Shown: piece by piece, positions 1-64,000 of the stretch | Numbering within the stretch: position 1 is the first letter of the stretch | Layout: each line of letters begins with the position of its first letter | Origin: Azolla caroliniana | Taxonomy: Eukaryota > Plantae > Polypodiophyta | Assembly: GCA_043228905.1 (NCBI GenBank) | Contig: JBHGNT010000125.1 | Location: 1-64,000, forward strand | Direction of reading: 5' to 3' | Length of the DNA: 64,000 nt | Notes under the pieces: model-generated | Told to the model about the DNA's origin: nothing | The model's database searches: none | The model's input: the letters and a program-made list of their open reading frames with translations, nothing else | Position numbers and translations under genes: made by a program

Positions 1-999
1 TGTAAGTTAAAATATTCATACCTGGCCCGTGTGATATCCGATTTTTGTGTTCAAACATGCGAATCGAAGCTAACAACGCTAGCTATGATATGGAATTAAA
101 AAATCCAGATTTTGACACTCAGGTCGAGAGACATGACGAAATTACCAAATTTGAGGAGGGAGTTGACAAGAGCGCGTGCGTAAATTTAAATGTTCATACC
201 TGGCTCGTGTGATATCGGATTTTTGTGTTCAAATATGCGAATCAAAGCTAACAACGTTACCTATTATATGAAATTAGAAAATCAAGATTTTGAAACTCAG
301 TTCGGGAGACATGACGAAATTACCAAATTTGAGGAGGGAGTTGAGAACAGCGGGTGATAAAATTAAAATGTTCATACCTGGCCCTTGTGATATCGGATTT
401 TTGTGTTCAAACATTCGAATCGAAGCTAACAACGTTACCTATGATATGGAATTTAAAAATCAAGATTTTAAAACTCAGGTCGAGAGACATGAAGAAATTA
501 GTAAATTCGATGAGGGAGTTGAGAAGAAGGCGTGAGTAAATTAAAATGTTCATACCTGGCCCATTCGATATCGGATTTTGGTGTTCAAACATGCGAATCG
601 AAGTAAACAACGCTAGCTATCATATGGAATTACAAAATCCAAATGTTGCAATTCAGGTCGAGAAACATGACGAAATTACCAAATTTGAGGAGGGAGTTGA
701 GAATAGCACGTGAGTAAATTTAAATGTTCATACCTGGCCCGTGTGATATCGAATTTTTGTGTTCAAACATGCGAATCGAAGCTAACAACGTTATCTATGA
801 TATGGGATTAGAAAATCAAGATTTTGAAACTCAGTTCGCGAGACATGACGAAATTACCAAATTTGAGGAGGGAGTTGAGAACAGCGCGTGAGTAAGTTAA
901 AATGATGATACCTGGACCGTGTGATCTCGGATTTTGGTGTTCAAACATGTGAATCGAAGCTAACAACGTTACGTGTGATATAGAATTAAAAAATCAAGA

Positions 1000-3900
1000 T
1001 TTTGAAACTCAGTTCGAGAGACATGACGAAATTACCAAATTTGAGGAGGGAGTTGAGAACAGCGCGTGATAAAATTAAAATGTTCATACCTGGCCCGTGT
1101 GATATCCGATTTTGGTGTTCAAACATGCGAATCGAAGCTAACAACGCTAGTTATGATATGGAATTACAAAATCCAGATTTTGAAACTCAGGTCGAGAAAC
1201 ATGACGAAATTACGAAATTTGAGGAGGGAGTTGACAATAGCGCGTGAGTAAATTAAAATGTTCATACCTAGCCAGTGTGATATCAGATTTTTGTGTTCAA
1301 ACATGCGAATCGAAGCTAACAACGCTACCTATGATATAGAATTAAAAAATCAAGATTTTGAAACTCAGTTCGAGAGACATGACGAAATTACCAAATTTGA
1401 GGAGGGAGTTGAGAAGAGCGCGTGAGTATGTTAAAATGTTCATACCTAGCCCGTGTGATATCGGATTTTTCTGTTCAAATATTCGAATCGAAGCTAACAA
1501 CATTACCTATGATATGGAATTAAAAAATCCAGATTTTGAATCCCAGGTCGAGAGACATGAAGAAATTAGTAAATTCGAGGCGGGAGTTGAGAAGAAGGCG
1601 TGAGTAAATTAAAATGTTCATACCTGGCCCATTCGATATCGGATTTTAGTGTTCAAACATACGAATCGAAGCTAACAACGCTAGCTATGATATGGAATTA
1701 CAAAATAAAGATTTTGAAACCCAGGTCGAGAGACATGACGAAATTACCAAATTTGAGGAGGGAGTTGCGAAGAGCGCGTGAGTAAGTTAAAATGTTCATA
1801 CCTGGCCCGTGTGATATCCGATTTTGGTGTTCAAACATGCGAATCGAAGCTAACAACGCTAGTTATGATATGGAATTACAAAATCAAGATTTTAAAACTC
1901 AGGTCGAGAAACATGACGAAATTACGAAATTCGAGGAGGGAGTTGAGAAGAAGGCGTGAGTAAATTAAAATGTTCATACCTAGCCAGTGTGATATCAGAT
2001 TTTTGTGTTCAAACATGCGAATCGAAGCTAACAACGCTACCTATGATATGGAATTACAAAATCCAGATTTCGAAACCCAGGTCAAGAGACATGACGAAAT
2101 TACCAAATTTGAGGAGGGAGTTGAGAATAGCGCGTGAGTAAGTTAAAATGTTCATACCTGGCCCGTGTGATATCCGATTTTTGTGTTCAAACATTCGAAT
2201 CGAAGCTAACAACGTTACTTATGATATGGAATTAAAAAATCAAAATTTTGAAACTCAGTTCGAGAGACATGACGAAATTACCAAATTTGAGGAGGGAGTT
2301 GAGAAGCGCACGTCAGTATGTTAATATGTTCATTCCTGGCTCGTGTGATATCGGATTTTTGTGGTCAAACATTCGAATCGAAGCTAACAACGTTACCTAT
2401 GATATGGAATTACAAAATCAAGATTTTGAAGCCCAGGTCGAGAGACATGACGAAATTACCAAATTTGAGGAGGGAGTTGAGAAGAGCGCGTGCGTATGTT
2501 AAAATGTTCATACCTGGCCTGTGTGATATCGGATTTTGGTGTTCAAACATGTGAATCGAAGCTAACAACGTTACGTATGATATGGAATTAAAAAATCAAG
2601 ATTTTGAAACTCAGTTCGGGAGACATGACAAAATTACCAAATTTGAGGAGGGAGTTGAGAATAGCGCGTGAGTAAGTTAAAATGTTCATACCTGGCCCGT
2701 GTGATATCCGATTTTGGTGTTCAAACATGCGAATCGAAGCTAACAACGCTAGTTATGATATGGAATTACAAAATCCAGATTTTGAAACTCAGGTCGAGAA
2801 ACATGACGAAATTACGAAATTTGAGGAGGGAGTTGACAATAGCGCGTGAGTAAATTAAAATGTTCATACCTAGCCAGTGTGATATCAGATTTTTGTGTTC
2901 AAACATGCGAATCGAAGCTAACAACGCTACCTATGATATGGAATTAAAAAATCAAAATTTTGAAACTCAGTTCGAGAGACATGACGAAATTACCAAATTT
3001 GAGGAGGGAGTTGAGAACAGCGCGTAAGTAAGTTAAAATGGTCATACCTGGCCCGTGTGATATCCGATTTCTGTGTTCAAACATTCGAATCGAAGCTAAC
3101 AATGTTACTTATGATATGGAATTAGAAAATCAAGATTTTGAAACTCAGTTCGAGAGACATGACGAAATTACCAAATTAGAGGAGGGAGTTGAGAAGAGCG
3201 CGTGCGTATGTTAAAATGTTCATACCTGGCCCTTGTGATATCGGATTTTTGTGTTCAAACATTCGAATCGAAGCTAACAACGTTACCTATGATATGGAAT
3301 TTAAAAATCAAGATTTTAAATCTCAGGTCGAGAGACATGAAGTAATTAGTAAATTCGAGGAGGGAGTTGAGAAGAAGGCGTGAGTAAATTAAAATGTTCA
3401 TACCTGGCCCATTCGATATCGGATTTTGGTGTTCAAACATGCGAATCGAAGCTAACAACGCTAGCTATCATATGGAATTACAAAATCCAAATTTTGAAAT
3501 TCAGGTCGAGAAACATGACGAAATTACCAAATTTGAGGAGAGAGTTGAGAATAGCGCGTGAGTAAATTTAAATGTTCATACCTGGCCCGTGTGATATCGG
3601 ATTTTTCTGTTCAAACTTGCGAATCGAAGCTAACAACGCTACCTATGATATGGAATTAAAAAATCAAGATTTTGAAACTCAGTTCAAGAGACATGACGAA
3701 ATTACCAAATTAGAGGAGGGAGTTGAGAAGAGCGCGTGAGTATGTTAAAATATTCATACCTGGCCCTTGTGATATCGGATTTTTGTGTTCAAACATTCAA
3801 ATCGAAGCTAACAACGTTACCTATAATATGGAATTTAAAAATCAAGATTTTGAAACTCAGTTCGGGAGACATGACGAAATTACCAAATTTGAGGAGGGAG

Positions 3901-6900
3901 TTGAGAACAGCGTGTGATAAAATTAAAATGTTCATACCTGGCCCGTGTGATATCCGATTTTGGTGTTCAAACATGCGAATCGAAGCTAACAACGCTAGTT
4001 ATGATATGGAATTACAAAATCTAGATTTTGAAACTCAGGTCGAGAAACATGACGAAATTACCAAATTAGAGGAGGGAGTTGAGAAGAGCGCGTGAGTAAG
4101 TTAAAATGTTCATACCTGGCCCGTGTGATATCGGATTTTGGTTTTCAAACATGTGAATCGAAGCTAACAACGTTATGTATGATATGGAATTAAAAAATCA
4201 AGATTTTGAAACTCAGTTCGAGAGACATGACGAAATTACCAAATTTGAGGAGGGAGTTGAGAACAGCGCGTGATAAAATTAAAATGTTCATACCTGGCCC
4301 GTGTGATATCGGATTTTTGTGTTCAAACATTCGAATCGAATCTAACGACGTTACCGATGATATGGAATTAAAAAATCAAGATTTTGAAACTCAGGTCGAG
4401 ACACATGAAGTAATTAGTAAATTCGAGGAGGGAGTTGAGAAGAAGGCGTGAGTAAATTAAAATGTTCATACCTGGCCCATTCGATATCGGATTTTGGTGT
4501 TCAAACATGCGAATCGAAGTTAACAACGCTAGCTATCATATTGAATTACAAAATCCAAATTTTGAAATTCAGGTCGAGAGACATGACGAAATTACCAAAT
4601 TTGAGCAGGGAGTTGAGAATAGCGCGTGAGTAAGTGAAAATGTTCATACCTGGGCCGTGTGATATCGGATTTTTGTGTTCAAACATTCGAATCGAAGCTA
4701 ACAACGCTAGCTATGATATGGAATTAAAAAATCCAGATTTTGGCACTCAGGTCGAGAGACATGACGAAATTACCAAATTTGAGGAGGGAGTTGAGAAGAG
4801 CGTGTGCGTCAATTTAAATGTTCATACCTGGCTCGTGTGATATCGGATTTCTGTGTTCAAATATGCGAATCGAAGCTAACAACGTTACCTATTATATGGA
4901 ATTAGAAAATCAAGATTTTGAAACTCAGTTCGGGAGACATGACGAAATTACCAAATTTGAGGAGGGCGTTGAGAACAGCGCGTGATAAAATTAAAATGTT
5001 CATACCTGGCCCGTGTGATATCCGATTTTGGTGTTCAAACATGCGAATCGAAGCTAACAACGCTAGTTATGATATGGAATTACAAAATCCAGATTTTGAA
5101 ACTCAGGTCGAGAAACATGACGAAATTACGAAATTTGAGGAGGGAGTTGACAATAGCGCGTGAGTAAATTAAAATGTTCATACCTAGCCAGTGTGATATC
5201 AGATTTTTGTGTTCAAACATGCGAATCGAAGCTAACAACGCTACCTATGATATAGAATTAAAAAATCAAGATTTTGAAACTCAGTTCGAGAGACATGACG
5301 AAATTACCAAATTTGAGGAGGGAGTTGAGAAGAGCGCGTGAGTATGTTAAAATGTTCATACCTAGCCCGTGTGATATCGGATTTTTCTGTTCAAATATTC
5401 GAATCGAAGCTAACAACATTACCTATGATATGGAATTAAAAAATCCAGATTTTGAATCCCAGGTCGAGAGACATGAAGAAATTAGTAAATTCGAGGCGGG
5501 AGTTGAGAAGAAGGCGTGAGTAAATTAAAATGTTCATACCTGGCCCATTCGATATCGGATTTTAGTGTTCAAACATACGAATCGAAGCTAACAACGCTAG
5601 CTATGATATGGAATTACAAAATAAAGAATTTGAAACCCAGGTCGAGAGACATGACGAAATTACCAAATTTGAGGAGGGAGTTGCGAAGAGCGCGTGAGTA
5701 AGTTAAAATGTTCATACCTGGCCCGTGTGATATCCGATTTTGGTGTTCAAACATGCGAATCGAAGCTAACAACGCTAGTTATGATATGGAATTACAAAAT
5801 CAAGATTTTAAAACTCAGGTCGAGAAACATGACGAAATTACGAAATTCGAGGAGGGAGTTGAGAAGAAGGCGTGAGTAAATTAAAATGTTCATACCTAGC
5901 CAGTGTGATATCAGATTTTTGTGTTCAAACATGCGAATCGAAGCTAACAACGCTACCTATGATATGGAATTACAAAATCCAGATTTCGAAACCCAGGTCA
6001 AGAGACATGACGAAATTACCAAATTTGAGGAGGGAGTTGAGAATAGCGCGTGAGTAAGTTAAAATGTTCATACCTGGCCCGTGTGATATCCGATTTTTGT
6101 GTTCAAACATTCGAATCGAAGATAACAACGTTACCTATGCTATGGAATTACAAAATCCAGATTTCGAAACCCAGGTCGAGAGACATGACGAAATTACCAA
6201 ATTTGAGGAGGGAGTTGAGAATAGCGCGTAAGTAAGTTAAAATTTTCATACCTGGCCCGTGTGATATCCGATTTCTGTGTTCAAACATTCGAATCGAAGC
6301 TAACAATGTTACTTATGATATGGAATTAGAAAATCAAGATTTTGAAACTCAGTTCGAGAGACATGACGAAATTACCAAATTAGAGGAGGGAGTTGAGAAG
6401 AGCGCGTGAGTATGTTAAAATGTTCATACCTGGCCCTTGTGATATCCGATTTTTGTGTTCAAACATTCGAATCGAATCTAACGACGTTACCGATGATATG
6501 GAATTAAAAAATTAAGATTTTGGAACTCAGGTCGAGAGACATGAAGAAATTAGTAAATTCGAGGAGGGAGTTGAGAAGAAGGCGTGAGTAAATTAAAATG
6601 TTCATACCTGGCCCATTCGATATCGGATTTTGGTGTTCAAACATGCGAATCGAAGCTAACAACGCTAGCTATCATATGGAATTACAAAATCCAAATTTTG
6701 AAATTCAGGTCGAGAGACATGACGAAATTACCAAATTTGAGGAGGGAGTTGAGAAGAGCGCGTGAGTAAGTGAAAATGTTCATACCTGGGCCGTGTGATA
6801 TCGGATTTTTGTGTTCAAACATTCGAATCGAAGCTAACAACGCTAGCTATGATATGGAATTAAAAAATCCAGATTTTGATACTCAGGTCGAGAGACATGA

Positions 6901-9900
6901 CGAAATTACCAAATTTGAGGAGGGAGTTGAGAAGAGCGCGTGCGTAAATTTAAATGTTCATACCTGGCTCGTGTGATATCGGATTTTTGTGTTCAAATAT
7001 GCGAATCGAAGCTAACAACGTTACCTATTATATGGAATTAGAAAATCAAGATTTTGAAACTCAGTTCGGGAGACATGACGAAATTACCAAATTTGAGGAG
7101 GGCGTTGAGAACAGCGCGTGATAAAATTAAAATGTTCATACCTGGCCCGTGTGATATCCGATTTTGGTGTTCAAACATGCGAATCGAAGCTAACAACGCT
7201 AGTTATGATATGGAATTACAAAATCCAGATTTTAAAACTCAGGTCGAGAAACATGACGAAATTACGAAATTTGAGGAGGGAGTTGACAATAGCGCGTGAG
7301 TAAATTAAAATGTTCATACCTAGCCAGTGTGATATCAGATTTTTGTGTTCAAACATGCGAATGGAAGCTAACAACGCTACCTATGATATGGAATTAAAAA
7401 ATCCAGATTTCGAAACCCAGGTCGAGAGACATGACGAAATTACCAAATTTGAGGAGGGAGTTGAGAATAGCGCGTAAGTAAGTTAAAATGTTCATACCTG
7501 GCCCGTGTGATATCCGATTCTGTGTTCAAACATTCGAATCGAAGCTAACAATGTTACTTATGATATGGAATTAGAAAATCAAGATTTTGAAACTCAGTTC
7601 GAGAGACATGACGAAATTACCAAATTAGAGGAGGGAGTTGAGAAGAGTGCGTGAGTATGTTAAAATGTTCATACCTGGCCCTTGTGATATCCGATTTTTG
7701 TGTTCAAACATTCGAATCGAATCTAACGACGTTACTGATGATATGGAATTAAAAAATTAAGATTTTGGAACTCAGGTCGAGAGACATGAAGTAATTAGTA
7801 AATTCGAGGAGGGAGTTGAGAAGAAGGCGTGAGTAAATTAAAATGTTCATACCTGGCCCATTCGATATCGGATTTTGGTGTTCAAACATGCGAATCGAAG
7901 CTAACAACGCTAGCTATCATATGGAATTACAAAATCCAAATTTTGAAATTCAGGTCGAGAGACATGACGAAATTACCAAATTTGAGCAGGGAGTTGAGAA
8001 TAGCGCGTGAGTAAGTGAAAATGTTCATACCTGGGCCGTGTGATATCGGATTTTTGTGTTCAAACATTCGAATCGAAGCTAACAACGCTAGCTATGATAT
8101 GGAATTAAAAAATCCAGATTTTGATACTCAGGTCGAGAGACATGACGAAATTACCAAATTTGAGGAGGGAGTTGAGAAGAGCGCGTGCGTAAATTTAAAT
8201 GTTCATACCTGGCTCGTGTGATATCGGATTTTTGTGTTCAAATATGCGAATCGAAGCTAACAACGTTACCTATTATATGGAATTAGAAAATCAAGATTTT
8301 GAAACTCAGTTCGGGAGACATGACAAAATTACCAAATTTGAGGAGGGAGTTGAGAATAGCGCGTGAGTAAGTTAAAATGTTCATACCTGGCCCGTGTGAT
8401 ATCCGATTTTGGTGTTCAAACATGCGAATCGAAGCTAACAACGCTAGTTATGATATGGAATTACAAAATCCAGATTTTGAAACTCAGGTCGAGAAACATG
8501 ACGAAATTACGAAATTTGAGGAGGGAGTTGACAATAGCGCGTGAGTAAATTAAAATGTTCATACCTAGCCAGTGTGATATCAGATTTTTGTGTTCAAACA
8601 TGCGAATCGAAGCTAACAACGCTACCTATGATATGGAATGAAAAAATCAAAATTTTGAAACTCAGTTCGAGAGACATGACGAAATTACCAAATTTGAGGA
8701 GGGAGTTGAGAACAGCGCGTGATAAAATTAAAATGTTCTTACCTGGCCCGTGTGATATCCGATTTTGGTGTTCAAACATGCGAATCGAAGCCAACAACGC
8801 TAGTTATGATATGGAATTACAAAATCCAGATTTTGAAACTCAGCTCGAGAAACATGACGAAATTACGAAATTTGAGGAGGGAGTTGACAATAGCGCGTGA
8901 GTAAATTAAAATGTTCATACCTAGCCAGTGTGATATCAGATTTTTGTGTTCAAACATACGAATCGAAGCTAACAACGTTACCTATGATATGGAATTTAAA
9001 AATCAAGATTTTAAAACTTAGGTCGAGAGACATGAAGAAATTAGTAAATTCGAGCCGGGAGTTGAGAAGAAGGCGTGAGTAAATTAAAATGTTCATACTT
9101 GGCCCATTCGAAATCGGATTTTAGTGTTCAAACATACGAATCGAAGCTAACAACGCTAGCTATGATATGGAATTACAAAATCCAGATTTTGAAACCCAGG
9201 TCAAGCGACATGACGAAATTACCAAATTTCAGGAGGGAGTTGAGAATAGCGCGTGAGTAAGTGAAAATGTTCATACCTGGGCCGTGTGATATCGGATTTT
9301 TGTGTTCAAACATTCGAATCGAAGCTAACAACGCTAGCTATGATATGGAATTAAAAAATCCAGATTTTGACACTCAGGTCGAGAGACATGACGAAATTAC
9401 CAAATTTGAGGAGGGAGTTGAGAACAGCGCGTGAGTAAGTTAAAATGTTGATACCTGGACCGTGTGATCTCGGATTTTTGTGGACAAACATTCGAATCGA
9501 AGATAACAACGTTACCTATGCTATGGAATTACAAAATCAAGATTTTGAAACCCAGGTCGAGAGACATGACGAAATTACCAAATTTGAGGAGGGAGTTGAG
9601 AAGAGCGCGTGCGTAAGGTAAAATGTTCATACCTGGCCCTTGTGATATCGGATTTTTGTGTTCAAACATTCGAATCGAAGCTAACAACGTTACCTATGAT
9701 ATGGAATTTAAAAATCAAGATTTTAAAACTCAGGTCGAGAGACATGAAGAAATTAGTAAATTCGAGGAGGGAGTTGAGAAGAACCGTGAGTAAATTAAAA
9801 TGTTCATACCTGGCCCATTCGATATCGGATTTTGGTGTTCAAACATGCGAATCGAAGTTAACAACGCTAGCTATCATATGAAATTACAAAATCCAAATTT

Positions 9901-12900
9901 TGAAATTCAGGTCGAGAGACATGACGAAATTACCAAATTTGAGCAGGGAGTTGAGAATAGCGCGTGAGTAAGTGAAAATGTTCATACCTGGGCCGTGTGA
10001 TATCGGATTTTTGTGTTCAAACATTCGAATCGAAGCTAACAACGCTAGCTATGATATTGAATTAAAAAATCCAGATTTTGACACTCAGGTCAAGAGACAT
10101 GAGGAAATTACCAAATTTAAGGAGGGAGTTGAGAAGAGCGCGTGCGTAAATTTAAATGTTCATACCTGGCTCGTGTGATATCGGATTTCTGTGTTCAAAT
10201 ATGCGAATCGAAGCTAACAACGTTACCTATTATATGGAATTAGAAAATCAAGATTTTGAAACTCAGTTCGGGAGACATGACGAAATTACCAAATTTGAGG
10301 AGGGAGTTGAGAACAGCGCGTGATAAAATTAAAATGTTCATACCTGGCCCGTGTGATATCCGATTTTGGTGTTCAAACATGCGAATCGAAGCTAACAACG
10401 CTAGTTATGATATGGAATTATAAAATCCAGATTTTGAAACTCAGGTCGAGAAACATGACGAAATTACGAAATTTGAGGAGGGAGTTGACAATAGCGCGTG
10501 AGTAAATTAAAATGTTCATACCTAGCCAGTGTGATATCAGATTTTTGTGTTCAAACATGCGAATCGAAGCTAACAACGCTACCTATGATATGGAATTAAA
10601 AAATCCAGATTTCAAAACCCAGGTCGAGAGACATGACGAAATTACCAAATTTGAGGAGGGAGTTGAGAATAGCGCGTAAGTAAGTTAAAATGGTCATACC
10701 TGGCCCGTGTGATATCCGATTTCTGTGTTCAAACATTCGAATCGAAGCTAACAATGTTACTTATGATATGGAATTAGAAAATCAAGATTTTGAAACTCAG
10801 TTCGAGAGACATGACGAAATTACCAAATTAGAGGAGGGAGTTGAGAAGAGCGCGTGAGTATGTTAAAATGTTCATACCTGGCCCTTGTGATATCGGATTT
10901 TTGTGTTCAAACATTCGAATCGAAGCTAACAACGTTACCTATGATATGGAATTTAAAAATCAAGATTTTAAAACTCAGGTCGAGAGACATGAAGTAATTA
11001 GTAAATTCGAGGAGAGAGTTGAGAAGAAGGCGTGAGTAAATTAAAATGTTCATACCTGGCCCATTCGATATCGGATTTTGGTGTTCAAACATGCGAATCG
11101 AAGCTAACAACGCTAGCTATCATATGGAATTACAAAATCCAAATTTTGAAATTCAGGTCGAGAAACATGACGAAATTACCAAATTTGAGGAGGGAGTTGA
11201 GAATAGCGCGTGAGTAAATTTAAATGTTCATACCTGGCCCGTGTGATATCGGATTTTTGTGTTCAAACTTGCGAATCGAAGCTAACAACGCTACCTATGA
11301 TATGGAATTAAAAAATCAAGATTTTGAAACTCAGTTCAAGAGACATGACGAAATTACCAAATTAGAGGAGGGAGTTGAGAAGAGCGCGTGAGTATGTTAA
11401 AATATTCATACCTGGCCCTTGTGATATCGGATTTTTGTGTTCAAACATTCAAATCGAAGCTAACAACGTTACCTATAATATGGAATTTAAAAATCAAGAT
11501 TTTGAAACTCAGTTCGGGAGACCTGACGAAATTACCAAATTTGAGAAGGGAGTTGAGAACAGCGTGTGATAAAATTAAAATGTTCATACCTGGCCCGTGT
11601 GATATCCGATTTTGGTGTTCAAACATGCGAATCGAAGCTAACAACGCTAGTTATGATATGGAATTACAAAATCCAGATTTTGAAACTCAGGTCGAGAAAC
11701 ATGACGAAATTACCAAATTAGAGGAGGGAGTTCAGAAGAGCGCGTGAGTAAGTTAAAATGTTCATACCTGGCCCGTGTGATATCGGATTTTGGTTTTCAA
11801 ACATGTGAATCGAAGCTAACAACGTTACGTATGATATGGAATTAAAAAATCAAGATTTTGAAACTCAGTTCGAGAGACATGACGAAATTACCAAATTTGA
11901 GGAGGGAGTTGAGAACAGCGCGTGATAAAATTAAAGTGTTCATACCTGGCCCGTGTGATATCGGATTTTTGTGTTCAAACATTCGAATCGAATCTAACGA
12001 CGTTACCGATGATATGGAATTAAAAAATCAAGATTTTGAAACTCAGGTCGAGACACATGAAGTAATTAGTAAATTCGAGGAGGGAGTTGAGAAGAAGGCG
12101 TGAGTAAATTAAAATGTTCATACCTGGCCCATTCGATATCGGATTTTGGTGTTCAAACATGCGAATCGAAGTTAACAACGCTAGCTATCATATTGAATTA
12201 CAAAATCCAAATTTTGAAATTCAGGTCGAGAGACATGACGAAATTACCAAATTTGAGCAGGGAGTTGAGAATAGCGCGTGAGTAAGTGAAAATGTTCATA
12301 CCTGGGCCGTGTGATATAGGATTTTTGTGTTCAAACATTCGAATCGAAGCTAACAACGCTAGCTATGATATGGAATTAAAAAATCCAGATTTTGACACTC
12401 AGGTCGAGAGACATGACGAAATTACCAAATTTGAGGAGGGAGTTGAGAAGAGCGTGTGCGTAAATTTAAATGTTCATACCTGGCTCGTGTGATATCGGAT
12501 TTTTGTGTTCAAATATGCGAATCGAAGCTAACAACGTTACCTATTATATGGAATTAGAAAATCAAGATTTTGAAACTCAGCTCGGGAGACCTGACGAAAT
12601 TACCAAATTTGAGGAGGGAGTTGAGAACAGCGTGTGATAAAATTAAAATGTTCATACCTGGCCCGTGTGATATCCGATTTTGGTGTTCAAACATGCGAAT
12701 CGAAGCTAACAACGCTAGTTATGATATGGAATTACAAAATCCAGATTTTGAAACTCAGGTCGAGAAACATGACGAAATTACGAAATTTGAGGAGGGAGTT
12801 GACAATAGCGCGTGAGTAAATTAAAATGTTCATACCTAGCCAGTGTGATATCAGATTTTTGTGTTCAAACATGCGAATCGAAGCTAACAACGCTACCTAT

Positions 12901-14400
12901 GATATGGAATTAAAAAATCCAGATTTCGAGACCCAGGTCGAGAGACATGACGAAATTACCAAATTTGAGGAGGGAGTTGAGAATAGCGCGTAAGTAAGTT
13001 AAAATGTTCATACCTGGCCCGTGTGATATCCGATTTCTGTGTTCAAACATTCGAATCGAAGCTAACAATGTTACTTATGATATGGAATTAGAAAATCAAG
13101 ATTTTGAAACTCAGTTCGAGAGACATGACGAAATTACCAAATTAGAGGAGGGAGTTGAGAAGAGCGCGTGAGTATGTTAAAATGTTCATACCTGGCCCTT
13201 GTGATATCCGATTTTGGTGTTCAAACATTCGAATCGAATCTAACGACGTTACCGATGATATGGAATTAAAAAATTAAGATTTTGGAACTCAGGTCGAGAG
13301 ACATGAAGAAATTAGTAAATTCGAGGAGGGAGTTGAGAAGAAGGCGTGAGTAAATTAAAATGTTCATACGTGGCCCATTCGATATCGGATTTTGGTGTTC
13401 AAACATGCGAATCGAAGCTAACAACGCTAGCTATCATATGGAATTACAAAATCCAAATTTTGAAATTCAGGTCGAGAGACATGACGAAATTACCAAATTT
13501 GAGCAGGGAGTTGAGAATAGCGCGTGAGTAAGTGAAAATGTTCATACCTGGGCCGTGTGATATCGGATTTTTGTGTTCAAACATTCGAATCGAAGCTAAC
13601 AACGCTACCTATGATATGGAATTAAAAAATCCAGATTTTGATACTCAGGTCGAGAGACATGACGAAATTACCAAATTTGAGGAGGGAGTTGAGAAGAGCG
13701 CGTGCGTAAATTTAAATGTTCATACCTGGCTCGTGTGATATCGGATTTTTGTGTTCAAATATGCGAATCGAAGCTAACAACGTTACCTATTATATGGAAT
13801 TAGAAAATCAAGATTTTGAAACTCAGTTCGGGAGACATGACAAAATTACCAAATTTGAGGAGGGAGTTGAGAATAGCGCGTGAGTAAGTTAAAATGTTCA
13901 TACCTGGCCCGTGTGATATCCGATTTTGGTGTTCAAACATGCGAATCGAAGCTAACAACGCTAGTTATGATATGGAATTACAAAATCTAGATTTTGAAAC
14001 TCAGGTCGAGAAACATGACGAAATTACGAAATTTGAGGAGGGAGTTGACAATAGCACGTGAGTAAATTAAAATGTTCATACCTAGCCAGTGTGATATCAG
14101 ATTTTTGTGTTCAAACATGCGAATCGAAGCTAACAACGCTACCTATGATATGGAATTAAAAAATCAAAATTTTGAAACTCAGTTCGAGAGACATGACGAA
14201 ATTACCAAATTTGAGGAGGGAGTTGAGAACAGCGCGTGATAAAATTAAAATGTTCTTACCTGGCCCGTGTGATATCCGATTTTGGTGTTCAAACATTCGA
14301 ATCGAAGCTAACAACGCTAGTTATGATATGGAATTACAAAATCCAGATTTTGAAACTCAGGTCGAGAAACAGGACGAAATTACGAAATTTGAGGAGGGAG
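1000..14400 (+). repeat. Interleaved block duplications in the forward block (offsets 3916, 7652, 5516-5517, 1245)
   Basis: 1002/4918 to 1956/5872 (3916 = 22 monomers); 3189/10841 to 4982/12634 (7652, ~43 monomers); 7054/12570 to 8719/14236 (~31 monomers); 6584/7829 (7 monomers minus 1 bp). Confidence 0.8.
12100..13345 (+). repeat. Representative 7-monomer (1246-bp) higher-order repeat unit
   Basis: Ordered variant classes GCCCATTCG > GTGAAA..GGGCCG > GCGTAAATTT..GGCTCG > GATAAAA > CTAGCCAG > TAAGTAAG..TTCTG > GAGTATG..GCCCTTG, then back to GCCCATTCG. The same order occurs at 6584-7828, 9786-11031 and on the - strand at 19484-20729, 42261-43506 and 62470-63715. Confidence 0.8.
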
Positions 14401-16442
14401 TTGACAATAGCGCGTGAGTATGTTAAAATGTTCATACCTGGCCCTTGTGATATCGGATTTTTGTGTTCAAACATTCGAATCGAAGCTAACAACGTTACCT
14501 ATGATATGGAATTTAAAAATCAAGATTTTAAAACTCAGGTCGACAGACATGAAGAAATTAGTAAATTCGATGAGGGAGTTGAGAAGAAGGCGTGAGTAAA
14601 TTAAAATGTTCATACCTGGCCCATTCGATATCGGATTTTGGTGTTCAAACATGCGAATCGAAGCTAACAACGCTAGCTATGATATGGAATTACAAAATCC
14701 AGATTTTGACACTCAGGTCAAGAGACATGACGAAATTACCAAATTTAAGGAGGGAGTTGAGAATAGCGCGTGAGTAAATTTAAATGGTCATACCTGGCTC
14801 GTGTGATATCGGATTTTTGTATTCAAACATGCGAATCGAAGCTAACAACGTTACCTATTATATGGAATTAGAAAATCAAGATTTTGAAACTCAGTTCGGG
14901 AGACATGACGAAATTATCAAATTTGAGGAGGGAGTTGAGATGAGCGCGTGAGTAAGTTAAAATGTTCATACCTGGACCGTGTGATATCCGATTTTTGTGT
15001 TCAAACATTCGAATCGAATCTAACGACGTTACCGATGATATGGAATTAAAAAATTAAGATTTTGGAACTCAGGTCGAGAGACATGAAGTAATTAGTAAAT
15101 TCGAGGAGGGAGTTGAGACGAAGGCGTGAGTAAATTAAAATGTTCATACCTGGCCCATTCGATATCGGATTTTGGTGTTCAAACATGCGAATCGAAGCTA
15201 ACAACGCTAGCTATGATATGGAATTAAAAAATCCAGATTTTGACACTCAGGTCGAGAGACATGACGAAATTACCAAATTTGTGGAGGGAGTTGAGAAGAG
15301 CGCGTGCGTAAATTTAAATGTTCATACCTGGCTCGTGTGATATCGGATTTTTGTGTTCAAATATTCGAATCGAAGCTAACAACATTACCTATGATATGGA
15401 ATTAAAAAATCCAGATCGAGAGACATCACGAAATTACCAAATTTGAGGAGAGAGTTGAGAAGAAGGCGTGAGTAAATTAAAATGTTCATACCTGGCCCAT
15501 TCGATATCTATGATATGGGATTAGAAAATCAAGATTTTGAAACTCAGTTCGCGAGACATGACGAAATTACCAAATTTGAGGAGGGAGTTGAAAACAGCGC
15601 GTGAGTAAGTTAAAATGTTGATACCTGGACCGTGTTATCTCGGATTTTTGTGGTCAAACATTCGAATCGAAGCTAACAACGTTGCCTATGATATGGAATT
15701 GCAAAATCAAGATTTTGAAACCCAGGTCGAGAGACATGACGAAATTACCAAATTTGAGGAGGGAGTTGAGAAGAGCGCGTGCGTATGTTAAAATGCTCAT
15801 ACCTGGACCGTGTGATATCCGATTTTTGTGTTCAAACATTCGAATCGAATCTAACGACGTTACCGATGATATGGAATTAAAAAATTAAGATTTTGGAACT
15901 CAGGTCGAGAGACATGAAGTAATTAGTAAATTCGAGGAGGGAGTTGAGAAGAAGGCGTGAGTAAATTAAAATGTTCATACCTGGCCCATTCGATATCGGA
16001 TTTTGGTGTTCAAACATGCGAATCGAAGTTAACAACGCTAGCTATCATATGGAATTACAAAATACAAATTTTGAAATTCAGGTCGAGAGACATGTCGAAA
16101 TTACCAAATTTGAGCAGGGAGTTGAGAATAGCGCGTGAGTAAGTGAAAATGTTCATACCTGGGCCGTGTGATATCGGATTTTTGTGTTCAAACATTCGAA
16201 TCGAAGCTAACAACGCTAGCTATGATATGGAATTAAGAAATCCAGATTTTGACACTCAGGTCGAGAGACATGACGAAATTACCAAATTTGAGGAGGGAGT
16301 TGAGAAGAGCGCGTGCGTAAATTTAAATGTTCATACCTGGCTCGTGTGATATCGGATTTTTGTGTTCAAATATGCGAATCGAAGCTAACAACGTTACCTA
16401 TTATATGGAATTAGAAAATCAAGATTTTGAAACTCAGTTCGG

Positions 16443-16864
16443 GAGACATGACAAAATTACCAAATTTGAGGAGGGAGTTGAGAAGCGCACGTCAGTATGT
16501 TAAAATGTTCATTCCTGGCTCGTGTGATATCGGATTTTTGTGTTCAAACCCTCCCTCATCGAATTTACTAATTTCTTCATGTCTGTCGACCTGAGTTTTA
16601 AAATCTTGATTTTTAAATTCCATATCATAGGTAACGTTGTTAGCTTCGATTCGAATGTTTGAACACAAAAATCCGATATCACAAGGGCCAGGTATGAACA
16701 TTTTAACATACTCACGCGCTCTATATCATAGGTAGCGTTGTTAGCTTCGATTCGAATGTTTGAACACAAAAATCCGATATCACACGAGCCAGGAATGAAC
16801 ATTTTAACATACTGACGTGCGCTTCTCAACTCCCTCCTCAAATTTGGTAATTTTGTCATGTCTC
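16443..16864. repeat. Perfect 107-bp inverted repeat (16443-16549 / 16758-16864) with a 208-bp spacer
   Basis: Both arms carry the rare variant GACAAAATTACC...GAGAAGCGCACGTCAGTATGTTAAAATGTTCATTCCTGGCTCGTG...TGTTCAAAC in opposite orientations. Confidence 0.9.
16541..16560. other. Strand-inversion junction of the array (convergent, tail-to-tail)
   Basis: TGTTCAAAC|C|CTCCCTCATC: the forward monomer ends at 16549 and the reverse monomer begins at 16551. C16550 matches neither consensus. Confidence 0.95.
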
Positions 16865-19800
16865 TCGACCTGAGTTCCAAAATCTTAATTTTTTAATTCC
16901 ATATCATCGGTAACGTCGTTAGATTCGATTCAAATGTTTGAACACAAAAATCGGATATCACACGGGCCAGGTATGAACATTTTTACTTACTCACGCGCTC
17001 TTCTCAACTCCCTCCTCAAATTTGGTAATTTCGTCATGTCGCTTGACCTGGGTTTCAAAATCTGGATTTTGTAATTCCATATCATAGCTAGAGTTGTTAG
17101 CTTCGATTCGTATGTTTGAACACTAAAATCCGATATCGAATGGGCCAGGTATGAACATTTTAATTTACTCACGCCTTCTTCTCAACTCCCGGCTCGAATT
17201 TACTAATTTCTTCATGTCTCTCGACCTAAGTTTCAAAATCTTGATTTTTAAATTCCATATCATAGGTAACGTAGTTAGCTTCGATTCGTATGTTTGAACA
17301 CAAAAATCCGATATCACACGGGCCAGGTATGAACATTTTAAGTTACTCACGCGCTCTTCTAAACTCCCTCCTCCAATTTGGTAATTTCGTCATGTCTCTC
17401 GAACTGAGTTTCAAAATCTTGATTTTTTAATTCCATATCATAACTAGCGTTGTTAGCTTCGATTCGCAAGTTTGAACACCAAAATCCGATATCACACGGG
17501 CCAAGTATGAACATTTTAACTTACGCACGCGCTCTTCTCAACTCCCTCCTCAAAGTTGGTAATTTCGTCATGTTTCTTGAACTTAGTTTCAAAATCTTGA
17601 TTTTTTAATTCCATATCATACGTAACGTTGTTAGCTCCGATTCACATGTTTGAACACCAAAATCCGATATCACACGGGCTAGGTATGAACATTTTAACTT
17701 ACGCACGCGCTCTTCTCAACTCCCTCCTCAAATTTGGTAATTTCGTCATGTCTCTCGACCTGGGTTTCAAAATCTTGATTTTGTAATTCCATAGCATAGG
17801 TAACGTTGTTATCTTCGATTCGAATGTTTGTCCACAGAAATCCGAGATCACACGGTCCAGGTATCAACATTTTAACTTACTCACGCGCTGTTCTCAACTC
17901 CCTCCTCAAATTTGGTAATTTCGTCATGTCTCTCGACCTGAGTGTCAAAATCTGGATTTTTTAATTCCATATCATAGCTAGCGTTGTTAGCTTCGATTCG
18001 AATGTTTGAACACAAAAATCCGATATCACACGGCCCAGGTATGAACATTTTCACTTACTCACGCGCTATTCTCAACTCCCTCCTGAAATTTGGTAATTTC
18101 GTTATGTCGCTTGACCTGGGTTTCAAAATCTGGATTTTGTAATTCCATATCATAGCTAGCGTTGTTAGCTTCGATTCGTATGTTTGAACACTAAAATCCG
18201 ATTTCGAATGGGCCAGGTATGAACATTTTAATTTACTCACGCCTTCTTCTCAACTCCCGGCTCGAATTTACTAATTTCTTCATGTCTCTCGACCTAAGTT
18301 TCAAAATCTTGATTTTTAAATTCCATATCATAGGTAACGTTGTTAGCTTCGATTCGTATGTTTGAACACAAAAATCTGATATCACACTGGCTAGGTATGA
18401 ACATTTTAATTTACTCACGCGCTATTGTCAACTCCCTCCTCAAATTTCGTAATTTCGTCATGTTTCTCGACCTGAGTTTCAAAATCTGGATTTTGTAATT
18501 CCATATCATAACTAGCGTTGTTAGCTTCGATTCGCATGTTTGAACACCAAAATCGGATATCACACGGGCCAGGTAAGAACATTTTAATTTTATCACGCGC
18601 TGTTCTCAACTCCCTCCTCAAATTTGGTAATTTCGTCATGTCTCTCGAACTGAGTTTCAAAATTTTGATTTTTTAATTCCATATCATAGGTAGCGTTGTT
18701 AGCTTCGATTCGCATGTTTGAACACAAAAATCTGATATCACACTGGCTAGGTATGAACATTTTAATTTACTCACGCGCTATTGTCAACTCCCTCAAATTT
18801 CGTAATTTCGTCATGTTTCTCGACCTGAGTTTCAAAATCTGGATTTTGTAATTCCATATCATAACTAGCGTTGTTAGCTTCGATTCGCATGTTTGAACAC
18901 CAAAATCCGATATCACACGGGCCAGGTATGAACATTTTAACTTACTCACGCGCTATTCTCAACTCCCTCCTCAAATTTGGTAATTTTGTCATGTCTCCCG
19001 AACTGAGTTTCAAAATCTTGATTTTCTAATGCCATATAATAGGTAACGTTGTTAGCTTCGATTCGCATATTTGAACACAAAAATCCGATATCACACGAGC
19101 CAGGTATGAACATTTAAATTTACGCACGCGCTCTTCTCAACTCCCTCCTCAAATTTGGTAATTTCGTCATGTCTCTCGACCTGAGTATCAAAATCTGGAT
19201 TTTTTAATTCCATATCATAGCTAGCGTTGTTAGCTTCGATTCGAATGTTTGAACACAAAAATCCGATATCACACGGCCCAGGTATGAACATTTTCACTTA
19301 CTCACGCGCTATTCTCAACTCCCTGCTCAAATTTGGTAATTTCGTCATGTCTCTCGACCTGAATTTCAAAATTTGGATTTTGTAATTCCATATGATAGCT
19401 AGCGTTGTTAGCTTCGATTCGCATGTTTGAACACCAAAATCCGATATCGAATGGGCCAGGTATGAACATTTTAATTTACTCACGCCTTCTTCTCAACTCC
19501 CTCCTCGAATTTACTAATTACTTCATGTCTCTCGACCTGAGTTCCAAAATCTTAATTTTTTAATTCCATATCATCGGTAACGTCGTTAGATTCGATTCGA
19601 ATGTTTGAACACAAAAATCGGATATCACAAGGGCCAGGTATGAACATTTTAACATACTCACGCGCTCTTCTCAACTCCCTCCTCTAATTTGGTAATTTCG
19701 TCATGTCTCTCGAACTGAGTTTCAAAATCTTGATTTTCTAATTCCATATCATAAGTAACATTGTTAGCTTCGATTCGAATGTTTGAACACAGAAATCGGA

Positions 19801-20149
19801 TATCACACGGGCCAGGTATGAACATTTTAACTTACTTACGCGCTATTCTCAACTCCCTCCTCAAATTTGGTAATTTCGTCATGTCTCTCGACCTGGGTTT
19901 CGAAATCTGGATTTTTTAATTCCATATCATAGGTAGCGTTGTTAGCTTCGATTCGCATGTTTGAACACAAAAATCTGATATCACACTGGCTAGGTATGAA
20001 CATTTTAATTTACTCACGCGCTATTGTCAACTCCCTCCTCAAATTTCGTAATTTCGTCATGTTTCTCGACCTGAGTTTCAAAATCTGGATTTTGTAATTC
20101 CATATCATAACTAGCGTTGTTAGCTTCGATTCTCATGTTTGAACACCAA

Positions 20150-23100
20150 AATCCGATATCACACGGGCCAGGTATGAACATTTTAATTTTATCACGCGCT
20201 GTTCTCAACTCCCTCCTCAAATTTGGTAATTTCGTCATGTCTCCCGAACTGAGTTTCAAAATCTTGATTTTCTAATTCCATATAATAGGTAACGTTGTTA
20301 GCTTCGATTCGCATATTTGAACACAGAAATCCGATATCACACGAGCCAGGTATGAACATTTAAATTTACGCACACGCTCTTCTCAACTCCCTCCTCAAAT
20401 TTGGTAATTTCGTCATGTCTCTCGACCTGAGTGTCAAAATCTAGATTTTTTAATTCCATATCATAGCTAGCGTTGTTAGCTTCGATTCGAATGTTTGAAC
20501 ACAAAAATCCGATATCACACGGCCCAGGTATGAACATTTTCACTTACTCACGCGCTATTCTCAACTCCCTGCTCAAATTTGGTAATTTCGTCATGTCTCT
20601 CGACCTGAATTTCAAAATTTGGATTTTGTAATTCAATATGATAGCTAGCGTTGTTAACTTCGATTCGCATGTTTGAACACCAAAATCCGATATCGAATGG
20701 GCCAGGTATGAACATTTTAATTTACTCACGCCTTCTTCTCAACTCCCTCCTCGAATTTACTAATTACTTCATGTGTCTCGACCTGAGTTTCAAAATCTTG
20801 ATTTTTTAATTCCATATCATCGGTAACGTCGTTAGATTCGATTCGAATGTTTGAACACAAAAATCCGATATCACACAGGCCAGGTATGAACATTTTAATT
20901 TTATCACGCGCTGTTCTCAACTCCCTCCTCAAATTTGGTAATTTCGTCATGTCTCTCGAACTGAGTTTCAAAATCTTGATTTTTTTATTCCATATCATAC
21001 GTAACGTTGTTAGCTTCGATTCACATGTTTGAAAACCAAAATCCGATATCACACGGGCCAGGTATGAACATTTTAACTTACTCACGCGCTCTTCTCAACT
21101 CCCTCCTCTAATTTGGTAATTTCGTCATGTTTCTCGACCTGAGTTTCAAAATCTGGATTTTGTAATTCCATATCATAACTAGCGTTGTTAGCTTCGATTC
21201 GCATGTTTGAACACCAAAATCGGATATCACACGGGCCAGGTATGAACATTTTAATTTTATCACACGCTGTTCTCAACTCCCTCCTCAAATTTGGTAATTT
21301 CGTCATGTCTCCCGAACTGAGTTTCAAAATCTTGATTTTTAAATTCCATATCATAGGTAACGTTGTTAGCTTCGATTTGAATGTTTGAACACAAAAATCC
21401 GATATCACAAGGGCCAGGTATGAATATTTTAACATACTCACGCGCTCTTCTCAACTCCCTCCTCTAATTTGGTAATTTCGTCATGTCTCTCGAACTGAGT
21501 TTCAAAATCTTGATTTTTTAATTCCATATCATAGGTAGCGTTGTTAGCTTCGATTCGCAAGTTTGAACACAAAAATCCGATATCACACGGGCCAGGTATG
21601 AACATTTAAATTTACTCACGCGCTATTCTCAACTCCCTCCTCAAATTTGGTAATTTCGTCATGTTTCTCGACCTAAATTTCAAAATTTGGATTTTGTAAT
21701 TCCATATGATAGCTAGCGTTGTTAACTTCGATTCGCATGTTTGAACACCAAAATCCGATATCGAATGGGCCAGGTATGAACATTTTAATTTACTCACGCC
21801 TTCTTCTCAACTCCCTCATCGAATTTACTAATTTCTTCATGTCTCTCGACCTAAGTTTCAAAATCTTGATTTTTTAATTCCATATCATAGGTAACGTTGT
21901 TAGCTTCGATTCGTATGTTTCAACACAAAAATCTGATATCACACTGGCTAGGTATGAACATTTTAATTTACTCACGCGCTATTGTCAACTCCCTCCTCAA
22001 ATTTCGTAATTTCGTCATGTTTCTCGACCTGAGTTTCAAAATCTGGATTTTGTAATTCCATATCATAACTAGCGTTGTTAGCTTCGATTCGCATGTTTGA
22101 ACACCAAAATCGGATATCACACGGGCCAGGTATGAACATTTTAATTTTATCACGCGCTGTTCTCAACTCCCTCCTCAAATTTGGTAATTTCGTCATGTCT
22201 CTCGACCTGAGTTTCAAAATCTTGATTTTTAAATTCCATATGATAGGTAACGTTGTTAGCTTCGATTCGAATGTTTGAACACAAAAATCTAATATCACAC
22301 TGGCTAGGTATGAACATTGTAATTTACTCACGCGCTATTGTCAACTCCCTCCTCAAATTTCGTAATTTCGTCATGTTTCTCGACCTGAGTTTCAAAATCT
22401 GGATTTTATAATTCCATATCATAACTAACGTTGTTAGCTTCGATTCGCATGTTTGAACACCAAAATCGGATATCACACGGGCCAGGTATGAACATTTTAA
22501 TTTTATCACGCGCTGTTCTCAACTCCCTCCTCAAATTTGGTAATTTCGTCATGTCTCCCGAACTGAGTTTCAAAATCTTGATTTTCTAATTCCATATAAT
22601 AGGTAACGTTGTTAGCTTCGATTCGCATATTTGAACACAGAAATCGGATATCACACGAGCCAGGTATGAACATTTAAATTTACGCACGCGCTCTTCTCAA
22701 CTCCCTCCTCAAATTTGGTAATTTCCTCATGTCTCTTGACCTGAGTGTCAAAATTTGGATTTTTTAATTCCATATCATAGCTAGCGTTGTTAGCTTCGAT
22801 TCGAATGTTTGAACACAAAAATCCGATATCACACGGCCCAGGTATGAACATTTTCACTTACTCACGCGCTATTCTCAACTCCCTGCTCAAATTTGGTAAT
22901 TTCGTCATGTCTCTCGACCTGAATTTCAAAATTTGGATTTTGTAATTTCATATGATAGCTAGCGTTGTTAACTTCGATTCGCATGTTTGAACACCAAAAT
23001 CCGATATCGAATGGGCCAAGTATGAACATTTTAATTTACTCACGGCTTCTTCTCAACTCCCTCCTCGAATTTACTAATTTCTTCATGTCTCTCGACCTGA

Positions 23101-26100
23101 GTTTTAAAATCTTGATTTTTAAATTCCATATCATAGGTAACGTTGTTAGCTTCGATTCGAATGTTTGAACACAAAAATCCGATATCACAAGGGCCAGGTA
23201 TGAACATTTTAACATACTCACGCGCTCTTCTCAACTCCCTCCTCTAATTTGGTAATTTCGTCATGTCTCTCGAACTGAGTTTCAAAATCTTGATTTTTTA
23301 ATTCCATATCATAGGTAACGTTGTTAGCTTCGATTCGCATTTTTGAACACAAAAATCCGATATCACACGAGCCAGGTATGAACATTTAAATTTACGCACG
23401 CGCTCTTCTCAACTCCCTCCTCAAATTTGGTAATTTCGTCATGTCTTTCGACCTGAGTTTCAAAATCTGGATTTTGTAATTCCATATCATAACTAGCGTT
23501 GTTAGCTTCGATTCGCATGTTTGAACACCAAAATCGGATATCACACGGGCCAGGTATGAACATTTTAATTTTATCACACGCTGTTCTCAACTCCCTCCTC
23601 AAATTTGGTAATTTCGTCATGTCTCCCGAACTGAGTTTCAAAATCTTGATTTTTAAATTCCATATCATAGGTAACGTTGTTAGCTTCGATTTGAATGTTT
23701 GAACACAAAAATCCGATATCACAAGGGCCAGGTATGAATATTTTAACATACTCACGCGCTCTTCTCAACTCCCTCCTCTAATTTGGTAATTTCGTCATGT
23801 CTCTCGAACTGAGTTTCAAAATCTTGATTTTTTAATTCCATATCATAGGTAGCGTTGTTAGCTTCGATTCGCAAGTTTGAACACAAAAATCCGATATCAC
23901 ACGGGCCAGGTATGAACATTTAAATTTACTCACGCGCTATTCTCAACTCCCTCCTCAAATTTGGTAATTTCGTCATGTTTCTCGACCTAAATTTCAAAAT
24001 TTGGATTTTGTAATTCCATATGATAGCTAGCGTTGTTAACTTCGATTCGCATGTTTGAACACCAAAATCCGATATCGAATGGGCCAGGTATGAACATTTT
24101 AATTTACTCACGCCTTCTTCTCAACTCCCTCATCGAATTTACTAATTTACTTCATGTCTCTCGACCTGAGTTCCAAAATCTTAATTTTTTAATTCCATAT
24201 CATCGGTAACGTCGTTAGATTCGATTCGAATGTTTGAACACAAAAATCGGATATCACAAGGGCCAGGTATGAACATTTTAACATACTCACGCGCTCTTCT
24301 CAACTCCCTCCTCTAATTTGGTAATTTCGTCATGTCTCTCGAACTGAGTTTCAAAATCTTGATTTTCTAATTCCATATCATAAGTAACATTGTTAGCTTC
24401 GATTCGAATGTTTGAACACAGAAATCGGATATCACACGGGCCAGGTATGAACATTTTAACTTACTTACGCGCTATTCTCAACTCCCTCCTCAAATTTGGT
24501 AATTTCGTCATGTCTCTCGACCTGGGTTTCGAAATCTGGATTTTTTAATTCCATATCATAGGTAGCGTTGTTAGCTTCGATTCGCATGTTTGAACACCAA
24601 AATCGGATATCACACGGGCCAGGTATGAACATTTTAATTTTATCACGCGCTGTTCTCAACTCCCTCCTCAAATTTGGTAATTTCGTCATGTCTCCCGAAC
24701 TGAGTTTCAAAATCTTGATTTTCTAATTCCATATAATAGGTAACGTTGTTAGCTTCGATTCGCATATTTGAACACAGAAATCCGATATCACACGAGCCAG
24801 GTATGAACATTTAAATTTACGCACACGCTCTTCTCAACTCCCTCCTCAAATTTGGTAATTTCGTCATGTCTCTCGACCTGAGTGTCAAAATCTAGATTTT
24901 TTAATTCCATATCATAGCTAGCGTTGTTAGCTTCGATTCGAATGTTTGAACACAAAAATCCGATATCACACGGCCCAGGTATGAACATTTTCACTTACTC
25001 ACGCGCTATTCTCAACTCCCTGCTCAAATTTGGTAATTTCGTCATGTCTCTCGACCTGAATTTCAAAATTTGGATTTTGTAATTCAATATGATAGCTAGC
25101 GTTGTTAACTTCGATTCGCATGTTTGAACACCAAAATCCGATATCGAATGGGCCAGGTATGAACATTTTAATTTACTCACGCCTTCTTCTCAACTCCCTC
25201 CTCGAATTTACTAATTACTTCATGTGTCTCGACCTGAGTTTCAAAATCTTGATTTTTTAATTCCATATCATCGGTAACGTCGTTAGATTCGATTCGAATG
25301 TTTGAACACAAAAATCCGATATCACACAGGCCAGGTATGAACATTTTAATTTTATCACGCGCTGTTCTCAACTCCCTCCTCAAATTTGGTAATTTCGTCA
25401 TGTCTCTCGAACTGAGTTTCAAAATCTTGATTTTTTTATTCCATATCATACGTAACGTTGTTAGCTTCGATTCACATGTTTGAAAACCAAAATCCGATAT
25501 CACACGGGCCAGGTATGAACATTTTAACTTACTCACGCGCTCTTCTCAACTCCCTCCTCTAATTTGGTAATTTCGTCATGTTTCTCGACCTGAGTTTCAA
25601 AATCTGGATTTTGTAATTCCATATCATAACTAGCGTTGTTAGCTTCGATTCGCCTGTTTGAACACCAAAATCGGATATCACACGGGCCAGGTATGAACAT
25701 TTTAATTTTATCACACGCTGTTCTCAACTCCCTCCTCAAATTTGGTAATTTCGTCATGTCTCCCGAACTGAGTTTCAAAATCTTGATTTTTAAATTCCAT
25801 ATCATAGGTAACGTTGTTAGCTTCGATTTGAATGTTTGAACACAAAAATCCGATATCACAAGGGCCAGGTATGAATATTTTAACATACTCACGCGCTCTT
25901 CTCAACTCCCTCCTCTAATTTGGTAATTTCGTCATGTCTCTCGAACTGAGTTTCAAAATCTTGATTTTTTAATTCCATATCATAGGTAGCGTTGTTAGCT
26001 TCGATTCGCAAGTTTGAACACAAAAATCCGATATCACACGGGCCAGGTATGAACATTTAAATTTACTCACGCGCTATTCTCAACTCCCTCCTCAAATTTG

Positions 26101-27900
26101 GTAATTTCGTCATGTTTCTCGACCTAAATTTCAAAATTTGGATTTTGTAATTCCATATGATAGCTAGCGTTGTTAACTTCGATTCGCATGTTTGAACACC
26201 AAAATCCGATATCGAATGGGCCAGGTATGAACATTTTAATTTACTCACGCCTTCTTCTCAACTCCCTCATCGAATTTACTAATTTCTTCATGTCTCTCGA
26301 CCTAAGTTTCAAAATCTTGATTTTTAAATTCCATATCATAGGTAACGTTGTTAGCTTCGATTCGTATGTTTCAACACAAAAATCTGATATCACACTGGCT
26401 AGGTATGAACATTTTAATTTACTCACGCGCTATTGTCAACTCCCTCCTCAAATTTCGTAATTTCGTCATGTTTCTCGACCTGAGTTTCAAAATCTGGATT
26501 TTGTAATTCCATATCATAACTAGCGTTGTTAGCTTCGATTCGCATGTTTGAACACCAAAATCGGATATCACACGGGCCAGGTATGAACATTTTAATTTTA
26601 TCACGCGCTGTTCTCAACTCCCTCCTCAAATTTGGTAATTTCGTCATGTCTCTCGACCTGAGTTTCAAAATCTTGATTTTTAAATTCCATATGATAGGTA
26701 ACGTTGTTAGCTTCGATTCGAATGTTTGAACACAAAAATCTGATATCACACTGGCTAGGTATGAACATTGTAATTTACTCACGCGCTATTGTCAACTCCC
26801 TCCTCAAATTTCGTAATTTCGTCATGTTTCTCGACCTGAGTTTCAAAATCTGGATTTTATAATTCCATATCATAACTAGCGTTGTTAGCTTCGATTCGCA
26901 TGTTTGAACACCAAAATCGGATATCACACGGGCCAGGTATGAACATTTTAATTTTATCACGCGCTGTTCTCAACTCCCTCCTCAAATTTGGTAATTTCGT
27001 CATGTCTCCCGAACTGAGTTTCAAAATCTTGATTTTCTAATTCCATATAATAGGTAACGTTGTTAGCTTCGATTCGCATATTTGAACACAGAAATCGGAT
27101 ATCACACGAGCCAGGTATGAACATTTAAATTTACGCACGCGCTCTTCTCAACTCCCTCCTCAAATTTGGTAATTTCCTCATGTCTCTTGACCTGAGTGTC
27201 AAAATTTGGATTTTTTAATTCCATATCATAGCTAGCGTTGTTAGCTTCGATTCGAATGTTTGAACACAAAAATCCGATATCACACGGCCCAGGTATGAAC
27301 ATTTTCACTTACTCACGCGCTATTCTCAACTCCCTGCTCAAATTTGGTAATTTCGTCATGTCTCTCGACCTGAATTTCAAAATTTGGATTTTGTAATTTC
27401 ATATGATAGCTAGCGTTGTTAACTTCGATTCGCATGTTTGAACACCAAAATCCGATATCGAATGGGCCAAGTATGAACATTTTAATTTACTCACGGCTTC
27501 TTCTCAACTCCCTCCTCGAATTTACTAATTTCTTCATGTCTCTCGACCTGAGTTTTAAAATCTTGATTTTTAAATTCCATATCATAGGTAACGTTGTTAG
27601 CTTCGATTCGAATGTTTGAACACAAAAATCCGATATCACAAGGGCCAGGTATGAACATTTTAACATACTCACGCGCTCTTCTCAACTCCCTCCTCTAATT
27701 TGGTAATTTCGTCATGTCTCTCGAACTGAGTTTCAAAATCTTGATTTTTTAATTCCATATCATAGGTAACGTTGTTAGCTTCGATTCGCATTTTTGAACA
27801 CAAAAATCCGATATCACACGAGCCAGGTATGAACATTTAAATTTACGCACGCGCTCTTCTCAACTCCCTCCTCAAATTTGGTAATTTCGTCATGTCTCTC
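20150..27900 (-). repeat. ~3.3-kb block repeated at 4451-bp offset (about 20150-23440 / 24600-27890)
   Basis: Offset 4451 for 20337/24788, 21972/26423 and 23040/27491. Shared rare variants are AACATTGTAA, GGATTTTATA, CACGGCTTC and GCATTTTTGAAC. Confidence 0.88.
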
Positions 27901-28741
27901 GACCTGAGTATCAAAATCTGGATTTTTTAATTCCATATCATAGGTAGCGTTGTTAGCTTCGATTCGAATGTTTGACCACAAAAATCCGAGATAACACGGT
28001 CCACGTATCAACATTTTAACTTACTCACGCGCTGTTTTCAACTCCCTCCTCAAATTTGGTAATTTCGTCATGTCTCGCGAACTGAGTTTCAAAATCTTGA
28101 TTTTCTAATCCCATATCATAGATATCGAATGGGCCAGGTATGAACATTTTAATTTACTCACGCCTTCTTCTCAACTCTCTCCTCAAATTTGGTAATTTCG
28201 TGATGTCTCTCGATCTGGATTTTTTAATTCCATATCATAGGTAATGTTGTTAGCTTCGATTCGAATATTTGAACACAAAAATCCGATATCACACGAGCCA
28301 GGTATGAACATTTAAATTTACGCACGCGCTCTTCTCAACTCCCTCCTCAAATTTGGTAATTTCGTCATGTCTCTCGACCTGAGTGTCAAAATCTGGATTT
28401 TTTAATTCCATATCATAGCTAGCGTTGTTAGCTTCGATTCGCATGTTTGAACACAAAAATCGGATATCACACGGTCCAGGTATGAACATTTTAACTTACT
28501 CACGCGCTCATCTCAACTCCCTCCTCAAATTTGATAATTTCGTCATGTCTCCCGAACTGAGTTTCAAAATCTTGATTTTCTAATTCCATATAATAGGTAA
28601 CGTTGTTAGCTTCGATTCGCATGTTTGAATACAAAAATCCGATATCACACGAGCCAAGTATGAACATTTAAATTTACTCACGCGCTATTCTCAACTCCCT
28701 CCTTAAATTTGGTAATTTCGTCATGTCTCTTGACCTGAGTG

Positions 28742-30900
28742 TCAAAATCTGGATTTTGTAATTCCATATCATAGCTAGCGTTGTTAGCTTCGATTCGCAT
28801 GTTTGAACACCAAAATCCGATATCGAATGGGCCAGGTATGAACATTTTAATTTACTCACGCCTTCTTCTCAACTCCCTCATCGAATTTACTAATTTCTTC
28901 ATGTCTGTCGACCTGAGTTTTAAAATCTTGATTTTTAAATTCCATATCATAGGTAACGTTGTTAGCTTCGATTCGATTGTTTGAACACAAAAATCCGATA
29001 TCACAAGGGCCAGGTATGAACATTTTAACATACTCACGCGCTCTTCTAAACTCCCTCCTCCAATTTGGTAATTTCGTCATGTCTCTCGAACTGAGTTTCA
29101 AAATCTTGATTTTTTAATTCCATATCATAACTAGCGTTGTTAGCTTCGATTCGCATGTTTGAACACCAAAATCCGATATCACACGGGCCAAGTATGAACA
29201 TTTTAACTTACGCACGCGCTCTTCTCAACTCCCTCCTCAAATTTGGTAATTTCGTCATGTTTCTTGAACTCAGTTTCAAAATCTTGATTTTTTAATTCCA
29301 TATCATACGTAACGTTGTTAGCTTCGATTCACATGTTTGAACACCAAAATCCGATATCACACGGGCCAGGTATGAACATTTTAACTTACGCACGCGCTCT
29401 TCTCAACTCCCTCCTCAAATTTGGTAATTTCGTCATGTCTCTCGACCTGGGTTTCAAAATCTTGATTTTGTAATTCCATAGCATAGGTAACGTTGTTATC
29501 TTCGATTCAAATGTTTGTCCACAAAAATCCGAGATCACACGGTCCAGGTATCAACATTTTAACTTACTCACGCGCTGTTCTCAACTCCCTCCTCAAATTT
29601 GGTAATTTCGTCATGTCTCTCGACCTGAGTGTCAAAATCTAGATTTTTTAATTCCATATCATAGCTAGCGTTGTTAGCTTCGATTCGAATGTTTGAACAC
29701 AAAAATCCGATATCACACGGCCCAGGTATGAACATTTTCACTTACTCACGCGCTATTCTCAACTCCCTCCTGAAATTTGGTAATTTCGTCATGTCGCTTG
29801 ACCTGGGTTTCAAAATCTGGATTTTGTAATTCCATATCATAGCTAGCGTTGTTAGCTTCGATTCGCATGTTTGAACACCAAAATCCGATATCGAATGGGC
29901 CAGGTATGAACATTTTAATTTACTCACGCCTTCTTCTCAACTCCCTCATCGAATTTACTAATTTCTTCATGTCTGTCGACCTGAGTTTTAAAATCTTGAT
30001 TTTTAAATTCCATATCATAGGTAACGTTGTTAGCTTCGATTCGATTGTTTGAACACAAAAATCCGATATCACAAGGGCCAGGTATGAACATTTTAACATA
30101 CTCACGCGCTCTTCTAAACTCCCTCCTCCAATTTGGTAATTTCGTCATGTCTCTCGAACTGAGTTTCAAAATCTTGATTTTTTAATTCCATATCATAACT
30201 AGCGTTGTTAGCTTCGATTCGCATGTTTGAACACCAAAATCCGATATCACACGGGCCAAGTATGAACATTTTAACTTACGCACGCGCTCTTCTCAACTCC
30301 CTCCTCAAATTTGGTAATTTCGTCATGTTTCTTGAACTCAGTTTCAAAATCTTGATTTTTTAATTCCATATCATACGTAACGTTGTTAGCTTCGATTCAC
30401 ATGTTTGAACACCAAAATCCGATATCACACGGGCCAGGTATGAACATTTTAACTTACGCACGCGCTCTTTTCAACTCCCTCCTCAAATTTGGTAATTTCG
30501 TCATGTCTCTCGACCTGGGTTTCAAAATCTTGATTTTGTAATTCCATAGCATAGGTAACGTTGTTATCTTCGATTCAAATGTTTGTCCACAAAAATCCGA
30601 GATCACACGGTCCAGGTATCAACATTTTAACTTACTCACGCGCTGTTCTCAACTCCCTCCTCAAATTTGGTAATTTCGTCATGTCTCTCGACCTGAGTGT
30701 CAAAATCTAGATTTTTTAATTCCATATCATAGCTAGCGTTGTTAGCTTCGATTCGAATGTTTGAACACAAAAATCCGATATCACACGGCCCAGGTATGAA
30801 CATTTTCACTTACTCACGCGCTATTCTCAACTCCCTCCTGAAATTTGGTAATTTCGTCATGTCGCTTGACCTGGGTTTCAAAATCTGGATTTTGTAATTC
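28742..30900 (-). repeat. 6-monomer (1068-bp) tandem duplication
   Basis: Offset 1068 = 6x178 (28781/29849, 28852/29920). Shared rare variants are TCGATTGTTT, CTTCTAAACT, TTTGTCCAC and ATCTAGATT. Confidence 0.9.
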
Positions 30901-33900
30901 GATATCATAGCTAGCGTTGTTAGCTTCGATTCGTATGTTTGAACACTAAAATCCGATTTCGAATGGGCCAGGTATGAACATTTTAATTTACTCACGCCTT
31001 CTTCTCAACTCCCGGCTCGAATTTACTAATTTCTTCATGTCTCTCGACCTAAGTTTCAAAATCTTGATTTTTAAATTCCATATCATACGTAGCGTTGTTA
31101 GCTTCGATTCGCATGTTTGAACACAAAAATCTGATATCACACTGGCTAGGTATGAACATTTTAATTTACTCACGCGCTATTGTCAACTCCCTCCTCAAAT
31201 TTCGTAATTTCGTCATGTTTCTCGACCTGAGTTTCAAAATCTGGATTTTGTAATTCCATATCATAACTAGCGTTGTTAGCTTCGATTCGCATGTTTGAAC
31301 ACCAAAATCCGATATCACACGGGCCAGGTATGAACATTTTAACTTACTCACGCGCTATTCTCAACTCCCTCCTCAAATTTGGTAATTTTGTCATGTCTCC
31401 CGAACTGAGTTTCAAAATCTTGATTTTCTAATTCCATATAATAGGTAACGTTGTTAGCTTCGATTCGCATATTTGAACACAAAAATCCGATATCACACGA
31501 GCCAGGTATGAACATTTAAATTTACGCACGCGCTCTTCTCAACTCCCTCCTCAAATTTGGTAATTTCGTCATGTCTCTCGACCTGAGTATCAAAATCTGG
31601 ATTTTTTAATTCCATATCATAGGTAGCGTTGTTAGCTTCGATTCGAATGTTTGAACACAAAAATCCGATATCACACGGCCCAGGTATGAACATTTTCACT
31701 TACTCACGCGCTATTCTCAACTCCCTCCTCCAATTTGGTAATTTCGTCATGTCTCTCGAACTGAGTTTCAAAATCTTGATTTTTTAATTCCATATCATAA
31801 CTAGCGTTGTTAGCTTCGATTCGCATGTTTGAACACCAAAATCCGATATCACACGGGCCAAGTATGAACATTTTAACTTACGCACGCGCTCTTCTCAACT
31901 CCCTCCTCAAATTTGGTAATTTCGTCATGTCTCTCGACCTGGGTTTCAAAATCTTGATTTTGTAATTCCATAGCATAGGTAACGTTGTTATCTTCGATTC
32001 AAATGTTTGTCCACAAAAATCCGAGATCACACGGTCCAGGTATCAACATTTTAACTTACTCACGCGCTGTTCTCAACTCCCTCCTCAAATTTGGTAATTT
32101 CGTCATGTCTCTCGACCTGAGTGTCAAAATCTAGATTTTTTAATTCCATATCATAGCTAGCGTTGTTAGCTTCGATTCGAATGTTTGAACACAAAAATCC
32201 GATATCACACGGCCCAGGTATGAACATTTTCACTTACTCACGCGCTATTCTCAACTCCCTCCTGAAATTTGGTAATTTCGTCATGTCGCTTGACCTGGGT
32301 TTCAAAATCTGGATTTTGTAATTCGATATCATAGCTAGCGTTGTTAGCTTCGATTCGTATGTTTGAACACTAAAATCCGATTTCGAATGGGCCAGGTATG
32401 AACATTTTAATTTACTCACGCCTTCTTCCCAACTCCCGGCTCGAATTTACTAATTTCTTCATGTCTCTCGACCTAAGTTTCAAAATCTTGATTTTTAAAT
32501 TCCATATCATAGGTATGAACATTTTCACTTACTCACGCGCTATTCTCAACTCCCTCCTGAAATTTGGTAATTTCGTCATGTCGCTTGACCTGGGTCTCAA
32601 AATCTGGATTTTGTAATTCCATATCATAGCTAGCGTTGTTAACTTCGATTCGCATGTTTGAACACCAAAATCCGATATCGAATGGGCCAGGTATGAACAT
32701 TTTAATTTACTCACGCCTTCTTCTCAACTCCCTCCTCGAATTTACTAATTACTTCATGTCTCTCGACCTGAGTTCCAAAATCTTAATTTTTTAATTCCAT
32801 ATCATCGGTAACGTCGTTAGATTCGATTCGAATGTTTGAACACAAAAATCGGATATCACACGGTCCAGGTATGAACATTTTAACATACGCACGCGCTCTT
32901 CTCAACTCCCTCCTCCAATTTGGTAATTTCGTCATGTCTCTCGACCTGGGTTTCAAAATCTTGATTTTGCAATTCCATATCATAGGCAACGTTGTTAGCT
33001 TCGATTCGAATGTTTGACCACAAAAATCCGAGATAACACGGTCCAGGTATCAACATTTTAACTTACTCACGCGCTGTTTTCAACTCCCTCCTCAAATTTG
33101 GTAATTTCGTCATGTCTCGCGAACTGAGTTTCAAAATCTTGATTTTCTAATCCCATATCATAGATATCGAATGGGCCAGGTATGAACATTTTAATTTACT
33201 CACGCCTTCTTCTCAACTCTCTCCTCAAATTTGGTAATTTCGTGATGTCTCTCGATCTGGATTTTTTAATTCCATATCATAGGTAATGTTGTTAGCTTCG
33301 ATTCGAATATTTGAACACAAAAATCCGATATCACACGAGCCAGGTATGAACATTTAAATTTACGCACGCGCTCTTCTCAACTCCCTCCTCAAATTTGGTA
33401 ATTTCGTCATGTCTCTCGACCTGAGTGTCAAAATCTGGATTTTTTAATTCCATATCATAGCTAGCGTTGTTAGCTTCGATTCGCATGTTTGAACACAAAA
33501 ATCGGATATCACACGGTCCAGGTATGAACATTTTAACTTACTCACGCGCTCATCTCAACTCCCTCCTCAAATTTGATAATTTCGTCATGTCTCCCGAACT
33601 GAGTTTCAAAATCTTGATTTTCTAATTCCATATAATAGGTAACGTTGTTAGCTTCGATTCGCATGTTTGAATACAAAAATCCGATATCACACGAGCCAAG
33701 TATGAACATTTAAATTTACTCACGCGCTATTCTCAACTCCCTCCTTAAATTTGGTAATTTCGTCATGTCTCTTGACCTGAGTGTCAAAATCTGGATTTTG
33801 TAATTCCATATCATAGCTAGCGTTGTTAGCTTCGATTCGCATGTTTGAACACCAAAATCCGATATCGAATGGGCCAGGTATGAACATTTTAATTTACTCA

Positions 33901-36900
33901 CGCCTTCTTCTCAACTCCCTCATCGAATTTACTAATTTCTTCATGTCTGTCGACCTGAGTTTTAAAATCTTGATTTTTAAATTCCATATCATAGGTAACG
34001 TTGTTAGCTTCGATTCGATTGTTTGAACACAAAAATCCGATATCACAAGGGCCAGGTATGAACATTTTAACATACTCACGCGCTCTATATTATAGGTAGC
34101 GTTGTTAGCTTCGATTCGAATGTTTGAACACAAAAACCCGATATCACACGAGCCAGGAATGAACATTTTAACATACTGACGTGCGCTTCTCAACTCCCTC
34201 CTCAAATTTGGTAATTTTGTCATGTCTCTCGACCTGAGTTCCAAAATCTTAATTTTTTAATTCCATATCATCGGTAACGTCGTTAGATTCGATTCAAATG
34301 TTTGAACACAAAAATCGGATATCACACGGGCCAGGTATGAACATTTTAACTTACTCACGCACTCTTCTCAATTCCCTCCTCAAATTTGGTAATTTCGTCA
34401 TGTCGCTTGACCTGGGTTTCAAAATCTGGATTTTGTAATTCCATATCATAGCTAGCGTTGTTAGCTTCGATTCGTATGTTTGAACACTAAAATCCGATAT
34501 CGAATGGGCCAGGTATGAACATTTTAATTTAGTCACGCCTTCTTCTCAACTCCCGGCTCGAATTTACTAATTTCTTCATGTCTCTCGACCTAAGTTTCAA
34601 AATCTTGATTTTTAAATTCCATATCATAGGTAACGTAGTTAGCTTCGATTCGTATGTTTGAACACAAAAATCCGATATCACACGGGCCAGGTATGAACAT
34701 TTTAACTTACTCACGCGCTCTTCTAAACTCCCTCCTCCAATTTGGTAATTTCGTCATGTCTCTCGAACTGAGTTTCAAAATCTTGATTTTTTAATTCCAT
34801 ATCATAACTAGCGTTGTTAGCTTCGATTCGCATGTTTGAACACCAAAATCCGATATCACACGGGCCAAGTATGAACATTTTAACTTACGCACGCGCTCTT
34901 CTCAACTCCCTCCTCAAATTTGGTAATTTCGTCATGTTTCTTGAACTCAGTTTCAAAATCTTGATTTTTTAATTCCATATCATACGTAACGTTGTTAGCT
35001 TCGATTCACATGTTTGAACACCAAAATCCGATATCACACGGGCCAGGTATGAACATTTTAACTTACGCACGCGCTCTTCTCAACTCCCTCCTCAAATTTG
35101 GTAATTTCGTCATGTCTCTCGACCTGGGTTTCAAAATCTTGATTTTGTAATTCCATAGCATAGGTAACGTTGTTATCTTCGATTCAAATGTTTGTCCACA
35201 AAAATCCGAGATCACACGGTCCAGGTATCAACATTTTAACTTACTCACGCGCTGTTCTCAACTCCCTCCTCAAATTTGGTAATTTCGTCATGTCTCTCGA
35301 CCTGAGTGTCAAAATCTGGATTTTTTAATTCCATATCATAGCTAGCGTTGTTAGCTTCGATTCGAATGTTTGAACACAAAAATCCGATATCACACGGCCC
35401 AGGTATGAACATTTTCACTTACTCACGTGCTATTCTCAACTCCCTCCTGAAATTTGGTAATTTCGTCATGTCGCTTGACCTGGGTTTCAAAATCTGGATT
35501 TTGTAATTCCATATCATAGCTAGCGTTGTTAGCTTCGATTCGTATGTTTGAACACAAAAATCCGATTTCGAATGGGGCAGGTATGAACATTTTAATTTAC
35601 TCACGCCTTCTTCTCAACTCCCGGCTCGAATTTACTAATTTCTTCATGTCTCTCGACCTAAGTTTCAAAATCTTGATTTTTAAATTCCATATCATAGGTA
35701 ACGTTGTTAGCTTCGATTCGTATGTTTGAACACAAAAATCTGATATCACACTGGCTAGGTATGAACATTTTAATTTACTCACGCGCTATTGTCAACTCCC
35801 TCCTCAAATTTCGTAATTTCGTCATGTTTCTCGACCTGAGTTTCAAAATCTGGATTTTGTAATTCCATATCATAACTAGCGTTAGCTTCGATTCGCATGT
35901 TTGAACACCAAAATCGGATATCACACGGGCCAGGTAAGAACATTTTAATTTTATCACGCGCTGTTCTCAACTCCCTCCTCAAATTTGGTAATTTCGTCAT
36001 GTCTATCGAACTGAGTTTCAAAATTTTGATTTTTTAATTCCATATCATACGTAGCGTTGTTAGCTTCGATTCGCATGTTTGAACACAAAAATCTGATATC
36101 ACACTGGCTAGGTATGAACATTTTAATTTACTCACGCGCTATTGTCAACTCCCTCCTCAAATTTCGTAATTTCGTCATGTTTCTCGACCTGAGTTTCAAA
36201 ATCTGGATTTTGTAATTCCATATCATAACTAGCGTTGTTAGCTTCGATTCGCATGTTTGAACACCAAAATCCGATATCACACGGGCCAGGTATGAACATT
36301 TTAACTTACTCACGCGCTATTCTCAACTCCCTCCTCAAATTTGGTAATTTTGTCATGTCTCCCGAACTGAGTTTCAAAATCTTGATTTTCTAATTCCATA
36401 TAATAGGTAACGTTGTTAGCTTCGATTCGCATATTTGAACACAAAAATCCGATATCACACGAGCCAGGTATGAACATTTAAATTTACGCACGCGCTCTTC
36501 TCAACTCCCTCCTCAAATTTGGTAATTTCGTCATGTCTCTCGACCTGAGTATCAAAATCTGGATTTTTTAATTCCATATCATAGGTAGCGTTGTTAGCTT
36601 CGATTCGAATGTTTGAACACAAAAATCCGATATCACACGGCCCAGGTATGAACATTTTCACTTACTCACGCGCTATTCTCAACTCCCTGCTCAAATTTGG
36701 TAATTTCGTCATGTCTCTCGACCTGAATTTCAAAATTTGGATTTTGTAATTCCATATGATAGCTAGCGTTGTTAGCTTCGATTCGCATGTTTGAACACCA
36801 AAATCCGATATCGAATGGGCCAGGTATGAACATTTTAATTTACTCACGCCTTCTTCTCAACTCCCTCCTCGAATTTACTAATTACTTCATGTCTCTCGAC

Positions 36901-39900
36901 CTGAGTTCCAAAATCTTAATTTTTTAATTCCATATCATCGGTAACGTCGTTAGATTCGATTCGAATGTTTGAACACAAAAATCGGATATCACAAGGGCCA
37001 GGTATGAACATTTTAACATACTCACGCGCTCTTCTCAACTCCCTCCTCTAATTTGGTAATTTCGTCATGTCTCTCGAACTGAGTTTCAAAATCTTGATTT
37101 TCTAATTCCATATCATAAGTAACATTGTTAGCTTCGATTCGAATGTTTGAACACAGAAATCGGATATCACACGGGCCAGGTATGAACATTTTAACTTACT
37201 TACGCGCTATTCTCAACTCCCTCCTCAAATTTGGTAATTTCGTCATGTCTCTCGACCTGAGTGTCAAAATCTGGATTTTTTAATTCCATATCATAGGTAG
37301 CGTTGTTAGCTTCGATTCGCATGTTTGAACACAAAAATCTGATATCACACTGGCTAGGTATGAACATTTTAATTTACTCACGCGCTATTGTCAACTCCCT
37401 CCTCAAATTTCGTAATTTCGTCATGTTTCTCGACCTGAGTTTCAAAATCTGGATTTTGTAATTCCATATCATAACTAGCGTTGTTAGCTTCGATTCGCAT
37501 GTTTGAACACCAAAATCGGATATCACACGGGCCAGGTATGAACATTTTAATTTTATCACGCGCTGTTCTCAACTCCCTCCTCAAATTTGGTAATTTCGTC
37601 ATGTCTCCCGAACTGAGTTTCAAAATCTTGATTTTCTAATTCCATATAATAGGTAACGTTGTTAGCTTCGATTCGCATATTTGAACACAGAAATCCGATA
37701 TCACACGAGCCAGGTATGAACATTTAAATTTACGCACACGCACTTCTCAACTCCCTCCTCAAATTTGGTAATTTCGTCATGTCTCTCGACCTGAGTGTCA
37801 AAATCTGGATTTTTTAATTCCATATCATAGCTAGCGTTGTTAGCTTCGATTCGAATGTTTGAACACAAAAATCCGATATCACACGGCCCAGGTATGAACA
37901 TTTTCACTTACTCACGCGCTATTCTCAACTGTCGCTGGACCTAGGTTTCAAAATCTGGATTTTGTAATTCCATATCATAGCTAGCGTTGTTAGCTTCGAT
38001 TCGTATGTTTGAACACTAAAATCCGATTTCGAATGGGCCAGGTATGAACATTTTAATTTACTCACGCCTTCTTCTCAACTCCCGGCTCGAATTTACTAAT
38101 TACTTTATGTGTCTCGACCTGAGTTTCAAAATCTTGATTTTTAAATTCCATATCATCGGTAACGTTGTTAGCTTCGATTCGAATGTTTGAACACAAAAAT
38201 CCGATATCACACTGGCCAGGTATGAACATTTTAATTTTATCACGCGCTGTTCTCAACTCCCTCCTCAAATTTGGTAATTTCGTCATGTCTCTCGAACTGA
38301 GTTTCAAAATCTTGATTTTTTTATTCCATATCATACGTAACGTTGTTAGCTTCGATTCACATTTTTGAAAACCAAAATCCGATATCACACGGGCCAGGTA
38401 TGAACATTTTAACTTACTCACGCGCTCTTCTCAACTCCCTCCTCTAATTTGGTAATTTCGTCATGTTTCTCGACCTGAGTTTCAAAATCTGGATTTTGTA
38501 ATTCCATATCATAACTAGCGTTGTTAGCTTCGATTCGCATGTTTGAACACCAAAATCGGATATCACACGGGCCAGGTATGAACATTTTAATTTTATCACA
38601 CGCTGTTCTCAACTCCCTCCTCAAATTTGGTAATTTCGTCATGTCTCCCGAACTAAGTTTCAAAATCTTGATTTTTAAATTCCATATCATAGGTAACGTT
38701 GTTAGCTTCGATTCGCATGTTTGAACACGAAAATCCGATATCACACGAGCCAGGTATGAACATTTAAATTTACGCACGCGCTCTTCTCAACTCCCTCCTC
38801 AAATTTGGTAATTTCGTCATGTCTCTCGACCTGAGTGTCAAAATCTTGATTTTTTAATTCCATATCATAGCTAGCGTTGTTAGCTTCGATTCGCATGTTT
38901 GAACACAAAAATCGGATATCACACGGTCCAGGTATGAACATTTTAACTTACTCACGCGCTCATTTCAACTCCCTCCTCAAATTTGATAATTTCGTCATGT
39001 CTCCCGAACTGAGTTTCAAAATCTTGATTTTCTAATTCCATATAATAGGTAACGTTGTTAGCTTCGATTCGCATGTTTGAATACAAAAATCCGATATCAC
39101 ACGAGCCAAGTATGAACATTTAAATTTACTCACGCGCTATTCTCAACTCCCTCCTTAAATTTGGTAATTTCGTCATGTCTCTTGACCTGAGTGTCAAAAT
39201 CTGGATTTTGTAATTCCATATCATAGCTAGCGTTGTTAGCTTCGATTCGCATGTTTGAACACCAAAATCCGATATCGAATGGGCCAGGTATGAACATTTT
39301 AATTTACTCACGCCTTCTTCTCAACTCCCTCATCGAATTTACTAATTTCTTCATGTCTGTCGACCTGAGTTTTAAAATCTTGATTTTTAAATTCCATATC
39401 ATAGGTAACGTTGTTAGCTTCGATTCGATTGTTTGAACACAAAAATCCGATATCACAAGGGCCAGGTATGAACATTTTAACATACTCACGCGCTCTATAT
39501 TATAGGTAGCGTTGTTAGCTTCGATTCGAATGTTTGAACACAAAAATCCGATATCACACGAGCCAGGAATGAACATTTTAACATACTGACGTGCGCTTCT
39601 CAACTCCCTCCTCAAATTTGGTAATTTTGTCATGTCTCTCGACCTGAGTTCCAAAATCTTAATTTTTTAATTCCATATCATCGGTAACGTCGTTAGATTC
39701 GATTCAAATGTTTGAACACAAAAATCGGATATCACACGGGCCAGGTATGAACATTTTAACTTACTCACGCACTCTTCTCAATTCCCTCCTCAAATTTGGT
39801 AATTTCGTCATGTCGCTTGACCTGGGTTTCAAAATCTGGATTTTGTAATTCCATATCATAGCTAGCGTTGTTAGCTTCGATTCGTATGTTTGAACACTAA

Positions 39901-42900
39901 AATCCGATATCGAATGGGCCAGGTATGAACATTTTAATTTACTCACGCCTTCTTCTCAACTCCCGGCTCGAATTTACTAATTTCTTCATGTCTCTCGACC
40001 TAAGTTTCAAAATCTTGATTTTTAAATTCCATATCATAGGTAACGTAGTTAGCTTCGATTCGTATGTTTGAACACAAAAATCCGATATCACACGGGCCAG
40101 GTATGAACATTTTAACTTACTCACGCGCTCTTCTAAACTCCCTCCTCCAATTTGGTAATTTCGTCATGTCTCTCGAACTGAGTTTCAAAATCTTGATTTT
40201 TTAATTCCATATCATAACTAGCGTTGTTAGCTTCGATTCGCATGTTTGAACACCAAAATCCGATATCACACGGGCCAAGTATGAACATTTTAACTTACGC
40301 ACGCGCTCTTCTCAACTCCCTCCTCAAATTTGGTAATTTCGTCATGTTTCTTGAACTCAGTTTCAAAATCTTGATTTTTTAATTCCATATCATACGTAAC
40401 GTTGTTAGCTTCGATTCACATGTTTGAACACAAAAATCCGATATCACACGGGCCAGGTATGAACATTTTAACTTACGCACGCGCTCTTCTCAACTCCCTC
40501 CTCAAATTTGGTAATTTCGTCATGTCTCTCGACCTGGGTTTCAAAATCTTGATTTTGTAATTCCATAGCATAGGTAACGTTGTTATCTTCGATTCGAATG
40601 TTTGTCCACAAAAATCCGAGATCACACGGTCCAGGTATCAACATTTTAACTTACTCACGCGCTGTTCTCAACTCCCTCCTCAAATTTGGTAATTTCGTCA
40701 TGTCTCTCGACCTGAGTGTCAAAATCTGGATTTTTTAATTCCATATCATAGCTAGCGTTGTTAGCTTCGATTCGAATGTTTGAACACAAAAATCCGATAT
40801 CACACGGCCCAGGTATGAACATTTTCACTTACTCACGCGCTATTCTCAACTCCCTCCTGAAATTTGGTAATTTCGTCATGTCGCTTGACCTGGGTTTCAA
40901 AATCTGGATTTTGTAATTCCATATCATAGCTAGCGTTGTTAGCTTCGATTCGTATGTTTGAACACTAAAATCCGATTTCGAATGGGCCAGGTATGAACAT
41001 TTTAATTTACTCACGCCTTCTTCTCAAGTCCCGGCTCGAATTTACTAATTTCTTCATGTCTCTCGACCTAAGTTTCAAAATCTTGATTTTTAAATTCCAT
41101 ATCATAGGTAACGTTGTTAGCTTCGATTCGTATGTTTGAACACAAAAATCTGATATCACACTGGCTAGGTATGAACATTTTAATTTACTCACGCGCTATT
41201 GTCAACTCCCTCCTCAAATTTCGTAATTTCGTCATGTTTCTCGACCTGAGTTTCAAAATCTGGATTTTGTAATTCCATATCATAACTAGCGTTGTTAGCT
41301 TCGATTCGCATGTTTGAACACCAAAATCGGATATCACACGGGCCAGGTAAGAACATTTTAATTTTATCACGCGCTGTTCTCAACTCCCTCCTCAAATTTG
41401 GTAATTTCGTCATGTCTATCGAACTGAGTTTCAAAATTTTGATTTTTTAATTCCATATCATACGTAGCGTTGTTAGCTTCGATTCGCATGTTTGAACACA
41501 AAAATCTGATATCACACTGGCTAGGTATGAACATTTTAATTTACTCACGCGCTATTGTCAACTCCCTCCTCAAATTTCGTAATTTCGTCATGTTTCTCGA
41601 CCTGAGTTTCAAAATCTGGATTTTGTAATTCCATATCATAACTAGCGTTGTTAGCTTCGATTCGCATGTTTGAACACCAAAATCCGATATCACACGGGCC
41701 AGGTATGAACATTTTAACTTACTCACGCGCTATTCTCAACTCCCTCCTCAAATTTGGTAATTTTGTCATGTCTCCCGAACTGAGTTTCAAAATCTTGATT
41801 TTCTAATTCCATATAATAGGTAACGTTGTTAGCTTCGATTCGCATATTTGAACACAAAAATCCGATATCACACGAGCCAGGTATGAACATTTAAATTTAC
41901 GCACGCGCTCTTCTCAACTCCCTCCTCAAATTTGGTAATTTCGTCATGTCTCTCGACCTGAGTATCAAAATCTGGATTTTTTAATTCCATATCATAGGTA
42001 GCGTTGTTAGCTTCGATTCGAATGTTTGAACACAAAAATCCGATATCACACGGCCCAGGTATGAACATTTTCACTTACTCACGCGCTATTCTCAACTCCC
42101 TGCTCAAATTTGGTAATTTCGTCATGTCTCTCGACCTGAATTTCAAAATTTGGATTTTGTAATTCCATATGATAGCTAGCGTTGTTAGCTTCGATTCGCA
42201 TGTTTGAACACCAAAATCCGATATCGAATGGGCCAGGTATGAACATTTTAATTTACTCACGCCTTCTTCTCAACTCCCTCCTCGAATTTACTAATTACTT
42301 CATGTCTCTCGACCTGAGTTCCAAAATCTTAATTTTTTAATTCCATATCATCGGTAACGTCGTTAGATTCGATTCGAATGTTTGAACACAAAAATCGGAT
42401 ATCACAAGGGCCAGGTATGAACATTTTAACATACTCACGCGCTCTTCTCAACTCCCTCCTCTAATTTGGTAATTTCGTCATGTCTCTCGAACTGAGTTTC
42501 AAAATCTTGATTTTCTAATTCCATATCATAAGTAACATTGTTAGCTTCGATTCGAATGTTTGAACACAGAAATCGGATATCACACGGGCCAGGTATGAAC
42601 ATTTTAACTTACTTACGCGCTATTCTCAACTCCCTCCTCAAATTTGGTAATTTCGTCATGTCTCTCGACCTGGGTTTCGAAATCTGGATTTTTTAATTCC
42701 ATATCATAGGTAGCGTTGTTAGCTTCGATTCGCATGTTTGAACACAAAAATCTGATATCACACTGGCTAGGTATGAACATTTTAATTTACTCACGCGCTA
42801 TTGTCAACTCCCTCCTCAAATTTCGTAATTTCGTCATGTTTCTCGACCTGAGTTTCAAAATCTGGATTTTGTAATTCCATATCATAACTAGCGTTGTTAG

Positions 42901-45900
42901 CTTCGATTCGCATGTTTGAACACCAAAATCGGATATCACACGGGCCAGGTATGAACATTTTAATTTTATCACGCGATGTTCTCAACTCCCTCCTCAAATT
43001 TGGTAATTTCGTCATGTCTCCCGAACTGAGTTTCAAAATCTTGATTTTCTAATTCCATATAATAGGTAACGTTGTTAGCTTCGATTCGCATATTTGAACA
43101 CAGAAATCCGATATCACACGAGCCAGGTATGAACATTTAAATTTACGCACACGCACTTCTCAACTCCCTCCTCAAATTTGGTCATTTCGTCATGTCTCTC
43201 GACCTGAGTGTCAAAATCTGGATTTTTTAATTCCATATCATAGCTAGCGTTGTTAGCTTCGATTCGAATGTTTGAACACAAAAATCCGATATCACACGGC
43301 CCAGGTATGAACATTTTCACTTACTCACGCGCTATTCTCAACTCCCTGCTCAAATTTGGTAATTTCGTCATGTCTCTCGACCTGAATTTCAAAATTTGGA
43401 TTTTGTAATTCAATATGATAGCTAGCGTTGTTAACTTCGATTCGCATGTTTGAACACCAAAATCCGATATCGAATGGGCCAGGTATGAACATTTTAATTT
43501 CCTCACGCCTTCTTCTCAACTCCCTCCTCGAATTTACTAATTACTTTATGTGTCTCGACCTGAGTTTCAAAATCTTGATTTTTTAATTCCATATCATCGG
43601 TAACGTCGTTAGATTCGATTCGAATGTTTGAACACAAAAATCCGATATCACACAGGCCAGGTATGAACATTTTAATTTTATCACGCGCTGTTCTCAACTC
43701 CCTCCTCAAATTTGGTAATTTCGTCATGTCTCTCGAACTGAGTTTCAAAATCTTGATTTTTTATTCCATATCATACGTAACGTTGTTAGCTTCGATTCAC
43801 ATTTTTGAAAACCAAAATCCGATATCACACGGGCCAGGTATGAACATTTTAACTTACTCACGCGCTCTTCTCAACTCCCTCCTCTAATTTGGTAATTTCG
43901 TCATGTTTCTCGACCTGAGTTTCAAAATCTGGATTTTGTAATTCCATATCATAACTAGCGTTGTTAGCTTCGATTCGCATGTTTGAACACCAAAATCGGA
44001 TATCACACGGGCCAGGTATGAACATTTTAATTTTATCACACGCTGTTCTCAACTCCCTCCTCAAATTTGGTAATTTCGTCATGTCTCCCGAACTGAGTTT
44101 CAAAATCTTGATTTTCTAATTCCAGATTATAGGTAACGTTGTTAGCTTCGATTCGCATATTTGAACACAGAAATCCGATATCACACGAGCCAGGTATGAA
44201 CATTTAAATTTACGCACGCGCTCTTCTCAACTCCCTCCTCAAATTTGGTAATTTCCTCATGTCTCTTGACCTGAGTGTCAAAATTTGGATTTTTTAATTC
44301 CATATCATAGCTAGCGTTGTTAGCTTCGATTCGAATGTTTGAACACAAAAATCCGATATCACACGGCCCAGGTATGAACATTTTCACTTACTCACGCGCT
44401 ATTCTCAACTCCCTGCTCAAATTTGGTAATTTCGTCATGTCTCTCGACCTGAATTTCAAAATTTGGATTTTGTAATTTCATATGATAGCTAGCGTTGTTA
44501 ACTTCGATTCGCATGTTTGAACACCAAAATCCGATATCGAATGGGCCAAGTATGAACATTTTAATTTACTCACGGCTTCTTCTCAACTCCCTCCTCGAAT
44601 TTACTAATTTCTTCATGTCTCTCGACCTGAGTTACGCACAAAAATCCGATATCACACGAGCCAGGTATGAACATTTAAATTTACGCACGCGCTCTTCTCA
44701 ACTCCCTCCTCAAATTTGGTAATTTCGTCATGTTTCTTGAACTCAGTTTCAAAATCTTGATTTTTTAATTCCATATCATACGTAACGTTGTTAGCTTCGA
44801 TTCACATGTTTGAACACCAAAATCCGATATCACACGGGCCAGGTATGAACATTTTAACTTACGCACGCGCTCTTTTCAACTCCCTCCTCAAATTTGGTAA
44901 TTTCGTCATGTCTCTCGACCTGGGTTTCAAAATCTTGATTTTGTAATTCCATAGCATAGGTAACGTTGTTATCTTCGATTCAAATGTTTGTCCACAAAAA
45001 TCCGAGATCACACGGTCCAGGTATCAACATTTTAACTTACTCACGCGCTGTTCTCAACTCCCTCCTCAAATTTGGTAATTTCGTCATGTCTCTCGACCTG
45101 AGTGTCAAAATCTAGATTTTTTAATTCCATATCATAGCTAGCGTTGTTAGCTTCGATTCGAATGTTTGAACACAAAAATCCGATATCACACGGCCCAGGT
45201 ATGAACATTTTCACTTACTCACGCGCTATTCTCAACTCCCTCCTGAAATTTGGTAATTTCGTCATGTCGCTTGACCTGGGTTTCAAAATCTGGATTTTGT
45301 AATTCGATATCATAGCTAGCGTTGTTAGCTTCGATTCGTATGTTTGAACACTAAAATCCGATTTCGAATGGGCCAGGTATGAACATTTTAATTTACTCAC
45401 GCCTTCTTCTCAACTCCCGGCTCGAATTTACTAATTTCTTCATGTCTCTCGACCTAAGTTTCAAAATCTTGATTTTTAAATTCCATATCATACGTAGCGT
45501 TGTTAGCTTCGATTCGCATGTTTGAACACAAAAATCTGATATCACACTGGCTAGGTATGAACATTTTAATTTACTCACGCGCTATTGTCAACTCCCTCCT
45601 CAAATTTCGTAATTTCGTCATGTTTCTCGACCTGAGTTTCAAAATCTGGATTTTGTAATTCCATATCATAACTAGCGTTGTTAGCTTCGATTCGCATGTT
45701 TGAACACCAAAATCCGATATCACACGGGCCAGGTATGAACATTTTAACTTACTCACGCGCTATTCTCAACTCCCTCAAATTTGGTAATTTTGTCATGTCT
45801 CCCGAACTGAGTTTCAAAATCTTGATTTTCTAATTCCATATAATAGGTAACGTTGTTAGCTTCGATTCGCATATTTGAACACAAAAATCCGATATCACAC

Positions 45901-48900
45901 GAGCCAGGTATGAACATTTAAATTTACGCACGCGCTCTTCTCAACTCCCTCCTCAAATTTGGTAATTTCGTCATGTCTCTCGACCTGAGTATCAAAATCT
46001 GGATTTTTTAATTCCATATCATAGGTAGCGTTGTTAGCTTCGATTCGAATGTTTGAACACAAAAATCCGATATCACACGGCCCAGGTATGAACATTTTCA
46101 CTTACTCACGCGCTATTCTCAACTCCCTCCTCCAATTTGGTAATTTCGTCATGTTTCTCGACCTGAGTTTCAAAATCTGGATTTTTTAATTCCATATCAT
46201 AACTAGCGTTGTTAGCTTCGATTCGCATGTTTGAACACCAAAATCCGATATCACACGGGCCAAGTATGAACATTTTAACTTACGCACGCGCTCTTCTCAA
46301 CTCCCTCCTCAAATTTGGTAATTTCGTCATGTCTCTCGACCTGGGTTTCAAAATCTTGATTTTGTAATTCCATAGCATAGGTAACGTTGTTATCTTCGAT
46401 TCAAATGTTTGTCCACAAAAATCCGAGATCACACGGTCCAGGTATCAACATTTTAACTTACTCACGCGCTGTTCTCAACTCCCTCCTCAAATTTGGTAAT
46501 TTCGTCATGTCTCTCGACCTGAGTGTCAAAATCTAGATTTTTTAATTCCATATCATAGCTAGCGTTGTTAGCTTCGATTCGAATGTTTGAACACAAAAAT
46601 CCGATATCACACGGCCCAGGTATGAACATTTTCACTTACTCACGCGCTATTCTCAACTCCCTCCTGAAATTTGGTAATTTCGTCATGTCGCTTGACCTGG
46701 GTTTCAAAATCTGGATTTTGTAATTCGATATCATAGCTAGCGTTGTTAGCTTCGATTCGTATGTTTGAACACTAAAATCCGATTTCGAATGGGCCAGGTA
46801 TGAACATTTTAATTTACTCACGCCTTCTTCCCAACTCCCGGCTCGAATTTACTAATTTCTTCATGTCTCTCGACCTAAGTTTCAAAATCTTGATTTTTAA
46901 ATTCCATATCATAGGTATGAACATTTTCACTTACTCACGCGCTATTCTCAACTCCCTCCTGAAATTTGGTAATTTCGTCATGTCGCTTGACCTGGGTTTC
47001 AAAATCTGGATTTTGTAATTCCATATCATAGCTAGCGTTGTTAACTTCGATTCGCATGTTTGAACACCAAAATCCGATATCGAATGGGCCAGGTATGAAC
47101 ATTTTAATTTACTCACGCCTTCTTCTCAACTCCCTCCTCGAATTTACTAATTACTTCATGTCTCTCGACCTGAGTTCCAAAATCTTAATTTTTTAATTCC
47201 ATATCATCGGTAACGTCGTTAGATTCGATTCGAATGTTTGAACACAAAAATCGGATATCACACGGTCCAGGTATGAACATTTTAACATACGCACGCGCTC
47301 TTCTCAACTCCCTCCTCCAATTTTAACATACGCACGCGCTCTCGACCTGGGTTTCAAAATCTTGATTTTGCAATTCCATATCATAGGCAACGTTGTTAGC
47401 TTCGATTCGAATGTTTGACCACAAAAATCCGAGATAACACGGTCCAGGTATCAACATTTTAACTTACTCACGCGCTGTTTTCAACTCCCTCCTCAAATTT
47501 GGTAATTTCGTCATGTCTCGCGAACTGAGTTTCAAAATCTTGATTTTCTAATCCCATATCATAGATATCGAATGGGCCAGGTATGAACATTTTAATTTAC
47601 TCACGCCTTCTTCTCAACTCTCTCCTCAAATTTGGTAATTTCGTGATGTCTCTCGATCTGGATTTTTTAATTCCATATCATAGGTAATGTTGTTAGCTTC
47701 GATTCGAATATTTGAACACAAAAATCCGATATCACACGAGCCAGGTATGAACATTTAAATTTACGCACGCGCTCTTCTCAACTCCCTCCTCAAATTTGGT
47801 AATTTCGTCATGTCTCTCGACCTGAGTGTCAAAATCTGGATTTTTTAATTCCATATCATAGCTAGCGTTGTTAGCTTCGATTCGCATGTTTGAACACAAA
47901 AATCGGATATCACACGGTCCAGGTATGAACATTTTAACTTACTCACGCGCTCATCTCAACTCCCTCCTCAAATTTGATAATTTCGTCATGTCTCCCGAAC
48001 TGAGTTTCAAAATCTTGATTTTCTAATTCCATATAATAGGTAACGTTGTTAGCTTCGATTCGCATGTTTGAATACAAAAATCCGATATCACACGAGCCAA
48101 GTATGAACATTTAAATTTACTCACGCGCTATTCTCAACTCCCTCCTTAAATTTGGTAATTTCGTCATGTCTCTTGACCTGAGTGTCAAAATCTGGATTTT
48201 GTAATTCCATATCATAGCTAGCGTTGTTAGCTTCGATTCGCATGTTTGAACACCAAAATCCGATATCGAATGGGCCAGGTATGAACATTTTAATTTACTC
48301 ACGCCTTCTTCTCAACTCCCTCATCGAATTTACTAATTTCTTCATGTCTGTCGACCTGAGTTTTAAAATCTTGATTTTTAAATTCCATATCATAGGTAAC
48401 GTTGTTAGCTTCGATTCGATTGTTTGAACACAAAAATCCGATATCACAAGGGCCAGGTATGAACATTTTAACATACTCACGCGCTCTATATTATAGGTAG
48501 CGTTGTTAGCTTCGATTCGAATGTTTGAACACAAAAACCCGATATCACACGAGCCAGGAATGAACATTTTAACATACTGACGTGCGCTTCTCAACTCCCT
48601 CCTCAAATTTGGTAATTTTGTCATGTCTCTCGACCTGAGTTCCAAAATCTTAATTTTTTAATTCCATATCATCGGTAACGTCGTTAGATTCGATTCAAAT
48701 GTTTGAACACAAAAATCGGATATCACACGGGCCAGGTATGAACATTTTAACTTACTCACGCACTCTTCTCAATTCCCTCCTCAAATTTGGTAATTTCGTC
48801 ATGTCGCTTGACCTGGGTTTCAAAATCTGGATTTTGTAATTCCATATCATAGCTAGCGTTGTTAGCTTCGATTCGTATGTTTGAACACTAAAATCCGATA

Positions 48901-51900
48901 TCGAATGGGCCAGGTATGAACATTTTAATTTACTCACGCCTTCTTCTCAACTCCCGGCTCGAATTTACTAATTTCTTCATGTCTCTCGACCTAAGTTTCA
49001 AAATCTTGATTTTTAAATTCCATATCATAGGTAACGTAGTTAGCTTCGATTCGTATGTTTGAACACAAAAATCCGATATCACACGGGCCAGGTATGAACA
49101 TTTTAACTTACTCACGCGCTCTTCTAAACTCCCTCCTCCAATTTGGTAATTTCGTCATGTCTCTCGAACTGAGTTTCAAAATCTTGATTTTTTAATTCCA
49201 TATCATAACTAGCGTTGTTAGCTTCGATTCGCATGTTTGAACACCAAAATCCGATATCACACGGGCCAAGTATGAACATTTTAACTTACGCACGCGCTCT
49301 TCTCAACTCCCTCCTCAAATTTGGTAATTTCGTCATGTTTCTTGAACTCAGTTTCAAAATCTTGATTTTTTAATTCCATATCATACGTAACGTTGTTAGC
49401 TTCGATTCACATGTTTGAACACCAAAATCCGATATCACACGGGCCAGGTATGAACATTTTAACTTACGCACGCGCTCTTCTCAACTCCCTCCTCAAATTT
49501 GGTAATTTCGTCATGTCTCTCGACCTGGGTTTCAAAATCTTGATTTTGTAATTCCATAGCATAGGTAACGTTGTTATCTTCGATTCAAATGTTTGTCCAC
49601 AAAAATCCGAGATCACACGGTCCAGGTATCAACATTTTAACTTACTCACGCGCTGTTCTCAACTCCCTCCTCAAATTTGGTAATTTCGTCATGTCTCTCG
49701 ACCTGAGTGTCAAAATCTGGATTTTTTAATTCCATATCATAGCTAGCGTTGTTAGCTTCGATTCGAATGTTTGAACACAAAAATCCGATATCACACGGCC
49801 CAGGTATGAACATTTTCACTTACTCACGTGCTATTCTCAACTCCCTCCTGAAATTTGGTAATTTCGTCATGTCGCTTGACCTGGGTTTCAAAATCTGGAT
49901 TTTGTAATTCCATATCATAGCTAGCGTTGTTAGCTTCGATTCGTATGTTTGAACACAACAATCCGATTTCGAATGGGGCAGGTATGAACATTTTAATTTA
50001 CTCACGCCTTCTTCTCAACTCCCGGCTCGAATTTACTAATTTCTTCATGTCTCTCGACCTAAGTTTCAAAATCTTGATTTTTAAATTCCATATCATAGGT
50101 AACGTTGTTAGCTTCGATTCGTATGTTTGAACACAAAAATCTGATATCACACTGGCTAGGTATGAACATTTTAATTTACTCACGCGCTATTGTCAACTCC
50201 CTCCTCAAATTTCGTAATTTCGTCATGTTTCTCGACCTGAGTTTCAAAATCTGGATTTTGTAATTCCATATCATAACTAGCGTTAGCTTCGATTCGCATG
50301 TTTGAACACCAAAATCGGATATCACACGGGCCAGGTAAGAACATTTTAATTTTATCACGCGCTGTTCTCAACTCCCTCCTCAAATTTGGTAATTTCGTCA
50401 TGTCTATCGAACTGAGTTTCAAAATTTTGATTTTTTAATTCCATATCATACGTAGCGTTGTTAGCTTCGATTCGCATGTTTGAACACAAAAATCTGATAT
50501 CACACTGGCTAGGTATGAACATTTTAATTTACTCACGCGCTATTGTCAACTCCCTCCTCAAATTTCGTAATTTCGTCATGTTTCTCGACCTGAGTTTCAA
50601 AATCTGGATTTTGTAATTCCATATCATAACTAGCGTTGTTAGCTTCGATTCGCATGTTTGAACACCAAAATCCGATATCACACGGGCCAGGTATGAACAT
50701 TTTAACTTACTCACGCGCTATTCTCAACTCCCTCCTCAAATTTGGTAATTTTGTCATGTCTCCCGAACTGAGTTTCAAAATCTTGATTTTCTAATTCCAT
50801 ATAATAGGTAACGTTGTTAGCTTCGATTCGCATATTTGAACACAAAAATCCGATATCACACGAGCCAGGTATGAACATTTAAATTTACGCACGCGCTCTT
50901 CTCAACTCCCTCCTCAAATTTGGTAATTTCGTCATGTCTCTCGACCTGAGTATCAAAATCTGGATTTTTTAATTCCATATCATAGGTAGCGTTGTTAGCT
51001 TCGATTCGAATGTTTGAACACAAAAATCCGATATCACACGGCCCAGGTATGAACATTTTCACTTACTCACGCGCTATTCTCAACTCCCTGCTCAAATTTG
51101 GTAATTTCGTCATGTCTCTCGACCTGAATTTCAAAATTTGGATTTTGTAATTCCATATGATAGCTAGCGTTGTTAGCTTCGATTCGCATGTTTGAACACC
51201 AAAATCCGATATCGAATGGGCCAGGTATGAACATTTTAATTTACTCACGCCTTCTTCTCAACTCCCTCCTCGAATTTACTAATTACTTCATGTCTCTCGA
51301 CCTGAGTTCCAAAATCTTAATTTTTTAATTCCATATCATCGGTAACGTCGTTAGATTCGATTCGAATGTTTGAACACAAAAATCGGATATCACAAGGGCC
51401 AGGTATGAACATTTTAACATACTCACGCGCTCTTCTCAACTCCCTCCTCTAATTTGGTAATTTCGTCATGTCTCTCGAACTGAGTTTCAAAATCTTGATT
51501 TTCTAATTCCATATCATAAGTAACATTGTTAGCTTCGATTCGAATGTTTGAACACAGAAATCGGATATCACACGGGCCAGGTATGAACATTTTAACTTAC
51601 TTACGCGCTATTCTCAACTCCCTCCTCAAATTTGGTAATTTCGTCATGTCTCTCGACCTGAGTGTCAAAATCTGGATTTTTTAATTCCATATCATAGGTA
51701 GCGTTGTTAGCTTCGATTCGCATGTTTGAACACAAAAATCTGATATCACACTGGCTAGGTATGAACATTTTAATTTACTCACGCGCTATTGTCAACTCCC
51801 TCCTCAAATTTCGTAATTTCGTCATGTTTCTCGACCTGAGTTTCAAAATCTGGATTTTGTAATTCCATATCATAACTAGCGTTGTTAGCTTCGATTCGCA

Positions 51901-54900
51901 TGTTTGAACACCAAAATCGGATATCACACGGGCCAGGTATGAACATTTTAATTTTATCACGCGCTGTTCTCAACTCCCTCCTCAAATTTGGTAATTTCGT
52001 CATGTCTCCCGAACTGAGTTTCAAAATCTTGATTTTCTAATTCCATATAATAGGTAACGTTGTTAGCTTCGATTCGCATATTTGAACACAGAAATCCGAT
52101 ATCACACGACCCAGGTATGAACATTTAAATTTACGCACACGCACTTCTCAACTCCCTCCTCAAATTTGGTAATTTCGTCATGTCTCTCGACCTGAGTGTC
52201 AAAATCTGGATTTTTTAATTCCATATCATAGCTAGCGTTGTTAGCTTCGATTCGAATGTTTGAACACAAAAATCCGATATCACACGGCCCAGGTATGAAC
52301 ATTTTCACTTACTCACGCGCTATTCTCAACTGTCGCTGGACCTGGGTTTCAAAATCTGGATTTTGTAATTCCATATCATAGCTAGCGTTGTTAGCTTCGA
52401 TTCGTATGTTTGAACACTAAAATCCGATTTCGAATGGGCCAGGTATGAACATTTTAATTTACTCACGCCTTCTTCTCAACTCCCGGCTCGAATTTACTAA
52501 TTACTTTATGTGTCTCGACCTGAGTTTCAAAATCTTGATTTTTAAATTCCATATCATCGGTAACGTTGTTAGCTTCGATTCGAATGTTTGAACACAAAAA
52601 TCCGATATCACACTGGCCAGGTATGAACATTTTAATTTTATCACGCGCTGTTCTCAACTCCCTCCTCAAATTTGGTAATTTCGTCATGTCTCTCGAACTG
52701 AGTTTCAAAATCTTGATTTTTTTATTCCATATCATACGTAACGTTGTTAGCTTCGATTCACATTTTTGAAAACCAAAATCCGATATCACACGGGCCAGGT
52801 ATGAACATTTTAACTTACTCACGCGCTCTTCTCAACTCCCTCCTCTAATTTGGTAATTTCGTCATGTTTCTCGACCTGAGTTTCAAAATCTGGATTTTGT
52901 AATTCCATATCATAACTAGCGTTGTTAGCTTCGATTCGCATGTTTGAACACCAAAATCGGATATCACACGGGCCAGGTATGAACATTTTAATTTTATCAC
53001 ACGCTGTTCTCAACTCCCTCCTCAAATTTGGTAATTTCGTCATGTCTCCCGAACTAAGTTTCAAAATCTTGATTTTTAAATTCCATATCATAGGTAACGT
53101 TGTTAGCTTCGATTCGCATGTTTGAACACGAAAATCCGATATCACACGAGCCAGGTATGAACATTTAAATTTACGCACGCGCTCTTCTCAACTCCCTCCT
53201 CAAATTTGGTAATTTCGTCATGTCTCTCGACCTGAGTGTCAAAATCTTGATTTTTTAATTCCATATCATAGCTAGCGTTGTTAGCTTCGATTCGCATGTT
53301 TGAACACAAAAATCGGATATCACACGGTCCAGGTATGAACATTTTAACTTACTCACGCGCTCATTTCAACTCCCTCCTCAAATTTGATAATTTCGTCATG
53401 TCTCCCGAACTGAGTTTCAAAATCTTGATTTTCTAATTCCATATAATAGGTAACGTTGTTAGCTTCGATTCGCATGTTTGAATACAAAAATCCGATATCA
53501 CACGAGCCAAGTATGAACATTTAAATTTACTCACGCGCTATTCTCAACTCCCTCCTTAAATTTGGTAATTTCGTCATGTCTCTTGACCTGAGTGTCAAAA
53601 TCTGGATTTTGTAATTCCATATCATAGCTAGCGTTGTTAGCTTCGATTCGCATGTTTGAACACCAAAATCCGATATCGAATGGGCCAGGTATGAACATTT
53701 TAATTTACTCACGCCTTCTTCTCAACTCCCTCATCGAATTTACTAATTTCTTCATGTCTGTCGACCTGAGTTTTAAAATCTTGATTTTTAAATTCCATAT
53801 CATAGGTAACGTTGTTAGCTTCGATTCGATTGTTTGAACACAAAAATCCGATATCACAAGGGCCAGGTATGAACATTTTAACATACTCACGCGCTCTATA
53901 TTATAGGTAGCGTTGTTAGCTTCGATTCGAATGTTTGAACACAAAAATCCGATATCACACGAGCCAGGAATGAACATTTTAACATACTGACGTGCGCTTC
54001 TCAACTCCCTCCTCAAATTTGGTAATTTTGTCATGTCTCTCGACCTGAGTTCCAAAATCTTAATTTTTTAATTCCATATCATCGGTAACGTCGTTAGATT
54101 CGATTCAAATGTTTGAACACAAAAATCGGATATCACACGGGCCAGGTATGAACATTTTAACTTACTCACGCACTCTTCTCAATTCCCTCCTCAAATTTGG
54201 TAATTTCGTCATGTCGCTTGACCTGGGTTTCAAAATCTGGATTTTGTAATTCCATATCATAGCTAGCGTTGTTAGCTTCGATTCGTATGTTTGAACACTA
54301 AAATCCGATATCGAATGGGCCAGGTATGAACATTTTAATTTACTCACGCCTTCTTCTCAACTCCCGGCTCGAATTTACTAATTTCTTCATGTCTCTCGAC
54401 CTAAGTTTCAAAATCTTGATTTTTAAATTCCATATCATAGGTAACGTAGTTAGCTTCGATTCGTATGTTTGAACACAAAAATCCGATATCACACGGGCCA
54501 GGTATGAACATTTTAACTTACTCACGCGCTCTTCTAAACTCCCTCCTCCAATTTGGTAATTTCGTCATGTCTCTCGAACTGAGTTTCAAAATCTTGATTT
54601 TTTAATTCCATATCATAACTAGCGTTGTTAGCTTCGATTCGCATGTTTGAACACCAAAATCCGATATCACACGGGCCAAGTATGAACATTTTAACTTACG
54701 CACGCGCTCTTCTCAACTCCCTCCTCAAATTTGGTAATTTCGTCATGTTTCTTGAACTCAGTTTCAAAATCTTGATTTTTTAATTCCATATCATACGTAA
54801 CGTTGTTAGCTTCGATTCACATGTTTGAACACAAAAATCCGATATCACACGGGCCAGGTATGAACATTTTAACTTACGCACGCGCTCTTCTCAACTCCCT

Positions 54901-57900
54901 CCTCAAATTTGGTAATTTCGTCATGTCTCTCGACCTGGGTTTCAAAATCTTGATTTTGTAATTCCATAGCATAGGTAACGTTGTTATCTTCGATTCGAAT
55001 GTTTGTCCACAAAAATCCGAGATCACACGGTCCAGGTATCAACATTTTAACTTACTCACGCGCTGTTCTCAACTCCCTCCTCAAATTTGGTAATTTCGTC
55101 ATGTCTCTCGACCTGAGTGTCAAAATCTGGATTTTTTAATTCCATATCATAGCTAGCGTTGTTAGCTTCGATTCGAATGTTTGAACACAAAAATCCGATA
55201 TCACACGGCCCAGGTATGAACATTTTCACTTACTCACGCGCTATTCTCAACTCCCTCCTGAAATTTGGTAATTTCGTCATGTCGCTTGACCTGGGTTTCA
55301 AAATCTGGATTTTGTAATTCCATATCATAGCTAGCGTTGTTAGCTTCGATTCGTATGTTTGAACACTAAAATCCGATTTCGAATGGGCCAGGTATGAACA
55401 TTTTAATTTACTCACGCCTTCTTCTCAAGTCCCGGCTCGAATTTACTAATTTCTTCATGTCTCTCGACCTAAGTTTCAAAATCTTGATTTTTAAATTCCA
55501 TATCATAGGTAACGTTGTTAGCTTCGATTCGTATGTTTGAACACAAAAATCTGATATCACACTGGCTAGGTATGAACATTTTAATTTACTCACGCGCTAT
55601 TGTCAACTCCCTCCTCAAATTTCGTAATTTCGTCATGTTTCTCGACCTGAGTTTCAAAATCTGGATTTTGTAATTCCATATCATAACTAGCGTTGTTAGC
55701 TTCGATTCGCATGTTTGAACACCAAAATCGGATATCACACGGGCCAGGTAAGAACATTTTAATTTTATCACGCGCTGTTCTCAACTCCCTCCTCAAATTT
55801 GGTAATTTCGTCATGTCTATCGAACTGAGTTTCAAAATTTTGATTTTTTAATTCCATATCATACGTAGCGTTGTTAGCTTCGATTCGCATGTTTGAACAC
55901 AAAAATCTGATATCACACTGGCTAGGTATGAACATTTTAATTTACTCACGCGCTATTGTCAACTCCCTCCTCAAATTTCGTAATTTCGTCATGTTTCTCG
56001 ACCTGAGTTTCAAAATCTGGATTTTGTAATTCCATATCATAACTAGCGTTGTTAGCTTCGATTCGCATGTTTGAACACCAAAATCCGATATCACACGGGC
56101 CAGGTATGAACATTTTAACTTACTCACGCGCTATTCTCAACTCCCTCCTCAAATTTGGTAATTTTGTCATGTCTCCCGAACTGAGTTTCAAAATCTTGAT
56201 TTTCTAATTCCATATAATAGGTAACGTTGTTAGCTTCGATTCGCATATTTGAACACAAAAATCCGATATCACACGAGCCAGGTATGAACATTTAAATTTA
56301 CGCACGCGCTCTTCTCAACTCCCTCCTCAAATTTGGTAATTTCGTCATGTCTCTCGACCTGAGTATCAAAATCTGGATTTTTTAATTCCATATCATAGGT
56401 AGCGTTGTTAGCTTCGATTCGAATGTTTGAACACAAAAATCCGATATCACACGGCCCAGGTATGAACATTTTCACTTACTCACGCGCTATTCTCAACTCC
56501 CTGCTCAAATTTGGTAATTTCGTCATGTCTCTCGACCTGAATTTCAAAATTTGGATTTTGTAATTCCATATGATAGCTAGCGTTGTTAGCTTCGATTCGC
56601 ATGTTTGAACACCAAAATCCGATATCGAATGGGCCAGGTATGAACATTTTAATTTACTCACGCCTTCTTCTCAACTCCCTCCTCGAATTTACTAATTACT
56701 TCATGTCTCTCGACCTGAGTTCCAAAATCTTAATTTTTTAATTCCATATCATCGGTAACGTCGTTAGATTCGATTCGAATGTTTGAACACAAAAATCGGA
56801 TATCACAAGGGCCAGGTATGAACATTTTAACATACTCACGCGCTCTTCTCAACTCCCTCCTCTAATTTGGTAATTTCGTCATGTCTCTCGAACTGAGTTT
56901 CAAAATCTTGATTTTCTAATTCCATATCATAAGTAACATTGTTAGCTTCGATTCGAATGTTTGAACACAGAAATCGGATATCACACGGGCCAGGTATGAA
57001 CATTTTAACTTACTTACGCGCTATTCTCAACTCCCTCCTCAAATTTGGTAATTTCGTCATGTCTCTCGACCTGGGTTTCGAAATCTGGATTTTTTAATTC
57101 CATATCATAGGTAGCGTTGTTAGCTTCGATTCGCATGTTTGAACACAAAAATCTGATATCACACTGGCTAGGTATGAACATTTTAATTTACTCACGCGCT
57201 ATTGTCAACTCCCTCCTCAAATTTCGTAATTTCGTCATGTTTCTCGACCTGAGTTTCAAAATCTGGATTTTGTAATTCCATATCATAACTAGCGTTGTTA
57301 GCTTCGATTCGCATGTTTGAACACCAAAATCGGATATCACACGGGCCAGGTATGAACATTTTAATTTTATCACGCGATGTTCTCAACTCCCTCCTCAAAT
57401 TTGGTAATTTCGTCATGTCTCCCGAACTGAGTTTCAAAATCTTGATTTTCTAATTCCATATAATAGGTAACGTTGTTAGCTTCGATTCGCATATTTGAAC
57501 ACAGAAATCCGATATCACACGAGCCAGGTATGAACATTTAAATTTACGCACACGCACTTCTCAACTCCCTCCTCAAATTTGGTCATTTCGTCATGTCTCT
57601 CGACCTGAGTGTCAAAATCTGGATTTTTTAATTCCATATCATAGCTAGCGTTGTTAGCTTCGATTCGAATGTTTGAACACAAAAATCCGATATCACACGG
57701 CCCAGGTATGAACATTTTCACTTACTCACGCGCTATTCTCAACTCCCTGCTCAAATTTGGTAATTTCGTCATGTCTCTCGACCTGAATTTCAAAATTTGG
57801 ATTTTGTAATTCAATATGATAGCTAGCGTTGTTAACTTCGATTCGCATGTTTGAACACCAAAATCCGATATCGAATGGGCCAGGTATGAACATTTTAATT

Positions 57901-59134
57901 TCCTCACGCCTTCTTCTCAACTCCCTCCTCGAATTTACTAATTACTTTATGTGTCTCGACCTGAGTTTCAAAATCTTGATTTTTTAATTCCATATCATCG
58001 GTAACGTCGTTAGATTCGATTCGAATGTTTGAACACAAAAATCCGATATCACACAGGCCAGGTATGAACATTTTAATTTTATCACGCGCTGTTCTCAACT
58101 CCCTCCTCAAATTTGGTAATTTCGTCATGTCTCTCGAACTGAGTTTCAAAATCTTGATTTTTTATTCCATATCATACGTAACGTTGTTAGCTTCGATTCA
58201 CATTTTTGAAAACCAAAATCCGATATCACACGGGCCAGGTATGAACATTTTAACTTACTCACGCGCTCTTCTCAACTCCCTCCTCTAATTTGGTAATTTC
58301 GTCATGTTTCTCGACCTGAGTTTCAAAATCTGGATTTTGTAATTCCATATCATAACTAGCGTTGTTAGCTTCGATTCGCATGTTTGAACACCAAAATCGG
58401 ATATCACACGGGCCAGGTATGAACATTTTAATTTTATCACACGCTGTTCTCAACTCCCTCCTCAAATTTGGTAATTTCGTCATGTCTCCCGAACTGAGTT
58501 TCAAAATCTTGATTTTCTAATTCCAGATAATAGGTAACGTTGTTAGCTTCGATTCGCATATTTGAACACAGAAATCCGATATCACACGAGCCAGGTATGA
58601 ACATTTAAATTTACGCACGCGCTCTTCTCAACTCCCTCCTCAAATTTGGTAATTTCCTCATGTCTCTTGACCTGAGTGTCAAAATTTGGATTTTTTAATT
58701 CCATATCATAGCTAGCGTTGTTAGCTTCGATTCGAATGTTTGAACACAAAAATCCGATATCACACGGCCCAGGTATGAACATTTTCACTTACTCACGCGC
58801 TATTCTCAACTCCCTGCTCAAATTTGGTAATTTCGTCATGTCTCTCGACCTGAATTTCAAAATTTGGATTTTGTAATTTCATATGATAGCTAGCGTTGTT
58901 AACTTCGATTCGCATGTTTGAACACCAAAATCCGATATCGAATGGGCCAAGTATGAACATTTTAATTTACTCACGGCTTCTTCTCAACTCCCTCCTCGAA
59001 TTTACTAATTTCTTCATGTCTCTCGACCTGAGTTACGCACAAAAATCCGATATCACACGAGCCAGGTATGAACATTTAAATTTACGCACGCGCTCTTCTC
59101 AACTCCCTCCTCAAATTTGGTAATTTCGTCATGT
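30276..59134 (-). repeat. ~14.4-kb near-identical tandem block duplication (about 30276-44680 / 44681-59134)
   Basis: Constant offset of 14405 to 14401 across all pseudo-ORFs (30810/45215, 33331/47732, 38062/52463, 44495/58896). Shared private deletions at 32511/46913, 37930/52331 and 44633/59034. Confidence 0.93.
33320..44115 (-). repeat. ~5.4-kb tandem duplication (about 33320-38675 / 38730-44115), repeated again at about 47720-58515
   Basis: Offset 5410 (33331/38741, 33894/39304, 35775/41185), rising to 5413 and 5441 after the 3-bp and 28-bp deletions in the first copy. Confidence 0.88.
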
Positions 59135-59239
59135 CTCTCGACCTGAGTATCAAAATCTGGATTTTTTAATTCCATATCATAGGTAGCGTTGTTAGCTTCG
59201 ATTCGAATGTTTGAACACAAAAATCCGATATCACACGGC

Positions 59240-60720
59240 CCAGGTATGAACATTTAAATTTACTCACGCGCTATTCTCAACTCCCTCCTCAAATTTGGTA
59301 ATTTCGTCATGTTTCTCGACCTAAATTTCAAAATTTGGATTTTGTTATTCCATATGATAGCTAGCGTTGTTAACTTCGATTCGCATGTTTGAACACCAAA
59401 ATCCGATATCGAATGGGCCAGGTATGAACATTTTAATTTACTCACGCTTTCTTCTCAACTCCCTCATCGAATTTACTAATTTCTTCATGTCTCTCGACCT
59501 AAGTTTCAAAATCTTGATTTTTAAATTCCATATCATAGGTAACGTTGTTAGCTTCGATTCGTATGTTTCAACACAAAAATCTGATATCACACTGGCTAGG
59601 TATGAACATTTTAATTTACTCACGCGCTATTGTCAACTCCCTCCTCAAATTTCGTAATTTCGTCATGTTTCTCGACCTGAGTTTCAAAATCTGGATTTTG
59701 TAATTCCATATCATAACTAGCGTTGTTAGCTTCGATTCGCATGTTTGAACACCAAAATCGGATATCACACGGGCCAGGTAAACATTTTAATTTTATCACG
59801 CGCTGTTCTCAACTCCCTCCTCAAATTTGGTAATTTCGTCATGTCTCTCGACCTGAGTTTCAAAATCTTGATTTTTAAATTCCATATGATAGGTAACGTT
59901 GTTAGCTTCGATTCGAATGTTTGAACACAAAAATCTGATATCACACTGGCTAGGTATGAACATTTTAATTTACTCACGCGCTATTGTCAACTCCCTCCTC
60001 AAATTTCGTAATTTCGTCATGTTTCTCGACCTGAGTTTCAAAATCTGGATTTTATAATTCCATATCATAACTAGCGTTGTTAGCTTCGATTCGCATGTTT
60101 GAACACCAAAATCGGATATCACACGGGCCAGGTATGAACATTTTAATTTTATCACGCGCTGTTCTCAACTCCCTCCTCAAATTTGGTAATTTCGTCATGT
60201 CTCCCGAACTGAGTTTCAAAATCTTGATTTTCTAATTCCATATAATAGGTAACGTTGTTAGCTTCGATTCCCATATTTGAACACAGAAATCCGATATCAC
60301 ACGAGCCAGGTATGAACATTTAAATTTACGCACGCGCTCTTCTCAACTCCCTCCTCAAATTTGGTAATTTCCTCATGTCTCTTGACCTGAGTGTCAAAAT
60401 TTGGATTTTTTAATTCCATATCATAGCTAGCGTTGTTAGCTTCGATTCGAATGTTTGAACACAAAAATCCGATATCACACGGCCCAGGTATGAACATTTT
60501 CACTTACTCACGGGCTATTCTCAACTCCCTGCTCAAATTTGGTAATTTCGTCATGTCTCTCGACCTGAATTTCAAAATTTGGATTTTGTAATTTCATATG
60601 ATAGCTAGCGTTGTTAACTTCGATTCGCATGTTTGAACACCAAAATCCGATATCGAATGGGCCAAGTATGAACATTTTAATTTACTCACGGCTTCTTCTC
60701 AACTCCCTCCTCGAATTTAC
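59240..60720 (-). repeat. Dispersed third copy of the 21.6-23.1 kb / 26.0-27.5 kb block
   Basis: Offsets 33197 and 33195 to the 26063-27619 ORFs. Shared variants are GTATGTTTCAAC and GGATTTTATA, and there is a private 2-bp deletion GGTA^AACATT at about 59780. Confidence 0.8.
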
Positions 60721-63700
60721 TAATTTCTTCATGTCTGTCGACCTGAGTTTTAAAATCTTGATTTTTAAATTCCATATCATAGGTAACGTTGTTAGCTTCG
60801 ATTCGATTGTTTGAACACAAAAATCCGATATCACAAGGGCCAGGTATGAACATTTTAACATACTCACGCGCTCTTCTCAACTCCCTCCTCTAATTTGGTA
60901 ATTTCGTCATGTCTCTCGAACTGAGTTTCAAAATCTTGATTTTTTAATTCCATATCATAGGTAGCGTTGTTAGCTTCGATTCGCAAGTTTGAACACAAAA
61001 ATCCGATATCACACGGGCCAGGTATGAACATTTAAATTTACTCACGCGCTATTCTCAACTCCCTCCTCAAATTTGGTAATTTCGTCATGTTTCTCGACCT
61101 GAATTTTCAAAATTTGGATTTTGTAATTCCATATGATAGCTAGCGTTGTTAACTTCGATTCGCATGTTTGAACACCAAAATCCGATATCGAATGGGCCAG
61201 GTATGAACATTTTAATTTACTCACGCCTTCTTCTCAACTCCCTCATCGAATTTACTAATTTCTTCACGTCTGTCGACCTGAGTTTTAAAATCTTGATTTT
61301 TAAATTCCATATCATAGGTAACGTTGTTAGCTTCGATTCGAATGTTTGAACACAAAAATCCGATATCACAAGGGCCAGGTATGAACCTTTTAACATACTC
61401 ACGCGCTCTTCTCAACTCCCTCCTCTAATTTGGTAATTTCGTCATGTCTCTCGAACTGAGTTTCAAAATCTTGATTTTCTAATTCCATATCATAAGTAAC
61501 ATTGTTAGCTTCGATTCGAATGTTTGAACACAGAAATCGGATATCACACGGGCCAGGTATGACCATTTTAACTTACTTACGCGCTATTCTCAACTCCCTC
61601 CTCAAATTACGTAATTTCGTCATGTCTCTCGACCTGGGTTTTGAAATCTTGATTTTTTAATTCCATATCATAGGTAGCGTTGTTAGCTTCGATTCGAATG
61701 TTTGAACACAAAAATCCGATATCACACGGCCCAGGTATGAACATTTTCACTTACTCACGCGCTATTCTCAACTCCCTGCTCAAATTTGGTAATTTCGTCA
61801 TGTCTCTCGACCTGAATTTCAAAATTTGGATTTTGTAATTTCATATGATAGCTAGCGTTGTTAACTTCGATTCGCATGTTTGAACACCAAAATCCGATAT
61901 CGAATGGGCCAGGTATGAACATTTTAATTTACTCACGGTTCTTCTCAACTCCCTCCTCGAATTTACTAATTTCTTCATGTCTCTCGACCTAAGTTTTAAA
62001 ATCTTGATTTTTAAATTCCATATAATAGGTAACGTTGTTAGCTTCGATTCGAATGTTTGAACACAGAAATCGGATATCACACGGGCCAGGTATGACCATT
62101 TTAACTTACTTACGCGCTCTTCTCAACTCCCTCCTCAAATTTGGTAATTTCGTAATGTCTCTCGACCTGGGTTTTGAAATCTTGATTTTTTAATTCCATA
62201 TCATAGGTAGCGTTGTTAGCTTCGATTCGCATGTTTGAATACGAAAATCCGATATCACACGAGCCAGGTATGAACATTTAAATTTACTCACGCGCTATTC
62301 TCAACTCCCTCCTTAAATTTGGTAATTTCGTCATGTCTCTTGACCTGAGTGTCAAAATCTGGATTTTGTAATTCCATATCATAGCTAGCGTTGTTAGCTT
62401 CGATTCGCATGTTTGAACACCAAAATCCGATATCGAATGGGCCAGGTATGAACATTTTAATTTACTCACGCCTTCTTCTCAACTCCCTCCTCGAATTTAC
62501 TAATTTCTTCACGTCTGTCGACCTGAGTTTTAAAATCTTGATTTTTTAATTCCATATCATAGGTAACGTTGTTAGCTTCGATTCGAATGTTTGAACACAA
62601 AAATCGGATATCACAAGGGCCAGGTATGAACATTTTAACATACTCACGCGCTCTTCTCAACTCCCTCCTCTAATTTGGTAATTTCGTCATGTCTCTCGAA
62701 CTGAGTTTCAAAATCTTGATTTTCTAATTCCATATCATAAGTAACATTGTTAGCTTCGATTCGAATGTTTGAACACAGAAATCGGATATCACACGGGCCA
62801 GGTATGAACATTTTAACTTACTTACGCGCTATTCTCAACTCCCTCCTCAAATTTGGTAATTTCGTCATGTCTCTCGACCTGGGTTTTGAAATCTGGATTT
62901 TTTAATTCCATATCATAGGTAGCGTTGTTAGCTTCGATTCGCATGTTTGAACACAAAAATCTGATATCACACTGGCTAGGTATGAACATTTTAATTTACT
63001 CACGCGCTATTGTCAACTCCCTCCTCAAATTTCGTAATTTCGTCATGTTTCTCGACCTGAGTTTCAAAATCTGGATTTTGTAATTCCATATCATAACTAG
63101 CGTTGTTAGCTTCGATTCGCATGTTTGAACACCAAAATCGGATATCACACGGGCCAGGTATGAACATTTTAATTTTATCACGCGCTGTTCTCAACTCCCT
63201 CCTCAAATTTGGTAATTTCGTCATGTCTCCCGAACTGAGTTTCAAAATCTTGATTTTCTAATTCCATATAATAGGTAACGTTGTTAGCTTCGATTCGCAT
63301 ATTTGAACACAGAAATCCGATATCACACGAGCCAGGTATGAACATTTAAATTTACGCACGCGCTCTTCTCAACTCCCTCCTCAAATTTGGTAATTTCCTC
63401 ATGTCTCTCGACCTGAGTGTCATAATCTGGATTTTTTAATTCCATATCATAGCTAGCGTTGTTAGCTTCGATTCGAATGTTTGAACACAAAAATCCGATA
63501 TCACACAGCCCAGGTATGAACATTTTCACTTACTCACGCGCTATTCTCAACTCCCTGCTCAAATTTGGTAATTTCGTCATGTCTCTCGACCTGAATTTCA
63601 AAATTTGGATTTTGTAATTCGATATGATAGCTAGCGTTGTTAACTTCGATTCGCATGTTTGAACACCAAAATCCGATATCGAATGGGCCAGGTATGAACA

Positions 63701-64000
63701 TTTTAATTTACTCACGGCTTCTTCTCAACTCCCTCATCGAATTTACTAATTTCTTCACGTCTGTCGACCTGAGTTTTAAAATCTTGATTTTTACATTCCA
63801 TATCATAGGTAACGTTGTTAGCTTCGATTCGAATGTTTGAACACAAAAATCCGATATCACAAGGGCCAGGTATGAACATTTTAACATACTCACGCGCTCT
63901 TCTCAACTCCCTCCTCTAATTTGGTAATTTCGTCATGTCTCTCGACCTGGGTTTCGAAATCTGGATTTTTTAATTCCATATCATAGCTAGCGTTGTTAGC

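What the first reader, a model, noticed from the sequence alone, without database searches (positions are those of the whole stretch)
16443..16864. Fold-back inversion signature at the satellite strand switch
Seen: the last 107 bp of the forward block are an exact reverse complement of 16758-16864, including a rare monomer variant (AGAAGCGCACGTCAG, ATTCC). I saw this variant only once elsewhere in the forward block (~2300, imperfect). The arms are 208 bp apart, and the join has one unexplained base and an imperfect microhomology (TTCAAAC vs CTCAAC). The forward monomer before the arm is a type normally followed by TAGCGCGTGAGTAAG (cf. ~8357, ~13874), but here it switches to the rare variant. 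Established: short-loop fold-back junctions arise when a 3' end snaps back and primes on itself (breakage-fusion-bridge or replication template switching). Inference: the orientation flip was made by fold-back synthesis rather than a simple two-break inversion.
Basis: partly seen in the sequence, partly recalled or inferred. Interest (0 to 1): 0.8.

Follow-up and report, generated by a model that had tools for sequence, protein, structure and literature searches.

The report
Fold-back patch at satellite strand switch
Where a 178-base plant tandem repeat changes direction, the last 65 to 107 bases before the switch mirror a rare repeat variant 208 bases away, likely the scar of a broken DNA end that folded back, copied a short stretch and rejoined in step with the repeat, which is a known kind of repair.

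Summary
In detail: 16443-16549 is the exact reverse complement of 16758-16864, at the only strand switch of a 64-kb, 178-bp satellite array. It is weaker than stated. The same 107-mer is also exact at 39532 and 53933, 846 exact inverted matches of at least 107 bp link the two blocks, and only 65 bp of the arm are diagnostic. Still, a random join gives so close an exact partner in only 0.7-4% of trials. Beyond the patch the forward block steps, in register, into another monomer type; it is not a mirror of the reverse block (87.5% identity, array background). The join has at most 1 nt of microhomology. Best reading (0.55): a broken end folded back, copied 65-107 nt, then rejoined in register to a forward monomer through 42 bp of identity. 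Whether the forward block was newly copied or flipped by a second break is open. No contig of 8 public runs bridged the join (inconclusive), so an artefact is not excluded. The mechanism is known from yeast and fly repair, and strand switches are common in satellites. The scan noted similar junctions in other genomes, none in this satellite.

The parts
1..16442 (+). Forward block of the 178-bp satellite; mosaic of the same higher-order repeat family as the reverse block, about 0.7% from its best donors, not a mirror of it
16443..16484 (+). In-register switch interval: 42 bp identical between donor monomer type 5 (16719) and resident type 20 (for example 18852, 8283, 13800)
16485..16549 (+). 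Diagnostic patch, 65 bp with 8 type-5 alleles, exact reverse complement of 16758-16822
16550..16550 (.). Junction base C; both parental sequences predict A
16551..16617 (-). Broken type-4 monomer (starts at monomer position 112); start of the reverse block and of the loop; holds TCGAAT at 16559-16564
16618..16718 (-). 101-bp truncated monomer, landmark of the higher-order repeat (5 copies in the reverse block)
16719..16757 (-). First 39 bp of type-5 monomer, ending in the 8-bp palindrome ATTCGAAT (16750-16757); end of the loop
16758..16864 (-). Right arm, likely template (type-5 monomer positions 40-146)
16865..64000 (-). Rest of the reverse block, with further type-5 copies at 34122, 39532, 48523, 53933 and a 14,401-bp near-perfect duplication

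Best explanation
The strand switch carries a 65-107-base mirror copy of a rare monomer 208 bases away, likely made when a broken end folded back, copied that short stretch and then rejoined in register to another satellite monomer. Shown: the reverse block begins inside a type-4 monomer at 16551; the arm is an exact copy of type 5 from monomer position 40; it changes to type 20 inside 42 identical bases without a phase shift; the join has at most 1 nt of overlap. Inferred: (1) a break at 16551 and resection of over 200 nt freed the 3' end of the bottom strand; (2) it looped back over 208 nt and primed at 16758, perhaps held by a 6-nt internal complement; (3) synthesis ran 65-107 nt and the new end, now in the opposite orientation, came off; (4) because every monomer is about 88% alike, it annealed in phase to a type-20 monomer, either the far end of a second break (inversion with a templated patch) or an intact array that it went on to copy backwards (inverted duplication). 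In a one-directional array the fold-back supplies the only long homology by which two oppositely oriented ends can pair. No function is proposed; it is likely a neutral repair scar. The polymerase is not identifiable from sequence.
For: Chance of such a close exact partner 0.7-4%. The patch type occurs within 3 mismatches in 6 of 362 other monomers. The terminal segment is 65 bp, shortest of 25; a switch within 107 bp of a random point has a 15-17% chance. The patch begins right at the join, leaving at most 10 bp of homology on the loop side (first type 5/20 difference at position 50), which suits synthesis from the break better than later conversion. A 6-nt complement (ATTCGA) lies 8 nt inside the broken end and next to the template start; 4.7% by chance for random pairs. 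Yeast fold-back inversions of 2 to about 150 bp captured by the second end (PMC11724301, passages) and snap-back SD-MMEJ (PMC5728401, passages) give the same three-step anatomy.
Against: No terminal microhomology, whereas 13 of 21 human fold-back junctions had 2-8 bp and 3 more had about 300 bp (PMC3907307) and Pol theta needs two terminal pairs (PMC11292364). The 6-nt complement is weak: 42 of 360 template positions score as well for this end, and it is not the best duplex (-6.9 against -7.7 kcal/mol). The 208-nt loop exceeds fly (under about 25 nt) and yeast (41 nt) loops. The donor cannot be pinned to the neighbour: three copies are identical over 107 bp. A second type-5-like patch lies at 2232-2409 with no strand switch, so such patches also arise by ordinary in-register exchange. 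Both flanks carry unshared changes (6-8 per kb) while the arms have none (chance 0.18-0.47 if equally old), slightly favouring a younger patch.
Confidence: 0.55

Rival explanations
1. A long mirror duplication formed first (fold-back followed by full replication, or fusion of two sister ends broken 208 bp apart), and later in-register deletions removed all but 65-107 bp of the true mirror. This is closest to the first reader's breakage-fusion-bridge reading.
For: The segment after the patch (types 20, 11, 17, 3) is the same higher-order unit 12 monomers on (offset 2133-2136 bp). In-register jumps are frequent (24-28 segments in 16.5 kb). End fusion needs no microhomology. Forward and reverse blocks share most monomer types.
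Against: Mirror identity falls to 87.5% right after the arm. Types 31, 35, 22 and the 101-bp monomer are absent from the forward block. The flank differs from the adjacent unit as much as from four distant ones (6 of 530 bp each), and two forward units are not sister to the adjacent unit (19-20 differences against 17-18 to units 3 and 5). The forward block holds the part of the unit that lies upstream of the break.
Confidence: 0.2
2. A plain two-break inversion joined by end joining came first; later the two imperfect arms paired as a hairpin and the loop-side end of the left arm was corrected to type 5 (quasi-palindrome template switch or gene conversion).
For: No microhomology is needed at the join. 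Type 5 is the nearest partner giving an uninterrupted stem (543 nt at 90% against 66 nt for the nearer 101-bp monomer). Gene conversion tracts in Arabidopsis centromeric satellite average 58.5 bp with nearby donors (10.1101/2025.06.02.657473). Template switches perfect inverted repeats (PMC5453318). Arms are identical while flanks have aged.
Against: The tract must start within the first 10 bp of the arm. No other sign of arm-to-arm exchange: none of the 5 alleles private to the forward flank matches its mirror partner, and none of the rare alleles of the reverse flank is found in its mirror partner.
Confidence: 0.13
3. Coincidence: a two-break inversion whose second break fell in another copy of the same higher-order repeat that already carried a 5/20 hybrid monomer.
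For: Type 5 has 5 copies in the reverse block; a type-5 hybrid exists at 2232-2409; inversions with both breaks near the same landmark are possible if the landmark is fragile.
Against: 0.7-4% for the close partner, times about 0.16 for a switch this near; the 5/20 hybrid was seen nowhere else in the window (the 80-mer at 16430 had no match within 2 mismatches).
Confidence: 0.06
4. Assembly or read artefact: a fold-back chimeric read glued in register to another part of the array.
For: The 31 junction 31-mers are single-copy in the window; chimeric reads do give short-loop inversions (recalled, no call).
Against: A fold-back read gives a long perfect mirror, not 107 bp. The reverse flank has 8 unshared changes per kb in its first 2 kb against 0-4 further out, as expected at an old array edge. 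A 42-bp overlap is too short for long-read assemblers (recalled).
Confidence: 0.06

Closest known systems
Local foldback inverted insertions at double-strand breaks in yeast (PMC11724301; passages read)
   Same: One end folds back, copies 2 to about 150 bp, unwinds and is captured by the other end; leaves a short inverted repeat around a loop.
   Different: There a 10-nt inverted microhomology primes over a 41-nt loop and capture uses 0-5 bp; here no terminal microhomology, a 208-nt loop, capture through 42 bp of in-register satellite identity, and the flanking block ends up inverted.
Snap-back SD-MMEJ and Pol theta stem-loop templated insertions (PMC5728401; PMC11292364; passages)
   Same: Snap-back synthesis creates new homology that bridges the break; 1-nt primers are reported.
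   Different: Loops mostly under 10-25 nt and insertions 3-30 bp; both are several times larger here.
Human fold-back inverted duplications with a spacer (Hermetz 2014, PMC3907307; abstract and passages)
   Same: Inverted arms around an unduplicated spacer; some junctions have insertions instead of microhomology (5 of 21).
   Different: Arms are megabases long, spacers 766-70,466 bp, and most have 2-8 bp of microhomology; here the exact arm is 107 bp.
Quasi-palindrome template switch / four-point model (PMC5453318; passages) and non-allelic gene conversion in CEN178 (10.1101/2025.06.02.657473; passages)
   Same: Short tract that perfects an inverted repeat; in-register return; similar tract length.
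   Different: These act on an existing inverted repeat and do not make the strand switch; the Arabidopsis text has no occurrence of 'inver'.
Strand switches in satellite arrays: human beta, HSat3 and alpha satellites (10.64898/2026.07.22.740206), Tribolium macro-dyads (PMC13081366), cichlid centroids (PMC13652916); passages
   Same: Orientation change inside a tandem array with higher-order repeats.
   Different: Tribolium inversion sites are conserved in thousands of copies and cichlid switches hold 15-kb elements; this is one direct join. The passages read give no base-level mechanism.

Membership tests
Fold-back inverted duplication (breakage-fusion-bridge type) | Inverted arms around a short unduplicated spacer | tested here: met
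   107-bp exact arms, 208-nt spacer
Fold-back inverted duplication (breakage-fusion-bridge type) | Long mirror: the inverted block duplicates the sequence beyond the spacer | tested here: not met
   87.5% on the mirror diagonal beyond the arm; not sister to the adjacent unit; later erosion cannot be excluded
Fold-back inverted duplication (breakage-fusion-bridge type) | 2-8 bp inverted microhomology at the spacer edge | tested here: not met
   0 strict, at most 1 nt
Fold-back inverted duplication (breakage-fusion-bridge type) | Copy gain with terminal deletion or dicentric intermediate; no reciprocal junction | not testable with these tools
   No whole genome held
Foldback / snap-back templated insertion at a break | Short inverted copy of sequence near the break, starting at the junction | tested here: met
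   65-107 bp, partner 208 nt away, 0.7-4% by chance
Foldback / snap-back templated insertion at a break | Primer repeat pair (inverted microhomology) at end and template | tested here: inconclusive
   No terminal pair; internal 6-nt complement, 4.7% for random pairs but 42 of 360 for this end
Foldback / snap-back templated insertion at a break | New end joined through homology made by the synthesis | tested here: met
   42 bp identity, in register
Foldback / snap-back templated insertion at a break | Dependence on Pol theta or Pol delta; known pre-break allele | not testable with these tools
   Needs genetics or an ancestral haplotype
Quasi-palindrome correction / non-allelic gene conversion | Tract flanked by homology on both sides in a pre-existing inverted repeat | tested here: inconclusive
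   42 bp on the outer side, at most 10 bp on the loop side
Quasi-palindrome correction / non-allelic gene conversion | Other exchanged tracts between the arms | tested here: not met
   No shared private alleles across the mirror
Tribolium-type macro-dyad | Conserved inversion site repeated many times | tested here: not met
   One switch in 64 kb; junction 31-mers single-copy in the window; rest of genome untested
Centromeric satellite | CENH3 occupancy | not testable with these tools
   Only suggestive: 178-bp unit, higher-order repeats, high summed depth in runs

The most novel reading that the evidence does not exclude
Strand switches in satellite arrays are generally made by a two-step route particular to tandem repeats: a broken end folds back to write a short piece of opposite orientation, and that piece then pairs in register with any monomer. 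Monomer variants would record this as a short local mirror patch ending in an in-phase switch, so the route could be counted across complete plant and animal assemblies. I found no paper that shows this for satellite junctions, but this is one junction and is not read-confirmed.
Probability: 0.15. Interest if true: 0.6.

Novelty: new member of a known kind. Interest (0 to 1): 0.3.

Why it matters
How one-directional satellite arrays change strand is seldom resolved to the base, because they offer no inverted homology. This junction keeps a readable record, since rare monomer variants act as barcodes. As a single case it is an ordinary repair scar. Its value is the test it suggests: score all strand switches in complete assemblies for a short local mirror patch followed by an in-register switch.

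Tried and rejected
Whole-genome count of the 107-mer and search for a reciprocal junction: not possible, no genome held. Public runs: 20 listed, best share 0.61 of 26 words; 8 of the 20 were laid (X1, X3, X4, X6; X2, X5, X7, X8). No listed piece bridged 16550 in any of the 8. All were contigs, which drop rare variants, the tables were cut (7449 and 2028 pieces not shown) and the individuals may differ, so this says nothing for or against the join. The rare variant itself was listed in X1 and X4. Thermodynamic prediction of the priming site: not the best site. Ongoing conversion between the arms: not found. Raised mutation density beside the join as a sign of error-prone synthesis: not seen in the forward block (6 and 4 per kb near the join, 4-14 elsewhere). 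Forward block as sister of the adjacent unit: not supported. Naming the satellite family: searches gave no match, and sequence search of papers is not available. Earlier scan notes on this sequence: none. No supplements were read; those of the human and Tribolium papers may hold base-level junctions that bear on novelty.

Full report
Setting. The whole window is one 178-bp satellite, about 88% alike between neighbours, with a single strand switch near 16.5 kb. Public runs holding the sequence are of one coded organism and of leaf or plant metagenomes, and earlier scan notes call the genome a plant, likely seed-free (unchecked). No whole genome is held. I split the array into 362 monomers and 36 types. 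The reverse block has a higher-order repeat marked by a 101-bp truncated monomer always followed by type 5, at 16618, 33982, 39392, 48383 and 53793.

The observation. 16443-16549 is the exact reverse complement of 16758-16864 and cannot be extended. The 107-mer is also exact at 39532 and 53933, has 1 mismatch at 34122 and 48523, and 3 mismatches at forward 2264. Exact inverted matches of at least 107 bp between the blocks number 846 of 1665 listed, so length alone means little. What matters is that the match ends at the join and its partner is 208 nt away. Random joins give that in 0.67% (412 of 61,679; 107 bp) to 4.0% (3757 of 93,580; 65 bp) of trials, and removing the recent duplicate does not change this. 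The null was built after seeing the case.

Two junctions. The inner one joins type 5 at monomer position 40 to type 4 at position 112. It is out of phase and has no strict microhomology. Both parents predict A at 16550 and the window has C. The outer one is in phase: the terminal monomer changes from type 5 to type 20 inside 42 identical bases, 16443-16484. The patch is therefore 65-107 bp. A copying parse of the forward block gives 24-28 segments of mean length 590-690 bp, with a 15-17% chance of a switch within 107 bp of a random point; the terminal 65-bp segment was the shortest of 25, though a 36-bp segment appeared at the lowest switch cost.

The forward block is not a mirror. Identity on the mirror diagonal is 87.5% over 15500-16442. 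Types 31, 35, 22 and the 101-bp monomer are missing from it, and several forward types are missing from the reverse block. The 530-bp flank differs at 6 sites from the adjacent unit and at 6 from each of four distant ones. Over 11 monomers, two forward units differ from the adjacent unit at 19-20 columns (3 are a gap) and from units 3 and 5 at 17-18. Some forward monomers do match the near part of the reverse block best, and the order 23-21-36-15 is shared only with that part, so the blocks are close kin. The forward block also holds the stretch that precedes the break in intact units. Both flanks carry 6-8 unshared changes per kb, so the join looks old.

Mechanism. The geometry fits a bottom-strand 3' end at 16551 that looped back and copied from 16758 rightwards. 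The new end then had the opposite orientation and could pair in phase with any monomer. This three-step pattern is described for yeast breaks, with copies of 2 to about 150 bp (PMC11724301, passages), and as snap-back SD-MMEJ (PMC5728401, passages); Pol theta extends stem-loops from two terminal pairs and gives 3-30 bp inverted insertions (PMC11292364, abstract and passages). Against it: no terminal microhomology, a loop longer than in those systems, and only a weak internal 6-nt complement (4.7% of random pairs, 42 of 360 positions for this end, not the best duplex). Human fold-back duplications have long arms, spacers of 766-70,466 bp and mostly 2-8 bp of microhomology (PMC3907307, abstract and passages); this case fails two of those tests and is not filed there. 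ODIRA (PMC10766183) I saw only as a search listing.

Rivals. An eroded long mirror (0.2) is compatible because in-register jumps are frequent and type 20 lies 12 monomers on in the same unit, but nothing of the mirror survives beyond 107 bp. Later hairpin correction or gene conversion (0.13) has good precedent: 58.5-bp tracts in Arabidopsis satellite (10.1101/2025.06.02.657473, passages) and template switches that perfect inverted repeats (PMC5453318, passages); type 5 gives the nearest long stem. It needs the tract to begin in the first 10 bp of the arm, and no other exchange between the arms was found. Coincidence (0.06) is helped by a second type-5-like patch at 2232-2409. Artefact (0.06) stays open: 8 of 20 listed runs were laid and none showed a bridging contig, which is uninformative. 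These weights are my judgement, not a computed posterior.

Novelty. Strand switches in satellites are common: hundreds in human beta and HSat3 arrays and some in active alpha arrays (10.64898/2026.07.22.740206, passages), conserved inversion sites in Tribolium (PMC13081366, passages), inverted elements in cichlid centromeres (PMC13652916, passages), and somatic foldbacks beside centromeres in a tumour (10.64898/2026.05.01.722316, passages). Searches found no base-level account of a satellite switch made by snap-back plus in-register capture; the library is incomplete and no supplements were read. Earlier scan notes report similar junctions in other genomes, mostly judged ordinary, and none for this sequence. 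Verdict: a real, better-than-chance signature of a known repair route in a single junction; interest 0.3.

Noticed in passing
window 32938-44128 and +14401: 14,401-bp tandem duplication with 5 differences in 11,191 bp and none in 6,184 bp: a very recent duplication or an assembly duplication.
   Followed up: partly
window 16618, 33982, 39392, 48383, 53793; 15402 and after the type-8 monomers at 27931, 32973, 47374: Truncated monomers of 101 bp (reverse block only) and 119 bp (both blocks) serve as landmarks of higher-order repeats of about 20-30 monomers.
   Followed up: yes
window 2232-2409: A second type-5-like patch (100 bp, 3 mismatches) that switches in register to a type-21-like tail, without a strand switch.
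   Followed up: partly
window 14334-14511: Hybrid monomer carrying the 5' alleles of the 101-bp monomer joined in register to type 13, a deletion of about nine monomers relative to the reverse unit.
   Followed up: partly
window 16551-18550: The first 2 kb of the reverse block has 8 unshared changes per kb against 0-4 further out: the junction edge seems to escape homogenisation.
   Followed up: partly
whole window: CpG observed/expected is 1.39, so no CpG depletion. If the genome is a seed-free plant, as earlier notes suggest, a long 178-bp higher-order satellite may be a candidate centromere repeat; a search found no matching paper.
   Followed up: no
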